Below, in pieces: positions 1 to 64,000 of a DNA stretch of 64,000 bases. This DNA is from Candidatus Omnitrophota bacterium (GTDB lineage: Bacteria; Omnitrophota; Gorgyraeia; Gygaellales; Profunditerraquicolaceae): positions 22,884-86,883 of the forward strand of contig JAQURC010000007.1 in assembly GCA_028715785.1 (NCBI GenBank), given 5' to 3'. The notes beneath the pieces are model-generated. The model had not been told where the DNA came from and did not search any database. It was given only the letters and a program-made list of their open reading frames with translations. The position numbers and the translations under genes are program-made. Each line of letters starts with the position of its first letter. Positions within the stretch are counted from its first letter, which is position 1.

Positions 1-468
1 GGTGCCGCCCTGATGCATATTCAAATTTAAAGATTTACCGGCTGAATAAATGCCGGCGCTAAGCTGCGGGCATACCGGCTGGCTAAAAACAATATGGCTG
101 ACAATGCCCCGGTCAAAAAAACTCATTTTGCGGCCGGAATTTGTGCGGTCGACAAACTGGTCCACCACCACAAAATCCAAAGGTTTCATCTCTTCCTTCA
201 GGCTTCCGCAGGCAGTCACCGAAATAATCCTTTCCACGCCTAATTTTTTCATCGCGAAAATATTGGCCCGGTAATTTATCTGGCTGGGAGAGATACGGTG
301 CCCTACGCCATGGCGCGGCAAAAAAACCACCTCTTTATTTTCAAGCTTTCCGATTGTAAATTTATCCGAAGGCCGGCCAAAAGGGGTCTTGACCGCCGCC
401 CGTTTTACAACCTCTATCCCGTCGATTTTATATAAACCGCTTCCGCCGATAATTCCGATCCGTGACAT
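1..468 (-). CDS. mtnP: S-methyl-5'-thioadenosine phosphorylase (MTAP/purine nucleoside phosphorylase family), C-terminus runs off window edge
   Basis: Reverse-strand translation from the ATG at 466-468 gives MSRIGIIGGSGLYKIDGIEVVKRAAVKTPFGRPSDKFTIGKLENKEVVFLPRHGVGHRISPSQINYRANIFAMKKLGVERIISVTACGSL, a typical MTAP N-terminus. The ORF is open to position 1. Confidence 0.85.
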   Translation of the reverse strand, partial: MSRIGIIGGSGLYKIDGIEVVKRAAVKTPFGRPSDKFTIGKLENKEVVFLPRHGVGHRISPSQINYRANIFAMKKLGVERIISVTACGSLKEEMKPLDFVVVDQFVDRTNSGRKMSFFDRGIVSHIVFSQPVCPQLSAGIYSAGKSLNLNMHQGGT

Positions 469-470
469 AC

Positions 471-1322
471 TTACTCCTTTTTTGATAACTCCTGGGCGCG
501 CTTCTTGGCAGCCAGCGCTGCCTCAGGCCAGGAACCCCCATTAGTTATAACTTTAAGAGCCGCTTCGGTTGTTCCGGCGGGCGAAGTAATCATCTTGCGC
601 AGCTGAGCGGGAGAATTGCCTGTTTGCTCCAGAAGGCCAATGCTGGAAGCCGCCGTATCAATAGACAAATGCGCTGCGATTTCGGGCTCAAACCCCACCG
701 CAAGCGCAGCATCCGTTAACCTCCCGGCATATTCCTTCACAAGTTCTTTTGAAATCTTTGAAGGATCTATATTTTTAATCTCCAGATCATAAAAAATATA
801 CGCCGGCCCGCTGCCGGAAATAGCGGTAACAGAATCCATCATTTCTTCTTTTAATTCCCAGACCTTGCCCACGATTTTGAATATTTTTTTTGCCAAAGAC
901 AAATCTTTATTTTTTGCGTACCTTCCCCCGCATATACCTGTTTGGGCTTTCGCTATTTTTACCGCGATATTCGGCATAACCCTTATTACTCTGGCCTCTC
1001 CTAAAACTTTTTCAATATAACCCGTAGTAATACCGGCGGCAATGCTGATAATTAACTTATCCTGTATAAAATTTTTGATTTCATTGAGCAGGGTATCGAA
1101 ATCCTGCGGCTTGACTGCCAGAATAATAATTTCGGATTGCCTGGCCAGCTCGACCGGATTATCGGCAGCGGCTATATCCTTTAAGGCATTGATTTTGTTT
1201 TTGTCTTTATCAAAAACACAGACGGCATATTTATTTTTTATGCCCTCGGCAATTGCAGAGCCCATATTTCCAAATCCAATAATCCCGATTTTTTTTCTCA
1301 AGAAATTAAACATTGTCTTCAA
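471..1322 (-). CDS. proC: pyrroline-5-carboxylate reductase
   Basis: 283 aa with the NADP-binding GxGxxG motif (IGIIGFGNMGSAIAEG) and a P5CR dimerisation-domain C-terminus. Confidence 0.9.
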   Translation of the reverse strand: MKTMFNFLRKKIGIIGFGNMGSAIAEGIKNKYAVCVFDKDKNKINALKDIAAADNPVELARQSEIIILAVKPQDFDTLLNEIKNFIQDKLIISIAAGITTGYIEKVLGEARVIRVMPNIAVKIAKAQTGICGGRYAKNKDLSLAKKIFKIVGKVWELKEEMMDSVTAISGSGPAYIFYDLEIKNIDPSKISKELVKEYAGRLTDAALAVGFEPEIAAHLSIDTAASSIGLLEQTGNSPAQLRKMITSPAGTTEAALKVITNGGSWPEAALAAKKRAQELSKKE

Positions 1323-1965
1323 ATATTGCCCTGCCCAACCTTATGATATCGGCGCCCTCTTCAATAGCCGCCAGAAAATCATCGCTCATCCCCATCGAAA
1401 GCAGCCAGGCGGGATTTAATTTATCGCGTAATTGCCTAAGCTCTGCGAAATATGGACGTGCTTCTTCGGCATTACTTACAAGCGGGGCAATAGTCATTAA
1501 TCCTTTAATTTTTATATTCCTCAACTTGGTAATTTCCGCGCAAGCAACGTTTAAGGCTTGCGAAGAAAACCCGAATTTTGCGGCTTCGGGGGAAGTTTTG
1601 ACCTCAAGGAACACATCCTGAATTTTATTTATCCTGGCTGCCTGCTTATCAATCGCTTGGACTAAACTGATGGAATCAACAGAATGGATAAAATCAAATA
1701 TTTTTACGGCCTCTTTTACCTTATTTGACTGCAAGTGCCCGATCATATGCCAAGTCAGTCCGGAAAACTGCTTATATTTTTCCATGGCCTCCTGCACCCT
1801 GTTTTCGCCGATATCTTTCAGGCCGTAGCTTGCTGCTTCTTGAATTTGGATAACCGTCCTGCCTTTGGTTACGCAAACTATGGTAATTTTACCGGGATCA
1901 GCCTTAATCTTTACGCAAGCCTGCCCGATACGCCGCCTGACTCTCTCGATATTCTCTTTTATCAT
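1306..1965 (-). CDS. yggS: YggS/PLPBP family pyridoxal-phosphate homeostasis protein (alanine-racemase-fold)
   Basis: 219 aa, VCVTKGRTVIQIQEA...IGHLQSNKVKEA...LMTIAPL, characteristic of the YggS family. Overlaps proC by 17 nt. Confidence 0.85.
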   Translation of the reverse strand: MIKENIERVRRRIGQACVKIKADPGKITIVCVTKGRTVIQIQEAASYGLKDIGENRVQEAMEKYKQFSGLTWHMIGHLQSNKVKEAVKIFDFIHSVDSISLVQAIDKQAARINKIQDVFLEVKTSPEAAKFGFSSQALNVACAEITKLRNIKIKGLMTIAPLVSNAEEARPYFAELRQLRDKLNPAWLLSMGMSDDFLAAIEEGADIIRLGRAIFEDNV

Positions 1966-2217
1966 AGATTAGATTAATATATTATACACAATAACCTAGG
2001 AGGGTCAATTAAAACAAAATGGATAGCGGGTCCTTCCTTAAGCGTCTGCCTTGCCTTGTTTTCTCGCAGGGACGCTTGTTTGCCCCTGCGCGGCAAACTG
2101 CGCTCGGGTTTCGGCCTCGCTCTGCCGGAGCATTTATTGTGGGCAGCCGTGCCCGCTCGGCCTGCAAACGCCCTGCTCGAAATCAAGCCAAGCCATCCGC
2201 TGATAATATATATAGAT

Positions 2218-2432
2218 GACCCTGCCAAGTTTCGCAGCGAATGTCGATTTTAGCCAATGGAGCTTGAGTATTCCGGGTATCCCGGTGGAGCAAAGCGACA
2301 ACACCGGGATGGCGAAGCTGTCTGAGGCCGTCTCCGCTAGAGCGGGACGGCCGAGTTCTGCAGCCACCGGAATACGAAAGATCATTGGCGTTAAAAAATC
2401 AACCTGAGCGAGAAACTTGGCAGGGTCATTTA
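2218..2432. ncRNA. Unclassified structured RNA, copy 1 (paralog of 27345-27559)
   Basis: A 16-bp terminal helix GACCCUGCCAAGUUUC/GAAACUUGGCAGGGUC encloses a series of internal helices: GUCGAUUUU/AAAAUCAAC, GCCAAUG/CAUUGGC, GUAUUCCGG/CCGGAAUAC, and hairpins CCCGGUG-14nt-CACCGGG and GGCCGUCUCCGC-UAGA-GCGGGACGGCC. All are maintained by compensatory substitutions in copy 2. GC-rich relative to flanks, with no ORF. Orientation is ambiguous: each strand gets one G.U wobble and one mismatch. Confidence 0.65.
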
Positions 2433-2441
2433 TGGGAAAAA

Positions 2442-3698
2442 TTAGAAATATTCCTGGTAAACTTCCTTGAAGCGGTTTATCGCTTTGAAAAATAAATTTT
2501 TGGCAGGCTTGACTAAAGGCGAACTCCCTACGGTCTTATTTTCTAAATCTTCACAGACCATTCCCAGGCAGGTCAGGTAAGTCAGGTATTTTTGCCCGGC
2601 TAAATCATTATTTTCCTTGACTAACGCGGCGATCTCCGGATTTTTAATCCGGCCGATCTTAACCGGAATACCCATTAAACTCTCCGTCATCTCGATGAAC
2701 CCATCGGTCAAGAGCGTTTTGCCGGCCATGACAAAATGATCAATTTCATGCAAAGCCACCTTTTTCTCTATGGCATCCTTAATCTGCGCGCAGATCAGGC
2801 GGCCGGAATTGGTGGTCATTAAAGCCACATCGCGTTGTTTCAGGGGTTTATAGAATTCATCTTTCTTGACCAAGATTTCCTTATTTTCCGCAATACTGCC
2901 GGCATCGCCGATAACTCCGTAAGAACGCTTGATATCTTCTGCCAGCTCAAAATTAATTTTTAATCCTTCCGAGAGCTGGGCTGTCATACTGTTGCCGCCT
3001 AAAGATAGGATCTGGATATCCTGCAGGAGCCCGTCTTTAAATATAAGCAGTTCCGTAACATCGCTGCCACAATCGCAAAATACGCTCAACCCTTTTTTTT
3101 CTTCCCTGCCAAACACTGCCTTGCTGGTAGCCAGCCCCGAAAAAGAAAGGTCCCTGATCTCATAACCGACCTGGCTGATAACCCGGCTTAAGCTCTGCAA
3201 GGAAGAGATCCTGGCGCAGACCAGATACAGGTCCACTTCCAGCCTGTGGCTGTATAAACCGATAGGATTAATAACATTGCTTTTGGAATCAATGGTGTAG
3301 CTTGACGGGATCACATGGATTATTTCCTCTTCCAAGCTGGAGCCAAGGATGCGCGCCTGTTCATTAGCGCTGGCTATATCGGTGGAGGTGATCACCTTAT
3401 TGCCGCGTTCGGCAAGCGGGATGATCGCGTGGCTGTGTTTGGTTAAGATATCCTTTCCGGAAAAATTAGCATGGACATACTTAATCCTCAATCCGGATCT
3501 GGTTTTCAGGCTCTTAATAATTTTTGTCAGGCAAACCACTAATTGCGTCGCATCGACAATCACCCCTTCTTTAACGCCGGAGGATGGCATAACATCAAGA
3601 AAAATATTCTCTATCCGGTTTTTCCTTATCTTTGCCAGGCAGCCTGCGATTTTATTCGAACCTATGTCTATTGCGCAAATATAATTATTATTTAACAT
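2442..3698 (-). CDS. ftsA: cell division protein FtsA (actin-like ATPase)
   Basis: 418 aa with an N-terminal ICAIDIGSNKIAGCLA phosphate-1 motif and SHS2 insert, the last gene of the dcw cluster. Confidence 0.9.
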   Translation of the reverse strand: MLNNNYICAIDIGSNKIAGCLAKIRKNRIENIFLDVMPSSGVKEGVIVDATQLVVCLTKIIKSLKTRSGLRIKYVHANFSGKDILTKHSHAIIPLAERGNKVITSTDIASANEQARILGSSLEEEIIHVIPSSYTIDSKSNVINPIGLYSHRLEVDLYLVCARISSLQSLSRVISQVGYEIRDLSFSGLATSKAVFGREEKKGLSVFCDCGSDVTELLIFKDGLLQDIQILSLGGNSMTAQLSEGLKINFELAEDIKRSYGVIGDAGSIAENKEILVKKDEFYKPLKQRDVALMTTNSGRLICAQIKDAIEKKVALHEIDHFVMAGKTLLTDGFIEMTESLMGIPVKIGRIKNPEIAALVKENNDLAGQKYLTYLTCLGMVCEDLENKTVGSSPLVKPAKNLFFKAINRFKEVYQEYF

Positions 3699-4476
3699 TG
3701 TTGAGCTTGATCACCGGCTCCTTAAACCTAAGGTCAATATATTTTATATTGCCCCACTCCTTACGCGCCTGGAGAATCAGGCCGCCTAAGATTATCATTT
3801 TTTGCCTGATATTACTTTGCCCTGTGCGCACCTCAAAACCCGCCCACTCTGTTTGGGCAACGGGTTTTGTATAATCGGCCGGCTGTTTGGGCAGAAGAAT
3901 GAAAAAACCCGCGCTCTCCGGGTCCGCCACATCAATTCTTTTCAAGGTAAAACCCTGAAAAGTTTTATTGGCTTTAAATTCCTTAATTATGCTTAAAGCC
4001 AGATCAATTTCAGCCCTTCTGTATCTTGTTCCCGGCTTGGGGGCAAATATCTTTGTTTCCAAGCCATAGACTACCGGCAGAGCCGCCTCCTCAATAGCCG
4101 CATTTGGATAGAACAACACCCCCTGCTCATCTATGGCAAAATCTTTATAGAATTTAACCAGGGCAAGAGGCTGGCGTTTCAGGAAATCCACAAATACGCA
4201 GTTGGGAAGTATCCGGGCAAGCCTGACCTTGCGGCAATCCGGGCAGCTTAAAATAGCCCTGCGGGATTCACCGTTTAAATCCAGGCTAAAAATATTCCTG
4301 CCTTTCAAATAATCAAACGACCTGTCGGAATTCCTCACGACAACCCGGCTAACGGCAAAGAAATCCGAACGCGTTAAAACCCTCCAAATATATCCTATTA
4401 TAAAAGAGAAGGCAAGTAAAATTATTGCCGTAAATAAAATAATCTTTACCGGAAAATTAAACCTTTGCTTTTTCAT
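3688..4476 (-). CDS. ftsQ: cell division protein FtsQ/DivIB (POTRA domain)
   Basis: 262 aa with a single N-terminal TM segment followed by a POTRA-like domain. Sits between ddl and ftsA as in canonical dcw clusters. Confidence 0.8.
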   Translation of the reverse strand: MKKQRFNFPVKIILFTAIILLAFSFIIGYIWRVLTRSDFFAVSRVVVRNSDRSFDYLKGRNIFSLDLNGESRRAILSCPDCRKVRLARILPNCVFVDFLKRQPLALVKFYKDFAIDEQGVLFYPNAAIEEAALPVVYGLETKIFAPKPGTRYRRAEIDLALSIIKEFKANKTFQGFTLKRIDVADPESAGFFILLPKQPADYTKPVAQTEWAGFEVRTGQSNIRQKMIILGGLILQARKEWGNIKYIDLRFKEPVIKLNNVK

Positions 4477-5401
4477 AACCTAATTCCAGCAGCTTAAGAC
4501 AGAGCCGGTTAAAATCTATGCCGATGATTTTGGCAGCCTTGGGCAAGAGGCTGGTTGCGGTCATCCCCGGTATGGTATTGACCTCCAGGACATAAGGCAA
4601 ACCGTCTTTACTCAATATGATATCCGTGCGCGAGCAGCCAAAACACCCCAGGAGCTTATGCGCCGCTAAAGCTGTTTGCTGGACTTTTTTAGCAAGGCCC
4701 TCCTCTAAATGAGCAGGGATAATATAATCCGTTAATCCCGCCTGGTATTTAGCTTCGAAATCAAAAAATTTATTTTTGGGGATAATTTCGATTACCGGCA
4801 AAGCCATCTCATCCAAAACCCCCACCGTCAACTCCCTTCCAAATATGTATTCTTCGATAATTATGCGTTCGTCAAACTGAAAAGCCAGTTCGATAGCCGC
4901 GGATATCCCTTTATCAGCCTCCACAAGCGAAAGCCCGATACTTGAACCGTGATTAGCCGGCTTGATTACCAAAGGCAGCCCGAGGTCATTTTCATAAATC
5001 CTGTTTTTCCCATAGGCTGATTTCTCTAAAAAATGGGATTTAGGCACGCACAACCCTGCGTCTTTGAATTTCTTTAGCGAACTGATCTTGTCCATAGCCA
5101 GCCGGCTGGCCGCGACTCCGGAAGCGGTATAAGGCAAATTCATTTTTTCCAGGATATCCTGGATTGAACCGTCTTCTCCAAAACGGCCGTGCAAAGCAAT
5201 GAATACGGAATTTAAATTATGGCTTTGAAGCCGCCGGATATTCTCTTGCGCATTATCAGTGGTTATATCAATACCTACCGCATCTACCCCCAATTCAAGC
5301 AGCGCGGATAATACGGCCTTGCCGCTTTTCAAAGAAATCCCCCTCTCGGAAGAAGGCCCGCCCATTAAAACCCCGACCCTGCCAAAATCCTTTATCTCCA
5401 T
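4457..5401 (-). CDS. ddl: D-alanine--D-alanine ligase
   Basis: 314 aa with an ATP-grasp fold (GVLMGGPSSERGISLKSG, EVNTIPGMT). Confidence 0.9.
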   Translation of the reverse strand: MEIKDFGRVGVLMGGPSSERGISLKSGKAVLSALLELGVDAVGIDITTDNAQENIRRLQSHNLNSVFIALHGRFGEDGSIQDILEKMNLPYTASGVAASRLAMDKISSLKKFKDAGLCVPKSHFLEKSAYGKNRIYENDLGLPLVIKPANHGSSIGLSLVEADKGISAAIELAFQFDERIIIEEYIFGRELTVGVLDEMALPVIEIIPKNKFFDFEAKYQAGLTDYIIPAHLEEGLAKKVQQTALAAHKLLGCFGCSRTDIILSKDGLPYVLEVNTIPGMTATSLLPKAAKIIGIDFNRLCLKLLELGYEKAKV

Positions 5402-6273
5402 ATTTTTATCTCTGGCTGCAAATTAATTTTAAATCTCTCTTTTACTTTTCTGCGCATTAAATCCATAAGCGACAAAACATCGCCGCTCTTTGCTTTACCT
5501 AAGTTTAGAATAAAATTTGCATGGACCCTGGAAATCAAGGCTGCGCCTTTTGTTTTCCCCTTTAATCCGCAGGCATCAATAAGTGAGCCAGCCGGAGATT
5601 TAGCCGGATTCTTAAAAACACACCCGGCATTAGGCAGGCTGCTGCCCTGAGTTTTGCTGCGCTTCAAAAGATATTCTTTGATTTTAAAAGCGATCCTCTC
5701 TTTATCCGCGGGATGTAATTTAAGTTTCGCCGAAAGAATAATATATTTATTTAAATTGGATTTCCGGTAAGCAAACTTTAATTTCCTGCCGGCCAAAAGC
5801 TTCTGCCTGCCGTTATAATCCAAAACGGATACTTCCTTGACTTGCTCCCCTATTGACTTGCCCCAGGCGCCGGCATTACCGGCCAATGATCCTCCCAGGG
5901 TCCCGGGGACTCCGGCAAGAAACTCTAAACCGGACAGGCCTTTATCTTTAGCAAATAAAATCAACTGATTTAATTTTAAGCCGCTTCCGGCTGTTATGCA
6001 AGTACCTTTATTGTCCAGACCTTTAAAATCCCGGCCGCTTAACTTAATTACCATCCCATCTATCCCGGAATCGCTGGCTAAAATATTACTGCCGGCTCCC
6101 AATATGAAAACTTTCACTTTCGCCTTCCTGGCACAGGCCAAGGCCTCTTGCAAACTTTTAAGGTCCCTTGGCTCAAAGAAGAACCTCGCCCTGCCGCCGA
6201 TCTTAAAACTCGTAAGATCGGCCAGCTTTATTCCGGTTTTTATTTCTTTATTTAAGTTTTTCGGCCAGAGCAT
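5392..6273 (-). CDS. murB: UDP-N-acetylenolpyruvoylglucosamine reductase
   Basis: 293 aa with an FAD-binding PCMH domain (KIGGRARFFFEP...ILGAGSNIL). Confidence 0.9.
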   Translation of the reverse strand: MLWPKNLNKEIKTGIKLADLTSFKIGGRARFFFEPRDLKSLQEALACARKAKVKVFILGAGSNILASDSGIDGMVIKLSGRDFKGLDNKGTCITAGSGLKLNQLILFAKDKGLSGLEFLAGVPGTLGGSLAGNAGAWGKSIGEQVKEVSVLDYNGRQKLLAGRKLKFAYRKSNLNKYIILSAKLKLHPADKERIAFKIKEYLLKRSKTQGSSLPNAGCVFKNPAKSPAGSLIDACGLKGKTKGAALISRVHANFILNLGKAKSGDVLSLMDLMRRKVKERFKINLQPEIKIWR

Positions 6274-7606
6274 CGGAAACCTTTACAATATCTCCTGCGC
6301 CTAGAGTAATCACCAGGTCATTCTCGCAGATAATCCCTAAAACATGCTCAAGGATATCCTCTTTAGGCAAATACAGGACTTCTTTATCTTTAGCGTGTTC
6401 CTTTATTTTTTCCATTAATTTCCGGGCGGCCACACCCTCTATGGGCTCTTCGCTTGCCGCGTAAATATCCGTAATAATCAGGTAATCCGACTGGTCAAAA
6501 GACTTGGCAAAATCATCTAAGAGCAGCTGCGTGCGGGTATAACGATGCGGCTGGAAGATAACAATCAAGCGCCCGGCTTTTAAATTAGCGATTGCCGCCA
6601 AAGTAGCTTTTATTTCCGAAGGATGATGGGCATAATCATCGATCACCAGGTATTTGTCACTCTTAAATTTTATCTCTAACCTGCGGCCGGCCCCTTTATA
6701 GCCTTCCAGGGTCCTGCGGATACAATCCAGATCAATACCCAGCTCCATGCCTAAGCCAATTACCGCCAAAGAATTTGAAATATTATGTTTGCCCCCCAGG
6801 GCCAGGTGGAAACGGCAGACAAATTTATGTTTAAAATAACAATCGAAATCCGAAACTAAACCGCTAAATGAAATATTCCTGGCGTTTATATCGGCGTTGC
6901 TATTTAAACCAAAAGACAGATGCCTGCCTTTATAGATGCTCATCATATTTAAAAGATTAGGGTCATCGGAACAGGTAAAAACACAGCCCCCTTTTTGAGT
7001 GCGCCCTATAAAAGAGTTAAAGGCCTCCAATTCATTATCGAAATTATGGTAATAATCCAAATGCTCCCGGTCGATATTGGTAATAATCGAATATTTAGGC
7101 GCATAATTTAAGAATGAACCGTCGGATTCATCGGCTTCGGCGACAAAAAAATCGCCATCCCCCAGGCAGGCATTGGTATCAATATTATTAAGTATCCCTC
7201 CGATAGCTACCGTGGGGTTTAACCCGGCCTCAAGCAGCATATAAGAAACCAATGAAGTAGTGGTAGTTTTACCGTGGCTGCCGGCAACGGTTATGGCGGT
7301 CTTGCCCTGCATCAGGCCGGCTAATGCCTCTGCCCTTTTAATCAGAGGCATTCCTAAAGCTTTGGCCCGCAGTATTTCGGGGTTATCCGCACCGATCGCC
7401 GAAGAATAAACCAGCACATCCTGGCCGGTAATATTTGAGGCGTTGTGGCCGATGGATATCTTGGCTCCCAGGCCTTTAAGCTCATCGGTAATATGGTTCT
7501 CCTTTAAGTCTGAACCGCTTACCTTAAAACCGCTTTTAAGCATTAGACGGGCGATCCCGCTCATCCCTATTCCGCCGATTCCGATAAAATGATAATATTT
7601 TTTCAT
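6248..7606 (-). CDS. murC: UDP-N-acetylmuramate--L-alanine ligase
   Basis: 452 aa with a Mur ligase N-terminus (HFIGIGGIGMSGIARLM) and the GSHGKTTTTS P-loop. Confidence 0.92.
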   Translation of the reverse strand: MKKYYHFIGIGGIGMSGIARLMLKSGFKVSGSDLKENHITDELKGLGAKISIGHNASNITGQDVLVYSSAIGADNPEILRAKALGMPLIKRAEALAGLMQGKTAITVAGSHGKTTTTSLVSYMLLEAGLNPTVAIGGILNNIDTNACLGDGDFFVAEADESDGSFLNYAPKYSIITNIDREHLDYYHNFDNELEAFNSFIGRTQKGGCVFTCSDDPNLLNMMSIYKGRHLSFGLNSNADINARNISFSGLVSDFDCYFKHKFVCRFHLALGGKHNISNSLAVIGLGMELGIDLDCIRRTLEGYKGAGRRLEIKFKSDKYLVIDDYAHHPSEIKATLAAIANLKAGRLIVIFQPHRYTRTQLLLDDFAKSFDQSDYLIITDIYAASEEPIEGVAARKLMEKIKEHAKDKEVLYLPKEDILEHVLGIICENDLVITLGAGDIVKVSDALAEKLK

Positions 7607-8373
7607 TCTAAAATATATGTCTTCCAGGCGTTTTCAAAATCTTCCATACCGGCAAAAGAATATGCCTTTGATAAAGCTCTGGCTAAATTTTTATCGTCCC
7701 GCAGGCTCTGGCAGAAAAATACGAACCTGTCTCTGCCAAACTCTGAAATTAAATACTTTACCAGGCTATACGATTCCGCATAAAATAATTCTACCTTTGC
7801 CCTGTCTCTTGAACCGGACACCTCTGTCCGGCTTAACTCATCCAGGCTAATGAAATTACCCTGCCTTAGCTTATTGGCCAGATACGCCTTTACCGAAGAA
7901 ATATCCCTCTGCTGATAGCCGGCGACTCCTTCCTGGAGCCAAAGGGGGACGGCTGGATTATTAAAACCCACCATCTCGTTAAAAATAATATGCGCCAATT
8001 CATGCGGAAGGATATTATCCAAAAATCCCGGGGCGGTTTGAAAAGTCATAATTGTCTTGCTGGCGACATTTGCCTCTCCTGCCGACCAGTCCGCGGCATG
8101 GGTTTCTTTTTTGTATTCCTCATGGTTATTAAAGAGATAAATTTTTGCCCGGTTATCCCAGGTCCAAAAATTAAAACGGTTAAAGCCTAAATCCTCAGTA
8201 ATACTATTATAACAGTTCTCGGCTTTTTGAGCCAACTCATTGAGTGAATTTTCCGAGGCATCTTTATAAAAAACCACAAAATGCGTGCTTTTAAATACCT
8301 GCCAACCCTGGCCATCCGCAAAGACAGCCAATGGAAGCAACAAGAATATAAAGAATAATTTAAATCGGCGCAT
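7603..8373 (-). CDS. secreted HExxH zinc metallopeptidase-like protein (gluzincin/Peptidase_MA-like), embedded in the dcw cluster
   Basis: 256 aa with an N-terminal signal peptide (MRRFKLFFIFLLLPLAVFA). A HELAHIIF motif is followed 24 aa later by LWLQEGVAGY, giving an HExxH...E arrangement. The start overlaps the murG stop and the stop overlaps the murC start. Confidence 0.6.
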   Translation of the reverse strand: MRRFKLFFIFLLLPLAVFADGQGWQVFKSTHFVVFYKDASENSLNELAQKAENCYNSITEDLGFNRFNFWTWDNRAKIYLFNNHEEYKKETHAADWSAGEANVASKTIMTFQTAPGFLDNILPHELAHIIFNEMVGFNNPAVPLWLQEGVAGYQQRDISSVKAYLANKLRQGNFISLDELSRTEVSGSRDRAKVELFYAESYSLVKYLISEFGRDRFVFFCQSLRDDKNLARALSKAYSFAGMEDFENAWKTYILE

Positions 8374-9491
8374 TAATTTAAACTTAACACTTCCTTAGCT
8401 AATAAACAAGAGGCATCCGGGACAGAAAACTGCGCGTATGCCTGGCGCATGGCTTCTAGCTTCTCCGGATCTGCTAAAAATACATTTAATTTATCGCTTA
8501 ATTTTTCCACAGACAATTCCTCATCTTTGATGATCAGGGCGGCCCCGGCATCCGCCAGTATACGGGCATTGGCCTCTTGATGGCCGTAAGCAAAAGGATA
8601 AGGAATCAATATCGCCGGGATCCTGAATTTCTGCAATTCCGAGATTGTCGCCGCTCCCGAGCGGCAGATTACCAGGTCCGCTACGCTATAAGCATATTGC
8701 ATGGCCGGAAAAAATTCAAACAACCCGCAGCTTAAATCCAAAGAGCCATATTTTGATTTAAGCCGGGGATAATCCCGGGTTCCCGAAATATGTATCAGTT
8801 GCAGGCCGTCTTTTTTTGGATAAGCAGTTATTGCCTCAAAACAAACAGAATTTAACTTGACCGACCCCTGGCTTCCTCCGGTAATTAATATATTGAATTT
8901 TCCTTCCTTAAACTTAAAAAAATCCAACGCCTGCTTTCTATCTATCAGGATCAAATCCTTGCGCAGAGGATTACCCGTTACGGCAATTTTTTTAGCGGAT
9001 ATATTTAGATATTTATTTGTCTGGCTAAAGGACACCGCTACCCTGTCAGCCAACTTAGCCAATAACCGGTTTGCCCTGCCGGGAATAACATTCTGTTCAT
9101 GAATTATGGTTTTTATCCTGAATAACCAGGCCCAGAAGATCAGGGCTACAGTATTAAGGCTGCCGAATCCAACCACCACATCCGGCCGGAATTTTAAAAT
9201 AATCAGCATCCCTTCCCAGGCGCCCAATAAAAATGAACACGCGCCGGCGATATTCCTGCCGCTTAAATTAAAACTTAAAGCAGCCGCGTGGATGTATTTA
9301 ATTTGCGCAAATCCAACGGGGATATTATTATCCTTGCTTCTCTTTGGTAAGACTAAGAGCAAATCAGCGCATGAATCCTTTAATGCATCTACCAAAGCCA
9401 GCGCGGGAAAAATGTGCCCGCCGCTTGAGCCGCTGACAACCAAAACACGCATTAGTGAATCTCCGTTAAGGATACTCTCCGGTACGGGCAA
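8373..9491 (-). CDS. murG: UDP-N-acetylglucosamine--N-acetylmuramyl-(pentapeptide) pyrophosphoryl-undecaprenol N-acetylglucosamine transferase
   Basis: 372 aa with a GT28 fold (VVSGSSGGHIFPALAL...GGSQG). Confidence 0.9.
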   Translation of the reverse strand: MPVPESILNGDSLMRVLVVSGSSGGHIFPALALVDALKDSCADLLLVLPKRSKDNNIPVGFAQIKYIHAAALSFNLSGRNIAGACSFLLGAWEGMLIILKFRPDVVVGFGSLNTVALIFWAWLFRIKTIIHEQNVIPGRANRLLAKLADRVAVSFSQTNKYLNISAKKIAVTGNPLRKDLILIDRKQALDFFKFKEGKFNILITGGSQGSVKLNSVCFEAITAYPKKDGLQLIHISGTRDYPRLKSKYGSLDLSCGLFEFFPAMQYAYSVADLVICRSGAATISELQKFRIPAILIPYPFAYGHQEANARILADAGAALIIKDEELSVEKLSDKLNVFLADPEKLEAMRQAYAQFSVPDASCLLAKEVLSLN

Positions 9492-10560
9492 TGTTGATTA
9501 ATATGCCCAGGCTGACCATATCAAATATCAGCGAAGAACCGCCATAGCTGATAAAGGGCAGCGGTAAACCTTTCGTGGGAAAAACCCCGCAAGAAACACC
9601 GATATTTACAATCGCCTTAAGGGAAATCATCAGGACCAGCCCCAGGGCAAGAAAATATCCGAATTTATCCTGGGCATTCTTGATAATTTTAAGCCCCTGC
9701 TGGATAAAGATCATAAAGAGCGCGACTATTCCCAGTGTACCGGCCAAGCCCAGCTCTTCTCCGATAATCGAAAAAATAAAATCCGTGTGGGCGGCCGGAA
9801 GATAAAAAAGCTTCTGTTGTGAATGCCCAAGCCCCCTGCCGAATAATCCGCCGGAGCCGATGGCAATCTGTGATTGGATAATCTGAAAGCCCGTGCCCTT
9901 AGGGTCGAGCCAGGGGTTTAAAAACGCCAGGATCCTGCTGCGCCGGTAAGGGACTTTAAAAACCAAAAGATAAAGCGCCGGCAAACTGCAAAGCAATAAA
10001 CTCAAAATATAACTTCCTCTTGAGCCGGCGACAAAAAGCATGATCAGGATTACGCTGCCCAAAGCAATGACCGTACCCAGATCCGGCTGTAAAAGTATGA
10101 GCAAAGCGATTGCCCCCAATACGCATACCGGAGGTATAAATCCTTTAAGCAGCAGCTTGATCTTGTCTCCTTTGCGGCAAATAAAATCTGAAATATAAAT
10201 AATCAGCGCCAGGTTGGCAAACTCCGCCGGCTGGAAGCTGATAAATTTAAATCTAAACCAACGCCTGGCTCCGGAGACCTCCCTGCCGATGCCGGGAATA
10301 AGCACTAAAACAAGCAGGGCAAAAGCGATCCAAAGCAACAGGCGGGCGTGTTTTCTGAACAGGTGATAATCAACAAGCATGACTAAGAAAGTCAATAATA
10401 GCCCTGCCAGTAAAAAAAATAAATGCCGTTTTAAAAAATAAAAACTATCTCCGTACTTCTCCCAGGCATAAATACTTGAAGAGCTATAAATCATCACTAT
10501 GCCGATACAGATAAGCAGGACTGATATAGTAAACAGATTAATCCGTGTTTTTCTAACCAT
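9466..10560 (-). CDS. ftsW: peptidoglycan glycosyltransferase FtsW (SEDS family)
   Basis: 364 aa, polytopic, with SEDS signature regions. Sits in the dcw position between murD and murG. Confidence 0.88.
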   Translation of the reverse strand: MVRKTRINLFTISVLLICIGIVMIYSSSSIYAWEKYGDSFYFLKRHLFFLLAGLLLTFLVMLVDYHLFRKHARLLLWIAFALLVLVLIPGIGREVSGARRWFRFKFISFQPAEFANLALIIYISDFICRKGDKIKLLLKGFIPPVCVLGAIALLILLQPDLGTVIALGSVILIMLFVAGSRGSYILSLLLCSLPALYLLVFKVPYRRSRILAFLNPWLDPKGTGFQIIQSQIAIGSGGLFGRGLGHSQQKLFYLPAAHTDFIFSIIGEELGLAGTLGIVALFMIFIQQGLKIIKNAQDKFGYFLALGLVLMISLKAIVNIGVSCGVFPTKGLPLPFISYGGSSLIFDMVSLGILINIARTGEYP

Positions 10561-11830
10561 CTATTGAGGCTGCGCTGCCTAAATTCAGCACAATTTCCTT
10601 AAAGGCCCTGCCCCGGTCTTCGTAATCTTTGAACATATCAAAACTCGAGCACATCGGCGATAATAATACCGAATATCCCGGCTTGGCCAAAACAAATGCC
10701 TTCTCTACCGCCTCCTTTAAACTGGAGGCATTTTGTATCGGAAATTCACCGCCAAGCGCAGCGGCGATCTTCTCTTTTGCCTCTCCGATAAGGACCAGGT
10801 GTTTAACCTTGTCCCGGGCGCACTCGCGGATTACCCGGTAATCAATCCCTTTGTGCCTGCCTCCGGCAATAAGGATTATGGGGGTATTGATATTCTCAAT
10901 TGCCCAGATTGCCGAATCTGCCGTCGTTGCTTTGGAGTCATTGATAAATTTTACCCCGTCAATTTCCCGCACATCCTCCAGGCGGTGCTGGATCCCTTTG
11001 AATTTACCAAAGACATCCAGAATCAACCCTTTATCAATCCCCAATATTCTCCCGACACTAAGGACTGCGCTCTGATTAGGGTTGAGGCCATCCTGCTTGT
11101 TAAAAAAAACGACTTTTGATTTCGCCTGGGCGGCAATCTCTTTAAGCAAAGCGTCATCCGCGTTTAAAATTAAAAAATCATCCTGGCCCTGATTCAGCAT
11201 AATCCGCTTCTTGGCATCCAAATACTCCTGCATGTTATTATAGCGGTCAAGATGATTGGGGGTTAAATTCAAAATCACCGCAATTTTAGGCTTAAAGCCC
11301 CTGATCGTCTCAAGCTGGAAGGAGCTTACCTCAAGGACAACAAAATCGCCCTCCTGCATTGCCTCCACTTCACCGCAGAATGGATTGCCGATATTTCCGC
11401 ATACAAAAACTCTCTTTCCTGCCGCAGCCAAAACTTTTCCGATCAAGGTAGTCACCGTGGTTTTCCCGTTTGAACCGGTTACCGCGATAATCTGGGCAGG
11501 ACATAAGATACTTGCCACCTCAATTTCACTGACGACCGGTATATTAAATTCGCCTGCCCACTTGATCGGCAGGGCATCCGCAGGCACCCCGGGAGAGATA
11601 ACCACTAAATCCGCCTGCTTGATAAAATCCCGGCTGTGCCTGCCCAATTCAACTGAAATATCGCCTGAACAAAGTTTGGCGCAAGCCTCTTTGGTCTGCG
11701 CATTATCTTTGTTATCCGTAATGCTCACGGAAGCCCCCAGCCCATGCAACAGGTTAACGCAGGCTATCCCGGAGCGGGCAAGGCCGACAATGGTTATCTT
11801 TTTGTTTTTAAAGTAACTGCTATTACGCAT
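10553..11830 (-). CDS. murD: UDP-N-acetylmuramoylalanine--D-glutamate ligase
   Basis: 425 aa with a Mur ligase fold (ITIVGLARSGIA...VTGSNGKTTVTT). Confidence 0.9.
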   Translation of the reverse strand: MRNSSYFKNKKITIVGLARSGIACVNLLHGLGASVSITDNKDNAQTKEACAKLCSGDISVELGRHSRDFIKQADLVVISPGVPADALPIKWAGEFNIPVVSEIEVASILCPAQIIAVTGSNGKTTVTTLIGKVLAAAGKRVFVCGNIGNPFCGEVEAMQEGDFVVLEVSSFQLETIRGFKPKIAVILNLTPNHLDRYNNMQEYLDAKKRIMLNQGQDDFLILNADDALLKEIAAQAKSKVVFFNKQDGLNPNQSAVLSVGRILGIDKGLILDVFGKFKGIQHRLEDVREIDGVKFINDSKATTADSAIWAIENINTPIILIAGGRHKGIDYRVIRECARDKVKHLVLIGEAKEKIAAALGGEFPIQNASSLKEAVEKAFVLAKPGYSVLLSPMCSSFDMFKDYEDRGRAFKEIVLNLGSAASIDG

Positions 11831-11833
11831 AGG

Positions 11834-12922
11834 TTATCTGATTTTTAACGTAACTAAGGTAAAGAGGGCAAGTAAACCGGCAACGATCCAGAACCTGACA
11901 ATTACTTTGTTCTCAGGCACATCCAAAAACTGAAAATGATGGTGCAGCGGGGCGATTCTAAAAATACGCTTTTTGGTCAGCTTGTAAGTTCCCACTTGCA
12001 ATATAACCGAGAGCGCCTCCAGGACAAATATGCCTCCGACAATGATCAGCAGCATCTCTTTTTTGATCAATAACGCCACTGTCCCGATAGCCCCGCCTAA
12101 GGCCAGCGATCCGACATCTCCCATGAAGATCGAGGCAGGATAACAGTTAAACCAGAGAAAACCCAAACCCGCTCCCACGATACTGGCGCAAAAAATAGTC
12201 AGTTCTCCGGCGCCTTTGATATAAGGGATCAGGAGGTAATTGCTTAAATTAAGGTTGCCGGAAACATAGCTTAACACGCTAAAGGCAATGCCCACCATCA
12301 CCATGATGCCGATAGCCAGCCCGTCTAGTCCGTCGGTGAGATTCACGGCATTGGATGAACCGGTAATTACCAGGATCACAAATAAAATATACAAACCGTC
12401 CAAATCAAAACCGCCGCCTTTGAGAAAAGGAATCTCAAGCCTGGCATTATACTGAGTATCCATAATGATAATTATACCCAAGATCAAACCCAGGATAACC
12501 TGGCTGGCAAGTTTTACGCTGGGAGAAATGCCCCTGGCCTTGTTTTTTATCTGCTTAAAATAATCATCCATAAATCCGGTCAAGCCCAGCCAAACAGTGC
12601 TGAATAAAACAACCCAAATACAGCGATGGGTAATATCCGACCAGAGCAGGGTTGAAACTACCACTGCCCCAAGTATAAGAATCCCTCCCATCGTCGGAGT
12701 GCCCTGCTTATTGTGATGCAGCTCATCCAGCTTCAAGCTATCCGCTTTATTTATCTTCTCTCCGACTTTAAGCGCCTTTAATTTTTTGATTAACGGCGGG
12801 CCGAAAATCAGGCTCAGGATAAAAGCAGTCAAGGCAGCCATGACCGCGCGAAAGGTAATGTAGCGGAATATATTGAAAGCAAAAATTAAATCCCTAAGAG
12901 GATAAAATAAATGGTAAAGCAT
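11834..12922 (-). CDS. mraY: phospho-N-acetylmuramoyl-pentapeptide transferase
   Basis: 362 aa polytopic membrane protein with MraY motifs (NAVNLTDGLDGLA, VGSL). Confidence 0.9.
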   Translation of the reverse strand: MLYHLFYPLRDLIFAFNIFRYITFRAVMAALTAFILSLIFGPPLIKKLKALKVGEKINKADSLKLDELHHNKQGTPTMGGILILGAVVVSTLLWSDITHRCIWVVLFSTVWLGLTGFMDDYFKQIKNKARGISPSVKLASQVILGLILGIIIIMDTQYNARLEIPFLKGGGFDLDGLYILFVILVITGSSNAVNLTDGLDGLAIGIMVMVGIAFSVLSYVSGNLNLSNYLLIPYIKGAGELTIFCASIVGAGLGFLWFNCYPASIFMGDVGSLALGGAIGTVALLIKKEMLLIIVGGIFVLEALSVILQVGTYKLTKKRIFRIAPLHHHFQFLDVPENKVIVRFWIVAGLLALFTLVTLKIR

Positions 12923-14283
12923 TAAACTTTAAAAACCTCCTCCATTTTCATCGACCGGGACCCCTTTACCAGGATTATATCGGAAACGCCCGGAGATATT
13001 TTATCGAACAGTAAATCCCTGGCCTGCGGGGCGCTGGCGCAACAAAATATATCTTTACGCTTAAAGCCTCCCTCTGCGGCTGCCTGGGCCGTGATCCGGG
13101 CCAAGCTGCCCACTGCTACTAACACATCACAGGTATTAGTTATACTCCTGGCGATTTGCCTATGCAATAATTCTTTTTGCCTGCCTAACTCCAGCATATC
13201 CCCCATAATTAAAATTTTTTTACCTTTGCACTTGGCGGCAGTTAGAGCCGTAAGCGCCGCTTCCAAGGAAAGGGGATTGGAATTGTAGGTATCGTCGATA
13301 AAAGTAAGCCCCTTAAATTCAATAAGATTAAGCCTGCCCTTGGGAAATTTGAAAGCAGCCAGCCTTGCGGCAATTTCAGGATAACTCAAGCCCAATATCC
13401 TGCTCACCGAAATTGCGGCTAAGGCGTTATAGATATTATAATAGCCCAAGGTGGATAATGCAAAAACAAATTTGGAGTTGACTTCAAATTCTAATTTAGC
13501 GTTACGGAATTTGATCGCGGATGCGCAAAAATCGCTCTTCTCGTTAATCCCGTAAGTAAAAACATGCGCCCCCTTATCCTTGCGTGTAATTATACGTTTG
13601 AGCAATTTGTCGTCGGCGCAAACAACCGCAATTCCGGGCTTGGCTAAATTATCCAGCAGGGTTGATTTCTCTTTCAAAACCCCGTTTAAATTTCTTAAAA
13701 ACTCAAGGTGGCTTAAGCCGATATTGGTAATTACCCCGATATTAGGACAGGCAATCCTTGCCAGGTAATCGACCTCCCCGAAATGATTAGTGCCTATCTC
13801 AACTGCCGCAAAATCATCTTTTTCCGAAAGCCGGATTAATGTCTGGGGCAGGCCGATCTGATTATTCTTGGTCCCTTCATTTTTCAATACCCGGGCATTG
13901 CCTGATAAAATCCAGGCGATCATCTCTTTAGTTGTGGTCTTGCCGTTTGAACCGGTAACGGCAATAACCGGCAGCTTAAATTTTTGCCTCTGGAACCTTG
14001 CTATGTCCCCTAAAGCCAAAGTCGTGTCTTTTACCTTAACCACCGCTATCCCTTCAGGGATCGGGCATTCAGGCATTCTTTCGACAATTAAACCGCCGGC
14101 TCCTGACTTTAAAGCCCCGGCAATAAAATCATGGCCGTCAAAATTATTTCCCTTTAAAGCCAAAAACGCCTCCTGCGGCTTTATTCCCCTTGAATCGGTA
14201 GAGACAGTCTTCAGCCTATCCGCCGGCTTTCCCTGGATAAGCTTACCGCCTGCGGCTTTGATTATTTCATTGACTTTAAACAC
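12922..14283 (-). CDS. murF: UDP-N-acetylmuramoyl-tripeptide--D-alanyl-D-alanine ligase
   Basis: 453 aa with a Mur ligase fold (VIAVTGSNGKTTTKEM). Confidence 0.9.
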   Translation of the reverse strand: MFKVNEIIKAAGGKLIQGKPADRLKTVSTDSRGIKPQEAFLALKGNNFDGHDFIAGALKSGAGGLIVERMPECPIPEGIAVVKVKDTTLALGDIARFQRQKFKLPVIAVTGSNGKTTTKEMIAWILSGNARVLKNEGTKNNQIGLPQTLIRLSEKDDFAAVEIGTNHFGEVDYLARIACPNIGVITNIGLSHLEFLRNLNGVLKEKSTLLDNLAKPGIAVVCADDKLLKRIITRKDKGAHVFTYGINEKSDFCASAIKFRNAKLEFEVNSKFVFALSTLGYYNIYNALAAISVSRILGLSYPEIAARLAAFKFPKGRLNLIEFKGLTFIDDTYNSNPLSLEAALTALTAAKCKGKKILIMGDMLELGRQKELLHRQIARSITNTCDVLVAVGSLARITAQAAAEGGFKRKDIFCCASAPQARDLLFDKISPGVSDIILVKGSRSMKMEEVFKV

Positions 14284-15677
14284 TTCAGGACCACCTCTTT
14301 ATCGTTAAAATGCACGGCCCCATCTTTTAAGACCTGATAATTTTCATGGCCTTTACCGGCAAGCAGCAAACAATCGTCTTTTTTGGCCATAGATAACCCC
14401 GCGCGGATGGCTTCAAAACGCCCGGGCTTGCGGCAGTAATTATTTTTATCAATACCCGCGCAGACATCTTCGATTATCCGCAGCGGATCCTCGGAGCGGG
14501 GGTTATCGCTGGTAATAATCGCGTAGTCTGCCAGCTCCGTAACCACCCTGCCCATTTTCGGCCGCTTTAGCTTATCGCGCTCTCCTCCGCAGCCAAAGAC
14601 TACGATCATCCTGCCCTTGACCAACGGCCTTAAGGCGCTGATGACATTAAATAGCGCATCCGGAGTATGCGCGTAATCCACAAAAATACTGTATCCTCTT
14701 TTACAGACAACCTTCTCCAGCCTGCCGCAGACATTCTTGAATTTTTCTATGGCGGACTTGATATCTTTTATGCTTAGTTTCTCGCTTATGCCCCAGGCAA
14801 TAGCCGCCAGCATATTATAAATATTATGCCGGCCCACAAGGTGCGTTTTGATCCGCAGATTTATTTTTGGCGCAACCAAAGTAAATTCAGCCCCATGCAT
14901 GTCAAAATCAATATCTTTAGCCATAACCGCCGAAGGCCTTTTTATGCCATAAGTCAGGATCTTAGCGCCAGTCAACCGCTTGATCCGGCGGCCATAGCTG
15001 TCATCGTTATTGATTATTGCCACTCCGGATGAAGGCAAAGAACGAAAAAGCCTGGCTTTTGCCTGGAAATAATTTTCTAAATTCTTATGATAATCCAGAT
15101 GGTCCTGGGTAAGGTTGGTAAAAATAGCGCGGTTAAAGTTGATCCCCGCTACCCTGTCCTGGTCCAAAGCGTGGGATGAAACCTCCATGGCGCAATATTT
15201 AACGCCTCCGGCATACATCCGGGCAAGCAAACTTTGCAATTCTACGCAGCCCGGCGTGGTATTTTTAGATTCGATCACTTTACCTTTAAAATGATAATCG
15301 ATCGTGCCGATTACTCCGCAGGCGTGTCCGGATTCTTTAGCCAAAGCTTCAATCAAATATGAAATAGTCGTTTTACCATTGGTACCGGTGGTACCGACGA
15401 CCTTAAGTTTAGCCGAAGGAAACCCGTAAAATTTGTTTGCCGCTTTGGCTAAAAATTTACGGCAATCATTTACCGTAATTAATTTGACCTTTCCGGGAAT
15501 TTTTATCTGCGGCCTTTTTTTCTGAACAACCACGGCGCTGGCGCCCCGGGCAATTGCCTCATTGATAAAACAGCTTCCATCCTGGCGGTTCCCCTTGATG
15601 GCTACAAAAACAAAACCTTTCTTTACCTGCTTGGAGTCGGAAGTAATGCCTTTAATTTTAATACCTGCGATTTTCAT
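14262..15677 (-). CDS. murE: UDP-N-acetylmuramoyl-L-alanyl-D-glutamate--2,6-diaminopimelate ligase
   Basis: 471 aa with a Mur ligase fold (VGTTGTNGKTTISY). Confidence 0.9.
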   Translation of the reverse strand: MKIAGIKIKGITSDSKQVKKGFVFVAIKGNRQDGSCFINEAIARGASAVVVQKKRPQIKIPGKVKLITVNDCRKFLAKAANKFYGFPSAKLKVVGTTGTNGKTTISYLIEALAKESGHACGVIGTIDYHFKGKVIESKNTTPGCVELQSLLARMYAGGVKYCAMEVSSHALDQDRVAGINFNRAIFTNLTQDHLDYHKNLENYFQAKARLFRSLPSSGVAIINNDDSYGRRIKRLTGAKILTYGIKRPSAVMAKDIDFDMHGAEFTLVAPKINLRIKTHLVGRHNIYNMLAAIAWGISEKLSIKDIKSAIEKFKNVCGRLEKVVCKRGYSIFVDYAHTPDALFNVISALRPLVKGRMIVVFGCGGERDKLKRPKMGRVVTELADYAIITSDNPRSEDPLRIIEDVCAGIDKNNYCRKPGRFEAIRAGLSMAKKDDCLLLAGKGHENYQVLKDGAVHFNDKEVVLKCLKSMK

Positions 15678-17371
15678 TGTGCCAGGGCCACAGTAGGCAT
15701 TTCATTTCCTTTTAGATAACGTATCGCATCCCCGGCGACCTTTTGGAACACCGGAGCAGCGACTACCCCGCCAAAATAAACCGGATGCGGCTCATCAACC
15801 GTTACGACAATAGCCAGCAATGGATCCTCAGCGGGGGAAAAACCGATAAAAGAAGCGACAAATTTATTATGTGAATAAGCGCCGTTGGCTTCAAGCTTCT
15901 GGGCGGTCCCGGTTTTTCCCGCGGCGCTGAATCCGGAAACCTTGGCCAGCCTGCCGGTGCCCTCCTCTACTGCTCCGGTAAGGATCTTCTTGATGCGCAT
16001 GGCAGTATCGACTGAAATTACCTTGCGGATCAATGCGGGCTTATTCTGCTTGATCACCTGGCCCTGATTATCGCGCACCGAATCAATAATATAAGGCTTC
16101 ATCAGTTGCCCGCCATTGGCAATTACCGAAATTGCGCTGGCCAATTGTAAAGCAGTCACCCCAACCTCCTGTCCGATAGGTATGGCGGTAATCGATGTCT
16201 TTGACCACTGGCGCACCGGCTTGATCATTCCGGAAATTTCTCCCGACAGGTCAATCCCCAATTTTGACCCAAAACCAAAAGCCTTTAAATACCGGTAAAT
16301 CGTGTCGGGGCCCAAAATTTGGGCGACTTTTACGGTGCCGATATTGCTTGACTCTTCAATTACCTGCTTAAAAGTAAGCAAGCCATGCGACTGATGATCA
16401 TGCAAGATGCGTCCGGCTACCCGATAAGATCCATTCTCGCAGAAGAAAGCGTCCTCTTCTTTAACCTTTTTCTCTTCGAGGGCAGCCGAGGCAGTGACAA
16501 TTTTAAAAACCGATCCGGGCTCAAACAAATCGCAAATAGCCCGGTTGCGTATCGCATCCTTGCCGACTCCGGAATAGTGATTTAGATCATAATTGGGGCG
16601 GCTGGCCATAGCCAAAATCCTGCCCGTATGAGGGTCCATCACGATGATGCTGGCGCCTTTTGCGTGAAAACTCTTAAAGGCCTTATCCAGCTCTCTTTCG
16701 GCGATATATTGAATAACCTCATCGATAGTCAGAACCAGGTCCAAACCATCGACGGGCAAAACCATCTTTTCCCAAATGTCTAATTTTTTTAAGCGCGCAT
16801 CGCGTAAAAAAACCGCCCAGCCGGGTATCCCCGCCAGATACCGGTTAAAATCCCTTTCTACCCCCTCCAAACCCAGATTATCCATTCCGCTAAAACCAAT
16901 TACGTGGCTGGCCAGATAGCTGTTAGGATAAATACGCTTGGTCTCCTTCATAAACCCCAGGCCCTTAATATTTAATTTCTTGATTGCCTCGGATTTCTCC
17001 GGAGCCAGTTTACGCGCTATCCAGATAAATGACTTTTTGCGGCTTAATCTTTCCTGCAGATAAGCGCGCTCCACTCCCAATATAGGCAACAGCTGCCTGA
17101 TCACAATTTCTTTATTCTTAATCGCATTGGGTACCGCATACAAGGAATCCAGGGACATGTTAAATGCCTGCATCTTAAGATTACAGTCATAGATTGCCCC
17201 GCGCCGCGGCTCAAGCTCCACAAGTTGGTTATGCTGCTTATTCGCTATTGAAGTAAGGTAATTTGAACGGAAAAACTGGATGAAAAAAAGGCGGCTTACG
17301 CAGATCAGGAGAAAAATAAAAAAGACTAAAAATACCGCCTCGTTCCTTCGGCGATAATTGCTGATATACAT
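15674..17371 (-). CDS. ftsI: peptidoglycan D,D-transpeptidase FtsI (class B PBP)
   Basis: 565 aa with an N-terminal TM anchor, a PBP dimerisation domain, and a transpeptidase with SVFK, SSN and KTGT motifs. Confidence 0.9.
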   Translation of the reverse strand: MYISNYRRRNEAVFLVFFIFLLICVSRLFFIQFFRSNYLTSIANKQHNQLVELEPRRGAIYDCNLKMQAFNMSLDSLYAVPNAIKNKEIVIRQLLPILGVERAYLQERLSRKKSFIWIARKLAPEKSEAIKKLNIKGLGFMKETKRIYPNSYLASHVIGFSGMDNLGLEGVERDFNRYLAGIPGWAVFLRDARLKKLDIWEKMVLPVDGLDLVLTIDEVIQYIAERELDKAFKSFHAKGASIIVMDPHTGRILAMASRPNYDLNHYSGVGKDAIRNRAICDLFEPGSVFKIVTASAALEEKKVKEEDAFFCENGSYRVAGRILHDHQSHGLLTFKQVIEESSNIGTVKVAQILGPDTIYRYLKAFGFGSKLGIDLSGEISGMIKPVRQWSKTSITAIPIGQEVGVTALQLASAISVIANGGQLMKPYIIDSVRDNQGQVIKQNKPALIRKVISVDTAMRIKKILTGAVEEGTGRLAKVSGFSAAGKTGTAQKLEANGAYSHNKFVASFIGFSPAEDPLLAIVVTVDEPHPVYFGGVVAAPVFQKVAGDAIRYLKGNEMPTVALAQ

Positions 17372-17380
17372 AGAAATCTA

Positions 17381-17435
17381 GGGGACGGTTCTGTTTTTCC
17401 GTCATCTGGCTAGGTTGAAAAATAGAACCGTCCCC
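17381..17435 (-). promoter_or_regulatory. Extended stem-loop filling the ftsL-ftsI intergenic gap
   Basis: GGGGACGGUUCU pairs with AGAACCGUCCCC (12 bp) and continues into UUUUUC/GAAAAA. This gives about an 18-bp stem with a 17-nt loop, ending 10 nt upstream of the ftsI ATG. On the minus strand it is not followed by a clean U-tract, so it is more likely an attenuator, processing site or RBS-occluding structure than a terminator. Confidence 0.5.
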
Positions 17436-17446
17436 TTTGCTTTTTA

Positions 17447-17815
17447 TTAAGGGTTAATTGTTTTTGCTTGAGCTTCCCGCTTTAAGCTAAAAATCCGCGC
17501 CAGCAGGCCTTCCCTGTTCTGGCTCTGGTCCGCAAGCCTTAAGCCTTCTTTGGAAGGGACAAACTTAACAAAACGGTAATTATCCGGCATCTGGAAATCC
17601 TGGGTCTGGCTTATACGGTTACCGATATTTACCAAAGAAGAGCTTTTATTAATATTATATCTTAAGGCGGTGTTTTTATCCAGCAATTCCGTAAAGACAG
17701 CCTGCTTCTTCTGGCCCAAATAAGCCAGGCGGAAAATCTCGCTTTGCTGGTAAACATAAAGCACTGAAAAGGAAGTAATAAATACTACCGTAGATAAAAA
17801 CTTGGTCAGCTTCAT
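17447..17815 (-). CDS. ftsL: FtsL-like cell division protein (small bitopic)
   Basis: 122 aa with a single N-terminal TM helix followed by a coiled-coil-like region. Sits between rsmH and ftsI as in canonical dcw clusters. Confidence 0.65.
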   Translation of the reverse strand: MKLTKFLSTVVFITSFSVLYVYQQSEIFRLAYLGQKKQAVFTELLDKNTALRYNINKSSSLVNIGNRISQTQDFQMPDNYRFVKFVPSKEGLRLADQSQNREGLLARIFSLKREAQAKTINP

Positions 17816-17821
17816 ATTGTC

Positions 17822-18724
17822 CTATATCCTTTGGGCTACCCTGAACTTAGAGCTGCGGCTGGAGGGATTTTTTTCTATCTCGCTAGCCATAGGAGTCAGG
17901 GGTTTGGTTGTAATAATATCGATTGTTCCGTCGGCTTTAAGCGCGCGGAATGTATGTTTAATTACGCGATCTTCTAAAGAATGAAAAGAAATTACGCATA
18001 TTCTAGCCTGCTTTTTTAAAATTGCAACGGCTTTTTTAATCGCGCTTTCTAAAATTTCCAGCTCCCGGTTCACCGCGATTCTCACTGCCTGAAAAGTGCG
18101 GGTAGCCGGATGGATGCGGTAATAACTCCTGCGGTACCTGTGCGGAATAGCCCGCACCACCAGATCCGCTAATTGCCTGGTGGTAGCAATCGGAGCCGCC
18201 TTGCGCTCTTCAACCAACAGATGGGCAATACGGTTATGCCAACGTTCCTGGCCGAAACTCCAGAGCAGATGCGAGATTTCATTTTCATTGAGGTTATTCA
18301 CTAAATCATACGCGGATATATAACTGCTTTTATCTAAACGCATATCTAGCGGCCCCTCCTCCTGGAAACTAAACCCTCTCTGGGGATCTTTTAATTGATA
18401 AGTAGAAATCCCCAGATCAAAAACAATTCCGTCAATACTATCTATGCCCAGCCCCGCTAAAACCTGGTCTAAATCCGAAAAATTAGCGTGCACAAATTCG
18501 CAGGCGCCTTTAAATTCACTTAACCTTTGCCGGCAAATTTTCAACGAGTCCTCGTCCCGGTCTATCCCGATCAATCTGCCCCCGGGAGTGATCCTTTTTA
18601 ATATCTCCAAACTATGCCCGCCGGTTCCCATCGTGGCATCAACAATCGTTTGCCCGGGCGCAAGTTTCAGATAATCTATAACTTCAGCCAGCATTACCGG
18701 CGTATGCAAAGGCGCTTCTAACAT
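17822..18724 (-). CDS. rsmH: 16S rRNA (cytosine1402-N4)-methyltransferase
   Basis: 300 aa with a SAM-binding DATMGTGGHS motif, in the MraW position. Confidence 0.9.
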   Translation of the reverse strand: MLEAPLHTPVMLAEVIDYLKLAPGQTIVDATMGTGGHSLEILKRITPGGRLIGIDRDEDSLKICRQRLSEFKGACEFVHANFSDLDQVLAGLGIDSIDGIVFDLGISTYQLKDPQRGFSFQEEGPLDMRLDKSSYISAYDLVNNLNENEISHLLWSFGQERWHNRIAHLLVEERKAAPIATTRQLADLVVRAIPHRYRRSYYRIHPATRTFQAVRIAVNRELEILESAIKKAVAILKKQARICVISFHSLEDRVIKHTFRALKADGTIDIITTKPLTPMASEIEKNPSSRSSKFRVAQRI

Positions 18725-19162
18725 TTATACGTCCATCAATTTCTCGGCAATCTCTTCAAAAGACTGGCGGCTGTTGGCGTAAAAATCATGCCAGGAACCT
18801 TTTGCCCAAATCTCGATGCGGTTGGAAACTCCGACGATCATTACATCCCTTTTGATTGCGGCAAAATCTTTCAGGTATTGCGGCACCAAAATCCTGCCCT
18901 GCTTATCCGGGCTAGTCTCCACAGCTCCGCTAAAAAGCAGCCGGTTAAAAATACGCGACTGCTGTTTGGTAAAAGACATGGTCTTAAATTTATTTTCCTG
19001 GGAACGCCATTCTTCTTCGGTAAACATAAAAAGGCATTTATCCAAACCGCGGGTGATAAAGAATTTTTCCACGAATTGGTTTTTGGCAGCTTCACGGAAC
19101 TTGGCAGGCAATATCAGGCGGCCTTTACGGTCTATAGAATGCTCGAACTCGCCGTAGAACAT
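18725..19162 (-). CDS. mraZ: transcriptional regulator MraZ
   Basis: 145 aa with duplicated MraZ/SpoVT-AbrB domains (two DxxxR-like repeats). First gene of the dcw cluster. Confidence 0.9.
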   Translation of the reverse strand: MFYGEFEHSIDRKGRLILPAKFREAAKNQFVEKFFITRGLDKCLFMFTEEEWRSQENKFKTMSFTKQQSRIFNRLLFSGAVETSPDKQGRILVPQYLKDFAAIKRDVMIVGVSNRIEIWAKGSWHDFYANSRQSFEEIAEKLMDV

Positions 19163-19174
19163 TTTTTCTTCCCT

Positions 19175-19199
19175 TCCACTTTACTCCACTTTTATCCAC
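19175..19199 (-). promoter_or_regulatory. MraZ box: three direct GTGGA repeats at 10-bp spacing in the mraZ leader
   Basis: The minus strand reads GTGGATAAAAGTGGAGTAAAGTGGAAGGG between the -10 and the mraZ start. This matches the known MraZ operator architecture of GTGG[A/G/T] repeats with one helical turn of spacing. Confidence 0.7.
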
Positions 19200-19209
19200 T
19201 AACAACCAA

Positions 19210-19238
19210 AGTATAGACAAAATCCTCCCTTTTGTCAA
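19210..19238 (-). promoter_or_regulatory. sigma70-type promoter of the dcw operon (TTGACA-17-TATACT)
   Basis: The minus strand reads TTGACAaaagggaggattttgtcTATACT, with the -35 at about 19233-19238 and the -10 at about 19210-19215. The MraZ box lies immediately downstream. Confidence 0.65.
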
Positions 19239-19301
19239 GAAAAAATTTTCCTAAATTCAGCAAATACAATCAATTGGGGATAAAACGGGCCTGGTGCCCA
19301 G

Positions 19302-20225
19302 CTATTGTGGTTTTTTGCGCGGCTGCCGCAGGGCCTGGCGGCAGGAAATTATATCTTTTTGGATTTGCGATGATAACTCTCCCAAAGAAGCGAATTTTTT
19401 ATCCGGCCGTATCAATTTAACAAATTGGATCTCAAGCGTCCGGCCATAAATATTTTTATGGAAACCAAATATGTGCACCTCGACGTGGATAGATTTATTT
19501 TTAGAATCAATTGTCGGCCTTCTGCCGATATAACAGATACCATCATAGCGCTTGGCGGAAAATACGATCTCAACCGCGTAAATGCCGGCTGAAGGAATGA
19601 CTTCATGATGCGGATTAATATTGGCGGTAGGAAAACCTAAAATACGGGCAAGCCGGCTGCCTTTAATTACCGAACCCAGGATGCTTACCCTGCGGCCAAG
19701 CAGCTCTTCTGCCTCTTCGATCTTTGCGCTCTTGATTAATTTTCTTATGACGGTGCTGCTGATCGAGGCCCCCTTTGATTTCAGGACGTTGAAAATTTTA
19801 AGCTTAAAATTATATTTTCTTGCCGCGTCCCTAAGCAAACTATAATCGCCGCTAGCTTTGTTGCCGAAACGGAAATTCTTTCCCACGCAGACAAACCTGG
19901 CGCCGATTTTTTTAACCAGTATTTCAGCTACAAAATCATCGGCGGTTACCTTCGCAAAGTTGCGGCTGAAATTTACCACTATACATACGTCAATACCCAG
20001 CTCGGCAATTAACCTTAAACGGTGCTCCAAAGAATAAAGGCTGGGCTCCTTCTGCGGATGCGGGGAAAAAGTCAAAACAATACTTGTCCCTTTGTCCCTG
20101 CGCGCTATCCTTACAGCCGCTTGTAAAATATTACGATGGCCGCGATGCACTCCGTCAAAAACGCCTAAAGCCACCGCCGGCCGGGCGTATTTTTTGATTT
20201 TATCTATTCCGCGGATTATAATCAT
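19302..20225 (-). CDS. ribF: bifunctional riboflavin kinase / FMN adenylyltransferase
   Basis: 307 aa with a FAD-synthetase N-domain (LGVFDGVHRGH) and a riboflavin kinase C-domain. Confidence 0.9.
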   Translation of the reverse strand: MIIIRGIDKIKKYARPAVALGVFDGVHRGHRNILQAAVRIARRDKGTSIVLTFSPHPQKEPSLYSLEHRLRLIAELGIDVCIVVNFSRNFAKVTADDFVAEILVKKIGARFVCVGKNFRFGNKASGDYSLLRDAARKYNFKLKIFNVLKSKGASISSTVIRKLIKSAKIEEAEELLGRRVSILGSVIKGSRLARILGFPTANINPHHEVIPSAGIYAVEIVFSAKRYDGICYIGRRPTIDSKNKSIHVEVHIFGFHKNIYGRTLEIQFVKLIRPDKKFASLGELSSQIQKDIISCRQALRQPRKKPQ

Positions 20226-20232
20226 TGAAAAA

Positions 20233-21204
20233 TCATCTTAAGGATTGCCGGATCCTGGCGATAACTTTTTTGGCAATTTTTTTGATATCGCCGGTTAAAG
20301 TGCATCCGGCGGCATTCTTATGCCCCCCTCCATCAAAAGAGGCGGCAATCTCATTTACGTCAACTTTTCCCTGACTCCTTAAATTAACGCGCACCTCATT
20401 ATTTTCTCCGAGGTTTTCTTTAAACAATGCCACAACCTCTACCCCCTTAATTGCCCGGCCAAAACTCAAAGCCAGATCCGCTAAATCAACAGAGGGTTTG
20501 CCGTCCTTAAACAGTTCTTTTTTAATCTGAAATCCGACGACCCTGCCCTGGCAATGGAATTCTATTTTTGGAAGGAGTTTGAGCAGTAATTTTACATCGG
20601 CAGGCGGAATATTCTCATAGGTAGCCCGATAAATTTGGGCGGCATCTATACCGAACTTCAAGAGTTCGGAAGCAGCCTTAAACGTATAGCTGGAAGTGTT
20701 TGAGTAGTGGAAAGAGCCGGTATCGGTCATTATCCCGGTATATAAAGCCACCGCCGCATCCTTATCCATCGGCAGGCGCAATTTTTTATATATTTTATAA
20801 ACCATCTCCGAACATGAAGACGCCCCTGAGTCAACCCAGTTTAGGTCGCCGAAATTACGGTTGCTGATGTGGTGATCGATATTTAATACCGGTTTCTTAT
20901 CCTTATTCAATTTATAAACATCTCCGGTGCGTTTTAGGTCCGCGCAGTCTAATACCGCCAAACAATCAAAATCAACATTCTTAGAGCTCTTATTCAACAG
21001 GCGGATAAGTTTACTGCCCGGCAGAAAATCATAGCCGTAGGGTAATTTATCCTCATTGATGATTGCCCCTCTCTTGCCCAGTTTCTTGATCAGGCTATAA
21101 AATCCTAGCTCTGCGCCCAAGGCATCGCCTTCAGGGCTGGTGTGGACGGTAATCAGGAAACTATTATATTTCTTTATGCTTGCGCAAACTTCATTCAGGC
21201 TCAT
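20233..21204 (-). CDS. nrnA: DHH/DHHA1 family phosphoesterase (NrnA-like oligoribonuclease/pAp phosphatase)
   Basis: 323 aa with a DHH motif (NIDHHISN) and a DHHA1 GGGH motif near the C-terminus. Confidence 0.8.
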   Translation of the reverse strand: MSLNEVCASIKKYNSFLITVHTSPEGDALGAELGFYSLIKKLGKRGAIINEDKLPYGYDFLPGSKLIRLLNKSSKNVDFDCLAVLDCADLKRTGDVYKLNKDKKPVLNIDHHISNRNFGDLNWVDSGASSCSEMVYKIYKKLRLPMDKDAAVALYTGIMTDTGSFHYSNTSSYTFKAASELLKFGIDAAQIYRATYENIPPADVKLLLKLLPKIEFHCQGRVVGFQIKKELFKDGKPSVDLADLALSFGRAIKGVEVVALFKENLGENNEVRVNLRSQGKVDVNEIAASFDGGGHKNAAGCTLTGDIKKIAKKVIARIRQSLR

Positions 21205-21581
21205 TGCGCATCCCCCTTATGCTTGCCTTTGGTTTCTTCAGCAGAAGGCTTCTTTATCTCATTCAGTATTTCTTCAATCCGCACGCTATATTCAGTAGAG
21301 CGGTCTTCTTTAAACATAAGCTCGGTAGCAAAACGCATATTGATCCTCTGTGCGACCAGGCTGCGGATAAACCCAAGGGCCGAATCTAAAGCCAGCTTGG
21401 TCTTTTTATGCGCATCTTCTTTGCCTAAAACACTGTAAAAAATCTCAGCGTTCCTTAAATCCTTCGATAACTTTACCCGGGTTATGGTAACAAAACCGAC
21501 CCTGGGATCTTTAAGCTCATCATGGATAATCGTGCTTACCTCTTTTTTTATCGCTTCTTCAACTCGTTCATACCTAGGCAT
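21201..21581 (-). CDS. rbfA: ribosome-binding factor A
   Basis: 126 aa with a KH-like RbfA signature (RVGFVTITRVKLSKDLRNAEIFYSV). Confidence 0.88.
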   Translation of the reverse strand: MPRYERVEEAIKKEVSTIIHDELKDPRVGFVTITRVKLSKDLRNAEIFYSVLGKEDAHKKTKLALDSALGFIRSLVAQRINMRFATELMFKEDRSTEYSVRIEEILNEIKKPSAEETKGKHKGDAQ

Positions 21582-21597
21582 TGGATCAGCTCCATTT

Positions 21598-22878
21598 CTA
21601 ATGTTGAGTTTTTATTAATCTCTTAATCAAGGCTAATTCTTGGCGGCGGGTTTTTACCCGGCCGTTGAGCTTGGCCGCTAAAACCTGGGCGAAGATCCTT
21701 TGATATCTTGGGCCGGGCAAAATACCCAAGCCGTGCAGATCATGTCCGGAGACATAAAGCCGCATCCCATTATAAATTTCAAGAAAATCCGTGATATATT
21801 CCTTAAGATATTTGTTTTGGCATCCGGCAGAACGCAGCAAAACAATCTCTTCGTAACTTAATGGTTCAAGCAGAGAAAAAATACGGGAAGGCCGGATCCC
21901 TTTTTTGCTCAATAAAGGAATAAGCTTATGGCTCTCCTGGCAATAGCTAATGATCCGTTTCTCTTCGCCTTTGCGCAGCCCCAGCTTGCCGGTAACCAGC
22001 TTGAGCTGGGCCAAACTAAGGGGTTTTAAAAGCGCCGTAAAATAGATCAGCCAGGCATCAAGCTGCCTGCGCGCAGAATAGTTTTTCGCAAACCAGCAAA
22101 TCTCTTTGTCTATGGCTTTAAACAAATCCTGCGTGGATTTGCCAAACTTCAATTTATCGCTCAAGAAAGACAAGCCGCCTAAATCGCCAAGCCTCTTGAT
22201 TTGCTTTAGCGGATCTTTTTCCTTAAGCATTAAGATCAGGTCATCGCGCGTCCTGTGCGCGTGGGCCTTATTTAACAGGCCGGCTCCGACCGCCTCCTTA
22301 AGCAGCGCCAGGGTCTTAGGTTCGATCTTAAAATCAAAGCGCTGCTCAAAACGGACAGCCCTTAAGATGCGCGTCGGGTCGTCTTTAAAACTTAAATCGT
22401 GTAAGATGCGTATCCTTCCGGATGTTAAATCATCTTTTCCGCCGAAAGGATCGATCAACTCTTGTTTATCCCCCTCGGCAATGCTTACCGCCATGGCATT
22501 AATGGTAAAGTCCCGGCGCATAAGGTCTTCTTTTAAAGACCCTGAACTTACCACCGGAAGGCAGGCGCAAGAGGGGTATTTCTCTTTACGCGTGGTAGCA
22601 ATGTCGACTTTCAGGCAATTATCCAAAGTTAAAGTAGCGGTCCCAAACCGCTCATGGATCCTTATCCCTGATTTTAATTTTTTAGCCAGCTTCTGGGCAA
22701 AAATAATGCCGCTGCCTTCGACAGCAATATCTAAATCAAAGTTGGCCACTCCCAAAATTAAATCCCTTAGAAATCCGCCAACCAGGTAAGCCGGCATTGC
22801 GGTTTCTTCGGAGACCTCTGCGGCAAGGCCAATAATCCTTTTTAATTCCTGCGGTAATTTTTCCAGGTATTTTTTCAT
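21598..22878 (-). CDS. cca: CCA-adding enzyme / poly(A) polymerase family nucleotidyltransferase
   Basis: 426 aa with a pol-beta-like head (YLVGGFLRDLILG...DLDIAV) and an HD-less class II body. The adjacent tRNA-Pro gene lacks an encoded CCA. Confidence 0.8.
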   Translation of the reverse strand: MKKYLEKLPQELKRIIGLAAEVSEETAMPAYLVGGFLRDLILGVANFDLDIAVEGSGIIFAQKLAKKLKSGIRIHERFGTATLTLDNCLKVDIATTRKEKYPSCACLPVVSSGSLKEDLMRRDFTINAMAVSIAEGDKQELIDPFGGKDDLTSGRIRILHDLSFKDDPTRILRAVRFEQRFDFKIEPKTLALLKEAVGAGLLNKAHAHRTRDDLILMLKEKDPLKQIKRLGDLGGLSFLSDKLKFGKSTQDLFKAIDKEICWFAKNYSARRQLDAWLIYFTALLKPLSLAQLKLVTGKLGLRKGEEKRIISYCQESHKLIPLLSKKGIRPSRIFSLLEPLSYEEIVLLRSAGCQNKYLKEYITDFLEIYNGMRLYVSGHDLHGLGILPGPRYQRIFAQVLAAKLNGRVKTRRQELALIKRLIKTQH

Positions 22879-22881
22879 CTT

Positions 22882-23769
22882 TTATGGCCGCGGATGAAAC
22901 TGTTTATGAACAGTCTTGAGCCGCTCTTTATCAATGTGCGTATAGATCTGCGTTGTCGAAATATTCGAATGCCCGAGCATCTCCTGCACCGAACGCAGGT
23001 CAGCGCCCCTCTCCAATAAATGCGTGGCAAAAGAATGCCTTAAGGTGTGCACCTTGATCGGTTTTTTAATTTTTGCCTCTTTGGCGTAGCGCTTAATCAA
23101 TTTCCAGACAGATTGCCGGGACAACCTGGCCCCGGAACGGCTGATAAAGAGGCATTCTGAGGTTTTTTTCTTTAAAAAATACGGCCGGCTAAACTCTAAA
23201 TACCGCTTAATGCTCTGGATTGCCTTTTTGCCCAGGGGTATGATCCTCTCCTTGTTTCCTTTTCCGATACAACGCAGGAACCCGATATCCAGATTCACAT
23301 TATTAGTTTTAAGATCCGTAGATTCGGATACCCGCATCCCTGTGGCATAAAGAGTCTCCAGGATCGCCTTGTCCCTGGCCCCCTGACGGTCGCGCGCTTG
23401 CGGCTGGCCGATCAACGCCTCTACTTCATTTAAAGAAAGCGTATCCGGGACCTTCTTCCATAATTTTGGCGAATCGATTAAAACAGTCGGGTCGCTTTTG
23501 ATGACCCTTTCCCTGCTTAAGAAACGATGGAACATCCGGATTGCCGCCAGCCGGCGGGAAATGCTGGTTGGCGATATCCCGTTATCTTTTTCAAAAAGCA
23601 TGAATTCAACAATATCGTTTTTATTTATTCTGGAAAGCGCCTCTATCTTGCGCTTAATCATAAAATCCAGATACATATTTAAGTCCTGGCGGTAAGCTGC
23701 GATTGTATTTTTTGCCAAAGCCCGCTCAACCGAAAGATAATCCAGGAACGAATCGATAAGTTCTTTCAT
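22882..23769 (-). CDS. tyrosine site-specific recombinase XerC/XerD
   Basis: 295 aa with an N-terminal SAM-like domain and a catalytic R...HxxR...Y domain (HTLRHSFATHLL...IYTH). Confidence 0.85.
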   Translation of the reverse strand: MKELIDSFLDYLSVERALAKNTIAAYRQDLNMYLDFMIKRKIEALSRINKNDIVEFMLFEKDNGISPTSISRRLAAIRMFHRFLSRERVIKSDPTVLIDSPKLWKKVPDTLSLNEVEALIGQPQARDRQGARDKAILETLYATGMRVSESTDLKTNNVNLDIGFLRCIGKGNKERIIPLGKKAIQSIKRYLEFSRPYFLKKKTSECLFISRSGARLSRQSVWKLIKRYAKEAKIKKPIKVHTLRHSFATHLLERGADLRSVQEMLGHSNISTTQIYTHIDKERLKTVHKQFHPRP

Positions 23770-24385
23770 CAGCCCCCAAAGAGATTGTTATTCTTTTCCC
23801 TGCCGATGGTAGTTAACGGCCCATGGCCGGGATAAACCATGGTTTCAGAAGGCAAAACAAATAATCTTTCTTTGATTGCCTTTTCTAACTGGCTGCGGCT
23901 GCCGCCGGCTAAATCATAACGGCCTATGCCATGATTGAATAATGTGTCGCCGGTAAAAACAATACCTGCCTGCGGTTTCTTCAACAAAAGCCCGATACCT
24001 CCCGGAGTATGCCCAGGCAAATGTATAACCTCCAGCTCCAGGCAATCCAATTTGATAATCTCTTTATCCTCCAAAGTTTTAATTTCGGATTTGACTTTAT
24101 AAGCCGATGAAAAGCTGGAAGAAAGATTTTTGTCCGCCTCCTGAAGCATCGGTAAATCCAGCTTATGCGCGTAAACCGTTACACCAAACTCATCGTCGCA
24201 GCCGATATGGTCGTAATGGCCATGAGTATTAATCACCATCGCCGGCCTAAGCTTATATTTCTTTAAGGCCGAATTTATCTTGGATGCCTGATCGCCGGGA
24301 TCGATGATTACCGCTTCCCCGGCTGAAGCGCAAGCCAGTATATAACAATTAACCTGCATCGGCCCGACATTAACGGTTTCAAGGA

Positions 24386-24389
<4 letters not shown>
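23769..24389 (-). CDS. MBL-fold metallo-hydrolase (GloB-like)
   Basis: 206 aa with an HxHxDH motif (NTHGHYDHIG). Confidence 0.8.
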
Positions 24390-27161
<2,772 letters not shown>

Positions 27162-27173
27162 AAAAAATTAATG

Positions 27174-27247
27174 TCGGGGCGGTGCGACTTGAACGCACGA
27201 CCTCTTGCTCCCGAAGCAAGCGCTCTACCAAACTGAGCCACGCCCCG
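27174..27247 (-). tRNA. tRNA-Pro (anticodon CGG); 3' CCA not encoded
   Basis: The reverse complement reads CGGGGCGUGGCUCAGUUUGGUAGAGCGCUUGCUUCGGGAGCAAGAGGUCGUGCGUUCAAGUCGCACCGCCCCGA. It has a 7-bp acceptor stem, D and T arms, a UUCGGGA anticodon loop and discriminator A. Confidence 0.9.
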
Positions 27248-27344
27248 TATTAGTTCAACAAGTATACCAGAAATCCAGAGTATGCGCAATAATAGAACTC
27301 TGCGCGAGTCCAAGGCTCGCCACCCGCTAACAACATGCATAAAT

Positions 27345-27559
27345 GGCACTGACAAGTTTCGCAGCGAATGTCGATTTTAGCAAAAGCAGCTTGAGCAGTG
27401 AAGGTATCCCCGTGGAGCGGTTAGCGACAAAACGGGGACGGCGAGGATGTTTGAGTGGTTTTTGCAAGAGCAAAAACCACGAGTTCCGCAGCCGCTGAAC
27501 TGCGAAAGACCTTTTGCGTTAAAAAATCGACTTGAGCGAGAAGCTTGGCAGGGCCATTT
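27345..27559. ncRNA. Unclassified structured RNA, copy 2 (paralog of 2218-2432)
   Basis: About 70% identical to copy 1. Every helix is kept by compensatory changes: GCAAAAG/CUUUUGC replaces GCCAAUG/CAUUGGC, GCAGU/ACUGC replaces GUAUUC/GAAUAC, CCCCGU/ACGGGG replaces CCCGGUG/CACCGGG, and the 11-bp hairpin GUGGUUUUUGC-AAGA-GCAAAAACCAC replaces GGCCGUCUCCGC-UAGA-GCGGGACGGCC. Single-stranded blocks (UUCGCAGCGAAUGUCGAUUUUAGC, AGCGACAA, GAGUUC, GCAGCC, CGAAAGA, GCGUUAAAAAAUC) are conserved. Confidence 0.65.
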
Positions 27560-27616
27560 GTAACATGCGGCGAAAAATTTCAGCGACGGAAGTAAAAGAC
27601 GGAAAGCTTAAGTTAG

Positions 27617-28192
27617 CTAGGAAGGATTCTTTTTGGCGAGGATATCGAATTCCACGTTCAATTTATCTGAGTGACCTTTAAAATTTAAAGTCGTATTCTT
27701 AAGGGTGTGAGGAATAATACAAACATTAATGATATTTGCGCGCGCATTGGCTAAAGTTAAACTGATTCCATCCAGGGCAATTGATCCTTTAGGCAGACAG
27801 TAGCGCATAAAAGCCGCGGGAATCGAGATCTCAAATTCAAAGCTGCCATTACGCACACTTTTCCTGCGCACCAGCCCCAGGCAATCAATATGTCCGCTGA
27901 CAAAATGCCCGCTGACCCGGTCTCCCACCTTAAGGCTGCGCTCAAGATTTACTCCCTGCCCGATCTTTAATAATCCCAGGTTGGTATTTTTGCGCGTAGT
28001 ATCGACAACTTCAAAACTAACCGAATTACTCCCTATAGAAACTACAGTAAGGCATACGCCGTTAACCGCGATGCTATCGCCGATCTTAGTGCCGGCCAAA
28101 ACTTCTTTAGCAATAATCTCAAGAACAGCTATTCCCGCATGGCGAGCTATTTTTTTTACCTGCCCCAGCTCTTCGACAATACCGGTAAACAT
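27617..28192 (-). CDS. ribE: riboflavin synthase alpha subunit
   Basis: Canonical MFTGIVEELG start, internally duplicated lumazine-binding domains. The ORF track's longer start at 28213 would overlap ribD by 20 nt, so the internal ATG at 28192 is preferred. Confidence 0.88.
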   Translation of the reverse strand: MFTGIVEELGQVKKIARHAGIAVLEIIAKEVLAGTKIGDSIAVNGVCLTVVSIGSNSVSFEVVDTTRKNTNLGLLKIGQGVNLERSLKVGDRVSGHFVSGHIDCLGLVRRKSVRNGSFEFEISIPAAFMRYCLPKGSIALDGISLTLANARANIINVCIIPHTLKNTTLNFKGHSDKLNVEFDILAKKNPS

Positions 28193-28193
28193 T

Positions 28194-29288
28194 TTAGCCA
28201 ACCCTTGCCTCAATTAAAAATTCTTCATCAAAACGCCTGATCTTTAAATCGTGTAATTTTATTGCCTGGCTTACATGCTTAACCCCGGCGCCCATTACCG
28301 ATGAAACAGCGTCTTTGCCTCCGATGATCTTCGGGCTGATAAAAAATAAAACCTTATCTACCAGCTTTTCATCAAAGAGCGAGCCGATCAGCGTCCCTCC
28401 GCCTTCGACGATAATATTGCTGATTTGCAATTGCGCCAGTTTCTTAAGCGCATCGCGTAAATTAATCTGCCCGCTTTTCTCCTTAACCTCAAGGATTCTG
28501 GCTTTTGCCGCCAGGTGCTTGCGGTTTTCGGTCTCCTGGCCCGGACGGCTGGGCAAAGTAATAATGATCACCTGGGCATCCCCTGAAAAAATATCGGAAT
28601 TTTCAGGAGTGCTTAAATTACTATCGATAATTATTTTGATTAATTTTTTTGGGGAAAACCAGCTGTTCAGGCGCGGGTTATCCCTTAAAACGGTATTGAC
28701 CCCCACCATAATGGCGTCATAATCCTGGCGTAATTTATGCGCAAAACTCCGCGACTTATCGGAAGTAATCCATTTGGAGTCCCCGGTGCGCGTGGCGATA
28801 CGGCCATCCAAGGACTGGCCGACTTTTACCGTGACAAACGGGATCCTGGTGGTAATATATTTTATAAAACTTTCATTGATTTTTTTTAGTTGATCCTCTA
28901 AAAACCCCGCTCTTACTTTAATATTACGCTGCTTAAGCAACATAAGGCCGCGGCCATTATTCAAAGGGTTGGGATCGATCATCCCGACAACCACCTCTTT
29001 TATGCCGCTTTCAATTATCCGGTTAACGCAAGGCGCGGTCCTGCCGGTATGGGCGCAGGGCTCAAGAGTAACATAGAGAGTTGCCCCCTTTGCTTTATTT
29101 CCCGCTTTATCCAAAGCAATAATCTCCGCATGCGCCAGCCCGGCTTTAGCATGAAAACCCCGGCCGACAATCCTGCCTGCTTTAACCACCAATGAGCCGA
29201 CCAAAGGATTAGGGGAAGTTTTTCCTTTTGCTTTAAGCGCCAACTTTAAAGCTAACCCCATATAATATTCATCCGTACGCTTAATCAT
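28194..29288 (-). CDS. ribD: bifunctional diaminohydroxyphosphoribosylaminopyrimidine deaminase / 5-amino-6-(5-phosphoribosylamino)uracil reductase
   Basis: 364 aa with a CMP/dCMP-type zinc-binding deaminase motif (HAE...PCAHTG) and a C-terminal RibD reductase domain. Confidence 0.9.
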   Translation of the reverse strand: MIKRTDEYYMGLALKLALKAKGKTSPNPLVGSLVVKAGRIVGRGFHAKAGLAHAEIIALDKAGNKAKGATLYVTLEPCAHTGRTAPCVNRIIESGIKEVVVGMIDPNPLNNGRGLMLLKQRNIKVRAGFLEDQLKKINESFIKYITTRIPFVTVKVGQSLDGRIATRTGDSKWITSDKSRSFAHKLRQDYDAIMVGVNTVLRDNPRLNSWFSPKKLIKIIIDSNLSTPENSDIFSGDAQVIIITLPSRPGQETENRKHLAAKARILEVKEKSGQINLRDALKKLAQLQISNIIVEGGGTLIGSLFDEKLVDKVLFFISPKIIGGKDAVSSVMGAGVKHVSQAIKLHDLKIRRFDEEFLIEARVG

Positions 29289-30099
29289 TTTTTAGCCCGC
29301 GAAGTTTTTCCACCAGTTCAATTGGTATTTTAATCATGCCCAACTTTATATCCGGCTTCGCGCTGCCGTGAAAATCGCTGCCTCCGGTAACCGCAAGGTT
29401 GAGTTTCCTGGCCAGCTCTAAATAAAAATTAATCATCGATTGGGAATGTTCGGGATAATAAATCTCTATCCCCTGCAATCCATAACCCGCAAATTCGGTA
29501 ATCAAGGCATCATTACGCAGTAAATAAGGATGCGCCAAAACAGCCACCCCGCCGGCATCTTTAATCATTTTTATCGCATCCGGCACGGAAAGGTAAAAAC
29601 CCAAAACATAGGCAGGAGATCTGTCTCCTATATATTTGCGAAATGCCTCTGGGATATTGGCAACATGGCCCTCCTTGACCAATGCCCGGGCAATATGCAT
29701 CCGGCCCACCGTGGACTCTCCGGAAATGCCAAAAACGGTCTGGGCATCAAGATCAACTCCCAACCCCTCTAAATTTTTTACGATTTTATGCACCCGTTCA
29801 ATGCGGTTTTGCCGCAATGAAACTAATTTTTTTAGCAGCGCCTTATTTTGATAATCCAGGAAATACCCGAGCATATGCAACTCCTGGCCTTCATGCTGGC
29901 AGGTCAGCTCAATCCCGGGAATAATTTCCAGATCTTTACCTTCCGCTTCGGCTGTTGCCGCAGGAATTGCATCCAGGGTGTCATGGTCAACTATGGCAAT
30001 CGCCGAAAGCTTGCGCTTGATACTTTCCTTGACTAATTGCGCAGGCCCGTAGGTGCCGTCGCTGGCCAAAGTATGCACGTGCAGATCAGCGTATTTCAT
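29281..30099 (-). CDS. PHP-domain phosphoesterase (TrpH/YciV-like) encoded inside the rib operon
   Basis: 272 aa with PHP metal-binding motifs (DLHVHTLASDG, AIVDHD, GGSDFHG). Overlaps the nusB stop and the ribD start. Confidence 0.8.
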   Translation of the reverse strand: MKYADLHVHTLASDGTYGPAQLVKESIKRKLSAIAIVDHDTLDAIPAATAEAEGKDLEIIPGIELTCQHEGQELHMLGYFLDYQNKALLKKLVSLRQNRIERVHKIVKNLEGLGVDLDAQTVFGISGESTVGRMHIARALVKEGHVANIPEAFRKYIGDRSPAYVLGFYLSVPDAIKMIKDAGGVAVLAHPYLLRNDALITEFAGYGLQGIEIYYPEHSQSMINFYLELARKLNLAVTGGSDFHGSAKPDIKLGMIKIPIELVEKLRGLKND

Positions 30100-30512
30100 T
30101 TTTCTTTCTCGATTTTTACCTGGTCCAATATGGCATTGACAAATTTTCCGGATTCAAGGCCGGAATATTTCTTGGCCAGTTCCACCGCTTCATTGATCGC
30201 AACTTTAGGCGGGATATCCTGCCGGAAAAGAAGTTCAAAACAACCCAGGCGCATAATATTGCGGTCCACAAATGCCATACGCTCAAGCTGCCAGTTGGCC
30301 GCGTATTTGCTGATCTTTTTATCGATCTCCTGCATGTGGTTGACTACCCCGCCAAGCAGCTGTGCGGAAAAATCCTTAAGTTCGCCGGGTACGTCTTTAC
30401 GCTCATTACCCTGCCAGAAATTTTCCAAAGTTTCCTGCCAATTACCGCGGGTAATCTCCACCTGATAAAGCATTTGCAATACATATTCACGCGCTTTAGT
30501 CCGTTTTCTCAT
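30096..30512 (-). CDS. nusB: transcription antitermination factor NusB
   Basis: 138 aa NusB fold, downstream of ribH as in many rib operons. Confidence 0.88.
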   Translation of the reverse strand: MRKRTKAREYVLQMLYQVEITRGNWQETLENFWQGNERKDVPGELKDFSAQLLGGVVNHMQEIDKKISKYAANWQLERMAFVDRNIMRLGCFELLFRQDIPPKVAINEAVELAKKYSGLESGKFVNAILDQVKIEKEK

Positions 30513-30519
30513 CAGATTA

Positions 30520-30987
30520 TTATTTTAATTCTCCCGATAAATTAACCATCTCAATAGCAGAAAGAGCCGCGTCCCTGCCTTTGTTGCCATCCTTAGAACC
30601 TGCCCGCTCCACTGCCTGCTCGATGCTGTCTGCGGTAATTATACCAAAGATAACCGGTAAATTGCAATCTAAAGATACCTTGGCGATTCCTTTTGCAACT
30701 TCGGAAGCAATATAATCAAAATGCGGAGTTGCCCCGCGGATCACCGTGCCTAAGCAGATCAGGGCGTCAAAAGATTTTGTTTTAGCCATTTTCTGGGCGA
30801 TCATCGGGACCTCAAATGCCCCGGGAACCCAGGCTACCGTAATATCTTTTTCTTCAACGCCATGCCTGATCAAAGTATCGATACAGCCGCTGACCAGCTC
30901 CTTGGTCATAAAATCATTAAACCGGGAAGCCACCAAACCAAAACTCTGCCCCTTTGCCAACAGTTTGCCTTCAATTACTTTTACCAT
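30520..30987 (-). CDS. ribH: 6,7-dimethyl-8-ribityllumazine synthase
   Basis: 155 aa lumazine synthase ([12 protein letters not shown]...GAFEVP). Confidence 0.9.
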
Positions 30988-31001
30988 ATTTCCTCCTCTT
31001 C

Positions 31002-32210
31002 TTAGAGCTCTAACTGATGCCCTAGTTTCTCTTTTTTTGTTTTTAAATATTTATAATTTTCCGCGTTAGGCTCAATCTCTAAAGGCAGGCGCTCGGAAAC
31101 CTCCAGGCCATAACCTTCTAAACCCACAATCTTGCGCGGGTTATTCGTCAATAACCTTATCTTTTTAACCCCTAAATCTACCAGGACCTGGGCCCCGATG
31201 CCGTAATCGCGCAGATCAGCCTTATGCCCCAATGCTTCATTGGCCTGGACAGTATCCATACCCTGATCCTGAAGATTATAGGCGCGCATCTTCTCAACCA
31301 ATCCAATGCCCCTGCCCTCCTGGTTCATATAAAGGATTACGCCTTTCTTCTGGCGGGCAATAATCTGCATGGCCTTCTCTAACTGCCGGCCGCAGTCACA
31401 GCGTAATGAACCAAAAACATCTCCTGTCAAGCACTCCGAATGCACGCGCACTAATATTGATTCATCCGACCAGCTGCCCATGCACAAAGCAATATGCGTT
31501 TGGCCGTTAGTTTTATCGCGATAAATAATTAATTTAAATTCTCCGAATTTTGTCGGCAATTTCGTCTGGACAATTGCTTCCACTAATTTTTCTCTCCTGC
31601 GGCGGTATTCAATAAGGCCAGCAATAGTGCAGATCTTTAAACTATGCTTCTTGGCAAACTCCAGGAGCTGCGGCAGGCGGGCCATGGAGCCGTCATCATT
31701 CATAATCTCGCAAATCACTCCGGCCGGATAAAGCCCGGCCAGGCGCATTAAATCCAGGCTGGCTTCTGTATGCCCTGCCCTGACTAAAACTCCGCCCAGG
31801 CGGCAGCGTAAAGGAAAAACATGCCCCGGACGGATCAAATCCTCCGGCTTGGTTTGAGGATTAATCAAAACTTCAATTGTCCTGGCCCGGTCATGGGCGG
31901 AAATTCCCGTAGTTACCCCGCGGGAAGCGTCCACCGAAATCATCCAGGCAGTCTTAAAAGGATCTTCTTTGGAAACCGCCAGAGTATTCTTAAGCATCGG
32001 GTCAAGCTCCAGGAAACGCAGCCTTTCTTCCTCCATCGGAACACAGATCAGCCCCCGTCCGAATTTAGCCATAAAGTTTATGTCTTCGGGCTTTACGCTT
32101 GAGGCAGCCATCACCAAATCGCCTTCATTTTCGCGGTCCTCATCGTCAATGACGACCACCATCTTTCCGGCTTTTAAATCCTCAAGAATTTCTGGAATAC
32201 TGTTAAACAC
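31002..32210 (-). CDS. ribBA: bifunctional 3,4-dihydroxy-2-butanone-4-phosphate synthase / GTP cyclohydrolase II
   Basis: 402 aa with a DHBP synthase N-half ([12 protein letters not shown]) and a GCHII C-half (CxxC...C zinc site, RCDCGRQL). GTG start at 32208-32210. Confidence 0.9.
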
Positions 32211-32225
32211 CTAAACTTGCTCCTT

Positions 32226-32259
32226 TTAAAAAAAATAACCCGAAGAGGCAATCTTCGGG
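32226..32259 (-). terminator. FMN-riboswitch expression platform: intrinsic terminator
   Basis: The minus strand reads CCCGAAGA-GGCAA-UCUUCGGG followed by UUAUUUUUUUUAA, lying between the aptamer and the ribBA start codon. Confidence 0.75.
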
Positions 32260-32274
32260 CGCATTAATTTTAAT

Positions 32275-32392
32275 CTTCTCTCATCTGGACTATCACCATC
32301 GGCCCTGGAATCTCACCAGATCTGCTCGCCACTGAACTAATGGCAGGCTCGCGGGCTAAACCGCCGGTAAGGATTTACACCTTGCCCTAAAG
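32275..32392 (-). promoter_or_regulatory. FMN riboswitch (RFN element) aptamer controlling ribBA-ribH-nusB-PHP-ribD-ribE
   Basis: The minus strand reads ...AGGGCAAGGUGUAAAUCCUUACCGGCGGUUUAGCCCGCGAGC...CAGAUCUGGUGAGAUUCCAGGGCCGAUGGUGAUAGUCCAGAUGAGAGAAG. This matches the conserved RFN cores GGGCAGGGUGAAAUUCCC..ACCGGCGGU..AGCCCGCGAGC and GGUGAGAUUCCGGAGCCGACGGUAUAGUCCGGAUGGGAGAAG. Confidence 0.85.
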
Positions 32393-32406
32393 ATTAATTG
32401 TTTATT

Positions 32407-32434
32407 ATTATAGCAGAGAACAAATTCTTGTCAA
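32407..32434 (-). promoter_or_regulatory. sigma70-type promoter of the rib operon/riboswitch (TTGACA-16-TATAAT)
   Basis: The minus strand reads TTGACAagaatttgttctctgcTATAAT, ending about 8 nt before the aptamer start. Its -35 overlaps the -35 of the divergent plus-strand promoter. Confidence 0.6.
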
Positions 32435-32456
32435 TACAATTAAAAACGATTATAAT
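32428..32456 (+). promoter_or_regulatory. sigma70-type promoter (TTGTCA-17-TATAAT) for the CinA-C/thpR genes; predicts a leaderless or near-leaderless mRNA
   Basis: The plus strand reads TTGTCAatacaattaaaaacgatTATAAT. The -10 ends 1 nt before the GTG at 32457 and 7 nt before the ATG at 32463. Confidence 0.5.
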
Positions 32457-32939
32457 GTGGTTATGCCCTATAAAATCCTAAAGCAGGCGCATAAAAAATT
32501 GCTTGAGAAGAAAAAAACCGTCGCCGTTGCCGAATCCTGCAGCGGAGGGCTTCTCTCTTACCTCTTAACTGATATTCCCGGCTCTTCAAGATATTTTCTT
32601 TTAGGGGTAGTTGCCTACAGCAACAACTCCAAAGAAAAAATCCTGAATATTCCCGCAAAAACAATTGCCAGATACACGGCGGTATCCGGCCGGGTAGCGG
32701 CATTAATGGCAGAAAATGTCCGCAAAAAAGCAAAATCCGACTTTGGCTTAAGCATAACCGGGATTGCCGGGCCCGCGGGAGCAACCGCGAATAAACCCGT
32801 AGGCACTGTCTTTATCTGCCTGTCCGATAAAAACAAAACCAACTGCCGGAAATTTTCATTCCGGGGAAACCGCCGGCAGATCCGCAAGAGATCCGCAGAA
32901 GAGGCATTGCGTTTATTATGCGCGCGTTTATCGCCATAA
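32457..32939 (+). CDS. CinA C-terminal domain protein (PncC-like NMN amidohydrolase)
   Basis: 160 aa with a CinA-C signature (TVAVAESCSGGLLSYLLTDIPGSS...GIAGPAG). The true start may be the ATG at 32463. Confidence 0.85.
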   Translation: MVMPYKILKQAHKKLLEKKKTVAVAESCSGGLLSYLLTDIPGSSRYFLLGVVAYSNNSKEKILNIPAKTIARYTAVSGRVAALMAENVRKKAKSDFGLSITGIAGPAGATANKPVGTVFICLSDKNKTNCRKFSFRGNRRQIRKRSAEEALRLLCARLSP

Positions 32940-33490
32940 AGCTGCCTGCCGATATCAAAAACGCTGTTTCCAGAATGCAGGATAAATTAAAACTTGTCTT
33001 GCCTAAAGTCAGCTGGGTCAAACCGGTTAACCTGCACCTTAGCTTAAAATTCCTCGGCGAGATTTCTCCCAAACAACTGGACAAAATTAATCAAATCACC
33101 GCGGAAACAGTAGAAACAATTACTGCCTTTAGAATTAAACTGGAGTCTCTGGGGGCATTCCCGAATCTTGCTTCTGCCCGGATAATTTGGATAGGCGCCG
33201 ACCAGCTGCCCAAGGCCTTAGAACAAATTGTCGCGCAGCTGGAAACCAAGCTTGCCGGAATAGGAATAGCCAAAGAGGACCGCCCCTTCCGCGCGCATAT
33301 TACTATCGGCCGCATCAAAGGCCGCCTTGATCCTGGCGATTTAGAAAAAGGGATCAATCAGGCAAAGAATGATGTGGTTTATGAAAATTTGGAATTTAAC
33401 ACCCCGGGAATTACTTTGTTTGAAAGCACGCCGGGTAAGGATGGGCCAACTTATACCGTCTTAAAAGAAACTAATTTTAAAATTACCTGA
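32918..33490 (+). CDS. thpR: RNA 2',3'-cyclic phosphodiesterase (2H family, LigT/ThpR)
   Basis: 190 aa with two HxT/S motifs (HLSLKF and HITIGR). Confidence 0.85.
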   Translation: MRAFIAIKLPADIKNAVSRMQDKLKLVLPKVSWVKPVNLHLSLKFLGEISPKQLDKINQITAETVETITAFRIKLESLGAFPNLASARIIWIGADQLPKALEQIVAQLETKLAGIGIAKEDRPFRAHITIGRIKGRLDPGDLEKGINQAKNDVVYENLEFNTPGITLFESTPGKDGPTYTVLKETNFKIT

Positions 33491-33930
33491 AGCAGGATAT
33501 TGGTATAAACCCCGGCGATCAAATCATCGGCCATCACCCCGGCTGAGCCGTGCAGATCCTGCAGCCTTCCGGCAGGATAGGGCTTAAAGGTATCCAGGAT
33601 CCGAAAGATCACAAAAGCCAGGACAACAATTTTTAAATCCGCCGGCAGAAAACTAAGGGCAATAAGCATACCCGCCACTTCATCGATAACCACGCAGCTG
33701 GGGTCTTTTTTATTCAACAACTTCTCCATCCGGCCGCTGGTTAAAAACCCCAAAACTATTATGCAAAGGACACCTAAAAAATAAACAAGCCGACCGGATC
33801 CCCAAAGCAAGTAAAACAAGCCGGCCCCGGCGATACTGCCGAATGTCCCCGGTATTAAAGGCAGATAGCCGATAAAAAAAACCGAGGCTATTGTTTTAAC
33901 CAGGAAATTCCCCAAATTATTGAACTTCAT
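33451..33930 (-). CDS. pgpA: phosphatidylglycerophosphatase A
   Basis: PgpA family (IGYLPLIPGTFGS). Preferred start is the internal MKFNNLG at 33928-33930, which gives a 4-nt overlap with the pgsA stop. The ORF track's upstream extension to 34044 would run 118 nt into pgsA. Confidence 0.8.
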   Translation of the reverse strand: MKFNNLGNFLVKTIASVFFIGYLPLIPGTFGSIAGAGLFYLLWGSGRLVYFLGVLCIIVLGFLTSGRMEKLLNKKDPSCVVIDEVAGMLIALSFLPADLKIVVLAFVIFRILDTFKPYPAGRLQDLHGSAGVMADDLIAGVYTNILLQVILKLVSFKTV

Positions 33931-34505
33931 AGGCGGGTAATTACCTTGCGGTTTTCCCAAAGGTATGACAAACCGGAATAAAGAGTTAAGCCGACGGTGA
34001 TTAACATCAGGAAAAAGATCCCCTGGCGGAAGACCTTTTCCCATCCGGGGTTCCAGGTATAATATTGCAGCACGATCTCTTTAAACAGGATAAAACCAAG
34101 GATCGCGAAGATAACGCTCATCTGCAGAACAGTTTTATGCTTGCCTGCCCGGCCGGCGGATAAGACCTTGCCTTTATTTAAAGCAAACATCCGCAGCGAA
34201 GTGATCAGTATCTCGCGCGAAACAATAATCACAAACATCCAGGCATCGATTAACTGCAGCTGCACAAATGCCGCAAAAGCAGCCAGGACCAGGATTTTAT
34301 CGGCGATAGGGTCCATCAGCCTGCCGAAATCCGTCACCATATTCCTGCGCTGGGCGATCATTCCGTCAAATAAATCGGATAACGCTGCCAGGGTAAAAAC
34401 GACCAGGCTAAGCACTTTAAACCAAAGCCCATGGCAAAACAAAAAGAACATAAATACAAAAGTCAATAAGATCCGCGACATGGTAAGACGGTTGGCAAGG
34501 TTCAT
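33927..34505 (-). CDS. pgsA: CDP-diacylglycerol--glycerol-3-phosphate 3-phosphatidyltransferase
   Basis: 192 aa with the CDP-alcohol phosphatidyltransferase motif (DxxDGxxAR...G...D: ALSDLFDGMIAQRRNMVTDFGRLMDPIADK). Confidence 0.88.
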   Translation of the reverse strand: MNLANRLTMSRILLTFVFMFFLFCHGLWFKVLSLVVFTLAALSDLFDGMIAQRRNMVTDFGRLMDPIADKILVLAAFAAFVQLQLIDAWMFVIIVSREILITSLRMFALNKGKVLSAGRAGKHKTVLQMSVIFAILGFILFKEIVLQYYTWNPGWEKVFRQGIFFLMLITVGLTLYSGLSYLWENRKVITRL

Positions 34506-35749
34506 AGTTTTAATTCCCCCACTAAATCATACTCTAAAGTATCGGTAATTTTAACCTTCACGAATTCACCCTCTAAAAGCCGCTTCTTGCTATTTACATA
34601 AACCATCCCGTCCACCTCCGGGGCATCCGCCTGGCTGCGGCCGATATATACGCCATCCTGTTTTTCTTCGATAAGGACCGGAATGGTTTTACCCAAAAAC
34701 CTGGAATTTAATTCCGCGGCTATTTTCTGCTGCGCCGACATAATCGCCTCAAACCTGTCCTGCTTAAGCTTGCGGGCGATTTGCCCTTTAAAGTTGTAGG
34801 CCGGAGTGCCTTCTTCCCGGGAATAAACAAAGACCCCTAACCTGTCAAATTTTGCCTCTTTAACGAATTCGAGCAATTCGCCAAACTCTTCCTTTGTTTC
34901 CGAAGGAAAACCCGCAATTAGCGAGGTGCGCAAACAAACACCGGGAATTTTCTTCCTGATCTTGCCGATTAAAGACAAGATTTCCTGCCTGGTAATTTTA
35001 CGGTTCATCAGCTTCAGGATACGGTCATTGATATGCTGTATGGGCAGATCAATATATTTACATACCCGTTTGCAAGAAGCGATTAACTCAAGCAGTTCAT
35101 CGCTAATGCGTCCGGGATTCAAATACAACAGGCGGATCCAGCCGATATCAGGCGAATTACGGATTATTTTTTTTAAAAGACCTGTTAACCGGCTTCTGCC
35201 GCTAATATCTACACCAAAGCCGGTTATATCCTGGCCGATAATATTGAGTTCTGAAATTTTCTCCCGGTTGAGCCGCCTGACTTTTTGGATGATTGTCTCT
35301 TCATCCAGGCTTACCAATTTACCTTTAATTTTGGGGATCACGCAATAGCTGCATTTATTCAGGCAGCCTTCACATATTTTCAGGTAAGCGTAGTGCTTAG
35401 GGGTTAAAGCAAACCTTAATTGTTGATGGTTTGGCCCCAGTGTCCCCACAAAAGCATCAACTTCGGGCAGCTGGTTTTTTAAATCTTTGTAACGCTGCGC
35501 CAGGCAACCGTGAACAATTATCTTTTCAAGCCTTCCCTGCTTTTTTAACTCGATCAACTCAAGGATAGCATCGATTGATTCGCGTTTTGCTTCTTCGATA
35601 AAAGCACAGGTATTTACTAAAACTACCTGCGCATCTTTCAGGTCATCGACAATGGAATAACCTTTAGAATTAAGCCGCCCAAGGAGGTTTTCGGCGTCCA
35701 CCAGGTTCCTTGGGCAGCCTAAACTCAATATTCCTAATTTTTGCTTCAT
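34502..35749 (-). CDS. rimO: ribosomal protein S12 methylthiotransferase (radical SAM MTTase)
   Basis: 415 aa with an MTTase N-domain (LGILSLGCPRNLVD), a radical SAM CxxxCxxC (CEGCLNKCSYC) and a TRAM domain. Closest to RimO: PKHYAYLKICEGC aligns with E. coli RimO RHYAYLKISEGC. Confidence 0.85.
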   Translation of the reverse strand: MKQKLGILSLGCPRNLVDAENLLGRLNSKGYSIVDDLKDAQVVLVNTCAFIEEAKRESIDAILELIELKKQGRLEKIIVHGCLAQRYKDLKNQLPEVDAFVGTLGPNHQQLRFALTPKHYAYLKICEGCLNKCSYCVIPKIKGKLVSLDEETIIQKVRRLNREKISELNIIGQDITGFGVDISGRSRLTGLLKKIIRNSPDIGWIRLLYLNPGRISDELLELIASCKRVCKYIDLPIQHINDRILKLMNRKITRQEILSLIGKIRKKIPGVCLRTSLIAGFPSETKEEFGELLEFVKEAKFDRLGVFVYSREEGTPAYNFKGQIARKLKQDRFEAIMSAQQKIAAELNSRFLGKTIPVLIEEKQDGVYIGRSQADAPEVDGMVYVNSKKRLLEGEFVKVKITDTLEYDLVGELKL

Positions 35750-36534
35750 CTGGCAATCTTTAAGCCTTCTTTATTAATCAGGATATTTTTCAAAGGCTTG
35801 CCGCGCCTGCCCAGATTAGGAAAACGCTGGTCATTAACCTGCAACTCTACCGCCCCGGCGTCCCCCAATGACAATTCAATTTTTTCTTTAGCATGCCAGG
35901 TTTGGCTCCTGCCGCGGCCAAGAGCTCCGTGAAAAATAGTCTTGCCGTCGGCCTTGGCAGATATCCAGGATTTATCGCGGGCAAATATCCCCACTGTAAC
36001 CCCTTGGATCAGGTCTTTGGAAACCTTTGCCTGCGCAGCAGCGGCTGATTTCTGCGTAGAAGCAACCATAAGGATCTTGGCTTTTTCTAAAGGGCTCTTT
36101 TTACGCGAAAAGATAAACTTGATCAAATTAACTCCCAAGAATATAAAAATTACCCCCAACAGGACAAATACAGCCATCTTCTTGAGATTAAGCGAAAGGT
36201 TCATGGCATTTAATTTCATTGAAGCATCTTTAATAAAAGAAGGCTTATTTTCGATACGCCCTCCTATGGGCCTGCCGACAGTAGCATTCAATACCGGCTT
36301 AACCGGCGGCTGGCTGCTTGAGCCGATATAGTCTGCCGGATCAAGGCCAAGCGAACCACAATAAATTTTAATAAAACCTTTTAAATAAATCGGGCTTAAA
36401 TTCGAGATACTGTCGCCTTCGATGGCGCGCAACACGTTAAGATGGATCTTGGTCTTCTTCTGCACATCTTCAAGAGACAAACCTTTTTCCTGACGGATCT
36501 TTTTTAGCCGGGCCCCGGCTGTTTCGATATTCAT
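35746..36534 (-). CDS. rodZ: RodZ-like cytoskeleton protein (HTH-XRE, TM, DUF4115)
   Basis: 262 aa with an N-terminal XRE-type HTH (LKKIRQEKGLSLEDVQKKTKI), a central TM helix and a C-terminal beta-rich domain. Confidence 0.7.
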   Translation of the reverse strand: MNIETAGARLKKIRQEKGLSLEDVQKKTKIHLNVLRAIEGDSISNLSPIYLKGFIKIYCGSLGLDPADYIGSSSQPPVKPVLNATVGRPIGGRIENKPSFIKDASMKLNAMNLSLNLKKMAVFVLLGVIFIFLGVNLIKFIFSRKKSPLEKAKILMVASTQKSAAAAQAKVSKDLIQGVTVGIFARDKSWISAKADGKTIFHGALGRGRSQTWHAKEKIELSLGDAGAVELQVNDQRFPNLGRRGKPLKNILINKEGLKIAR

Positions 36535-36579
36535 GGTTTTTCTACCTCCTTGGCCACAAGGCCATACCCGCGTAACTCC

Positions 36580-38766
36580 TTATAAACGTGGGGTATTACC
36601 GCCGGTTAAATCCTTAAGCCAGGCCTGCCGGTCAACTAAAATCCTGCGCGGCTTGCTCCCTTCAAACTGGCCGACCAAACCCTCCGTCTCCATAGTATCG
36701 ATAATCCGCGCGGCGCGCGTGTACCCTAAACGCATACGCCTCTGTAGTATAGAAACCGAGGCCTGATTACTTTCCATTATAACACGCACCGCTTCATCGT
36801 AAAGCTCATCTTTTTCTCCGCCGCCAGCCAAACTGCCTTTTTGCTGGTCCTTAAGGATCTGGTCATCATAAACCGGCTCCCCTTGCGCTTTAATAAAATC
36901 GACAACCCTTTCAATCTCTGAATCTTTAACCAAAGCCCCCTGGATACGGATTAAATCTTCTTTCCCTGGCTGTAAAAATAACATATCCCCTTTACCCAGC
37001 AAAGTTTCCGCGCCATTCATATCCAGCACTGTGCGTGAATCCACTTTAGAAGCTACCTTAAAAGATACGCGGGCCGGTAAATTCGCTTTGATAACCCCGG
37101 TAATTACATCAACGCTGGGCCGCTGCGTCGCCAAAATCAAATGTATTCCTACCGCGCGGGAAAGCTGGGCCAGGCGGGTAATGGCGTTCTCAATCTGATC
37201 GCGCGCCACGCTCATTAGGTCGGCGAACTCATCTACGACTACGATGATATAAGGGATCTTCTCCTGCTTCTGGTTATAAGCCTCGATATTCCTTGCCCCG
37301 GCTTTAGACAAAAGCACATAGCGGGACTCCATTTCAGAAACCACCCAATTAAGCGCAACCGCCGCTTTCTTGGCATCCGTAACCACCGGGCATAAAAGAT
37401 GCGGCAGGCCGTTAAAAGGCATCAGCTCGACCATCTTCGGGTCAATCATTAAAAATTTCAAATCATTGGGAGATTCTTTAAAAAGCAAAGATAAGATACA
37501 GGTATTCACGCAAACGGTTTTGCCTGAACCGGTAGTCCCGGCGATCAAAAGATGCGGCATGTCATCTAAATCGCCAAATACCGGTTTACCGGTAATATCC
37601 TTGCCCAATGCCAAAGTCAAAGCTGATCTTGGTTTATGAAAATCCGCGGAAGTAAGTAAATCTTTAATGCAGACTAAAGCGCTGTGCAAATTAGGAACCT
37701 CAACCCCCACCCTGCCCTTGCCCGGGATCGGAGCAATGATCCTGATCGACTGGGCTTTAATGGCCAAAGCAATATCATCGCTTAATGCTTCGATACGGTT
37801 AATCTTTACTCCCGGAGCCGGCTCAAGCTCATAACGGGTAATTACCGGCCCGCGGATAATATCGGTGACTTTTGCCGAAATTCCGAAATCCTCCAACGTA
37901 TCTTCTAACGTCCTGGCGCAGGCCTCAAGGTCTTCCTTAATTTGCCTGGTATCGGGAGCAGGCGGCTCATCCAATAAATCTACGGAAGGCAAATGATAAT
38001 CGCCGATTTTTAACTCACCGGCCTTGGGCTTGACCTTTTCCTCCTGCGGCCTGGCCTTAATCTGAATATTTAACTTCGGCTGGTTGCCGGACTCAGGCAT
38101 AAATATTTTTGGTTTTGCCGAAGCCTGCTGCTCTTCTTTCCTAGAAAAAAGATTGGCTTTATTTTGAGGGCTGAGTTTGACTTTAACCGGAGTAGCTTTT
38201 GGCGTATTCGAAAAAGCGAATAGCCCGGAAAAAATAGATTTTAATTTTTCAACGGAGTTAAGAAACAAAGAGGAGATGAGAATCTCGGTGACTAAAGCCA
38301 AAGAAAGTATAATAAAGGTAATAAAAATAATAAACCCGCCCAAGCGGCTAAAATAAGTAGTTACAAAATTAGCGGTAAGAGTACCGAAGAATCCTGCGGT
38401 CTGGAACCTAAAGGGATCGTTGCTTAAATTAAACATTCCGATTAACGAACTTATCGAAACCAGCAATACGAACATTCCTAAAATACGCGGGATGCTTAAA
38501 TAAGGCTTGTCTTGACGGAAATATTTTACGCCAAGGGCAATCACTAAAAACGGGATAGTAAAACTGGAGATATTGCCGAAAAGCAGGACAATTATGCCGG
38601 CTAAATAGGCGCCGAAAACTCCCAGAAGGTTTTTAGGGGGAAAATTTGGATGCGAAGTGTAAAAAACAAGGTCAAGGCGGTCAAAGCGGATAAGGCTGGC
38701 TAAAACCATCAGCCCTACTGCTACCAGAACGACGCCTTTAACCTCATTTATTCTTCTTTCTCTCAC
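36580..38766 (-). CDS. ftsK: DNA translocase FtsK/SpoIIIE
   Basis: 728 aa with N-terminal TM helices, an AAA+ motor (GTTGSGKT Walker A) and a C-terminal winged-helix gamma domain. Confidence 0.92.
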   Translation of the reverse strand: MRERRINEVKGVVLVAVGLMVLASLIRFDRLDLVFYTSHPNFPPKNLLGVFGAYLAGIIVLLFGNISSFTIPFLVIALGVKYFRQDKPYLSIPRILGMFVLLVSISSLIGMFNLSNDPFRFQTAGFFGTLTANFVTTYFSRLGGFIIFITFIILSLALVTEILISSLFLNSVEKLKSIFSGLFAFSNTPKATPVKVKLSPQNKANLFSRKEEQQASAKPKIFMPESGNQPKLNIQIKARPQEEKVKPKAGELKIGDYHLPSVDLLDEPPAPDTRQIKEDLEACARTLEDTLEDFGISAKVTDIIRGPVITRYELEPAPGVKINRIEALSDDIALAIKAQSIRIIAPIPGKGRVGVEVPNLHSALVCIKDLLTSADFHKPRSALTLALGKDITGKPVFGDLDDMPHLLIAGTTGSGKTVCVNTCILSLLFKESPNDLKFLMIDPKMVELMPFNGLPHLLCPVVTDAKKAAVALNWVVSEMESRYVLLSKAGARNIEAYNQKQEKIPYIIVVVDEFADLMSVARDQIENAITRLAQLSRAVGIHLILATQRPSVDVITGVIKANLPARVSFKVASKVDSRTVLDMNGAETLLGKGDMLFLQPGKEDLIRIQGALVKDSEIERVVDFIKAQGEPVYDDQILKDQQKGSLAGGGEKDELYDEAVRVIMESNQASVSILQRRMRLGYTRAARIIDTMETEGLVGQFEGSKPRRILVDRQAWLKDLTGGNTPRL

Positions 38767-38774
38767 TTCAAGAT

Positions 38775-40865
38775 TTAACTGCTTTGCTGCGGGCCTTCAG
38801 CCTGTTTTTTACTTAAATTGATCCTGCCCAATTCATCTATGCCGATGACCTTGACTTTGAATTCATCGCCGACTTTAACCACATCGTCGATCTTTTTGAC
38901 GAATGTAGCGGATAATTCAGACACGTGCACCAGCCCCTCTTTACGCGGGGCGATCTCGACAAATGCGCCAAATTGCATGATCCTCTTTACCTTGCCAAAA
39001 TAAATCCTGCCCACCTCTACCTCATCGGTGATTGCTTTGATCATTTTAATCGCCGCATCAGACTTGGCCGCGTCGGTTGAACCGACTAAAACCGTGCCGT
39101 CATCCTTGATATCGATACTGGCGCCGGTTGCCGCGATTATCGCCTTGATCGTCTTGCCTCCCGGGCCGATCAATTCCCCGATCTTTTCAGTATTGATCTT
39201 TAAGACATCAATGCGCGGGGCAAAACTGGAGAGCTCTTCCCTGGGGCTTTTTAATGCCGCGCTCATCTTATCCAAAATAAATAACCTTCCTTCTTTGGAT
39301 TGCGCCAGGCATTCCTTAAGCAGCTCTAAAGATATCCCGTCAATTTTAAGGTCCAATTGCACCGCGGTAACTCCGGAGCATGTGCCGGCAACTTTAAAAT
39401 CCATATCTCCAAAATGGTCCTCAAGCCCGGCGATATCGGTTAAAATTATCGCTTTATTCCCTTCTTTAACTAATCCTAAAGCAACCCCGCCCACAGCTTC
39501 TTTAACCGGGACACCGGCATCCATTAATGACAAAGTAGCGGCGCATACCGAAGCCATGGAACTGGAGCCGTTGGATTCTAAAATTTCAGAAACTACTCTT
39601 ATAGTATAAGGGAATTTTTCTTTTGAAGGCATTACTGCAAGCAATGCCTTCTCTGCCAGGGCGCCGTGGCCGATCTCGCGCCTGCCGGGACTGCGCACGG
39701 GCCTTGTTTCTCCGACGCTAAAAGACGGAAAATTATAATGCAGCATGAAAGATTTTTTCCTCTCCCCGTCTAAAGCTTCGATCAATTGTTCATCTTCACC
39801 CGTGCCTAATGTGGTTACTGCCAAGCTCTGAGTTTGTCCGCGGGTAAAAAGGCTTGAACCATGGGTGCGCGGCAGGACCGAGACCTCGCAGGAGATCGGG
39901 CGGATCTCCTTAAAAGACCTGCCGTCGATACGGATGTTCTCGACAGAAATCATTTTACGCACCTGCCTCTTCTCTACTTCCTCAAGGCCCTTACGGATAT
40001 CCGAGGCCAAGAACCCTTCATTAATTAGTTGCGATTCCAGCTCCTTGGCCAGCAAAGCTACTTTTTCTTCACGCTCTTCCTTCTTGCTTAACTTATACAC
40101 ATCGGCTAATTTCTTCTGGGAAAGCGATTCGATCTTCTGCATCAAAGCAGGATCGATTAATTTAAGCTCGACCTTGGCTTTTGGCTGGCCATAAAGGCGG
40201 GTAAATTCTTCCTGCATGCTCAATATGGGCTTTAAGCTGTCCAACCCGAATTTTACCGCCTCAAGATATGTTTCTTCGGAAACTTCTTTGGCTTTTGATT
40301 CAAGCATCACCACCCCGTTATTGTTAGCAGCCACGACTACTTCCAAATCGGCGCTCTCGATTTCAGCGTAAGTAGGATTTAACACCAATTCATTGTTTAC
40401 CCGGGCAACCCGGCAGCTGGCTAAAGGGCCTTTAAAAGGAATATCCGAAATGGATAAAGCCGCGCTTGCCCCGATCAACGCCAGGACATTCGGGTCATTC
40501 TCTCCGTCGCTTGAGAGGACGATCGCCATCACCTGGACTTCATTTAAAAATCCTTCGGGAAACAACGGACGGATCGGCCGGTCGATCAAGCGGGAACCTA
40601 AAATTTCATTTTCCGAAGGCCTGCCCTCGCGCTTAAAAAATCCTCCGGGAATCCTTCCGGCGGCGTAGGTTTTCTCCTGGTACTCAACGGTCAGAGGGAA
40701 AAAATCCTGGCCTTCTTTTATTTCACCGGACATACAGGCAGTAACCAGGATCACGGTTGCTCCGTAAGTAACGGTAACCGAACCATTGGCCTGCTTGGCA
40801 ATTTTACCGGTCTCTAAGATAAGGTCGTTTTTGCCAAATTTAATTTTTAAACTTTTACTTTGCAT
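38775..40865 (-). CDS. pnp: polyribonucleotide nucleotidyltransferase (PNPase)
   Basis: 696 aa with two RNase PH domains plus KH and S1 domains. Confidence 0.95.
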   Translation of the reverse strand: MQSKSLKIKFGKNDLILETGKIAKQANGSVTVTYGATVILVTACMSGEIKEGQDFFPLTVEYQEKTYAAGRIPGGFFKREGRPSENEILGSRLIDRPIRPLFPEGFLNEVQVMAIVLSSDGENDPNVLALIGASAALSISDIPFKGPLASCRVARVNNELVLNPTYAEIESADLEVVVAANNNGVVMLESKAKEVSEETYLEAVKFGLDSLKPILSMQEEFTRLYGQPKAKVELKLIDPALMQKIESLSQKKLADVYKLSKKEEREEKVALLAKELESQLINEGFLASDIRKGLEEVEKRQVRKMISVENIRIDGRSFKEIRPISCEVSVLPRTHGSSLFTRGQTQSLAVTTLGTGEDEQLIEALDGERKKSFMLHYNFPSFSVGETRPVRSPGRREIGHGALAEKALLAVMPSKEKFPYTIRVVSEILESNGSSSMASVCAATLSLMDAGVPVKEAVGGVALGLVKEGNKAIILTDIAGLEDHFGDMDFKVAGTCSGVTAVQLDLKIDGISLELLKECLAQSKEGRLFILDKMSAALKSPREELSSFAPRIDVLKINTEKIGELIGPGGKTIKAIIAATGASIDIKDDGTVLVGSTDAAKSDAAIKMIKAITDEVEVGRIYFGKVKRIMQFGAFVEIAPRKEGLVHVSELSATFVKKIDDVVKVGDEFKVKVIGIDELGRINLSKKQAEGPQQSS

Positions 40866-40906
40866 GATTTAGCTCTTTCTTTTTTGGATTTGAAATCTTA
40901 CGGGGC

Positions 40907-41176
40907 TTACTTCCTAAGCTTAAGCTTTCCCAGGATCTCTTCATACTTCTTCATATCCTTGTCCTTGAGGTACTTAAGGAGTCTGCGGCGCCTGCTTACC
41001 AATAGGAGCAGACCGCGGCGAGAGTGGAGATCATTCTTATGTGTTTTAAAGTGCTCCCCCAAATCGTTGATTCTCTCGGTTAAAATAGCTATCTGGACCT
41101 CGGCAGAGCCGGTGTCCCTGGAATGCACCTTAAAGTTATCGATCAATTTTGCTTTTTGTTCCTTTACCAAAACCAA
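40907..41176 (-). CDS. rpsO: 30S ribosomal protein S15 (TTG start)
   Basis: 89 aa S15 ([35 protein letters not shown]). TTG start with an AAGGGAGG RBS 7 nt upstream, and a TTGACT-17-TATAAT promoter at about 41201-41229. Confidence 0.9.
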
Positions 41177-41270
41177 ATTTCTACCTCCCTTTTTTTTAAG
41201 ATTATACGCTAATTAACCCAACAAGTCAATAAATTAATGCACGATTTAACATTTTAACATAAAAAAATGT

Positions 41271-41687
41271 TTATGCAACCTCAATTTCACGGATTTTTCT
41301 GCGCGTGGATTTTTTTTCAGAATGCCGGCGCTTGTTCTCCAGGATCTTTATTTTCAGGCGCTTTGGCTTCTTCCGGTTCCGGCGCATAATTTGGGCCTTA
41401 AGCGACTGCTTCTGCAATCTATCCTGCCGCATCCTCTGGGCAATCTTGCTTAAAAGGATATGCCTGGCCAAAGAACGGTTTAATAACTGCGAGCGCTGGC
41501 GCTGGCATTTTACTTCTAAGCCCGTAGGCAGGTGCTTCAAATACACGCAAGTGGATGTCTTATTGACATTCTGCCCGCCGGGGCCGCCGGAACGGATAAA
41601 TTTTTCTACAATATCTTCTTCGCGCACGCCCAGCTGCGCCATTCTTTCTTCCAGGGTCATTGTCTTAACTGATTCAGGCGGCATCAA
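41271..41687 (-). CDS. arfB: alternative ribosome-rescue factor ArfB (peptidyl-tRNA hydrolase, GGQ motif)
   Basis: 138 aa with an RF-1-domain GGQ motif (SGGPGGQNVNKTST) and a basic C-terminal tail. Confidence 0.85.
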   Translation of the reverse strand: MMPPESVKTMTLEERMAQLGVREEDIVEKFIRSGGPGGQNVNKTSTCVYLKHLPTGLEVKCQRQRSQLLNRSLARHILLSKIAQRMRQDRLQKQSLKAQIMRRNRKKPKRLKIKILENKRRHSEKKSTRRKIREIEVA

Positions 41688-41689
41688 AA

Positions 41690-42346
41690 TTACTCCTTAA
41701 CCTCTAAATCGATATTCTTAATTAAGGCGTCCAGGTCTTTAATCAGCGGGGCAGGAAGCAGTTTTAACACCTGCACCTCCTGCTTAAGCAGGCGTAATTG
41801 GCCAAGCAGCCTGTTTACCGTCGAGCGCTTTCTTTTTTCCTGCGCCTCAACCGGATCCAGCTCCTGCCTCTGCCGGATGATCACCCCTAAATTTTTCTTA
41901 ATCTCCTGGGCATCGCGTCCTTTTTCAAAAATCTCTTTCTTTAAATTGCTGTAATCGTCTTCATCCAGGCTCTTATTATTTTTTGCCTGGCGTAAGACAT
42001 TAACCGATTCATAACTTGGGATATTGGCGGGCTTGGCAGAATCGGCGTAATCGGTCTTTAAATACTGCGGCTCCTCTTTTTCCAAAAAATAATACGACTT
42101 AAGCAGCTTCATCGCGGTTTGCTTGCGGATCCCGATTTCACGGCTGACATAAATATCGAAATTAACATATCCCCACTCTTTGTACATCTTGTCTTTGTAG
42201 GCCGAATATAAAAAACGGCCCAGCTCAATCCATGAAGATTTAAAATTCTTTGCGCTCTCTAAGATATGATAACGCAGGGAATTGACATCCAGGTTTTCCA
42301 TTTTGGCTTCGATGTTCCGAAGTGACTTTGTTTTAGCCTCTTCCAT
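41690..42346 (-). CDS. hypothetical protein
   Basis: 218 aa, charged and partly coiled-coil, with no recognisable motif. Its start is 3 nt from the arfB stop. Confidence 0.5.
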   Translation of the reverse strand: MEEAKTKSLRNIEAKMENLDVNSLRYHILESAKNFKSSWIELGRFLYSAYKDKMYKEWGYVNFDIYVSREIGIRKQTAMKLLKSYYFLEKEEPQYLKTDYADSAKPANIPSYESVNVLRQAKNNKSLDEDDYSNLKKEIFEKGRDAQEIKKNLGVIIRQRQELDPVEAQEKRKRSTVNRLLGQLRLLKQEVQVLKLLPAPLIKDLDALIKNIDLEVKE

Positions 42347-42357
42347 TTGCTTTTTCC

Positions 42358-43419
42358 CTATTTTCCAAAGATATTTTTTAGTTCCTTGCCTAAATCTTTA
42401 TACTTATTGATGGCGTTGGTTACCTTGTCCACTAACTGCTCCGGGGACTGCCTGGACAGGTTTTTTGCCGCCGCTTTTAAAATTATTTTCCTGATCTTTT
42501 CCTGGCTTAAGGCCGGATTATCCAGCGCGGTATCGATCTTAAACTCTAATTTTAAATTACCATCGGCATCAGCGAAGAAGTCCAAAGCATCTTGCATTAA
42601 ATTTAGATCCGGCTGCTGTTCTTCGGTCTTCTCATAAACAATCTTGGAAAGATTAAAATTCGTAATAATCTCTAGGGCATTGTTTTTGGCCTTAAAGGTG
42701 GAACTTAAATCGAGCATGGCTTTAAGAAGCTTCCTGCTGGATATGAAATTACCGTAATAAGGGGAAAAATTAGTAACATCCAGATCCTTAACCTCTAATT
42801 TAGCATCCATATCTTTGGCCGGATAATCCAGCCAGCCGCCAAATACGATATTACCAAAAGCCCTGCCCCGAGCATTGACCATCTCGGCGCTTATTTTGAA
42901 ATTTGTTGCCAGCGAAGTGACCGGGAGAGCGACTTTAACCGCTTTAACATTTAATTTATTCACAATAACCTGAAAGCCTTCGGGAGCAACTTTCCTGTCC
43001 GTAAAAATTACTTTTCCGTTCTGCACCTTCAGGCTGGTTAAATAAACCGCGGGGGGCTTTCCCTTCTGCCCTAAGGCCGGCAGGTTTAATTTTCCATTTG
43101 CTGACTGCTCAAGATTAATCACCGGCTCAACGACATTTAAACCATGGATGACTATCTTGCCGAATAACAGCCCGATTAAATTCGGCGATAACGCTACCTT
43201 CTTAACACTGACAAGGTCGCCGATCTCTAATCCTTCAAGGGTAATGGTGAACGGCGGGCTTAAGCTTATTTTTCTAAGGCTGGTTTTAAGTTTTAGGTTC
43301 TGCTCGATCTGCTGCTCGATAATCCGCGGGGCATAAACTGCGGTCAAAATACCGGCCACCAGGAAAATTGCCAATAAAACCGCAAAAACCCAAATTATAA
43401 TTTTAAACTTTGTTTTCAT
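42358..43419 (-). CDS. AsmA-like/DUF748-like membrane-anchored periplasmic protein
   Basis: The preferred start is the internal MKTKFKIIIWVFAVLLAIFLVAGIL, which forms a signal anchor; the ORF track starts 27 codons earlier at 43500. It has a beta-rich repetitive body resembling AsmA-family lipid-transport proteins. Confidence 0.55.
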   Translation of the reverse strand: MKTKFKIIIWVFAVLLAIFLVAGILTAVYAPRIIEQQIEQNLKLKTSLRKISLSPPFTITLEGLEIGDLVSVKKVALSPNLIGLLFGKIVIHGLNVVEPVINLEQSANGKLNLPALGQKGKPPAVYLTSLKVQNGKVIFTDRKVAPEGFQVIVNKLNVKAVKVALPVTSLATNFKISAEMVNARGRAFGNIVFGGWLDYPAKDMDAKLEVKDLDVTNFSPYYGNFISSRKLLKAMLDLSSTFKAKNNALEIITNFNLSKIVYEKTEEQQPDLNLMQDALDFFADADGNLKLEFKIDTALDNPALSQEKIRKIILKAAAKNLSRQSPEQLVDKVTNAINKYKDLGKELKNIFGK

Positions 43420-43513
43420 CGCACTACCTAATGATGGGACCAACGCAATATTCGCCAGAAGGCGAACACTTGCCCAATTCCTATCTGGGCAAGGTGCCAA
43501 TTAGCGTCGGGCG

Positions 43514-44236
43514 TCATTCCTCCAGCGCTTCCTGGATCTTAAAGCGGACAGTATCTCTAAGAGAAGCGAAATCTCCGGGGCCAAACCCGTCGGTTGCAAT
43601 CTCCGGCAGCACAGTAACCGTCCCGTCCACTTTAGCCTTAAAAATCCAACTGCCCTTAGGGATTGCCTCCTGCGTCCCCTTGATGCAAACCGGGAGGATC
43701 GGCTTTTTTTCTTTGATCGCCAGCTTAAATGCGCCGTTCTGAAATTCACCCATCTGGTCATTGCTGCTGCGGGTGCCTTCAGGGAAAAATAATACCGACA
43801 TATCTTTACGCAGCCAGGCGCTTGCCTGGTGGTAAATCTCTTTTATGCTGGCAAAGTCGCCGCGGGTAAGCTTGATGTGTTTAATCAGGCTTAAGCACCA
43901 GCCGACAAAAGGAAGCTTGAATAAACTAGCTTTAGCTACCCATTTAAATTGCGTCTTGAGTTGATAGAGCACCGCGATATCGGCCATGCTCTGATGATTA
44001 GCAATGATTACGTAGGTTTTTTTATGGTCGATATTCTCAAGGCCTTTGACCCTCACATTCCAAAAAGGATTTAAGCCGATTACCGCATCCGACCACCAGA
44101 AACACTGCGCGTGAGTTATCTTCTTATTTTTATCAAACGGAAAAAGCAGAATGGTTAAAAACAAGACCACAAAAAACAGCAGGATGGTAATTAGAATACT
44201 GCCGATCCAGATACCTATAGAAATAATCGCTTTCAT
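43514..44236 (-). CDS. plsC: 1-acyl-sn-glycerol-3-phosphate acyltransferase
   Basis: 240 aa with the HX4D motif (NHQSMAD) and an FPEGTR motif. Has its own TTGACA-17-TATAGT promoter at about 44249-44277. Confidence 0.85.
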   Translation of the reverse strand: MKAIISIGIWIGSILITILLFFVVLFLTILLFPFDKNKKITHAQCFWWSDAVIGLNPFWNVRVKGLENIDHKKTYVIIANHQSMADIAVLYQLKTQFKWVAKASLFKLPFVGWCLSLIKHIKLTRGDFASIKEIYHQASAWLRKDMSVLFFPEGTRSSNDQMGEFQNGAFKLAIKEKKPILPVCIKGTQEAIPKGSWIFKAKVDGTVTVLPEIATDGFGPGDFASLRDTVRFKIQEALEE

Positions 44237-44374
44237 GCTCCTCGTTTAACTATATCCCAAATCCCGAGGATTGTCAACTTTTAGATTCCGTGTTTATTCT
44301 TACAGAAAGGCCCTCAAGCCACAAGCAGGTAATATAATAAGTCTTTCCTTAATCAATTTCTTCTATCTCCTTTT

Positions 44375-46279
44375 TTATTCATAAGATAGAATAATTCTAA
44401 ATGTCTCTCTAGACTTATCAAAATTTTTTGGTAATAGTGGAAATGGCGAAGAATCTTTAACCGCTTTTACTGCCCAAGAAGCCAATGACGGATCAGCCGT
44501 GTTCAGGATTTTCGGTTCATCTACTAAATCTCCTTGACGGGAAACTGTAAAACTAAGGAATACCTCCCCTTTTCCCTCTTTCGGCAAATTTAACTTCGAA
44601 AAGCGGTTAATTTTATCGATGACAATAAGAGAATATTCTCTTAACCATGCACTATCAGGCCCTAAAGCTGCCATGGCTGTTTCTTCACTGTCAGTTGAAA
44701 CTTTACTAATGATAACCTTGCCCTTAACCATTTTTGCCACAGCTCCGTCTTTAGGTTTTATCTCTGAGAAATCCGAATAGGAAGTCTCTCCCGACATTAT
44801 GTGCGGAGTCAAAAGGATTACTAAATCACTTTTCTCCAGCTTATCGTCTATACTCCTAAAAAAATATCCCAATAACGGGATATCTCCAAGTATAGGAACT
44901 TGCTTCACGGTCTTTATTCTTTTATCTTTTCTTAAACCGGCAATGATTACTGTTATGCCATCTTTTACCGTAACAGTAGTCTCTGATTCGGAGGTCGTAA
45001 CAATAGGAACATAATTATGTGCTGTGGCTGTGCCAAAATCTTTATATTCGCTGGAGCTTATTTCAGGTTTAATCTTCATAGTTACGAAATTATCTTTATT
45101 AATTGCAGGAGTAACATAAAGCTTGATGCCCACATCAACAAAATTTACCTGGTCAGCCGTTATTTCCGTTCCGGTTCCGGATTGCGAAATAGACTGAGTA
45201 ACATATGCCTCTTTGGTACCTACAAGTATCTTCGCCTCTTGGTTATTTAATGCCATCACCCGCGGGCTTGAGAGTATTTTCGTGTCCCCTATTGTGCGTA
45301 AAATATCTATAATTGCTTGAGACTGCCCCTTTTTAGTGGGAGTAGAATTGGCCGTGCCTAAAATTAAGGCTCCGGTCGTATTTATGGGAAACCCCATCTT
45401 AACATCAAAATATTTTTGAATCCAAAAGTTCCAATCTACCCCCATCTTGAATTGATCAGACGGAGTAATTTCGATAATCTGGGCATCAATTAAAACCTGC
45501 GCGGTCTTTTCGTCAAAAGCCTTGACGATCTCTTCAATCTCCGCAAGCTTCGCAGGATAATCAGTTACAGCAATTTTGTTCGTGCGCTCATCAAATCTAA
45601 TTAACCCCACGCCTTTGGTAATAACTTCCTGCAATTTGGGGTTTAATTTATCCGCCAACGCATAATTAAGGTTGAATATCTTTGTCTTAAGCGGCTGGTC
45701 GGTTGATTTAATAAAATCTTCCATAGCCTTGACCTTCTCAGGCCCGTCTATTAAGATAACGGTGTTTGAGCCCTGATCCACAACTACCTTTCCGAGATCG
45801 CTTTTTAGCTGGGTTAAAGCTACTGCCGAATCCACTGCTTTTGAATATTTTAAGTGGATAATCTTGGCCTGTTTCTTATTCTGGAAACTTTCTCCATAAA
45901 GTAGCTCATAATCCCTTTGTGTCATAACATTAACGATTTGGCCCTTCTTCTCATAAGCAAGGTCATTGGCTGAAATGACTATTTCAAAAACATCATTGAT
46001 TTCTACGTCTTTTAAAAATAAAGTTACCCTTCCAACAACATTCTTCCCTATCACAATATTCATCCCTGAACGCGCAGAGATAATCTTTAATACATCGACC
46101 ACATCCATACCTTTAACATCTAAGGTGATTTTATTCGAGACAACAACGGAACGCTCAATAGTTTCCATAGGGGCAGCAAACGGTTTGTTTTTCTCTTCTA
46201 CGCCATTCTGCTCATCTTGCGCATAAACGGCAGATACAAAAAATATTAGAACCAACATTAACAATAACTTATTTTTCAT
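44375..46279 (-). CDS. gspD: secretin (GspD/PilQ family) with C-terminal TonB-C-like extension
   Basis: 634 aa with a signal peptide, N-terminal secretin N domains and a secretin domain (ILGDIPLLGYFFRS). The last ~100 aa resemble a TonB C-terminal fold (EGKGEVFLSFTVSRQGDLV...ASWAVKAVKDSSPFPLLP). Confidence 0.85.
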   Translation of the reverse strand: MKNKLLLMLVLIFFVSAVYAQDEQNGVEEKNKPFAAPMETIERSVVVSNKITLDVKGMDVVDVLKIISARSGMNIVIGKNVVGRVTLFLKDVEINDVFEIVISANDLAYEKKGQIVNVMTQRDYELLYGESFQNKKQAKIIHLKYSKAVDSAVALTQLKSDLGKVVVDQGSNTVILIDGPEKVKAMEDFIKSTDQPLKTKIFNLNYALADKLNPKLQEVITKGVGLIRFDERTNKIAVTDYPAKLAEIEEIVKAFDEKTAQVLIDAQIIEITPSDQFKMGVDWNFWIQKYFDVKMGFPINTTGALILGTANSTPTKKGQSQAIIDILRTIGDTKILSSPRVMALNNQEAKILVGTKEAYVTQSISQSGTGTEITADQVNFVDVGIKLYVTPAINKDNFVTMKIKPEISSSEYKDFGTATAHNYVPIVTTSESETTVTVKDGITVIIAGLRKDKRIKTVKQVPILGDIPLLGYFFRSIDDKLEKSDLVILLTPHIMSGETSYSDFSEIKPKDGAVAKMVKGKVIISKVSTDSEETAMAALGPDSAWLREYSLIVIDKINRFSKLNLPKEGKGEVFLSFTVSRQGDLVDEPKILNTADPSLASWAVKAVKDSSPFPLLPKNFDKSRETFRIILSYE

Positions 46280-46299
46280 ATCTTGTCTTGCCCCCTTTA

Positions 46300-46932
46300 T
46301 CAGATACTTAACTCGAACCTCTGGCCGCTGTAATTTAATATGATTTTACCGTCACCGATATTCTCAACCTGAAATTCCCCCATCATCTGGCCTTTAGTTA
46401 CATAGTAGGTCTTCTGCGACTTCTTATCTTCAATAACCGCCTGCGGGCTATCGCCCGATATTACACCTAGCAAATTAATATCCTTAATTAAATTTGCTCC
46501 GACTGTAATATTAGATTCTTGGGTTGACTGAGCGGATACCACCCCGAATATTTGTTTATTTTTTATGCCTTGAGTATAAAAATCATATGGCTTTATTTCT
46601 TCCTGTTTTATTACCTCTTTTGATTCAGCTATTTTATCAAAAGATTTCTCTTGCAAAAAAATAATCTTCTTGGTAACAAATAAAGGATAGGCAAAAGCGC
46701 TTAGAAGATATAAAAAAGAGGTAGTAAGCCCGATTAAGATTAAAGTATTTGTATTAAGCTGCGAAAGGTATTTTTCAAATTTGAAAACCCGCTCTTGATG
46801 TAGAACGCCTCCCTGTATTTTCACCCACACAGGAGCATTTAGATTGCCTTCTGCTAACACGGGAATACGGATTTTCTTCCGACCCCTTATGAGCCGGAGT
46901 AATTTTTCCTCTGGAGAAATATTATCCTTCAT
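46300..46932 (-). CDS. GspC/PilP-like bitopic secretin-interacting protein
   Basis: 210 aa with one TM helix and a C-terminal beta-sandwich-like region (YYVTKGQMMGEFQVENIGDGKIILNYSGQRFELSI). Sits between exeA and the secretin. Confidence 0.6.
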   Translation of the reverse strand: MKDNISPEEKLLRLIRGRKKIRIPVLAEGNLNAPVWVKIQGGVLHQERVFKFEKYLSQLNTNTLILIGLTTSFLYLLSAFAYPLFVTKKIIFLQEKSFDKIAESKEVIKQEEIKPYDFYTQGIKNKQIFGVVSAQSTQESNITVGANLIKDINLLGVISGDSPQAVIEDKKSQKTYYVTKGQMMGEFQVENIGDGKIILNYSGQRFELSI

Positions 46933-47750
46933 GCATTTATCTCATGAATTTCAAGAAGACTATTTATTGTCTGGACGTCAACTTGCACCTGCTCCTTCAT
47001 AACTATTATCTCAAGAGCATCATGGCAGATCATAGCAATCTTACGGGGATGCCCTTGAGTGAGTTGATAAATCATTTTGATTGCATCGTCCGTAAATAAT
47101 GGTGTTGGATTATTATAGCCTGCCTGGTTTAACCTAAACTCAACCATTTTCTTAGTTTCAGGCTCATCAAATGGATTAATCGTATATTTTAAAGCAATCC
47201 TATCCATAAAATTACGCATCCGCTTTACCCGCGGCAGTAATTCTACTTGAGTCATAATTACAAGTTGCAATAGTTTATATTCATTAGTTTCATAATTAAG
47301 CAATGTCCTTAAGGCCTCTAGATTTTCTAAAGTAATCTTCTGCCCCTCATCGATTAAGAGAACAATAGTTTTATCCTTGTCCACCCCTTGATAAAAAAGA
47401 TATTTTTCCAATGCTTCTTTAAGATCAAGGGCAGATTTAGACGAAGTGGTTATATCAAATAATCTAACTAAACTTTGCAGAAACTGGAATTCAGATTTAT
47501 ATCCGGGATCTAAAATCATATGCAAAATGAAATCTTCCTCATCCTTAAAAGTTTGCAATAAAGTGCGCATTAAGGTGGTTTTACCAACCCCTACATCGCC
47601 TAAAATTAAACTTAAGCCCCTACGCAGCCTGATAGTTATTTCAAGACGCTTAAGAGCAGTTTCATGGCTTATGGACCGGTAGAAAAAATCCGGGTCAGGA
47701 CTGGTGGAAAACGGCTCTTTTTGTAAGCCCAGAACGCTATAATAACTCAT
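46929..47750 (-). CDS. gspA: ExeA/GspA-like AAA ATPase
   Basis: 273 aa with a Walker A motif (GDVGVGKTT) and Walker B motif (LLIDEGQ), an AAA_22 fold. Confidence 0.8.
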   Translation of the reverse strand: MSYYSVLGLQKEPFSTSPDPDFFYRSISHETALKRLEITIRLRRGLSLILGDVGVGKTTLMRTLLQTFKDEEDFILHMILDPGYKSEFQFLQSLVRLFDITTSSKSALDLKEALEKYLFYQGVDKDKTIVLLIDEGQKITLENLEALRTLLNYETNEYKLLQLVIMTQVELLPRVKRMRNFMDRIALKYTINPFDEPETKKMVEFRLNQAGYNNPTPLFTDDAIKMIYQLTQGHPRKIAMICHDALEIIVMKEQVQVDVQTINSLLEIHEINA

Positions 47751-47958
47751 CTTTAATTTCCTTTAACGACTTGCCTTCTTTTCTCAAGCTGCGGATTTTT
47801 TTTAATTTTTCCACAGTAGTTTCGTCAAAATAACGATACCTGGTTTCAGGACTGCGGTTAACTTCTTTAATCAGGCCAGTTTTTAAGTAGAATTTAAGCG
47901 TATAGACAGAAAAACCAGTTGTTCTTGATAAGTCTTTAATAAGCAATACATTAATCAT
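47737..47958 (-). CDS. MerR-family HTH transcriptional regulator (short)
   Basis: 73 aa with an N-terminal MerR-type HTH (IKDLSRTTGFSVYTLKFYLKTGLI). First gene of the gspA-C-D operon. Confidence 0.7.
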   Translation of the reverse strand: MINVLLIKDLSRTTGFSVYTLKFYLKTGLIKEVNRSPETRYRYFDETTVEKLKKIRSLRKEGKSLKEIKDELL

Positions 47959-47971
47959 AATTTTACTCTCA

Positions 47972-48013
47972 CTCTCTAACTAGAGAGTATAGCAGTAACT
48001 TACGACTTGTCAA
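47972..48013 (-). promoter_or_regulatory. Promoter (TTGACA-16-TATACT) with palindromic operator ACTCTCTA-GT-TAGAGAGT overlapping -10/+1
   Basis: The minus strand reads TTGACAagtcgtaagttactgcTATACTCTCTAGTTAGAGAGTgagagtaaaattATG. The palindrome arms are 8 bp. Confidence 0.55.
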
Positions 48014-48017
48014 ATAA

Positions 48018-48939
48018 AGAATTATACTGCCCCCTATTAACAGAAAGGGTATTTTAAGCCAGATCGCCCGGACTCAATACTACCAGTGGCGCGATCAATT
48101 GCTTAAGCATGGAAAATCAGCTTTTGAAACCAAAGACGCCACTAAAAAAGAACAGCACTTGGAACTTGAAAACCAAAAGCTTAAACGGATAATCGGTGAC
48201 TTAACCGTTGAGCTTAAAAAAAACGAATTTTAACCATGAAAAGAGCAAAATCTCAAAGCGTTATAGAACGCAATCAAGCGCTGCTTACGCAAATTCAGGA
48301 GATCAAGACCGACCATCCCCTCTGGGGCTACCGTAGAATCTGGTTATACCTGAAATACCGCCAAGGCATACCGGTGAATAAGAAACGCATCTACCGCCTG
48401 ATGAAAGAACAAAACTTAATCGTTACCCCCAACGCCAGACTTAAAGCTAAACGCGGCCCTCTTCGTCCCAAGCCGCATGCCGAGCGGCCCAATCACTTCC
48501 GGGGTATTGATATGACTAAGATCAAGATGGCCGGCTGGGGATGGCTGTATCTTACTGTGGTTCTTGACTGGTACACCAAGGAGATTGTCGGCTATCATCT
48601 TGGGTTACAGCCTAAAACCGAAGACTGGCTGAAAGCCTTGTACCAGGCCGTCAGTCGACATCGCAGAGATTTATGATGAATTGCGCTTGTTTGGGTATTA
48701 AGCAGATATTTACCACCTGGAGCAACCCTAAAGGCAATTTCGATACCGAACGCGTCATGCGCACGATCAAAGAAGATATTGTCTGGTGCTATGACTGGGA
48801 TAACCCGTTTGATTTTGAAATCGCACTCAACAAATGGATAGACAATTATAACACGGATTACCCGCATCAGGCATTAAACAACCTGACGCCAAAACAGTAC
48901 TGCGAAACTTATTTCAACAAAGAGCCGGTTCTAACTTGA
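48018..48939 (+). mobile_element. Decayed IS3-family insertion sequence (5'-truncated orfA, frameshifted/internally deleted orfB)
   Basis: The orfA fragment at 48018-48230 encodes only ...ILSQIARTQYYQWRDQLLKHGKSAFETKDATKKEQHLELENQKLKRIIGDLTVELKKNEF, an IS3 OrfA C-half, and ends in an A7 slippery tract. The orfB integrase-core is split into 48236-48676 and 48673-48939, and about 25 aa are missing around the HSDxGSQY region. No intact terminal inverted repeats were found. Confidence 0.8.
48236..48939 (+). pseudogene. IS3-family transposase OrfB (rve integrase core), disrupted
   Basis: Two consecutive ORFs in different frames: LWGYRRIWLYLKYRQGIPVNKKRIYRLMKEQNL...WLYLTVVLDWYTKEIVGYHL, then ...GIKQIFTTWSNPKGNFDTERVMRTIKEDIV...YPHQALNNLTPKQY. 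The DDE middle is deleted. Confidence 0.8.
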
Positions 48940-49041
48940 AAACCCCTTGACTAATGGGGAGTATTACAACAGCTTTATGGACATCTGTATACGGCTTATA
49001 AACAGGTCAATATCATCTTTGATTAAAACATCAATAAATTA

Positions 49042-50494
49042 CTATTTAAGATCAAAAAAGATAAGATTATTATAGGTGAAATATGTGTATCTACTTGATA
49101 GAAACTTTACCAAGCCTGTATTTTCTTCCTGAGGAATAACTATCATAAGTGATAATTTCTTGACAGCGTTGATTTTTTCAAATTCTTCTATACTTTTGAT
49201 AACCGTGTATTTTCTATCTACATACCAACTCGTTGGGACTGAAATTCTAAAACTTACTCCTATTTCTTCATTGGGCATAGATACTGAATTAATCTTAACC
49301 GCAATCTTGTGACTTATATCAAATTTAAAAGAATGCAAAGAGAGAAAGTTAAGATAAGACTGTATAAGAAATAAAATGATAAAACTTAAAATAAGAATTT
49401 GAGATATTCTTTTGTTATGCAAAATTTTTTCCAGTGATAATAACCCTACTGCAGAAACGATAGAAAAAAATGGAAGAAAATAGTAGAGTTGATAATCATG
49501 CTCCCAGGCTCCCTCTCGAAACAAAAAAACATTTACTAAAGGCAAACTGAGAAAAATAATGATCAAACTTTTTCCCCAAGATAGATTTAAACTTCTTTTT
49601 ACAGCAAAAAAAAATAATGCCCCATAAAGCAAGAAAGGAAATGACAGGTGTAAATAAAAACTTGATCCGGTTACTTTCTAATAGTAAAAATTCCGTCCAA
49701 GTAAATTGATGGATTTTATTTGGACCAAAACGACTAATAATTGAATTAATATTATCGCTTAACGACCCTTTTATGGAATAAATCCAAAAGATATAAATAA
49801 GTGCGAATATCGCGGGCAACAAAGAAAACATAACAATTGGCCTTTTATCCTTAATATTTTTATAACCGAAAATTAAATAATGAATTAACAGAAGTATCGA
49901 AAAATAGAAAGTCGCCCATGCAGTCAAATAGGCTAATATAAAGCTGGCTATTATTCCTACTAGGTATAAAATTTTTCTTTTATCCAGGTATTTTAGATAT
50001 AGAAGCATTATTAAAAAATAAAGGAATAAAAAAACAGGTTCGTGGTTTGCCATTCTTCCATAATAGATAAACATCGGGGTAAAACCCAAAAAAACTAAAG
50101 ATAACAAAGCAATAATTTTATCTTTGTAAGATCTAACAATTAGATAAAATAAAATTAGTGCCAACACAGAAAATATAATAGGAACTATCCTGGCGCTCCA
50201 TTCATGGATACCAAATAATTTAAAACTGATGGCTACAAAATAAGCGACCATAGGAGGATGATGGAGATAGTAATCAAAATTCTGCGGGGCTACGCTACCC
50301 ATATCCCACGTAGGAGACATTTTTGTTTTTAAAAACCCAAAGGTGAGGAAATTCTTTGCAAATCTACTGTACACCGTACCATTAAAATCAAACAAACCTA
50401 CCCATGGCTGGCTTATTTCATAACATAACCCTATAGTAACTATGATAATTATTACTAGAATTAATATTACTTCTTTATGTTTCATCAGTAACAA
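49042..50494 (-). CDS. GT-C fold glycosyltransferase (family 39/ArnT/PMT-like), reading frame broken by a homopolymer tract
   Basis: Two overlapping ORFs, 49496-50494 (332 aa, polytopic) and 49042-49632 (196 aa), both hydrophobic across the overlap. An A9/T9 run at 49606-49614 and an A7 run at 49523-49529 lie in the overlap. The joined length of about 520 aa matches ArnT-like enzymes. Confidence 0.65.
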
Positions 50495-50606
50495 TACATT
50501 GGTTTTTCTTAGCGCACATTAATAATAAACCCGTCTCTGAATGGAAAGCGGGTTTAGAAAATTTAAAACCTAAGATAAATTGATACAATTATACTTTAAT
50601 TCCAAA

Positions 50607-52859
50607 TTATAAATCTCCTGGATCATACGGAACGTTGGAAATTTTCAACCCATCACATAGAGTCGAATACGTTTCATTAAAAGTCCCCGATATGTTTAGT
50701 GTATTCTGGTCAAAAAAACCAAAAGAATTAAAACTAATTCCCTCAATAGAAAGTCGAGTCCAGGAAGTTAGCGTATGGCTATTATATCCAATACCTTCAC
50801 CGGAAATCCTTGCAGTATCAAGACTGACCACTACACTTTCAGATGGATAAGAAGTCATGTTTTGCTGGAAGAACCACGCACTACCCGGATTATAGGGAGA
50901 ACTTTTAGGCAGAGTAAGTATATAACCTTCAGAATTCACTGCAGCATAAAGATGATGTGCATTCAATGTTGAATGAGCAAAACTATATGCAATACTCAAT
51001 CGCACCTGACTTAAGGATATTGTAATATTTTCACTAATTGATGAGCTTGCAGAAAATGTGGGCGCTTCTCCTCTCTCTTCAGTATTAAACTGACCACCAT
51101 ATACAGCTGCATGAAGCATTGTACTAACTCCCCTGAACACTCCAGGAAATGTTATAGAATCACCTAAATAATATGACCCTCTCCAAGTACCCCAAATCCC
51201 TACGCCGGAATCATCCCACCAGCCACAAGTATAATTTTCTGTTTTACTTTTCCTATCAGAAATACTACCGCTTATTAAGGCACCTGCATCTATTGAAGTC
51301 CTCGTAAATGTAAATGTTAGTTCTTGTGTTGTTTCTCCAATAACATCTATATTTTGTTCCAAAACCATGCCGTTGAACTTCGCTTTAATTGTATGGTTAC
51401 CTGAGGGAATCGATATAGGCTTGCCATGAGTAGCGGCATCATAGGCCCCGGAACCAATTAAAACATCGCCATCATATATCCCAACGCTGCCTTGACCCAG
51501 CCCTTTTATGCTCCCGATCTCCTTGCCTTCCGGATTATGGCAATGGACAATGATGTTAGCGCTTGACTGGGCCGTTACTTTGACCCAGAATACCTTTATA
51601 ACTGAAGCCAGGCCGGCGGGGTTCTTGATCTGGCAGGAAACCTTGTAGGTGCCTTCTCCCGGGAAGGCAATGGCCTGGTCAAACTCTGCTACCGGTGAAT
51701 CGGGGTTATTGGGGATCCAGAGGCCTGAGGGTTCAAGCAGGCTGGTTTGCACAGGCATAGTATAACCATCGCTCTGCCTGATAATAGTCATATTCAGAAC
51801 GCTGTCCGCCGGAAGATATTCCTTGTAAACCTTGCCTTTGATTGAGATTGAGTTGGTGTTGATTTCGGTAGTAGAATCTGCCTGAGGATTATCCAGAGTA
51901 AATTCGGGAGGGGTGGAGTCGAGGAAGGCGAGGATTTTATTATCGGTTTCTTCTGAGGCTATTTTAGGCTCTCGCCAATGGTTAGCGTATATCTGTGAGG
52001 ACTGTTTCAAAGAAACATAGCTGGTCCCTAACTGACTAACTTTTGAAACTAGCGAATCTCCACCTTTCCAATCTTTAAACAAAAACCAGTTAGCTAAATT
52101 ACCATCTATACCAATTATTCCGTAATAATTTATGGTTGAGGATTGACCAACTTTATTTAGCTTATCTATAAAACCACTTCCTCCAGGGCTATTATCCAAA
52201 TCATCGATTGCTTCTCCGTTAATATCTATAGAGAATGCATTAGTATATAAATCGACATTATCTCTTACAAAAGACATTACGCTGCTTACTGGCACCAAAG
52301 TTAACCAACCAAGTTTCGGTATCTTTGATAGTGCATTTGCCGACTCAGCCAAAGGGGAACCTAAATTTGGCACTCCTATTAAAATTATTTTTTCTGTGAA
52401 GTTAGAAGAATAATTAGCTAAATACCATCTTGCTGCTAAACCACCCATGCTGTGGCAGACTAGATTTAATTTAGTCGCATAGTTACCGTATTTCGTTGTA
52501 GATAATAATTCATTTACTTTATCTTGTAATTTATCAGACCAACCTTTGGAATTACCTTGAGGATTTAGTTTTCCGGAATCATAAGTATCAACCGAGCCAT
52601 TGGGATCTTGAAAGTCTATAGTTTCTATATAACTATAAGTATTGAGATATTTGGAAAAGTATTTGGCTAATGATGTTCTAGCAGTATCCCAGCTTCCAGA
52701 ACCACCGGTTGCAAAACCATGTAAAAAAAGTACTGGACGAGGCTTGTATGCTTTAGAATCATTCCAGCTGGGGAGGACTCCGGCAAAGCAACTCTGCGTT
52801 GAAAATAAAACAAGTATGGTGACAAAGAAAAAAATAAAACGTTTATTTCTTTTGGTCAT
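50607..52859 (-). CDS. secreted alpha/beta-hydrolase (lipase/esterase-like, GHSMGG nucleophile elbow) with large beta-rich C-terminal region
   Basis: 750 aa with a signal peptide, LFLHGFATGG, and VCHSMGGLAARW (GxSxG). It sits next to the T2SS genes, so it is a probable T2SS cargo. Confidence 0.7.
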   Translation of the reverse strand: MTKRNKRFIFFFVTILVLFSTQSCFAGVLPSWNDSKAYKPRPVLFLHGFATGGSGSWDTARTSLAKYFSKYLNTYSYIETIDFQDPNGSVDTYDSGKLNPQGNSKGWSDKLQDKVNELLSTTKYGNYATKLNLVCHSMGGLAARWYLANYSSNFTEKIILIGVPNLGSPLAESANALSKIPKLGWLTLVPVSSVMSFVRDNVDLYTNAFSIDINGEAIDDLDNSPGGSGFIDKLNKVGQSSTINYYGIIGIDGNLANWFLFKDWKGGDSLVSKVSQLGTSYVSLKQSSQIYANHWREPKIASEETDNKILAFLDSTPPEFTLDNPQADSTTEINTNSISIKGKVYKEYLPADSVLNMTIIRQSDGYTMPVQTSLLEPSGLWIPNNPDSPVAEFDQAIAFPGEGTYKVSCQIKNPAGLASVIKVFWVKVTAQSSANIIVHCHNPEGKEIGSIKGLGQGSVGIYDGDVLIGSGAYDAATHGKPISIPSGNHTIKAKFNGMVLEQNIDVIGETTQELTFTFTRTSIDAGALISGSISDRKSKTENYTCGWWDDSGVGIWGTWRGSYYLGDSITFPGVFRGVSTMLHAAVYGGQFNTEERGEAPTFSASSSISENITISLSQVRLSIAYSFAHSTLNAHHLYAAVNSEGYILTLPKSSPYNPGSAWFFQQNMTSYPSESVVVSLDTARISGEGIGYNSHTLTSWTRLSIEGISFNSFGFFDQNTLNISGTFNETYSTLCDGLKISNVPYDPGDL

Positions 52860-53493
52860 TTTTAATAGGCTTAACGATTATTTCTTTTTTAACTAATTTA
52901 CCATTTTTGTAATACTCTCTTATATTTGGCTTACCATCATAGTCAGTATCGATTTCTTTTTTATAAACTTCACCGTTCTTATAGTATTCCCAAACATCAG
53001 GCTTGCCATCAAGATTAGCGTCATAGTCAACTTCAGTAAGCCTATCATAGATATCGTTATGAACCCACTTATGTGCTTTACCATCACCTACAGTATCAAC
53101 TGTTCCAACGTGCTCCTTCCCAGATTGTAACTCCCTTACGAATTGATTAACTGGTTGAAATAATAACACTCCAATTGCAAAACAAACAATACAAAAAATA
53201 ACGAAGACAATTTTAATTTGCTTATTAGTAAAATTTTTGGGTATCAAGAATTTAAAAACAACGTGAGCAACTAATCCTATAGCTCCAGCAATAATGATCC
53301 CGATTACAGCTATACCGCATAGCAAAAAATAACCTACTAAGATTAAAAAAGTCGGTAGAAGATAACTAAAGTTTTTCCAATCAAACATCATATTTACCAT
53401 CATTAATAAATAGACTAAAGAAAATCCTAAAAAATTAGATACCCCTATAATAATCGCCGCTTTAAGTGGCCTTATATTTTTATCCTCTTCCAT
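52843..53493 (-). CDS. membrane protein with C-terminal MORN_2/YwqK-like repeats
   Basis: 216 aa with 3-4 TM helices followed by repeats (KWVHNDIYDRLTEVDYDANLDGKPDVWEYYKNGEVYKKEIDTDYDGKPNIREYYKNGKL). Confidence 0.6.
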   Translation of the reverse strand: MEEDKNIRPLKAAIIIGVSNFLGFSLVYLLMMVNMMFDWKNFSYLLPTFLILVGYFLLCGIAVIGIIIAGAIGLVAHVVFKFLIPKNFTNKQIKIVFVIFCIVCFAIGVLLFQPVNQFVRELQSGKEHVGTVDTVGDGKAHKWVHNDIYDRLTEVDYDANLDGKPDVWEYYKNGEVYKKEIDTDYDGKPNIREYYKNGKLVKKEIIVKPIKNDQKK

Positions 53494-53503
53494 CTCTTCT
53501 CTC

Positions 53504-55084
53504 CTATTGTCTATTGGGGTCGAAAATATCGTCTGATAGATTTTGATTGATTTTCAAGTTGTTATAAATTAAAGTCGAGATCAATTTTCCAGAAGTTAAA
53601 TTCGGGTTCTTGGTCATCTTAACCGGCAGCCAAGCGCCATTAGGCAATTTTCGGAAGCCCACAGCAGCAGTTTCTTGAACTAACTCAAGGATATTGGCTT
53701 GGTTTATTCGATAAATTGAAAACTTAGTAATTAAACCTTTCTTATAATCGATTAAAATACCGAGTTTATCATAGATATTATTTTTCTCATTAGGACTGGC
53801 ATCTAAGGCAATGATCATATTATTGAAATCGGTGTTAAGGTCATTTCTTGAAACTGTATTCTTACTTAAAAAAAGTGTTTGGTTATAATGAAGGTCTAGC
53901 TGGCTAAACTCAGTTGAGCTAATCCCGGCATCAGCCAGTAAATCTACAGTCTGTTTTATATTTGCTATTGGGTTAATTAAATGCATATTAGTGCCGCTGA
54001 TTATGATAATGTCGTTTTTAACTTTTCTTGCAGCATCATTAAATGTCTCGGTCTTCTCCTTATTCGGGGCTTTGAAGTAGTAGCGGCAGTAATCGGTTGC
54101 TCCAAAGGGTTTTGCGTTTAAGGTCGAGGATAAAGTCATATTCGCGCTAAAGTCAGAGATTTTGGCATAGTTATCCGCTACTCTTTTTAAGACTTCCTGG
54201 GCAGTTGGGTCGATGATGCGTATAGAGATAGTTTTTGAGGTTAGATTGGAGTTTGAGTCTTTTACTTCACAAGTGATGCTTACAGCCCCCTTATCAGCTG
54301 GTGATGTCTGCCAAATATAGGTATTTGAAGACGACCAGGCTTGTTTTACAGTTCCGCCGATAGAAAACTGATACTGCAGGGGGTCATGATCGGGGCCAAA
54401 GGCATAGGCTTTAATATTGATCGCGGCTCCGGCTAAAAAGACAGAGTTATCTTTTGGAAGAATACGAGCTATCACGGGGGGCTTATTGCTTACAGTTATA
54501 TTCCAGGTTCCCTTCTGCACCCAGCCGCTGGAGGCATTGGCATTGTCTTTTACCGAAAGATAGGCCTTCTTGGCACCGATAGAGGCGGCCTTAAAGGTTA
54601 CCGCCCACTTAACGGTTAAGGTATTGCCTGAACCTGAAATTGTAGTTTTAGAGCAATCTAATTTAACATAGGAGTTTTCAATGATCCTGGCTGAACGGGG
54701 GGCGAATCCGCCTAACCAGGCGGTGTTAGCGTTATTGCGCAGGTAGAGCTTGTTTATAGAACGGTTGTAATAACCGTAGAAGCAGTTTGCTCCATTGGCC
54801 GAGGTATTAATAAGCAGATTGGCGGATTTGATATCTTGCCAGCCGTTGGCATCAGAATAAGTAGTGGTAAAGTTCACTGGCTGGTAAGGATTAGATGTCC
54901 CGCTTACAGGAGTAATGGTCCCGGCAGCAGGCTTGTAGTTTGCGGCAAAGGCGTTGGTTAGAAGTAAACAAAAAAATAGGAATAACCCTAAAAAGGTTAT
55001 TCCTTTAGCTGCTAGTTTTGTGTTCAGACAGGGCATTATTTGCTTCCTTGGCTGGCTTGCGGCAGATTGAAAGCAACTTAACAT
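53504..55084 (-). CDS. secreted protein with Ig-like N-region and LolA-like C-terminal domain
   Basis: 526 aa with a signal peptide (ITFLGLFLFFCLLLTNAFA, probable start at M17) and beta-rich repeats. The C-terminal ~200 aa resemble lipoprotein-carrier/LolA-like folds. Low-confidence domain call. Confidence 0.5.
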   Translation of the reverse strand: MLSCFQSAASQPRKQIMPCLNTKLAAKGITFLGLFLFFCLLLTNAFAANYKPAAGTITPVSGTSNPYQPVNFTTTYSDANGWQDIKSANLLINTSANGANCFYGYYNRSINKLYLRNNANTAWLGGFAPRSARIIENSYVKLDCSKTTISGSGNTLTVKWAVTFKAASIGAKKAYLSVKDNANASSGWVQKGTWNITVSNKPPVIARILPKDNSVFLAGAAINIKAYAFGPDHDPLQYQFSIGGTVKQAWSSSNTYIWQTSPADKGAVSITCEVKDSNSNLTSKTISIRIIDPTAQEVLKRVADNYAKISDFSANMTLSSTLNAKPFGATDYCRYYFKAPNKEKTETFNDAARKVKNDIIIISGTNMHLINPIANIKQTVDLLADAGISSTEFSQLDLHYNQTLFLSKNTVSRNDLNTDFNNMIIALDASPNEKNNIYDKLGILIDYKKGLITKFSIYRINQANILELVQETAAVGFRKLPNGAWLPVKMTKNPNLTSGKLISTLIYNNLKINQNLSDDIFDPNRQ

Positions 55085-55134
55085 ATAACTCTATAAATTG
55101 CAAGAATATTTTTCATGAGGCTAGATAGCCCGCT

Positions 55135-55674
55135 TTAGTTAGATAATGGAATCTGTGAGATGGTAAAGACGCCTTCAAGGGCTGCGGAATTACTCTTGGA
55201 CAGTAGTTGAAACTTTTTAATGCGTAGTATCCAAAGCGAATTTTCAATATCATAGATAAATTTAAGGTACCCCTCCATTGAACCTTCCGCCCTCATATCT
55301 ATAATTATTTCTTTATATGGCTGGCTTTTTGTTTTTGCTCCCTGCTGCGGACGCAGGTCGATAATGCGAATATCCGCGCTCTTGGCCAGATTCTGCAATT
55401 CAGATAAAACGACAACCAGAGAATCCTGCCTAAACTCAGGCAAACCAGAAACAGAATTGAATTTATCCGAATATTTTTTCTGAATCTTCTCCTTTTGACT
55501 CAACAAGGACATATATTTTCTTAATTTTACGCTGGTAACCGTAATCTCTTTATTCAGATTTGCGTATTTTGTCATCACAGGCGAGATTATAAAATTAAAA
55601 ATAAGGTTAAACAATATGAAACCTATGATCAGGTAAAGAATTGTCTTTTCTCTTTTTTTAAGTAGTCTGATCAT
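55135..55674 (-). CDS. gspM: T2SS protein M (GspM/PilO-like)
   Basis: 179 aa with one TM helix and a periplasmic ferredoxin-like domain. Directly downstream of gspL. Confidence 0.65.
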   Translation of the reverse strand: MIRLLKKREKTILYLIIGFILFNLIFNFIISPVMTKYANLNKEITVTSVKLRKYMSLLSQKEKIQKKYSDKFNSVSGLPEFRQDSLVVVLSELQNLAKSADIRIIDLRPQQGAKTKSQPYKEIIIDMRAEGSMEGYLKFIYDIENSLWILRIKKFQLLSKSNSAALEGVFTISQIPLSN

Positions 55675-57140
55675 TTCTTAGCGCCGCCTATTTCAAAATC
55701 AATTAATTCTCCTAGGGTTGACTTTTTATTCGAAGCGTATTTTACTTTAATCTCAAAACCTCTAAATACGGCGGATTTTTCAAGCTGGGTAACAAACTCA
55801 AAGACGTTATTCATCTGAGGCGTTTGGCCGCGTAAAACAATTTGACCGCTATCATCATAACTAAAACTGGTCAAAACAACCTCTGCCGGAATAATTTGAT
55901 GTAACTCATATAGAATATCCAAAGCGGACGGTTTTTTCTGATGGCTCTTTTCCACAAACTCAATACGCTCCTGAAGCTCTCCTATCGAACGGGCATCTTT
56001 CTCAACATTGCTCAGTTCTGCCTTGATATACCCCAGAAACCTCGCTTTATTATCTATATTCTTTAATATTCCCAAGGCAAATATTATTACTATACATGAT
56101 AAAAAATACACCATCCGAAGCTTCTCTCTTGCTTTAATGCTATTTCTTTTTTGGCTTCTTATTCCCGGAGGCAGAAGGCTAAGCGATTCGGGGATACTTT
56201 TCAATCCCAGCCCTACGAGATTAGCATAAGACCCGCTTGGACCAGAAACCTGATTCAATAAAGCTTGAGGAAAAGATAATCTTTGCCAATAAGGGAATAC
56301 CTCAACCGGAATAATTGTTTGTTGCTTTACTATTTCCGATAAGCCCTGAAAATTATCCGGCGAGCCAAATATTACGATTTTCTCAGCATCTTTATAGGAG
56401 GTATCTTTCAGGTAGGCATTTCTGGTTTTACTTATCTCTCCTGCAATTATATTCTCCCACCCGGGGAGATTTCGTGAAACCTTAAATGAACGGCTAAAAA
56501 AGAAATTATCTTTATCAACAATAGCAATCTCCGCCTGGTCGGTATCAATGTCAATAAGTATCGCAGAACTATTTATTTGAGGATTTACAGTATAATATAA
56601 ATTTAGCAGCCCTATTGAGCTGAGGAAAAGAGAATAATTCTTAACGTTTAATTTCTTGAAGATCTTGATATAATCTTCAATTATATCTCTATGCGCGATA
56701 AATAAATTAATATGCGTGTATCCATCTTTGTCAATTAAAATAGGCTGGTAAGCGGTAATTAATTCATTTGCCTGATATGGCAGATAACGCGGCGCCTGCA
56801 GGCTGGCAATCTGATCTACCTCAACGGGTATTTTACTGGGTATTTTTAAGTAACGGCAGGTTGCTTGCGCGCGAGGTAAAGAAGCGATTAAAAGATTGCC
56901 CCTAAAATCCAGCTCTTTAAGGATCCGGCCCAAGTTAAAAGATAAAGTTTCTTTATCCGCTAAAGCAGAGGACTCCTGCGTCTTGGCTTCTAAGAATTCT
57001 ACTCTTCTGGCAATAGTATGGGCGCACTTTATTACCCTTAATTTGGTTTCGCTAAGCTGACAGATAAAAAATATATCCACCTTTCTAATAGGTTTGCGGT
57101 TAGCCCGAAAAAACTTATCTTTTATAATTTTATACAACAT
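55671..57140 (-). CDS. gspL: T2SS protein L (cytoplasmic actin-like domain, TM, periplasmic domain; PilM-PilN-fusion-like)
   Basis: 489 aa with an N-terminal PilM/GspL actin-like domain, a central TM (MVYFLSCIVIIFALGIL) and a C-terminal periplasmic domain. Confidence 0.7.
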   Translation of the reverse strand: MLYKIIKDKFFRANRKPIRKVDIFFICQLSETKLRVIKCAHTIARRVEFLEAKTQESSALADKETLSFNLGRILKELDFRGNLLIASLPRAQATCRYLKIPSKIPVEVDQIASLQAPRYLPYQANELITAYQPILIDKDGYTHINLFIAHRDIIEDYIKIFKKLNVKNYSLFLSSIGLLNLYYTVNPQINSSAILIDIDTDQAEIAIVDKDNFFFSRSFKVSRNLPGWENIIAGEISKTRNAYLKDTSYKDAEKIVIFGSPDNFQGLSEIVKQQTIIPVEVFPYWQRLSFPQALLNQVSGPSGSYANLVGLGLKSIPESLSLLPPGIRSQKRNSIKAREKLRMVYFLSCIVIIFALGILKNIDNKARFLGYIKAELSNVEKDARSIGELQERIEFVEKSHQKKPSALDILYELHQIIPAEVVLTSFSYDDSGQIVLRGQTPQMNNVFEFVTQLEKSAVFRGFEIKVKYASNKKSTLGELIDFEIGGAKK

Positions 57141-57176
57141 AGTATTATTGTATCTGCGTTTTTTACCTATCTCAAG

Positions 57177-58259
57177 TTAATTCTCATGCCAATAGATAAT
57201 TTTATTCACGGGAGAACGGCTAAAAACACAAGTTATTGTTTTTGATATAGTTTTGCCGGTAATTTCACCTGTGGAATTTATACGGAAATTATTTGATTTA
57301 AAAGTAATTATTTCAGTTAATTTATTTAAAACATTTTTTTCTTCTGAGCTTAAGTTATTAGGAACGGAAACGCTGCTTAAGGCGCCCGAATTCTCAAAAG
57401 GAGTATCTTTCCTAATTGTAGAAATTAAATTTACAAGATTCTGTGAGTCAGGCCTCACAGTTATTGCGCCATTATTAATACACTCATCTATGCAGGAGTT
57501 GATCAAAATTCCCAATATTTCTTCACTGGCGGTATTTATATTTACTCTTCCATCTCCATAAACAGTAATTAAATCTTTTATTTTTTCGTATATCTCTTTT
57601 GCTTTTAGAGAAGGGCTGTTTTCATCTTTATAAAAAAATTCCAATATTGGCAGGAGCTCTTGGACAGTCTCAAGATCACTATTCTTGAATATTTGGCCAG
57701 GGTCTTCATCCTTATTATTTATTGCCGGGTTAATCCATTTTATCACTAAATTTTTTAAACCATCGGCATCTGTAACTCCAGCAAAATAAAATAATTTTGT
57801 TAATATTAGTTGCCCTAAGGGTTGCGATATTGGATCAGCAACAGCTTTATTTATATTGATTTTTCTCTCCTCGTCCATCATACAAAGATATTTTTTATCA
57901 TCATAAGGGTAATGCACGGTGAATTTCTCACCGGAGCCATCTCTTATCTCCACATTTTCAAAAAGCGGCTCGCTTGTTAATGGATCAACACCGGTGCTCC
58001 AAATACTTTTAAAACTATTATAAAAAGGGCTGGCAGATGCATCTTCCTTTAATTGCTGTATCGCCTGATTTATTCCTGCTTTAGCTAAATAAGATGCTTT
58101 TAGGCTGTCTCTTTGATACACACAGAGCCTTAGGGCAATTGAGCTGCGATGGCCCAAACTTACAGCCAGGATAACTAAAATTAACAATACCCATGAACTA
58201 ATTAATAATATGGATCCCTTTTTATTTTGCATAGAGCGGTATCGTCTTGTTAAATTCAA
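57177..58259 (-). CDS. gspK: T2SS minor pseudopilin K
   Basis: 360 aa with an N-terminal hydrophobic segment and the GspK-typical helix-hairpin-helix (VNINTASEEILGIL). Confidence 0.75.
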   Translation of the reverse strand: MNLTRRYRSMQNKKGSILLISSWVLLILVILAVSLGHRSSIALRLCVYQRDSLKASYLAKAGINQAIQQLKEDASASPFYNSFKSIWSTGVDPLTSEPLFENVEIRDGSGEKFTVHYPYDDKKYLCMMDEERKININKAVADPISQPLGQLILTKLFYFAGVTDADGLKNLVIKWINPAINNKDEDPGQIFKNSDLETVQELLPILEFFYKDENSPSLKAKEIYEKIKDLITVYGDGRVNINTASEEILGILINSCIDECINNGAITVRPDSQNLVNLISTIRKDTPFENSGALSSVSVPNNLSSEEKNVLNKLTEIITFKSNNFRINSTGEITGKTISKTITCVFSRSPVNKIIYWHEN

Positions 58260-58833
58260 CTAAACTATTATCCTTTTGTTTTAAGACAAGCTTTATTTTT
58301 ACGGCAACAGGCAATTGCTTCTTCTGATCAACATCTCCGTCTTTTGGCCAAAGATCCTGCCATTCATAGAGTCTAGCGGAAACTATAGAAGGAGCAGCAA
58401 ATTGCAAGGATAATTCTTCTACCCCGGATAAAAAAGATTCACCTTCCTCCTTCAGTCCGGCTTTTAACGCCAGTATCCCCTCGGATTCCTTGCGCGTTAA
58501 AGAATTGTCGAGAATCTCATACCGGATATGCCCAATATTGGAAGAAATCTTACCCTCTTTATCATACGCGTCAAGAATACTAAAAAATTCCATTGATCCG
58601 GAACTACCAATAAACTTTGAGTCGAGCTTGGCATAAACAAAAACATTCTTTATTTCAGCCTCTATTAAACTCAAAGACAACCTCGCCTTTTGATAAAGAT
58701 TAGCCGCAGCATCTATTTTTTCATGGCTTGATAAACCCGTCCGAAAAGCCGAATAGATACTAAGTATTAATAAAGAAAAGATAACGCTAACTATCATTAG
58801 CTCGATGAAGGTAAAACCGTTTTTCTTATTCAT
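58222..58833 (-). CDS. gspJ: T2SS minor pseudopilin J (prepilin-type N-terminal cleavage/methylation domain)
   Basis: 203 aa with a GFTFIELMIV prepilin motif. Confidence 0.7.
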   Translation of the reverse strand: MNKKNGFTFIELMIVSVIFSLLILSIYSAFRTGLSSHEKIDAAANLYQKARLSLSLIEAEIKNVFVYAKLDSKFIGSSGSMEFFSILDAYDKEGKISSNIGHIRYEILDNSLTRKESEGILALKAGLKEEGESFLSGVEELSLQFAAPSIVSARLYEWQDLWPKDGDVDQKKQLPVAVKIKLVLKQKDNSLVEFNKTIPLYAK

Positions 58834-58838
58834 ATTTA

Positions 58839-59219
58839 TTACGACACAAGATAAGTGTCAAATTCAAGAGAATATTCTTTTTCCCGTAAGTTCTCTCGCC
58901 AGCAAACAATAAACTCAAGATAAACCAAATTAGAACTTCCTAGTCTTTTCGCCTGATACATCCATTTAAAATATTTACCCTGTATCTTTTCGTTCCCCTG
59001 CTGGCTTTCTATCGGCCCTGCCTTACCCTTTTGTTCTTGTTCCAGCTCCCAGATTTTGTTTTCCGCGAAAAAACAGGCAAGAGTCATATTCTGGCTGAAT
59101 TTTACACTGGAGAGTGAGGAGGTCAATGAACGGAATATAAAAACAATAGCCGTGCATAAGATCACCAGGGCTATCAAAACCTCAAGCAAAGTAAAAGCTC
59201 TATTGAATCTGGATATCAT
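58839..59219 (-). CDS. gspI: T2SS minor pseudopilin I
   Basis: 126 aa with an RAFTLLEVLIALVIL prepilin motif. Confidence 0.7.
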   Translation of the reverse strand: MISRFNRAFTLLEVLIALVILCTAIVFIFRSLTSSLSSVKFSQNMTLACFFAENKIWELEQEQKGKAGPIESQQGNEKIQGKYFKWMYQAKRLGSSNLVYLEFIVCWRENLREKEYSLEFDTYLVS

Positions 59220-59661
59220 TGTTTATACTTTTTGTATCTATTACAATCTTTTTCCCAAATCTATCCGTAAAAATAATAGAGATACCGTCGATCTTACCAT
59301 TGGGGAAAAAACATATATATTCAGCTTCGGGCTCTATATTCACCTTGCTTGCTTCCGGAGCTTTGAATACTTTCGAGAATCTCCCCTTTAAAGCTGCAGC
59401 TTCGTTATTTTCAAGGCGCCTTGCCATAAATCCAGCCTTCTCTTTATCAATATTTAGATAATAAATTTTCTTTTCGACAATAGCGCTATTTTGAAGATAC
59501 TGCATAAGATAATAGATACTCTTGGAGAAATTCTCGAATTCAAATCTATCATAGGCTTTCTTAAAACACGGAACTGCTGCTGCCGTAAGAATTCCTATAA
59601 TTATAATAACAATAAGCAACTCAATAAGACTAAAACCTCTCTTAGTTGCAGATATCATCAT
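59200..59661 (-). CDS. pseudopilin, GspG/GspH-like (first pseudopilin after gspF)
   Basis: 153 aa with a KRGFSLIELLIVIIIIGIL prepilin motif and Glu at +5. Lacks the conserved GspG C-terminal motifs, so the G versus H assignment is uncertain. Confidence 0.65.
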   Translation of the reverse strand: MMISATKRGFSLIELLIVIIIIGILTAAAVPCFKKAYDRFEFENFSKSIYYLMQYLQNSAIVEKKIYYLNIDKEKAGFMARRLENNEAAALKGRFSKVFKAPEASKVNIEPEAEYICFFPNGKIDGISIIFTDRFGKKIVIDTKSINNDIQIQ

Positions 59662-59734
59662 CTGTTTTTTTCCAAGCTCGACCCAGCTGAAAAAAGTTTG
59701 AGATCTTTGCCGCTTGAATCTTTTTCATACCCCT

Positions 59735-60940
59735 TTATCTTGCAATTAAATTTATTTGAAATATTGGCAGAAGCATGGCTAAAACGATAAAACCAACCAC
59801 CAAACCAACGCCTAAAATTATAACCGGTTCAAGCATACGGGCTAGCGATTTTAAAGACCGGTCAACGTCCCTCTCATAGTCATCAGCAATGCGCATCAGG
59901 GATTTTTTCAACGTCCCGGTTTCCTCTCCGATGATTACGATATTAGTTACAAAATTGGGGAATAATTTGCATTTTTTCATAGAATTTGAAAGGCTCAATC
60001 CTCCTATAATATCAGCTTTAATCTGACTAGTCTCCAATTTTAAAACCCGATTTTCCAGTATCGAAGAAACTATATCCAAAGAAGGAACAAGTGACAAGCC
60101 TCCCGAGAGCAGTAATGATAATGTGCGCGTCAGACGGCTAATTTCCGTCTTTAGGGTAATTTCGCCTAATACCATTAATTTTAGTTTAAACTTATCCCAT
60201 GCTAACCTCCCCGGGGGGCTAAGATATAGCCTGCGCAGAAAAAATATAACAACCAACGCAAGCGCAATAATTATTATCCAATATTTGCTAAAAACTACCG
60301 AGGCCTCAATCAATATCTTTGTAGGTAAAGGTAAAACCTGCCCCATATCTTCGAACATATTCACCAGCCGCGGTATGACAAAACCTATAAGAACAATAAC
60401 CGTTAACACACCTACACAAAAAACAAAGGCGGGATATACTAACGCTAAGCGAACTGAATTCCTAAATTCTTCTTCTTTTTCAAGAAAATCTGCCAGCCGC
60501 GTAAGGGTAGTTTTCAGGCTTCCGCTTACTTCCCCAGAGTTGATTATCGCGGTATAAAGCCGGGGGAAAACTTCAGGGTGCGTTGCCAGGCTATCAGAGA
60601 ATGATTTACCGTCTTTTATCCTGCCGACCACATCTCCCAAAACTTCTTTTAAATAGAGATTGGGCATTTGGCTCATAACAATATTCAAGCCGCTTACAAT
60701 AGGTACTCCTGAATCTACGAGGGTGGATAACTGACGAATAAATAAAACAATATCGTGTTTGGAAATCTTCTTGGGAGTTTTATTTAAAACTCTTGAATTC
60801 TTAACTTTTGGGGTAACGGAAATCGGAAAATATCCAACTTGGCCAATTTTATTAATTGCCTCTTGAACTGATTCTGCCTCGATTTCTCCTTCTATAGTAT
60901 TTTGAGGATCAGTTTTTGCTAAATAGACAAAAATCGGCAT
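59735..60940 (-). CDS. gspF: T2SS inner-membrane platform protein F (GspF/PilC family)
   Basis: 401 aa with duplicated T2SSF domains and 3 TM segments. Confidence 0.88.
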   Translation of the reverse strand: MPIFVYLAKTDPQNTIEGEIEAESVQEAINKIGQVGYFPISVTPKVKNSRVLNKTPKKISKHDIVLFIRQLSTLVDSGVPIVSGLNIVMSQMPNLYLKEVLGDVVGRIKDGKSFSDSLATHPEVFPRLYTAIINSGEVSGSLKTTLTRLADFLEKEEEFRNSVRLALVYPAFVFCVGVLTVIVLIGFVIPRLVNMFEDMGQVLPLPTKILIEASVVFSKYWIIIIALALVVIFFLRRLYLSPPGRLAWDKFKLKLMVLGEITLKTEISRLTRTLSLLLSGGLSLVPSLDIVSSILENRVLKLETSQIKADIIGGLSLSNSMKKCKLFPNFVTNIVIIGEETGTLKKSLMRIADDYERDVDRSLKSLARMLEPVIILGVGLVVGFIVLAMLLPIFQINLIAR

Positions 60941-62655
60941 TAATCCTCGTGCGGTTCCTCTAATTGGGTTACGCGGAGCACTTCAGCAAAACTAGTCAGC
61001 CCTTTAAATACCTTATGCAGTCCGTCTTGGCGCAAAGTACGCATTCCCTGCGAGATAGCCTTCTGTTTTATTTGCTGACTGGAAACTCGGCTTAAAATTA
61101 ATTCCCTGATTGATTCGGTTACAGTCAAAATCTCATAAATTCCGGTTCTCCCTCGGTAACCGGTAAACCTGCAATATTCGCATCCCTTACCCCCGTAGAA
61201 TCTCATCTCCGATTCAGGCAGTTTAACATCTTTTATCTGGTCCAAAATATCCTTCTTCGGTTTTAATTCTATCTTGCATTTAGGACAGATTAAACGCACA
61301 AGGCGCTGGGCAATAAGACACCCCAGCGAAGATGAAACTAAAAATGGTTCCATCCCCATATCTAACAACCTTGTCACGGCGCCGGCGGCATCATTGGTAT
61401 GCAGGGTTGAGAAAACTAAATGCCCAGTCAGAGCCGACCTAATTGCGATTTCTGCTGTTTCAAAATCCCTAACTTCGCCAACCATCATCACATCGGGGTC
61501 ATGCCTCAACATATGCCTTAATGCTGTGGCAAAAGTAAACCCGATCTGTGGATTAACCTGAATCTGGCTTACGCCCCGCAACTGATATTCAACGGGGTCT
61601 TCAATAGTGATAATCTTTATAACGGATGAATTAATACGCGCCAAAGCTGCATAAAGGGAAGTAGATTTTCCAGAACCCGTCGGCCCAGTAACAAATATGA
61701 CTCCATGGGGTTTTTTAATCGCACTCTCAACAATCGATAAATCTTCCGGGCCCATTCCTAAATTCTCTAACTCCAGAAAGGATTGAGTACTCAAAATCCT
61801 AATATGCACTGCTTCCCCAAAAGCAGTCAAGAGAATCGAAACGCGCAAATCCAACTCTTTATCTTCAACTTTAATCTTTATCCTGCCATCCTGTGGAAGC
61901 CGGCGCTCGGCAATATTAAGCTGCGCCATAATTTTAATACGCGAGACAATAGCGAGACGAAAGTACTTAATGGTATCGGGGATATTTATATCATAAAGTA
62001 TACCATCGATGCGGAACCTCGTACGCAATTCATTCTGAAACGGCTCAAGATGTATATCAGTGGCTCTCTCTCTTATCGCCTCGGTAAGTATCTGATTAAC
62101 AAATCTGACTATAGAAGCATCTTCGGCCATTTCTTCAAGATTTTCGGTTTTCTCAGAGAACAACTTTAACTCTTCCTGCGGCTGCTTCTGCGCAATTATC
62201 TTCTCTAATGTATCAGCCCCTACTCCATAATATTTACGTATAGCCTCCTGGATCTCTGTTTCGCTGGACAAAACCCCTCTTACTTCCACCCCCAGAAGAA
62301 GCCTTATATCATCCAGAGTACGTACATCAAGAGGATCGATCATGGCTATAACCAAAACATTATTATCAATTTCTACGGGTATTATTTTGTAGTAACTAGC
62401 GAATTTGGCAGGAACTTTTTTAATTACCAGTGGATCGATATCGCGGTCTTTTAGATTAAGGCAGGGAATATTTAGCTGTTCAGAAAGAATTGCCAATACT
62501 TTCTCCTGAGTCGCAAAACCTAACCTTACCAGAATGGTGCAGATAAAATGGTATGTCTTTTTCTGTTCACGCAAACCCTCTTCCAGCTGTTCAGGCGTGA
62601 TTATGCCTTTACTTATCAATAACTGCCCGATTAGTATATCATTTTTCTGCGGCAT
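60940..62655 (-). CDS. gspE: T2SS ATPase E (GspE/PilB family)
   Basis: 571 aa with an N-terminal T2SSE_N domain, a Walker A motif (GPTGSGKST), Asp box, Walker B motif, His box and a tetracysteine motif (CPKC...CEYC). Has a TTTACT-17-TATAAT-like promoter upstream, at about 62670-62700. Confidence 0.9.
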   Translation of the reverse strand: MPQKNDILIGQLLISKGIITPEQLEEGLREQKKTYHFICTILVRLGFATQEKVLAILSEQLNIPCLNLKDRDIDPLVIKKVPAKFASYYKIIPVEIDNNVLVIAMIDPLDVRTLDDIRLLLGVEVRGVLSSETEIQEAIRKYYGVGADTLEKIIAQKQPQEELKLFSEKTENLEEMAEDASIVRFVNQILTEAIRERATDIHLEPFQNELRTRFRIDGILYDINIPDTIKYFRLAIVSRIKIMAQLNIAERRLPQDGRIKIKVEDKELDLRVSILLTAFGEAVHIRILSTQSFLELENLGMGPEDLSIVESAIKKPHGVIFVTGPTGSGKSTSLYAALARINSSVIKIITIEDPVEYQLRGVSQIQVNPQIGFTFATALRHMLRHDPDVMMVGEVRDFETAEIAIRSALTGHLVFSTLHTNDAAGAVTRLLDMGMEPFLVSSSLGCLIAQRLVRLICPKCKIELKPKKDILDQIKDVKLPESEMRFYGGKGCEYCRFTGYRGRTGIYEILTVTESIRELILSRVSSQQIKQKAISQGMRTLRQDGLHKVFKGLTSFAEVLRVTQLEEPHED

Positions 62656-62750
62656 TTTTATTATCTACTATTATTCGTACAAATTATAGGCGTTTATCAA
62701 AAAAAGTAAAGTATTTATTAAAAAGGTGCGTTAGCAATATTAAAAAGGAT

Positions 62751-64000
62751 TTAATGGATGACAGCAAAGGGGCAAATCTGGCTGTAAGCGCAATAAGTGC
62801 AGGCTTTATATTCGGGTTTGGCCGGGTACTCCTGTTGGCGGATACCTTTGGAAACGATAAGAATATCTTCTTTTACTTCCTCTAATTTATCTTCGGTAAC
62901 CTTATGCCTGCCGATAATTCCGGACTCTAAAAAGTATAGCTCTACCGCAGCAGGCAATACCCCGAAAATGTGCTGATAGGCCAAAGCATAAAGGATCAGC
63001 TGTTTATTCTCCCTGACCCGCTTGTCCGCGTCCTTCTGTGTCTTGATCTCGGAGGTCTTAAAATCCATAATCACCGCTCCGTCATCCCGGATATCGATGC
63101 GGTCAAACCTGCCGGTAATTTTATTATCCCCGATGACAAAAGAAAAATCTTTTTCAATGAATTTGGGTTCGGACCGGCGCCTTTCTTCATCCTTATAAAA
63201 TTTGGATAAAGCTTGCCTGCCGATACGAAAACGCTCCTCTTGATGCGCGGCATCTAAAAATCCCTGGGGATCAAAACTGGCTTCAAAACAATCCAGGAGT
63301 TCCTCCATAGAGACTTTAGCGCCATTAAGCTTGCGCAGTAAATACTGGCTGACCGCCTCATGCATTGCCCGGCCGTAGATAACCGTATGATGCTCCATAA
63401 TCGGCACGCGCAGGATGTTTACATATTTATATTTTAAAGGGCAGGTCAGGTAATCATCGATCTGATAATAGCTTAAAGTAATTAACTTATCTTCCGGGAT
63501 TTCCTGAAGAGCTGATTTAGGCAGTTCCTTCACCGGAGCAAAACGCCGGATGCTTTCAATCGCGGCGGTCTTTTTCTTTTCAATCTCTTCTACAGTTTTT
63601 TTACCTAACGCCTCCAGCACAAATTGACTTACTTTGCGCAGGCGCTTGCCGCCGTAATCATCGGCGCTGGTTAAATACAATTCTTCTTTAGAGCGGGTCA
63701 TACCCACATAAAAAAGCCGGCGCTCCTCCTGGGTATGAAAATCTCCTGTAGGCAGGACTTCTTTAATCAAGGAGTCCGGCAATTCGATTTGCTGCGAACG
63801 CCTGGGCAGCGGGAATTTTCCCTGCACCAGGCTGACTAAAAATACCACCCTAAATTCCAGGCCTTTTGCTTTATGGATGGTCAGAATATTCACCGCGTCC
63901 TGGTCTAGATCCGCCTCGACTGTCGGCGGGTCATCTCCGGAATCGATCAAAAGATTAAGGTGCTTGATAAAACTGATCACCCGGTCCTCTTTGGCGATCA
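62751..64000 (-). CDS. UvrD/PcrA-like helicase C-terminal region fused to PD-(D/E)XK nuclease with Fe-S Cys cluster (AddA/AdnB-like); N-terminus beyond window
   Basis: Helicase motif VI (TIHKAKGLEF) is followed by a RecB-like nuclease domain and a C-terminal CTYCAYSQIC motif. The ORF is open to the window edge. Confidence 0.7.
   Translation of the reverse strand, partial: IAKEDRVISFIKHLNLLIDSGDDPPTVEADLDQDAVNILTIHKAKGLEFRVVFLVSLVQGKFPLPRRSQQIELPDSLIKEVLPTGDFHTQEERRLFYVGMTRSKEELYLTSADDYGGKRLRKVSQFVLEALGKKTVEEIEKKKTAAIESIRRFAPVKELPKSALQEIPEDKLITLSYYQIDDYLTCPLKYKYVNILRVPIMEHHTVIYGRAMHEAVSQYLLRKLNGAKVSMEELLDCFEASFDPQGFLDAAHQEERFRIGRQALSKFYKDEERRRSEPKFIEKDFSFVIGDNKITGRFDRIDIRDDGAVIMDFKTSEIKTQKDADKRVRENKQLILYALAYQHIFGVLPAAVELYFLESGIIGRHKVTEDKLEEVKEDILIVSKGIRQQEYPAKPEYKACTYCAYSQICPFAVIH

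Follow-up and report, generated by a model that had tools for sequence, protein, structure and literature searches.

Element B, present twice in the window (the whole 64,000-nt stretch of DNA that was analysed), is a previously undescribed multi-copy structured element of Omnitrophota. Comparison of close relatives reveals gain, loss, inversion, truncation and recombination of B, which behaves as a dispersed repeat that comes and goes rather than as a fixed RNA gene. By analogy with ORF-less copies of HEARO/omega-RNA and with REPINs, we propose that B is a new non-autonomous, structured interspersed element that operates at the level of RNA, a reading to which we assign a probability of about 0.45. 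The unusual feature of B is that its fold is under strong selection in every copy while the element turns over like a repeat, inverts and recombines by modules.

Two copies in the window share one fold

An earlier note, made from the letters of the window, had described the two loci as a paralogous pair with about 70% identity. Both loci are real, but a model-based alignment places their identity at 76% (164 of 215 aligned positions), with 85% identity in unpaired and 72% in paired columns. The description as a pair was an understatement, as the two copies belong to an Omnitrophota-wide multi-copy element that occurs in a mosaic with the modules A' and C (Table 1). A 21-mer common to both copies occurs exactly twice in the window, against an expectation of zero, and the fold energies lie far below those of shuffled sequences (z = -10.5 for copy 1 and z = -7.2 for copy 2). 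Both copies fold alike into a long rod (P1-P5) that is capped by a three-way junction with P6 and P7. The minimum free energy of copy 1 is -112.3 kcal/mol on the + strand and about -110 kcal/mol on the opposite strand, each a stable rod. Copy 2 reaches -93.1 kcal/mol on + and -77.8 kcal/mol on -, and this advantage of about 15 kcal/mol suggests that wobble pairs favour the + strand.

Table 1. Positions of element B, its parts and its companion modules in the window. Helix coordinates are those of copy 1; percentages are pair cells that are paired.
Feature	Position	Strand	Remarks
Element B, copy 1, whole	2212..2433	+	Model match 2211-2436; R1 score 247.6 bits
Element B, copy 2	27341..27561	+	Model match 27338-27564; R1 score 229.3 bits
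P1, 5' strand	2215..2233	+	Closing helix with 2412-2430
J1/2 (GCAGCGAAU)	2234..2242	+	Putatively kink-turn-like with J2/1 (2404-2411, CUGAGCGA)
P2	2243-2251 with 2395-2403	+	92.7%
P3	2253-2259 with 2383-2389	+	98.5%
P4	2263-2265 with 2378-2380	+	99.4%
Tandem G.A separating P4 and P5	2266-2267 with 2376-2377	+	Copy 1
P5	2268-2276 with 2367-2375	+	88.7%
P6 hairpin	2280-2287 with 2302-2309 (whole 2280..2309)	+	Carries variable extension P6b
P7 arm	2310..2366	+	P7a 2310-2313 with 2363-2366; P7b 2316-2317 with 2358-2359
P7c hairpin	2326-2337 with 2342-2352	+	Conserved internal loop UGUYUGA/GAGUU in P7 arm
Element A/A'	2019..2205	- (probable)	GC-rich rod, ~190 nt, directly upstream of copy 1
Fragment of A closing strand (...CGAGTCCAAGGCTCGCCACCCGCTAA)	27300..27330	-	Upstream of copy 2; blastn mapping of A pieces and sequence comparison
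Half of element C (..CGGCGAAAAATTTCAGCGACGGAAGTAAAAGACGGAAAGCT)	27562..27615	+	Abuts 3' end of copy 2

All of the helix swaps that had been listed for the pair were found in both loci. From copy 1 to copy 2, P3 changes from GCCAAUG/CAUUGGC to GCAAAAG/CUUUUGC, P5 from GUAUUC../..GAAUAC to GCAGU../..ACUGC, and P6 from CCCGGUG/CACCGGG to CCCCGUG/AACGGGG, and the 11-bp hairpin of P7c is re-coded, with loops UAGA and AAGA. The closing helix of copy 1, reported as 16 bp, is longer than that, extending over 22 nt with 95% complementarity (2212-2233/2412-2433). Across the 72 modelled pairs, 47 are unchanged between the copies, 13 have changed on both sides and still pair, and 2 have become wobbles; the other 10 are non-standard in one copy, several of them being G.A pairs, with the P7c cells among them affected by register.

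It is almost certainly wrong to read B as a small protein gene or the likeness of the copies as chance. Both copies do start with an ATG at the start of P1, which opens reading frames of 63 and 51 aa that have the N-terminal peptide M(T/A)L(P/T)SFAANVDFS in common. However, coding potential was rejected because of frameshifting indels: the frame is lost after about 25 codons through 1- and 2-nt indels between the two ORFs, and indels across the family are not multiples of three. Furthermore, the ATG is missing in two members (L004 and L014), and the substitutions in helices are compensatory. Chance is excluded by the shared 21-mer, the shuffles and the covariation.

Anatomy of element B

Element B is about 220 nt long and contains about 72 modelled pairs. 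Within P1, the outer boxes AAUG/CAUU and CUG/CAG are conserved while the positions between the boxes covary, and 15 of its 19 pairs have changed on both sides in the family alignment. Next to P1, J1/2 and J2/1 (GC / AGC / GA / AU.. opposite ..U / GA / GC) appear to form a kink-turn-like motif, judged by comparison of their sequence with the published K-turn consensus. In copy 1, the putative C-stem would consist of G2234-C2409 and C2235-G2408, followed by the bulge A2236 G2237 C2238, the tandem pairs G2239.A2407 and A2240.G2406, and then A2241-U2405; a 2-nt GA bulge lies directly after the 2-bp C-stem. The invariance of the bases in this region stems in part from the search pattern, which prescribed them in most members, so that covariation provides no test there. 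Two members that were detected by the model only likewise have AGCGAAUG and UGAGCGAG.

Tandem G.A pairs, which separate P4 from P5 in copy 1, substitute for Watson-Crick pairs in P2, P5 and P7a of other members. P6 is paired in 92.9% of its cells, with double changes in 6 of its 8 pairs, and its extension P6b is in many members a longer stem with a GNRA tetraloop cap (loops GACA, GAGA and GAAA occur in the alignment). P7a, P7b and P7c all covary, with the first pair of P7a being C-G in 34 members and U-A in 20. The three-way junction at the tip is tight, with only 3 unpaired nucleotides.

Covariation across the family and the folded strand

The family of B comprises 57 members from MAGs or metagenome contigs, every one of them placed with the Omnitrophota, and as far as sampled B is restricted to Omnitrophota, with several copies per genome. 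Members were collected through one strict sequence pattern or through synteny, so that estimates of copy number and of taxonomic range are poorly constrained. With a loosened pattern, 81 matches were obtained in IMG/VR, which we attribute to chance because none scored with the covariance model. Pattern matches in bins of 'Bathyarchaeia', 'Saccharibacteria' and Poribacteria and on one metagenome contig (L002 group, L003/L060, L007 and L057) were set aside as non-members, and two inverted copies on a palindromic, indel-ridden contig (L025) were treated as an assembly artefact.

Selection on RNA structure, as opposed to a recent DNA repeat, had been suggested from the two window copies, and an unfitted and a model-fitted alignment of the family agree on selection for a single-strand fold. 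In a MAFFT alignment that was not fitted to structure, 84.6% of pair cells are paired and double changes occur in 50 of 72 pairs; none of 500 shuffles reached the observed values. In the model-fitted alignment of the 57 members, 89.8% of pair cells are paired, compared to 36-47% with slid partners, and both sides have changed in 52 of 72 pairs; here, too, none of 500 shuffles reached the observed values. Non-canonical pairs are strongly asymmetric across the family (109 G-U versus 48 A-C, and 175 G.A/A.G versus 10 C.U), and the R1 model gives the scores of Table 1 on the + strand compared to 45 bits on the - strand. The G-U and tandem G.A pairs show that the + strand is the folded strand.

The view that B belongs to no known RNA family held when the window was scanned with cmscan: no Rfam 15 family matches either copy, and at the gathering threshold only an FMN riboswitch and a tRNA were returned. 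At E<=10, both copies and the A module gave chance-level matches only. Two Rfam models touch the loci, each in one copy only: Poribacteria-1 (RF03113; 16.7 bits, E = 1.9, gathering threshold 74.2 bits) and RAGATH-28 (RF03052; 17.1 bits, E = 1.1, gathering threshold 45.3 bits). Both were taken as chance because they are far below threshold, confined to a single copy and absent from the other members scanned. An Rfam scan of other members and of the A and C modules gave no reproducible match, and a search of the literature on Omnitrophota noncoding RNAs and repeats and for conserved sequence strings found nothing relevant.

Gene context

The window copies are flanked by ftsA, yggS, ribE and tRNA-Pro. 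Every gene that flanks either copy lies on the - strand, and B is therefore not the cis leader of a same-strand gene in the window, as had been stated before. A riboswitch or leader role was also rejected for the family: the downstream same-strand genes are unrelated (uvrC, metF, msbA, helicase and ttcA-like), and no such gene follows the majority of copies. Of 38 contexts with both flanks complete, 17 have B antisense to the genes on either side, and the orientation of B relative to gene direction has no clear bias (17 against 10).

It is very unlikely, in our view, that B is a cis-acting intergenic RNA of the REP, ERIC, BOX or Correia-like kind that, transcribed together with the adjacent genes, would provide a site of processing, stabilise the mRNA or hinder read-through. 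Such a role would suit elements that fill very short intergenic spaces, and B does so: in 12 cases its 3' end falls between -7 and +8 nt from the stop codon of a convergently oriented gene. The modular mosaic of A, B and C resembles BIME and BOX, and the stable rods formed by both strands of copy 1 also fit this role. However, most operon-internal mRNAs would carry the reverse complement of B, whereas selection, judged by the G.A and G-U pairs and the GNRA loops, is on the other strand. Tertiary-type motifs and a three-way junction exceed what a stabiliser or terminator needs, and the neighbouring genes belong to unrelated classes.

A family of trans-acting, protein-binding or scaffold RNA genes of the host, related as sibling paralogs, is a serious rival that we judge possible rather than probable; the earlier note had considered a trans-acting or protein-binding RNA the most likely. 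Under it, turnover would reflect birth-and-death and ectopic recombination between repeats, and the RNA would work in an RNP or self-assemble. This account is favoured by a fold that is kept in every copy, including diverged copies within one genome, by the K-turn-like loop, tandem G.A pairs, GNRA loops and three-way junction, and by the roomier upstream side of B, where the median gap is about 190 nt compared to about 35 nt downstream. In contrast, it is weakened by the lack of a conserved promoter at a fixed distance and of a terminator: a -10-like hexamer is not enriched at a fixed distance upstream relative to the opposite flank across the family, and no promoter or terminator was found beside the window copies, where a consensus scan detected only the yggS promoter on the other strand. 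Moreover, B is often squeezed antisense between co-directional genes; the gap to a neighbouring start codon is as small as 13 nt (L006), and some copies overlap a stop codon.

Genes that might act on B were sought by ORF clustering and by-eye inspection of 1.5-4 kb around about 50 loci. No transposase, integrase, RAYT/Y1, reverse transcriptase or IscB/IsrB/TnpB gene adjoins B at these loci, which contain housekeeping genes and orphan small ORFs with no recurrent neighbour. The earlier statement that no reverse transcriptase gene lies nearby agrees with precomputed Pfam annotations, which contain no RVT domain in seven syntenic loci of relatives. Inverted pairs of B enclose ordinary genes (metF, cooS and one for a secreted protein). 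Together with a Pfam scan of seven adjacent orphan ORFs, these surveys gave only housekeeping genes, small ORFs without annotation and one Mrr-like nuclease. Insertions adjoin orphan ORFs, AbiE toxin-antitoxin genes, the Mrr-like nuclease and a methylase. The window also contains a degraded IS3-family transposase, the visible end of which has no similarity to P1 that is obvious by eye.

The fold could alternatively be used as single-stranded DNA, as a substrate for recombination or transposition by a tyrosine recombinase or an HUH/Y1 enzyme in the manner of attC sites, REPINs or IS200/IS605 ends, although we regard this as unlikely. Such use would explain the cassette-like accessory genes beside B. 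It is also consistent with the strand-specific fold, with its conserved boxes at the base of a long, imperfect hairpin and its variable, branched tip, and with the inversion of modules, which have inverted repeats of 16-60 nt on their flanks. Stability in DNA is likewise a property of tandem G.A pairs and of mini-hairpins of the GCGAAGC type. On the other hand, integrase, RAYT and Y1 transposase genes are absent near every copy examined, a clear bias in orientation relative to gene direction is lacking, and the recurrent GNRA caps and K-turn-like loop are hallmarks of RNA.

Among these DNA substrates, attC sites are typically 57-141 nt long, carry R''(RYYYAAC)/R'(GTTRRRY) boxes and are arranged in cassette arrays with an IntI gene. 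B resembles them in the priority of structure over sequence, in its imperfect, strand-specific hairpin with conserved basal boxes and variable or branched tip, and in having small orphan and toxin-antitoxin cassettes as neighbours. In contrast to attC sites, B is far longer and carries RNA-type motifs. An integron attC identity was rejected: the box positions of P1, including those corresponding to AAC/GTT, covary away from the consensus, and copies are solitary, with neither co-oriented cassette arrays nor an adjacent integrase.

Gain, loss and recombination among relatives

Syntenic loci of relatives differ in their content of B at both window sites. Between ribE and tRNA-Pro, where about 330 nt are inserted in the window, one relative has an empty site (L155, RibE 89% identical) and another has A+B in the opposite orientation (L156, RibE 90%). 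Between ftsA and yggS, the window contains both modules in reverse complement (rcB-rcA), whereas A-B-C is inverted relative to the flanking genes in L064 and L009. At the same site, L151 (FtsA 93%) keeps only a 40-nt remnant of B plus an AbiE cassette, L153 contains nothing, and L154 has a solo A. Between the window and L064, A+B at this site is 78.5% identical, compared to 74% for flanking coding DNA, which suggests purifying selection in place.

Three different loci in one groundwater assembly (L043, L051 and L064, with similar coverage) are identical over about 200 nt and 97.8-99.1% identical across the whole element. The identity begins at the first base of P1 and stops after the C tail. 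Recombination is evident in the B of L156, a mosaic in which P1 and P7b/c match copy 1 whereas P3, P5 and P6 match copy 2. P1 resembles terminal inverted repeats in its conserved AATG..CATT ends, and the flanks beyond it often extend the palindrome; no consistent direct repeat that would represent a target-site duplication was found beside the copies. A classical MITE, which derives from a DDE transposon, has terminal inverted repeats and a target-site duplication, an interior without structural selection and mismatches that are symmetric between the strands. B differs from such an element in that its internal helices covary (52 of 72 pairs) and its mismatches are strand-biased. In several assemblies, B-type elements coincide with contig ends, and they also coincide with variable sites that hold accessory or defence cassettes.

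These comparisons bear in both directions on host RNA genes. Better conservation of A+B than of flanking coding DNA at the ftsA/yggS site is in their favour. Against them, the closest relatives have either no B or a remnant only at both window loci, and the sharp ends of the duplicated units coincide with P1, which would be hard to obtain by segmental duplication. Copies within one genome that are 76% identical yet fully compensated call for long-lived, individually selected lineages, which are no less expected of an RNA that benefits the host than of a selfish element.

A proposed interspersed RNA element

Under the reading that we prefer, the + strand of B, most probably as RNA, folds into a long, irregular rod that ends in the three-way junction. 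Selection acts on this fold in every copy while the element behaves at the level of the genome as a non-autonomous interspersed repeat, with ends that are sharp at the base of P1 and with copies that are duplicated or homogenised between loci. B recombines helix by helix with its paralogs and travels together with the A' and C rods. The comparisons above demonstrate the fold and its strand, the family, the turnover, the sharp ends and the mosaicism, whereas use as RNA rather than single-stranded DNA, a partner encoded in trans and the mode of spread are inferred. We propose that transcription would proceed from flanking or read-through promoters, that a protein whose gene lies elsewhere in the genome may recognise the folded RNA, as in the ORF-less HEARO/omega-RNA and REPIN-RAYT systems, and that the conserved AAUG...CAUU end of P1 may mark a site of processing or recognition. 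Frequent antisense placement and the absence of a detected promoter are a counterpoint to the predicted transcription of the + strand. Near-identity between loci could likewise reflect gene conversion instead of transposition, and spread of B by movement is accordingly a tentative part of the proposal.

HEARO and other OMEGA RNAs have a complex fold of about 200-300 nt, dispersed copies and presence/absence polymorphism, and many are ORF-less. B shares with them a covariation-supported fold, dispersed copies, presence/absence variation, ends that coincide with those of the RNA fold, and many copies that lack an adjacent ORF. However, the HEARO and IS605-orfB models of Rfam do not match B even at E<=10, and IscB, IsrB or TnpB adjoins none of the approximately 50 B loci. 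OMEGA RNAs carry at one end a variable guide segment that is templated by the DNA beside the transposon; in B, the 5' and 3' ends pair with each other in P1, which leaves no obvious free guide segment.

A REPIN is a near-symmetric doublet of short inverted REP sequences, whereas B, at 220 nt, is strongly asymmetric: only one of its strands has the G.A and G-U pairs, and its rod includes a K-turn-like loop and leads to a three-way junction. REPINs are non-autonomous, hairpin-forming interspersed repeats that persist in lineages, are extragenic, occur in either orientation and keep their pairing (PMC3116915, PMC3337134). B is similarly non-autonomous and interspersed and keeps its hairpin pairing, but no RAYT gene was seen by its loci and its copy number is seemingly modest.

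The BIME of E. coli, the BOX of S. pneumoniae, ERIC and Correia elements are modular intergenic mosaics with variable orientation, presence/absence variation and stable transcript hairpins. B, A' and C resemble them in modular mosaicism, variable orientation and presence or absence among relatives. To our knowledge, these repeats do not display deep covariation, GNRA caps or strand-specific non-canonical pairs; in contrast, the modules of B keep their fold at 76% identity.

6S RNA is a rod of about 200 nt whose 5' and 3' ends pair to close it, with a large central bubble between the closing and the terminal stem, and some bacteria have two paralogs. B is a rod of similar size with the same kind of closure, but its largest internal loop appears to close into the K-turn-like motif, and B is multi-copy and dispensable at a given locus. 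We rejected a 6S identity given that B has no open central bubble, ends in a three-way-junction tip and has no Rfam 6S match at E<=10. In a retron, the RT gene lies immediately downstream of msr/msd, and separate stem-loops are joined only by a1/a2 pairing. This candidate was rejected as well, no RT gene lying beside B at the loci examined and the halves of B pairing along the whole rod P1-P5.

Few large bacterial RNAs combine a complex fold with the lack of a known function (OLE, GOLLD, ROOL, HEARO and raiA), and such RNAs have been a recurrent source of new biology; HEARO was later recognised as the IscB omega-RNA. B is structurally comparable to them, with its approximately 72 pairs, putative K-turn-like loop, tandem G.A pairs, GNRA caps and three-way junction. 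The Omnitrophota are an uncultured phylum of ultra-small, possibly host-dependent bacteria. B makes it testable whether bacteria contain ORF-less, structure-dependent mobile RNA genes beyond OMEGA and REPIN, and the covariance model and the 57-member alignment enable a census across Omnitrophota genomes.

Companion modules A' and C

Module A', which recurs beside B in more than 20 loci and is also found alone, probably folds on the - strand, such that A' and B stand head to head. In an alifold consensus of A', double changes occur in 24 of 37 pairs, and U-G wobbles lie on the A' strand. A' gives weak R1 matches through the closing helix and the GCGAGAAA junction, both of which are common to A' and B.

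It is conceivable, although doubtful, that B, A' and C together supply the RNA of a hitherto undescribed system of the Omnitrophota, whose ORF-less structured RNA genes would spread as discrete units and work with a protein encoded elsewhere. Forms that such a system might take include a new class of guide or scaffold RNA for the enzyme of a mobile element, a SINE-like bacterial retro-element, and a new multi-copy RNP or self-assembling RNA. Any of these forms, if true, would make B a bacterial RNA element of a new kind and not just another version of the REP-type repeats.

The C tail that follows copy 2 also follows B in L043, L051, L053, L064, L033 and L001, and full C rods are found at L006:5930-6112 and in L151 at approximately 11268-11445.

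The two window copies of B share one fold

An earlier note had described a pair of ~215-nt structured RNAs with covarying helices, and this observation held up: the two copies of the ~220-nt element that we call B align end to end, adopt the same fold and share a 21-mer that occurs exactly twice in the window versus 0 expected occurrences. In a model-based alignment, the copies are identical at 164 of 215 positions (76%), with 85% identity in unpaired columns versus 72% in paired columns. Predicted fold energies lie far under those of shuffled sequences for both copy 1 (-112.3 kcal/mol, z = -10.5) and copy 2 (-93.1 kcal/mol, z = -7.2). The common architecture is a single long irregular rod, comprising P1, an internal loop and P2-P5, which ends in a three-way junction with hairpin P6 and the composite arm P7a/b/c. 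All of the helix swaps listed in that note are present. Among the 72 modelled pairs, 47 are unchanged between copies, 13 differ at both partners without loss of pairing, 2 become wobbles and 10 are non-standard in one copy, of which several are G.A and the P7c cells are influenced by register. A small ORF beginning at the P1 ATG of both copies was rejected, as its frame is lost through 1- and 2-nt indels and shows no conservation.

Coordinates of B, its companion modules and other features. Unprefixed positions are those of the window; L-numbers are handles for genome or metagenome contigs that hold members or syntenic relatives.
Feature	Location	Strand	Description
B copy 1	2211-2436	+	
B copy 2	27338-27564	+	
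P1 closing helix, copy 1	2212-2233 / 2412-2433		~19-22 bp; arms 95% complementary
Module A beside B	2019-2205; L008, L022, L027, L058, L062, L064, others		Window module directly upstream of copy 1; GC-rich, ~190 nt
Solo A	L011, L017, L019, L039, L052, L056, L063, L065, L154		
Module C, whole	L006:5930-6112; L151 ~11268-11445		Third rod, ~180 nt complete
Module C	L049:3657-3826		
Half C	27562-27615		Follows 3' end of copy 2
FMN riboswitch	32269-32398	-	110.3 bits; canonical, upstream of ribBA
GGGGACG(G/T) hairpin	17380-17436; L151:12945-13015; L153:11265-11335; L018, L032, L054, L019, L040, L044		Upstream of B in the last six contigs
Palindrome CCTGCCTGCCGGCAGGCAGG	L064:12452-12477, 12943-12968; L009, L040, L043, L047, L063		

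B is a new family with covarying helices

Members of B were retrieved with a two-part sequence pattern from the internal loop, which matched 9 loci in species-representative genomes and 60 in metagenomes and left 55 distinct members once chance matches were discarded; because these scans of public DNA collections used one strict pattern, estimates of how wide the family is, how many copies it has and how conserved the loop is are biased. The structure was curated by hand and scored on a MAFFT alignment not fitted to it. Pair cells were paired in 84.6% of cases versus 37-47% with slid partners, double-sided changes occurred in 50 of 72 pairs, and the observed values were reached by none of 500 column shuffles. 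A covariance-model search, as the earlier note had proposed, yielded more members. The model R1 scores copy 1 at 247.6 bits and copy 2 at 229.3 bits, and it picked up diverged copies that the pattern had missed (L013:12612-12855 and L030:2892-3122). When the 57 members were aligned with R1, 89.8% of cells paired, compared with 36-47% after partners were slid, and double changes were seen in 52 of 72 pairs. Fitting to R1 biases this alignment in favour of the model, and the unfitted one agrees in outcome. We conclude that the + strand of B adopts a new single-strand fold under strong constraint, known so far only from Omnitrophota, where B is present in several copies per genome.

The absence of a known family, which had also been claimed from the sequence, was borne out by Rfam 15, which at gathering thresholds returned only the FMN riboswitch and tRNA across the whole window and no match at the B loci. 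At E<=10, the two loci gave only RAGATH-28 (17.1 bits, threshold 45.3) and Poribacteria-1 (16.7 bits, threshold 74.2), each on a single copy, and scans of other members returned neither of these nor any other family. IMG/VR viral contigs held zero B members, and literature searches found no description of B. The FMN riboswitch belongs to the same rib operon whose 3' end adjoins copy 2.

Pairing biases identify the folded strand, and motifs suggest RNA

Paired columns of B hold 109 G-U/U-G versus 48 A-C/C-A combinations and 175 G.A/A.G versus 10 C.U/U.C. The + strand of copy 2 folds 15 kcal/mol better than the - strand, and the reverse strand scores only ~45 bits with R1, which together with the pair biases indicates that the window + strand is the folded one. 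In different members, tandem G.A takes the place of two Watson-Crick pairs in P2, P5 and P7a, a replacement familiar from structured RNAs, and P6 is often lengthened by a stem with a GNRA cap (GACA, GAGA or GAAA). The internal loop between P1 and P2 has GC-AGC-GA-AU facing U-GA-GC, and from its sequence would fit the kink-turn consensus of C-stem, 3-nt bulge, tandem G.A and NC-stem. Both model-only members keep AGCGAAUG and UGAGCGAG; loop bases are otherwise fixed by the search pattern. We infer that B folds as RNA rather than DNA, and consider it improbable that a recombinase or transposase acts on the fold in single-stranded DNA. A simple DNA MITE was rejected on the basis of the internal covariation and strand-biased non-canonical pairs.

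The invariant GAUUUUAGC of P2/P3 (2374-2402 and 27374-27402) reads TAAAAT on the - strand, where copy 2 has a promoter-like TTCACT-17-TAAAAT with an upstream TG, directed out of B towards A' (module A on the opposite strand) and tRNA-Pro, which may be coincidence.

No cis partner gene or fixed promoter was found beside B

FtsA and RibE homologs assign the window to Omnitrophota, and its RibE is 100% identical to a protein from a 94.8-kb MAG contig in NCBI. Genes are packed very densely, and the - strand carries 58 of the 62 ORFs. Copy 1 is flanked by yggS on one side and on the other by the 3' end of ftsA, where the dcw cluster ends, and copy 2 is flanked by tRNA-Pro(CGG) and the ribE 3' end; given the strand of these genes, both copies are antisense to all neighbours. 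In the window and in the relatives alike, ftsQ-ftsA close the dcw cluster and yggS and proC come next, ftsZ being absent from this position (window 2442-14750 and 1306-1965; L151, L153, L154). Across ~50 loci, the flanking genes, classified mostly via clustering and by eye, are unrelated housekeeping genes plus scattered orphan small ORFs and defence-type genes. In fully flanked contexts, neighbour orientations relative to B are -/- at 17 loci, +/+ at 10, -/+ at 6 and +/- at 5. The downstream gap is tiny (median ~35 nt) and the upstream gap larger (median ~190 nt), and in 12 cases the distance from the 3' end of B to a convergent stop codon is between -7 and +8 nt. No -10-like hexamer was found at a fixed distance upstream of B members, and neither a sigma-70 promoter nor an intrinsic terminator was found on the + strand beside either window copy. 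Neither a cis partner gene nor a fixed promoter was found for B at these loci. A purely cis role on mRNA appears very unlikely.

B turns over at shared loci and has recently been copied as a discrete unit

Close relatives differ in what they carry at shared sites. Between ribE and tRNA-Pro, L155 (RibE 89% identical) has 55 nt and none of the modules A, B or C, which makes it an empty site. In the window there is a ~330-nt insert that comprises half C, B and a fragment of A, each in reverse orientation with respect to ribE, and L156 (RibE 90%) has full A and B (229.8 bits) in the opposite orientation, then an inverted fragment of the A 5' strand. At the ftsA/yggS locus, L064 and L009 share synteny with window 2442-14750, and their A+B segment is inverted relative to flanking genes and bounded by inverted copies of the A 5' strand. 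At this locus L151 (FtsA 93%), which belongs to the same genome as L156, has just the first ~40 nt of B, together with a C rod and a toxin-antitoxin cassette of AbiE type; L153 has a 114-nt spacer holding only a terminator-like hairpin, and L154 a solo A with an orphan ORF. At a third site, in L006, C, an orphan 158-aa ORF and B lie between two genes spaced 8 nt apart in the window. B has been gained, lost, inverted, truncated and modularly recombined among close relatives.

Three contigs of one Hainich groundwater assembly (L043, L051 and L064, 12-13x coverage), which on sample and coverage appear to derive from one genome, carry B at three different loci. These copies are identical over ~200 nt and 97.8-99.1% identical for the whole element, and identity starts at the first base of P1 and stops after a 48-nt C tail; L024 and L069 hold a second near-identical pair (97.3%). 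The ends of B are sharp. In L156, B is a mosaic with P1 and P7b/c as in window copy 1 and P3, P5 and P6 as in copy 2 (24 versus 28 diagnostic sites). In each helix both strands come from the same parent, which points to paralog recombination that was constrained by pairing or then selected for it.

The turnover, sharp duplicated ends and missing promoter weaken the reading of B as a classical stable sRNA gene. A trans-acting RNA family of the host, subject to rapid birth and death, would agree with the fold being kept in all diverged copies and with A+B being conserved at least as much as adjoining coding DNA at a shared locus, and we consider it rather unlikely overall. Our tentative preference, at a probability of roughly 45%, is that B is a non-autonomous, RNA-level structured interspersed element, the fold of which would be recognised by a factor encoded elsewhere. 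B behaves like ORF-less HEARO/omega-RNA copies and like REPIN-RAYT populations (PMC3116915, PMC3337134), but membership tests place it in neither group.

Contigs end inside or ~30-170 nt from A, B or C modules in L004, L034, L036, L054, L063, L027, L069 and L156, consistent with these repeats breaking short-read assemblies. Accessory or defence-type genes adjoin modules or share variable sites (L151:11655-12922, L029, L038, L046, L155:6651-8240), including AbiEii-type toxin-antitoxin pairs, an Mrr-like nuclease and a Dam-like methylase (by eye), and a large serine recombinase next to tRNA-Pro; these sites behave as cassette-gain hotspots. A degraded IS3-family transposase (~48070-48960, +), with a truncated OrfA and with stop codons and a frameshift in OrfB, lies in the window's single large non-coding stretch, and comparison by eye found no obvious similarity between this remnant and the ends of B.

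Companion modules and other repeats

B is associated with two other rod-like modules. At more than 20 loci, module A is found upstream of B, invariably on the same strand, and there are solo copies as well. A forms a rod with a closing helix of ~28 bp, 24 of 37 alifold pairs are double-changed, and it contains four conserved GAGCG-containing segments. The wobble and G.A pairs of A sit on the strand opposite to B, on which A probably folds, so the functional form A' would be head to head with B, their 5' ends only ~10-25 nt apart. A' has the ..UUUC/GCGAGAAA.. junction in common with B, as well as a closing helix resembling P1, and these shared features account for weak matches of A to the B model. 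Rfam returned no match to A, a second uncatalogued structured element. Half of module C adjoins the 3' end of many B copies and is the 48-nt tail copied along with B; in L051, B lies between C-type arms, which lengthen P1.

Two further repeats were observed. A ~20-bp hairpin, GGGGACG(G/T)...C(C/A)GTCCCC (z ~ -8.8 in the window), recurs after genes and in the 'empty' ftsA/yggS spacer of L153 and may represent a terminator-type repeat. Copies of A, and in L064 also the yggS coding sequence, contain an inserted GC-rich palindrome of 20-26 nt, CCTGCCTGCCGGCAGGCAGG, which looks like a separate tiny mobile palindrome.

Follow-up and report, generated by a model that had tools for sequence, protein, structure and literature searches.

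A predicted secreted gluzincin metallopeptidase encoded between murG and murC is a fixed component of the dcw cluster in Omnitrophota

The DNA analysed here (the window) is a stretch of 64,000 nucleotides from a Candidatus Omnitrophota genome. It carries a complete and co-directional dcw cluster with the order mraW-ftsI-murE-murF-mraY-murD-ftsW-murG-X-murC-murB-ddl-ftsQ-ftsA, where X denotes the gene studied in this work (Table 1). Apart from two differences, the genes and their arrangement are those of the canonical dcw cluster (mraZ-mraW-ftsL-ftsI-murE-murF-mraY-murD-ftsW-murG-murC-(murB)-ddl-ftsQ-ftsA-ftsZ): an extra gene for a secreted peptidase lies between murG and murC, and ftsZ does not follow ftsA. 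A search for the tubulin signature GGG[TS]G[STA]G in all six frames of the window found no FtsZ. Reading of the whole cluster thus bore out an earlier note on this DNA, made from the sequence alone, which had described the gene as an insertion between murG and murC and as a non-canonical member of the cluster.

Gene X starts with ATG, ends with TGA and encodes 256 amino acids. On the opposite strand of the same interval, no ORF of at least 80 amino acids was found, and the Pfam score, the homologues and the synteny described below ruled out a chance ORF. Neither boundary of the gene has intergenic space. The earlier note had given an overlap of 4 nt on both sides; this holds for the start of murC (ATGA), whereas the murG stop and the start of X share a single nucleotide (TAATG). 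Such overlaps argue only for co-transcription and translational coupling, and the "fixed stoichiometry" with the peptidoglycan enzymes that had been deduced from them is unsupported. As listed, murG begins at a TTG and has a 26-nt overlap with ftsW; an internal ATG (M14, MRVLVV...) is more likely the true start. In a scan of the dcw cluster, promoter-like and terminator-like sites did not exceed the shuffled expectation.

Table 1. Positions in the window of gene X, its neighbours and its predicted functional residues
Feature	Position	Strand	Basis
X, secreted single-domain gluzincin metallopeptidase (Pfam Peptidase_MA_2), 256 aa, predicted	7603..8373	-	ORF, Pfam, AF2, Foldseek
murG, upstream neighbour of X	8373..9491	-	translation; orthologues in L001/L003 with Glyco_transf_28 and Glyco_tran_28_C
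murC, downstream neighbour of X	6248..7606	-	translation; orthologues in L001/L003 with Mur_ligase domains
murG stop/X start junction TAATG, 1-nt overlap	8371..8375	-	sequence
X stop/murC start junction ATGA, 4-nt overlap	7603..7606	-	sequence
dcw cluster mraW to ftsA, co-directional, with X embedded	2442..18724	-	ORFs and translations; order kept in L001-L084
HELAH zinc-binding/catalytic motif (H124, E125, H128)	7990..8004	-	reverse complement CAT GAA TTG GCG CAT
E148, predicted third zinc ligand (PLWLxEG; X reads PLWLQEG)	7930..7932	-	invariant in alignments A1 and A3
Y198, predicted transition-state-stabilising Tyr (F-Y-x-E-S motif)	7780..7782	-	invariant in A1; equivalent Tyr in A3
Signal peptide, residues 1-19, MRRFKLFFIFLLLPLAVFA, predicted cleavage after A19	8317..8373	-	read from sequence

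The protein is 100% identical to a database entry (P0001 in our set) that NCBI names [quoted passage not shown]. It matched the Pfam family PF13485 (Peptidase_MA_2) with 74.2 bits (E=1.6e-20; gathering cut-off 32.4 bits), and the match spans residues 77-254, corresponding to profile positions 22-199 of 201. A word-indexed search gave 290 homologues, and PF13485 was present in every homologue listed. In an exhaustive search, 207 representatives of 50%-identity clusters matched X at E<=1e-30. A screen of longer family members for domain fusions yielded a single fusion to AhpC/TSA, a zinc ribbon at one N-terminus and several extensions without annotation, none of them informative about function.

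The N-terminus, read from the sequence as MRRFK followed by LFFIFLLLPLAVFA and, after the predicted cleavage site, DGQ, is a typical Sec/signal peptidase I signal without a lipobox Cys. In an alignment of 25 sequences, P14 of this region was invariant and A19 was at least 90% conserved, and an N-terminal hydrophobic run was found in 74 of the 83 orthologous X loci. The AF2 model of X (pLDDT 86.4, pTM 0.81) had a low pLDDT in the signal segment, as expected for a signal peptide. Residues 25-111 of the model form strands, followed by the HExxH helix and an all-helical C-terminal half, as in a thermolysin-like fold. A Foldseek search of the model against the PDB returned 36 matches at E<=1e-3, and all 50 of the 50 listed matches were M9 or M1 gluzincins.

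Specifically, helix 117-135 of the model bears HExxH and helix 144-151 bears E148, with 19 residues between H128 and this Glu. A HExxH helix with a Glu on the following helix is the arrangement of gluzincins. The residues H124, E125, H128, E148 and Y198 were invariant in 25 dcw-type sequences (alignment A1) and in 24 sequences of the type II secretion paralogues described below (A3). Across the family, HExxH was present in 145 of 149 cluster representatives. The earlier description of X as a signal-peptide-bearing HELAH...E zinc peptidase is therefore upheld, with assignment to clan MA by Pfam, residue alignment, AF2 model and Foldseek. Two observations had been named that would count against it, a non-peptidase fold and a HExxH motif that varies among orthologues; the model has a peptidase fold, and HExxH and the Glu were invariant in the orthologues. 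For the mature protein, we infer a periplasmic location and catalytic activity.

Several other peptidase families were considered. Among the three Pfam candidates suggested for X at the outset, Peptidase_MA_2 was recovered, whereas the scores excluded the other two: M48 gave no Pfam match, and the SprT-like profile reached 13.1 bits against a cut-off of 25.6 and covered only the HExxH helix (NCBIfam SprT, 13.3 against 175). The flagellinolysin profile (NF033876) gave 31.8 bits against an NCBIfam cut-off of 205. No Pfam Peptidase_M9 match was obtained, and the likeness to this family is structural only. In addition, M23 LytM, M15/LAS, NlpC/P60 and M14 were absent from the Pfam matches of X at E<=1.

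The relatives were then compared for the presence of the insertion, a check that the earlier note had proposed. The order murG-X-murC was found in 83 of 83 related loci with a contig reaching both junctions, where X identity ranged from 41 to 85%. These loci include 80 GTDB species-representative genomes, the best 80 of 330 genome matches. The same order was found in five metagenome loci (L086, L136, L142, L148 and L158). Among the 83 loci, murG and X overlapped or were separated by at most 10 nt in 62, and the same was true of X and murC in 74, including 55 with the 4-nt overlap. The mean identity of X (51.3%) was similar to those of MurG (51.6%), FtsQ (52.3%) and MurB (55.8%), indicating an equal degree of constraint on X and on its neighbours. 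The named dcw-type matches, which for the genomes were taken from the best 80 of 330, were nearly all from Omnitrophota, with a few MAGs labelled Planctomycetales, Margulisiibacteriota or "bacterium". Two clades outside the dcw context were also sampled, one including a MAG labelled Lentisphaerales and the other with high GC. Taken together, we consider it very probable that X is an active secreted gluzincin and a fixed member of the Omnitrophota dcw operon.

Paralogues of X between gspF and gspG of Omnitrophota type II secretion operons are a new observation of this work. They were 34-38% identical to X and carried the same catalytic residues. About 57 of 80 metagenome loci had a paralogue directly between the T2SSF and GspG genes, and most of the remaining ones were too short to show the neighbour; four further loci (L085, L087, L170 and L171) had the same arrangement. 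The window has a type II secretion locus of its own, in which gspF and the first pseudopilin gene have no paralogue between them; therefore, the peptidase is not obligatory for every such machine. No second member of the family was found in the window, and no remnant beside its ExeA-like gene, the position corresponding to locus L160, where a relative of X lies upstream of an ExeA-like/GspC-like module.

Other relatives were found in more varied surroundings. A gene for an OmpA and LysM peptidoglycan-binding protein adjoins the relative in L130 and L155, and L157, which has the same gene layout, is a further candidate for this pairing. In L149, the adjoining gene encodes a MipA-like protein. 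One clade lies within an operon for an Opp-type oligopeptide importer (SBP_bac_5/OppB/OppC; L172), and another lies beside rhomboid and S49 protease genes (L168). Our literature search, which covered the Omnitrophota dcw cluster, PF13485, Omnitrophota type II secretion and Velamenicoccus, found no paper on gene X or its contexts and no functional characterisation of PF13485.

As a tentative reading, we favour X as a periplasmic endopeptidase that would cut the peptides of peptidoglycan at sites of envelope-machine assembly. The protein would reach the periplasm through the Sec pathway and act there as a zinc metalloendopeptidase, with a mature form of ~237 residues that would be a minimal gluzincin, an M1/M9-like catalytic domain without accessory domains or the GxMEN motif. 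As a fixed gene of the dcw operon in Omnitrophota, presumably co-transcribed and translationally coupled with murG and murC, X would therefore be made whenever the cell expresses its genes for lipid II synthesis and the divisome. It might cleave stem peptides or cross-links in peptidoglycan already in place, so that new septal or lateral wall could be inserted or split, and the gspF-gspG paralogues might cut the wall locally so that type II secretion machines could span it. Division and the assembly of secretion machines both need local wall remodelling. A bolder version, which we regard as doubtful, is that the subfamily is the first group of clan-MA (gluzincin) peptidoglycan endopeptidases, dedicated to machines and hard-wired in the operons of two trans-envelope machines, the dcw copy opening or splitting the septal wall and the gspF-gspG copy making an opening in the wall for the type II machine.

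The septal peptidoglycan or stem-peptide processing suggested in the earlier note is a possible role of X. The type II secretion paralogues, together with the relatives beside OmpA-LysM and MipA-like genes, fit wall remodelling, but a processing or quality-control protease fits equally well, and support from gene neighbourhoods is circumstantial. Such a protease would trim or degrade periplasmic machine parts and so control their assembly or turnover, leaving the wall uncut; its clients might be FtsI, FtsQ, FtsL or divisome wall hydrolases for the dcw copy, and pseudopilins, GspC/L/M or the secretin for the paralogues. We rank this explanation as nearly as likely as peptidoglycan cutting, while considering it rather improbable in itself. 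The closest folds, M9 collagenases and M1 aminopeptidases, are those of protein and peptide hydrolases, and the modelled kinship of X with enzymes that cut proteins or peptides of L-amino acids speaks against a wall substrate. The weak similarity to flagellinolysin and the position of the paralogue gene, flanked exactly by those for the platform protein (GspF) and the major pseudopilin (GspG), also favour a protein client, and the L172 importer clade and the L168 clade beside rhomboid and S49 protease genes point to general peptide or protein substrates. Precedents exist as well: Prc/Tsp cleaves the C-terminus of FtsI in E. coli and degrades MepS, and periplasmic zinc proteases of family M48 (BepA, YcaL and LoiP) police the assembly of outer-membrane machines. 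However, neither a candidate substrate nor a cleavage motif emerged, nothing obviously homologous among the periplasmic components of the two machines, dcw and type II secretion, would account for paralogous proteases in both, and the OmpA-LysM and MipA-like neighbours favour the wall over a protein client.

Two further explanations are less probable than these. The dcw position of X might provide only growth-coupled expression for an exo-enzyme used in nutrition or predation, or for a peptidase that scavenges peptides, without a role in wall synthesis, with the paralogues being cargo of their own type II system or a periplasmic peptidase that feeds peptide importers. Zinc proteases are classic type II substrates whose genes can sit in gsp operons, and one clade does lie within an SBP_bac_5/OppB/OppC operon. 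Omnitrophota have been proposed to be predators or episymbionts with secretion-linked lytic proteins. We nevertheless consider this explanation unlikely: genes for cargo are usually peripheral and variable, whereas the position here is internal and fixed in both operon types down to about 34-41% identity; the stop-start overlaps with murG and murC in most lineages argue for selected co-expression with wall synthesis; and a digestive enzyme would not usually be conserved as well as MurG. In the second of these explanations, X would be catalytically inactive and serve as a scaffold or regulator that uses the peptidase fold for binding only, with parallels in the degenerate LytM factors EnvC and NlpD, which activate amidases and belong to the well-known degenerate hydrolase folds that regulate the divisome. 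Degenerate regulators characteristically lose their catalytic residues, whereas the five predicted ones are invariant in both paralogue groups and HExxH is kept nearly throughout the family, which makes this explanation very improbable.

Few gene arrays in bacteria are as conserved as the dcw cluster. Additions to it that are fixed across a phylum are rare and usually mark a lineage-specific change in the building or splitting of the wall. Omnitrophota are ultra-small, largely uncultured bacteria of the PVC group with a complete peptidoglycan pathway. Irrespective of its substrate, X is a real lineage-specific part of their envelope machinery. Together with its sister copies in type II secretion operons, it could explain how the wall is remodelled during division and machine assembly and offers a testable candidate for this role. 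If the substrate is peptidoglycan, the repertoire of wall hydrolases would gain a new enzyme fold; if it is protein, X would be a maturation protease dedicated to the divisome and the secretion system. Either way, part of PF13485, a large Pfam family, is given a context.

Compared with known peptidases, X shares the thermolysin-like gluzincin domain with the catalytic domain of M1 aminopeptidases (ColAP, PDB 3cia; LTA4H; aminopeptidase N). A profile comparison matched 3cia with E=1e-4, and HExxH, the Glu of WL-x-EG and the catalytic Tyr were aligned. E148 corresponds to the Glu of the M1 "WLNEG" motif, and Y198, downstream of the Glu as in M1 enzymes, to the Tyr of "VPY" in 3cia, which we take to be the catalytic one (Tyr383 of LTA4H). 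The M1 enzymes matched by Foldseek were IRAP, LTA4H and ERAP. M1 enzymes have 600-950 amino acids, whereas X has the catalytic domain alone, without their N-terminal beta-sandwich and C-terminal ARM/helical domain, and is thus not of the multi-domain M1 type. The GxMEN exopeptidase motif is also absent from X; the equivalent strand reads W96-S-A-G99-E/Q, and its acidic residue is not conserved. PF01433 was not reported for X and gave weak matches in some orthologues. As a secreted, single catalytic domain without GxMEN, X is therefore probably an endopeptidase rather than an aminopeptidase.

The best structural matches of the model were the peptidase domains of M9 collagenases (ColG, ColH, ColT and Vibrio VhaC), with E from 4e-6 to 1e-4 and query-normalised TM-scores of 0.55-0.65. 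These are secreted zinc endopeptidases, as predicted for X, but identity is only 14-17%, and X lacks the activator, PKD and collagen-binding domains. The known families of peptidoglycan metallopeptidases are M15, M23, M14 and M74, none of which X matches in Pfam, and we know of no clan-MA gluzincin that is an established peptidoglycan peptidase.

Prc/Tsp and BepA/YcaL/LoiP resemble the protease that X might be: they work in the periplasm, where they modulate the divisome or wall hydrolases or supervise machine assembly, and the BepA type is likewise a HExxH zinc enzyme; unlike these proteases, X has no M48 or S41 match, and their genes lie outside the dcw operon. Wall hydrolases dedicated to secretion systems are an established precedent, including VirB1, EtgA, FlgJ and the T6SS L,D-endopeptidase TagX. 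As with both types of X copy, whose products are predicted to be such enzymes, the gene for a periplasmic hydrolase lies inside the operon of a machine that crosses or rebuilds the wall. However, these precedents are lytic transglycosylases or peptidases of LAS or other folds with demonstrated wall activity, whereas X has an unrelated gluzincin fold.

X, the 256-aa ORF between murG and murC, begins with a classical Sec/SPase I signal that has no lipobox cysteine (MRRFK-LFFIFLLLPLAVFA/DGQ), assigned by sequence rules rather than by a trained predictor. Positions 7990-8004 encode its HELAH motif, and positions 7930-7932 the glutamate that follows it, E148 (PLWLQEG). Among the Pfam families suggested in the earlier note, X matched Peptidase_MA_2 (PF13485; 74.2 bits, E = 1.6e-20; cut-off, 32.4 bits), whereas M48 gave no match and SprT-like just 13 bits, confined to the HExxH helix. 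In NCBIfam, the flagellinolysin match was sub-threshold only (31.8 bits vs a cut-off of 205). The description of X as a signal-peptide-bearing HELAH...E peptidase was thus borne out.

The AlphaFold2 model, built with 25 homologues, was confident (pLDDT 86.4, pTM 0.81) and comprised, from N- to C-terminus, a beta/alpha half, the HExxH helix (residues 117-135), the helix bearing the ligand (144-151) and a half made up of helices only. In a Foldseek search against the PDB, the 50 matches listed were all gluzincins: the M9 collagenase peptidase domains ColT, ColG, ColH and Vibrio VhaC ranked highest (E from 4e-6, query TM-score 0.55-0.65), followed by the M1 aminopeptidases IRAP, LTA4H, ERAP and APN. 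A profile search of PDB sequences found the M1 cold-active aminopeptidase 3cia (E = 1e-4), in which the HExxH motif, the glutamate of WL-x-EG and the tyrosine of 'VPY', the M1 catalytic residue (LTA4H Tyr383), coincided with X, the tyrosine falling on F197-Y198. Across 25 aligned sequences sharing 54-83% identity with X, H124, E125, H128, E148 and Y198 were invariant, as were the aromatic and charged residues W24, KSTH28-31, R66, F69, W70, W72 and R75 of the N-terminal sheet. Neither of the outcomes that the earlier note named as refuting, a non-peptidase fold or an unconserved HExxH, was found. The M1 exopeptidase motif GxMEN is absent from X; the equivalent strand reads W-S-A-G-E/Q, and its acidic residue is not conserved. 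The intact catalytic residues, the gluzincin fold and the lack of GxMEN point to a minimal, single-domain secreted gluzincin that is very probably capable of catalysis and would act as an endopeptidase more likely than as an aminopeptidase.

The dcw cluster of the window is complete, co-directional and located on the minus strand. No ORF of at least 80 aa was found on the opposite strand inside X. The X stop and murC start share ATGA, giving the 4-nt overlap previously noticed (7603-7606), but the murG stop and X start form TAATG (8371-8375), which overlaps by 1 nt instead of the claimed 4. Such overlapping codons would support only co-transcription and translational coupling and cannot establish the fixed stoichiometry with Mur enzymes that had been claimed. 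A promoter/terminator scan of the cluster was uninformative.

Coordinates of the genes in the dcw region and the type II secretion-like locus of the window
Feature	Position	Strand	Remark
mraW	17822-18724	minus	
ftsI	15674-17371	minus	
murE	14262-15677	minus	
murF	12922-14283	minus	
mraY	11834-12922	minus	
murD	10553-11830	minus	
ftsW	9466-10560	minus	
murG	8373-9491	minus	
X	7603-8373	minus	ATG-to-TGA ORF, 256 aa
murC	6248-7606	minus	
murB	5392-6273	minus	
ddl	4457-5401	minus	
ftsQ	3688-4476	minus	
ftsA	2442-3698	minus	
YggS-type PLP protein	1306-1965		Ala_racemase_N
proC (probable)	471-1322		
T2SSE	60940-62655	minus	
T2SSF	59735-60940	minus	
N_methyl pseudopilin	59200-59661	minus	
N_methyl pseudopilin	58222-58833	minus	T2SSJ-like
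GspK-like	57177-58259	minus	
PilM/N	55671-57140	minus	
PilO-like	55135-55674	minus	
PMT_2 glycosyltransferase	49496-50494	minus	
ExeA-like AAA_22	46929-47750	minus	
GspC-like	46300-46932	minus	
Secretin	44375-46279	minus	

As called mechanically, murG starts at a TTG (9491), which gives a 26-nt overlap with ftsW; an internal ATG (M14, MRVLVVSGSSGGH..., ~9452) fits the usual MurG N-terminus and is probably the true start. Downstream of ftsA, the genes for a YggS-type PLP protein and then a probable ProC are found in place of ftsZ, and two related loci (L001 and L003) share this arrangement. The tubulin signature GGG[TS]G[STA]G was absent from every frame of the 64 kb, and ftsZ, if present, must lie elsewhere in the genome. 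The minus strand carries almost all long ORFs of the window, GC skew was negative in 31 of 32 2-kb bins and the cumulative skew dropped almost monotonically, a pattern that fits a single replichore whose genes are strongly co-oriented with replication.

An NCBI 'peptidase MA family metallohydrolase' of a Candidatus Omnitrophica MAG matches X at 100% identity, and the 120 top homologues of X (53-100% identity, ~256 aa) were from Omnitrophota where named; over all searches, nearly every named dcw-type match was from Omnitrophota, with a few MAGs labelled Planctomycetales, Margulisiibacteriota or just 'bacterium'. Scanning of GTDB species-representative genomes yielded 330 stretches encoding a relative, and synteny was examined by tblastn in the best 80 of these and in four loci from exact look-ups. 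The order murF-mraY-murD-ftsW-murG-X-murC-murB-ddl-ftsQ-ftsA was found in every locus reaching the X neighbours, with X identity from 41% up, which answers whether relatives carry the same insertion. At the ORF level, in 83 loci spanning both junctions, X and murC overlapped by 4 nt in 55 and overlapped or were separated by at most 10 nt in 74; the latter held for murG and X in 62. Additionally, an N-terminal run of hydrophobic residues is present in 74 of these 83 orthologues. Measured against the window protein, mean identity was 51.3% for X, 51.6% for MurG, 52.3% for FtsQ, 55.8% for MurB and 65.9% for MurC; X is under constraint equal to that of its neighbours. Across the loci examined, X is a fixed part of the dcw operon of Omnitrophota and is under selection, not a passenger. 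Three divergent dcw loci (L136, L142 and L148) retain murG-X-murC; unlike in the window and L001-L084, tblastn detected no murB between their murC and ddl, and they may belong to a deep lineage of Omnitrophota or to a neighbouring phylum.

Paralogues of X (X') occur in type II secretion operons. Exact look-ups showed members of four non-dcw groups with T2SSF (GspF) immediately on one side and the major pseudopilin T2SSG immediately on the other (L085, L087, L170 and L171), in the order T2SSE-T2SSF-X'-GspG-pseudopilins-GspK-PilM/N. When 24 X' sequences were used as seeds in a metagenome scan, and 80 loci, the best among at least 461 matches, were examined, X' adjoined T2SSF, a pseudopilin or both in ~57 loci, and lay directly between them wherever the contig extended to both sides. 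Five of the 80 were again murG-X-murC, and the remainder were mostly too short for a neighbour or had other neighbours. X' proteins are 34-38% identical to X, and the H, E, H, E and Y residues are invariant in their alignment, as in the dcw-type. By gene order, X' is a fixed component between gspF and gspG in Omnitrophota type II secretion operons (L085, L087-L139, L143-L146, L152, L153, L159, L166, L170 and L171). ATP synthase genes lie upstream of the X' operon in at least three loci (L087, L170 and L171).

The window also contains a type II secretion-like locus (44375-62655, minus strand; GC 0.34-0.41 vs ~0.45 elsewhere). Most related loci elsewhere carry a peptidase paralogue between T2SSF and the first pseudopilin; here the gap between these genes is 73 nt and holds no such paralogue. 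A putative IS remnant (47737-48939) interrupts this locus; by eye, two adjacent plus-strand ORFs (48236-48676 and 48673-48939) resemble an integrase/transposase with a frameshift, and a 73-aa ORF of MerR-like appearance (47737-47958) lies directly upstream of the ExeA-like gene. In L160, a paralogue occupies the place upstream of the ExeA-like gene and is followed by ExeA-like AAA ATPase and GspC-like genes (55% and 27% identical to those of the window); no peptidase remnant was detectable upstream of the window's ExeA-like gene.

Family members also occur in other contexts, one of which recurs. In L130 (3172-6843) and L155 (3847-6798), the peptidase gene follows those for an OmpA+LysM protein and a radical SAM enzyme, with domains confirmed and, in L130, a small ORF interposed; L157 (3024-6007) was assigned by gene layout. 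OmpA and LysM domains both bind peptidoglycan. In L149, a family member follows a MipA/Gcw_chp-like outer-membrane protein gene. In a high-GC clade, the peptidase gene lies within an oligopeptide ABC-importer operon (SBP_bac_5, peptidase, SBP_bac_5, OppB, OppC; L172, 3350-9809). In L161 (776-5648), it lies between SBP_bac_5 and amidase genes. These positions suggest a peptide-scavenging role in that lineage. A clade with a protein named for a Lentisphaerales MAG adjoins rhomboid and S49 protease genes.

At E<=1e-3, an exhaustive profile search retrieved 7,366 cluster representatives, of which 207 reached E<=1e-30. The architecture of signal peptide, W..KS.HF..Y, LPHE.xH.IFR.F.G and PLWLDEG.A recurred in 149 further representatives. 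Clustering of 366 sequences placed all known dcw-linked proteins in two groups (196 sequences), to which several other groups were 31-38% identical. Longer members had no informative domain fusions; the rare ones, a C-terminal AhpC/TSA thioredoxin-like domain and an N-terminal zinc ribbon (P0197, 409 aa; P0254, 355 aa), may be artefactual joins from gene calling.

These comparisons show X to be a gluzincin with an intact catalytic set and predicted export, encoded at a fixed place in the lipid II/divisome operon; its sister genes are likewise fixed, in the operon of another trans-envelope machine. Both operons would share a need for local opening or reshaping of the peptidoglycan layer, and several of the minor contexts (OmpA-LysM, MipA-like and ExeA-like) are also wall-associated. 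The most economical reading, put forward tentatively, is that X and X' are machine-dedicated wall peptidases that would cut stem peptides or cross-links. The main rival, possible if somewhat unlikely, is a protease for protein-directed processing or quality control, as Prc acts on FtsI and MepS, or as BepA-type M48 enzymes do. The nearest folds to X all cleave ordinary peptides, two family clades have peptide-importer genes or genes for other proteases as neighbours, and we know of no clan-MA peptidoglycan peptidase; each of these points favours protein substrates. A secreted nutritional or predatory enzyme would suit Omnitrophota biology as published, but is improbable, since the gene keeps one place inside the operon and the protein is about as conserved as MurG. 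The invariance of the catalytic residues speaks against an inactive scaffold, which is very improbable.

In the literature searched, we found no mention of the X gene or of its dcw and type II secretion contexts, and no description of the gspF-X'-gspG paralogues; the papers covered include a 2025 study of how the dcw cluster is conserved in the PVC superphylum, a 2026 survey covering 176 complete genomes of Omnitrophota and the 2023 paper that described type II secretion-like loci in this phylum. Omnitrophota have almost no cultured members. As comparative genomics, the finding is solid and more general than expected, and it yields a testable hypothesis.

As the earlier note held, X is not a canonical dcw member: compared with the canonical cluster, the Omnitrophota variant has an additional, phylum-wide gene for an exported peptidase. 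X belongs to PF13485 and the gluzincins; it lacks the GxMEN motif and accessory domains of M1, and it lies outside that family as well as M9, M48, SprT and every known peptidoglycan-peptidase family. The dedicated wall hydrolases of secretion systems, such as VirB1, EtgA, FlgJ and TagX, offer a functional analogy for the proposed role of X and X'.

Follow-up and report, generated by a model that had tools for sequence, protein, structure and literature searches.

The 64-kb stretch of DNA analysed here (hereafter, the window) carries two copies of a structured RNA element of ~225 nt, element A, and covariation among 52 distinct homologues strongly supports its identity as a structured RNA. The element very probably functions from the window plus strand. 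It belongs to a family that was previously unnamed and is restricted to Omnitrophota, and the genes of this family act like a dispersed repeat of low copy number, which paralogues exchange at a boundary formed by the outer end of P1, the closing helix.

Structure and covariation of element A

The original prediction had proposed that a second copy of a structured RNA lies between tRNA-Pro and ribE. This copy is real, and its fold, the comparison of the two window copies and the homologues agree on it. The position given for it, 27345-27559, identified the correct locus with limits that were slightly too narrow, as P1 extends by a few bases to 27339 and 27561. It was also correctly stated that both copies are located between two minus-strand genes; all four neighbours are on the minus strand. 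The elements, the helices of copy 2 and the neighbouring genes are as follows:

2211-2434, plus strand: element A copy 1, 224 nt, with a perfect 23-bp P1 (nhmmer E 8.4e-69)
27339-27561, plus strand: element A copy 2, a 223-nt rod with a Y-shaped tip, identified by fold, covariation and profile match (nhmmer E 1.4e-63)
27353-27379, plus strand: invariant 5' block, which covers the inner P1 segment together with the GA-rich internal loops (GCAGCGAAUG) and the 5' strand of P2
27339-27360 pairing with 27540-27561, plus strand: P1 of copy 2, the closing helix
27370-27378 (GUCGAUUUU) pairing with AAAAUCGAC, plus strand: P2 of copy 2
27407-27413 pairing with 27432-27438, plus strand: P7 hairpin of copy 2
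27455-27465 pairing with 27470-27480, plus strand: P10 hairpin of copy 2
1306-1965, minus strand: gene for a YggS-type PLP-binding protein, divergent from the block formed by element U (see below) and copy 1
2008-1981, minus strand: sigma-70-like promoter of the YggS-type gene
2442-3698, minus strand: ftsA, convergent with copy 1; 7 nt separate its stop codon from the 3' end of copy 1
27173-27247, minus strand: tRNA-Pro(CGG), divergent from copy 2
27261-27289, minus strand: probable promoter of tRNA-Pro recognized by eye, TTGCGC-17-TATACT; the same sequence precedes the tRNA in locus L128
27617-28213, minus strand: ribE (riboflavin synthase, Lum_binding), convergent with copy 2

The two copies are direct repeats and are 76.5% identical (2211-2434 versus 27339-27561), and a profile search of the 64-kb window recovers exactly these two. 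Within the repeated region, the block 2173-2291/27300-27418 is 78% identical and the block 2352-2431/27480-27559 is 84% identical. A 27-nt block, CAAGTTTCGCAGCGAATGTCGATTTTA, is common to both copies without mismatch, with a chance expectation of 0; the invariant 5' block (27353-27379) does not differ between the window copies and is identical in almost all homologues. At the gathering threshold, the matches to Rfam in the window are an FMN riboswitch and tRNA, and no others.

Both window copies fold into a long rod with a Y-shaped tip. P1 is a helix of 20-23 bp with the pattern AAAUG-NN-N-CUG-NNNN-GUUUUC, in which the N positions covary. Above P1, two GA-rich internal loops with a 2-bp helix between them are followed by P2, a 9-bp helix that is almost invariant, and then by P3 to P6, and the tip of the rod is a three-way junction bearing the hairpin P7 and the arm P8-P9-P10. 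The differences between copy 1 and copy 2 in the P3, P7 and P10 hairpins are compensated. Among the copies, P7 and P10 occur in several wholly different versions, each of them internally compensated, and extra hairpins are present in some copies. The unpaired bases of the junction and the loops are nearly invariant, whereas the helices vary in sequence yet stay paired. Variable helices that still pair, together with near-invariant unpaired bases, point to a folded single strand under selection.

To quantify covariation, we used two alignments. In the first, which comprised 18 full copies, the RNAalifold consensus contains 68 pairs, of which 36 have compensated double changes. The main alignment comprised 52 distinct full-length copies with the structure taken from copy 2; here, 93.4% of the cells are standard pairs compared with 39-47% in a control in which the 3' partners were slid by 1-3 columns, and changes on both sides are found in 38 of the 72 pairs. 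The covariation score is 0.319 versus 0.124 ± 0.005 for shuffled alignments, none of 500 of which reach the observed value, and it falls to ~0.07 when the partners are slid. A divergent subgroup (L091, L100, L124 and L126) has kept every loop motif; its P2, a helix otherwise invariant, shows a compensated change from U-A to A-U.

No open reading frame is conserved across the element A homologues, in which indels of arbitrary length occur along with the compensated changes in the stems, and because the indels have arbitrary length element A is non-coding. The open reading frames called across it are mechanical. A small open reading frame starting from AUGGCG inside the element was considered and rejected; the U of its AUG is one half of a covarying U-A/C-G pair.

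Functional strand

The original prediction had regarded the wobble evidence as split and the orientation as undecided, with a single U.G in P1 of copy 2 and a C.A in copy 1 speaking for opposite strands. Both are present, the one C.A being in P2 (pair 31-261). A comparison of G.U and A.C patterns across homologues, which had been proposed as the means to fix the strand, was carried out, and with the homologues included wobble and energy both point to the plus strand. Specifically, the 18-copy alignment has 59 G.U cells and 8 A.C cells. The raw counts in the 52-copy alignment are 104 G.U versus 58 A.C, but P10, where the alignment is poor, accounts for 27 of these A.C cells; helices that align well have G.U as the intermediate between A-U and G-C (for example, in the pairs 46-315, 32-330, 65-232, 22-339 and 23-338), and A.C is found there 0-1 times. 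As for folding energy, the minimum free energy is lower on the plus strand in 51 of the 52 copies with a mean difference of 11.7 kcal/mol, and RNAalifold assigns the consensus an energy of -74.8 on plus and -52.0 on minus. For copy 2 itself, the plus strand folds with -96.4 kcal/mol (z -7.8) and the minus strand with -80.1 kcal/mol (z -7.1), both z-scores being relative to shuffled sequence. The window plus strand is C-rich throughout, and a deamination bias under the usual skew model would be expected to favour the opposite wobble pattern.

With plus taken as the functional strand, element A is antisense to ribE and ftsA and is no piece of a 3'-UTR. The proposal of an RNA on the minus strand that is derived from a 3'-UTR or co-transcribed is, therefore, disfavoured by the better fold of the plus strand in 51 of 52 copies and by the G.U intermediates; these same data support the alternative that had been offered, i.e. 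an independent convergent transcript on the plus strand. For the minus-strand reading, the element had been described as beginning 10-57 nt after the upstream stop codon; the larger distance is correct and the smaller one is 7 nt as measured. In the window, 44 of the 46 large open reading frames are on the minus strand, and both copies of element A are head-on to their surroundings. We note that the strand asymmetry fixes the strand and leaves the molecule, RNA or single-stranded DNA, unfixed, because G.T is also tolerated in single-stranded DNA.

Distribution of element A and its behaviour as a repeat

A 20-nt pattern from the invariant block was used as a probe to scan genomes and metagenomes. 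Among species-representative genomes, 35 stretches match the pattern; ~22 of these are real, and all are from metagenome-assembled genomes (MAGs) of Omnitrophota, a few of which are labelled Planctomycetales. A metagenome collection added 87 further stretches, ~60 of which are real; element A is also present on metagenome contigs from the Hainich wells H41/H43. The nhmmer profile of element A matches 88 of 133 loci, with 94 matches in total, and all profile-matching loci with an organism label are likewise from Omnitrophota MAGs, including a few labelled Planctomycetales. None of the pattern matches from other phyla match the profile, and pattern scans of viral contigs, phage records and plasmid records gave no match to element A. 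Where named, the homologues of FtsA and RibE with 78-100% identity are almost all from Candidatus Omnitrophota/Omnitrophica.

In Rfam 15, no family corresponding to element A was found for both window copies and eight homologous loci, neither at the gathering threshold nor at E values of up to 10. We regard two low-scoring hits, Poribacteria-1 (16.7 bits versus a threshold of 74.2) and RAGATH-28 (17.1 bits versus a threshold of 45.3), as chance; neither recurred in eight other copies. In the literature searched, we did not find a structured RNA of Omnitrophota described.

Per MAG, the number of pattern-matching copies ranges from ~1 up to 5-6, and these are often located at contig ends. A tandem pair of element A was found once, and inverted pairs also occur. 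A set of copies initially set apart as a class of their own ('type C') turned out to be divergent element A.

Comparisons with close relatives revealed that the element is variably present at the same site. At the ftsA-yggS site, L004 and L005 (FtsA 78% identical) have a gap of 57 nt and no element, and in L004 the yggS promoter directly follows ftsA; in L001 (FtsA 93% identical), the site has other content together with a toxin-antitoxin pair. At the ribE-tRNA-Pro site, L128 (RibE 89% identical) is empty, and the tRNA with its TTGCGC-17-TATACT promoter directly follows ribE. L129 (RibE 90% identical) has the element in the opposite orientation and as a chimera of the two window variants. In the two comparisons of filled and empty sites made by eye (ftsA-yggS versus L004 and ribE-tRNA-Pro versus L128), no target-site duplication was found. 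More generally, flank comparisons showed that the element is reversed at many orthologous sites. L020 and L085 are 99% identical in a flank that reaches to within 5-8 nt of the outer end of P1, and beyond this flank they carry different variants of A in opposite orientation. The P1 arms pair in every copy yet differ in sequence between copies, and it is the interior that is conserved. Truncated arms exist, copy L040 is disrupted, and in one copy of element A a fourth small palindrome interrupts the element.

The second and third partners in this arrangement, elements U and B, are rod-shaped repeats of their own, of 165-190 nt and ~180 nt, respectively. In the window they are represented by:

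2040-2203, plus strand: complete U element, directly 5' of copy 1, in which CUGCCUUGCCUUGUUUUC..GCAGGG pairs with CCCUGC..GAAAUCAAGCCAAGCCA
27299-27329, plus strand: 3'-arm remnant of U (..CCAAGGCTCGCCACCCGCTA), immediately 5' of copy 2
27570-27609, plus strand: 3'-arm remnant of B (GCGAAAAATTTCAGCGACGGAAGTAAAAGACGGAAAGCTT), in the gap between copy 2 and the stop codon of ribE

The part of the similarity between the two window loci that extends ~45 nt to the left of A corresponds to the 3' arm of U. The usual order is U, A and a B arm in one direction, and A also occurs reversed between the same modules; U is also found alone, and orphan arms are common. A supposed variant of A sharing the 5' block ('type B') was discarded, as fold and alignment revealed a separate 180-nt rod preceded by an orphan 5' arm of A. 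The original prediction had not noted that the element is a dispersed multi-copy repeat in Omnitrophota, that its site is empty or inverted in relatives, or that repeat remnants flank it.

Because the two arms are inverted repeats, ectopic recombination would be possible in either orientation, and gain, loss, inversion and swapping could follow passively from the element being repeated and palindromic.

Gene context and interpretation

The flanking genes are unrelated housekeeping genes, including lpxB, lpxK, msbA, a heptosyltransferase gene, bioA/D, rpsB, rplM, greA, ftsA and ribE, and element sites are syntenic across species at the heptosyltransferase gene, msbA/lpxB, bioA/D, a PilZ-STAS gene and others. 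Linkage of element A to tRNA genes was considered and dismissed; only the window copy and L091 adjoin a tRNA. Orthologous loci are included in the counts of context and the counts are, therefore, not independent; with this proviso, the 36 copies for which both neighbours were called are distributed as follows:

Antisense between co-oriented genes: 18 of 36 copies, among them both window copies
Sense between co-oriented genes: 6 of 36 copies
Between divergent genes: 11 of 36 copies
Between convergent genes: 1 of 36 copies

The 5' end of element A faces a gene start in 29 of the 36 copies, which speaks for a transcription unit of its own. In 27 of 47 copies, both window copies among them, element A has a convergent 3' neighbour, whose stop codon is located -18 to +76 nt from the P1 end. 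Within ~4 kb of 86-88 loci, no nuclease, reverse transcriptase, transposase, recombinase or RAYT gene is recurrent. As for REP/REPIN or IS200/IS605-derived palindromic elements, whose cognate genes for a Y1 transposase (RAYT or TnpA) or TnpB typically have the repeats on their flanks, the 86 pattern-matching loci showed no such gene within this distance.

Our best explanation, which we put forward tentatively, is that element A is a new small structured RNA family residing on a recombining dispersed repeat, with its own plus-sense transcript, ends defined by P1 and a protein platform at the GA-rich loops. According to this model, element A would be transcribed alone and antisense to the surrounding genes, from a start beside the promoter region of the neighbouring gene. 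The long P1 duplex may set and protect the ends of the RNA, through trimming of the RNase III type or through termination at the U run that follows P1. The invariant basal GA-rich loops are a putative protein-binding platform, with the apical hairpins free to vary, and the RNA would act in trans as a stable RNA-protein particle rather than by regulating the adjacent gene. Weighing against a transcript of its own, scans detected neither a conserved, sigma-70-like promoter for element A nor an intrinsic terminator at either end. An intrinsic terminator would be a compact GC-rich hairpin with a U run directly behind it; P1 has CAUUU(U/A) on its 3' side and an A-rich run on its 5' side, and the 'hairpin' that it closes encloses ~180 nt. 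Two candidate promoters were rejected: a TAnAAT box at the start of the element, conserved in many copies and considered as the -10 element, belongs to the outer P1 pairs that covary, and several lineages have other paired sequences in its place; an upstream conserved module is the 3' arm of U, which is found on either side of A. Also weighing against an RNA gene, the element is dispensable at a given site (L128, L004 and L005 are empty), and the flips among close relatives, the truncated arms and the disrupted L040 give it the look of a selfish repeat.

It is possible, though in our estimate less probable, that element A is a palindromic repeat that is selfish and non-autonomous, like MITE, REPIN or ERIC/BIME repeats; the rod would be a substrate for mobilisation (as single-stranded DNA or RNA) without cellular function, and U and B would be sister families nesting within and beside it. 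Presence and absence of the element at one site among relatives whose neighbour proteins are 89-93% identical fit this idea, as do opposite orientations at orthologous sites, the exchange of variants in opposite orientation on a 99%-identical flank with a break 5-8 nt from the P1 end, the nested and truncated U/A/B mosaics, the several matches per MAG with their frequent location at contig ends, the tandem and inverted pairs and the insertion of a fourth small palindrome in one copy. On the other hand, the P1 arms vary and the interior loops are invariant, which is the reverse of the pattern in the inverted repeats at transposon ends; variable stems, invariant loops and strand asymmetry together argue for selection on a folded RNA. 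Terminal inverted repeats with a conserved sequence, as in a MITE, are lacking, no target-site duplication was seen at the two sites compared, there is no transposase or RAYT-type gene nearby (86-88 loci), and the number of pattern-matching copies is only ~1-6 per MAG. Moreover, ten helices with compensated changes have been kept across deep divergence. Neutral repeats usually accumulate between convergent genes, where only one of the 36 copies is located, and the structure-forming strand is mostly opposite to the neighbours, which would fit poorly with a mechanism involving single-stranded DNA of the lagging-strand template.

A related and rather unlikely scenario is that A, U and B are all cassettes for rod-shaped RNAs, with the closing helices as their boundaries, that are exchanged, inverted and re-inserted at fixed intergenic sites, with A serving as the scaffold of an RNA-protein complex, as a ribozyme or as a self-spreading RNA.

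We also considered that the element acts in cis on the minus strand: as a stem between cistrons or in a 3'-UTR, it would terminate, insulate or stabilise the transcripts of ftsA and ribE. The short distance between the 3' end of the element and the convergent stop codon in 27 copies and the antisense position between co-oriented genes in half of the 36 copies would suit such a stem, the reverse complement also folds well (z -7.1), and P1 with its flanking A-rich and U-rich runs resembles a two-way terminator. Wobble and energy, however, favour the other strand (51 of 52 copies), the relatives L004 and L128 manage the same junctions without the element, 11 copies are located between divergent genes where mRNA 3' ends are absent, and a terminator needs no complex conserved interior. 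We consider this explanation improbable.

Even less probable is an invertible or exchangeable DNA switch akin to an inverton or shufflon, in which the P1 arms would be the recombination sites and flipping of the core would alter transcription toward the neighbours. This idea draws on cores inverted relative to constant flanks, i.e. U3> <A B3> in L114 and <A B3> in L084 compared with the canonical U3> A> B3>, on the occurrence of several states among the contigs of one metagenome (Ga0268283) and on the position of the break at the end of P1. Yet the sequences of the P1 arms differ between copies with no single recombinase site evident, inverted copies also differ in variant and are thus replacements rather than simple flips, and elsewhere larger blocks including U are inverted; in addition, no recombinase or invertase gene is recurrent nearby and the internal covariation is left unexplained. 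Finally, a riboswitch or other 5'-leader controlling a downstream gene on the same strand is very improbable. In its favour, the element is co-oriented with msbA and located ~100 nt upstream of it in six of eight genomes, and several neighbours have roles in lipid A or the envelope. Against it, the gene on the 3' side is convergent in 27 of 47 copies, both window copies among them, the downstream genes are not related to one another, and P1 is not followed by a terminator or a platform sequestering a Shine-Dalgarno sequence.

To place the element relative to known systems, we compared it with dispersed repeats and with structured RNAs. Likeness to the ERIC/IRU, BIME/REP-REPIN, BOX and Correia-type repeats was judged by description. 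These repeats are simple hairpins of 30-150 nt in which the arms are the conserved part. Like them, element A is dispersed, intergenic and an imperfect palindrome that forms a long hairpin, and it shares with them presence and absence at the same site, occurrence in either orientation, mosaics and AT-rich, promoter-like ends. It differs from them by a 225-nt fold of many helices, in which the arms vary and the unpaired loops are invariant, by numbering only a handful per genome, by the lack of a target duplication and by its rarity between convergent genes.

Among structured RNAs, element A resembles the rod-shaped, protein-binding bacterial Y RNAs and 6S RNA in that its ends pair in a long helix, its basal internal loops are conserved and its apex is variable, and in having several paralogues per genome without a link to the adjacent gene. 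Unlike these RNAs, it matches no Rfam model at E values of up to 10. 6S RNA is a rod of ~180-200 nt with a large central bubble and is encoded by one or two genes per genome; by contrast, element A has small internal loops, a branched tip, no central bubble resembling an open promoter and up to 5-6 copies per MAG. In contrast to Y RNAs, it has no tRNA-like module, and there is no rsr gene nearby. With raiA, OLE, ROOL, GOLLD and HEARO, element A has in common many covarying helices, invariant junction bases, a narrow taxonomic range and a function that is not deducible from gene context; it differs from them by matching none of them in Rfam 15, by being smaller than most and by being a recombining repeat. 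HEARO (omega RNA) adjoins the gene for the IscB nuclease, whereas no such gene is located beside A. More broadly, none of the partner genes of omega RNA/HEARO, tracrRNA or retron msr-msd (IscB, TnpB, Cas or reverse transcriptase) is adjacent, and the recurrent neighbours are housekeeping genes only. Judged from helix length alone, the end duplex of at least 20 bp enclosing a folded domain may be likened to the RNase III processing stems of rRNA flanks and 23S intervening sequences; element A differs from these in being outside rRNA operons.

Omnitrophota is an uncultured phylum for which no specific non-coding RNA was found in Rfam or in the literature searched. With ~225 nt, ten helices, nearly 40 covarying pairs and invariant loop bases, element A has a fold of a complexity that, in the past, proved to belong to ribozymes, riboswitches or the cores of RNA-protein machines. 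It also provides a concrete case for how structured RNA genes spread and homogenise in genomes. As a repeat, it breaks genome assemblies, and it is unannotated in every MAG that carries it.

Repeat families accompanying element A

Besides element A, the ~225-nt rod-shaped structured RNA repeat, the window carries two further rod-shaped families:

2040-2203, plus strand: U, a rod-shaped repeat, with a remnant at 27299-27329
27570-27609, plus strand: 3' arm of B, the third rod-shaped repeat family

U, the second of these repeats, is 165-190 nt long and lies directly on the 5' side of approximately half of all element A copies, and also occurs as stand-alone copies without element A. It has a closing helix of its own and one hairpin showing compensated changes. 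Its strand is ambiguous: the MFE was lower on the minus strand in six of nine copies, whereas the consensus read on the plus strand has 27 G.U for 1 A.C. Full-length B is ~180 nt, with complete copies in the loci L001, L025, L057, L063, and L090, while the window has the 3' arm only. Because a similar 25-nt remnant resembling a B arm follows the ribE stop codon in the related loci L129, L130, and L132, the B remnant at the ribE site is old.

L040 (~2720-2800), L085 (~3270-3380), and L039 share a small palindromic repeat (GGGGACGTCCTCTTAGGGGACACCCTTGATCAAGGGTGTCCCC...), which in L039 lies upstream of the element A copy. In L040, this palindrome replaces the P5-P7 portion of element A, and this copy is, therefore, a probable pseudogene.

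Inverted pairs of element A

Outward-pointing pairs of element A in inverted orientation occur at other loci:

L008/L119, 1332-1552 and 4002-4223
L048, 8304-8526 and 12636-12853
L069, 1391-1607 and 2738-2955

The pairs enclose 1-4 kb of genes, which in L008 are a Gfo/Idh/MocA oxidoreductase gene and lpxB. Such outward-facing pairs could bring about an inversion of the DNA between them.

Gene context of the two element A sites

32269-32398, minus strand: FMN riboswitch, scoring 110 bits against a gathering threshold of 66
L128 3151-4740, minus strand: large serine recombinase gene, 529 aa, just past tRNA-Pro
1306-17371, minus strand: cell-wall and division gene cluster, ending ddl-ftsQ-ftsA, then yggS-proC

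The riboswitch lies upstream of a 402-aa ORF (31002-32210) that heads the riboflavin operon, the last gene of which is ribE. In L130 and L132, short tandem repeat runs of TATAAGC(T) occupy the space 60-120 nt past the ribE stop codon. The relative L128 lacks element A at the tRNA-Pro site and has the recombinase gene beside tRNA-Pro, which suggests that a mobile element integrated there.

In the window, ftsA is not followed by ftsZ, and the same is true of the relatives L001, L002, and L004. In L001, the closest relative, the ftsA-yggS gap (11655-12922) holds a 177-aa protein and an AbiEii toxin gene pair as well as a perfect 24-bp inverted repeat (AATCAAGGGGACGGTTCTGTTTTT...) adjoining yggS.

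A low-GC block

GC content is 0.34-0.41 at ~44000-60000 of the window versus 0.45 elsewhere. This block encodes a secretin, T2SS-C, PilM/PilN-like proteins, and T2SS-F, together with several further proteins lacking a Pfam match. It may represent a pilus or secretion island that was acquired. Two direct repeats of 60 nt each (52880-53011), 72% identical and spaced 72 nt, lie around the point where ORFs 50607-52859 and 52843-53493 overlap; the latter ORF lacks a Pfam match.
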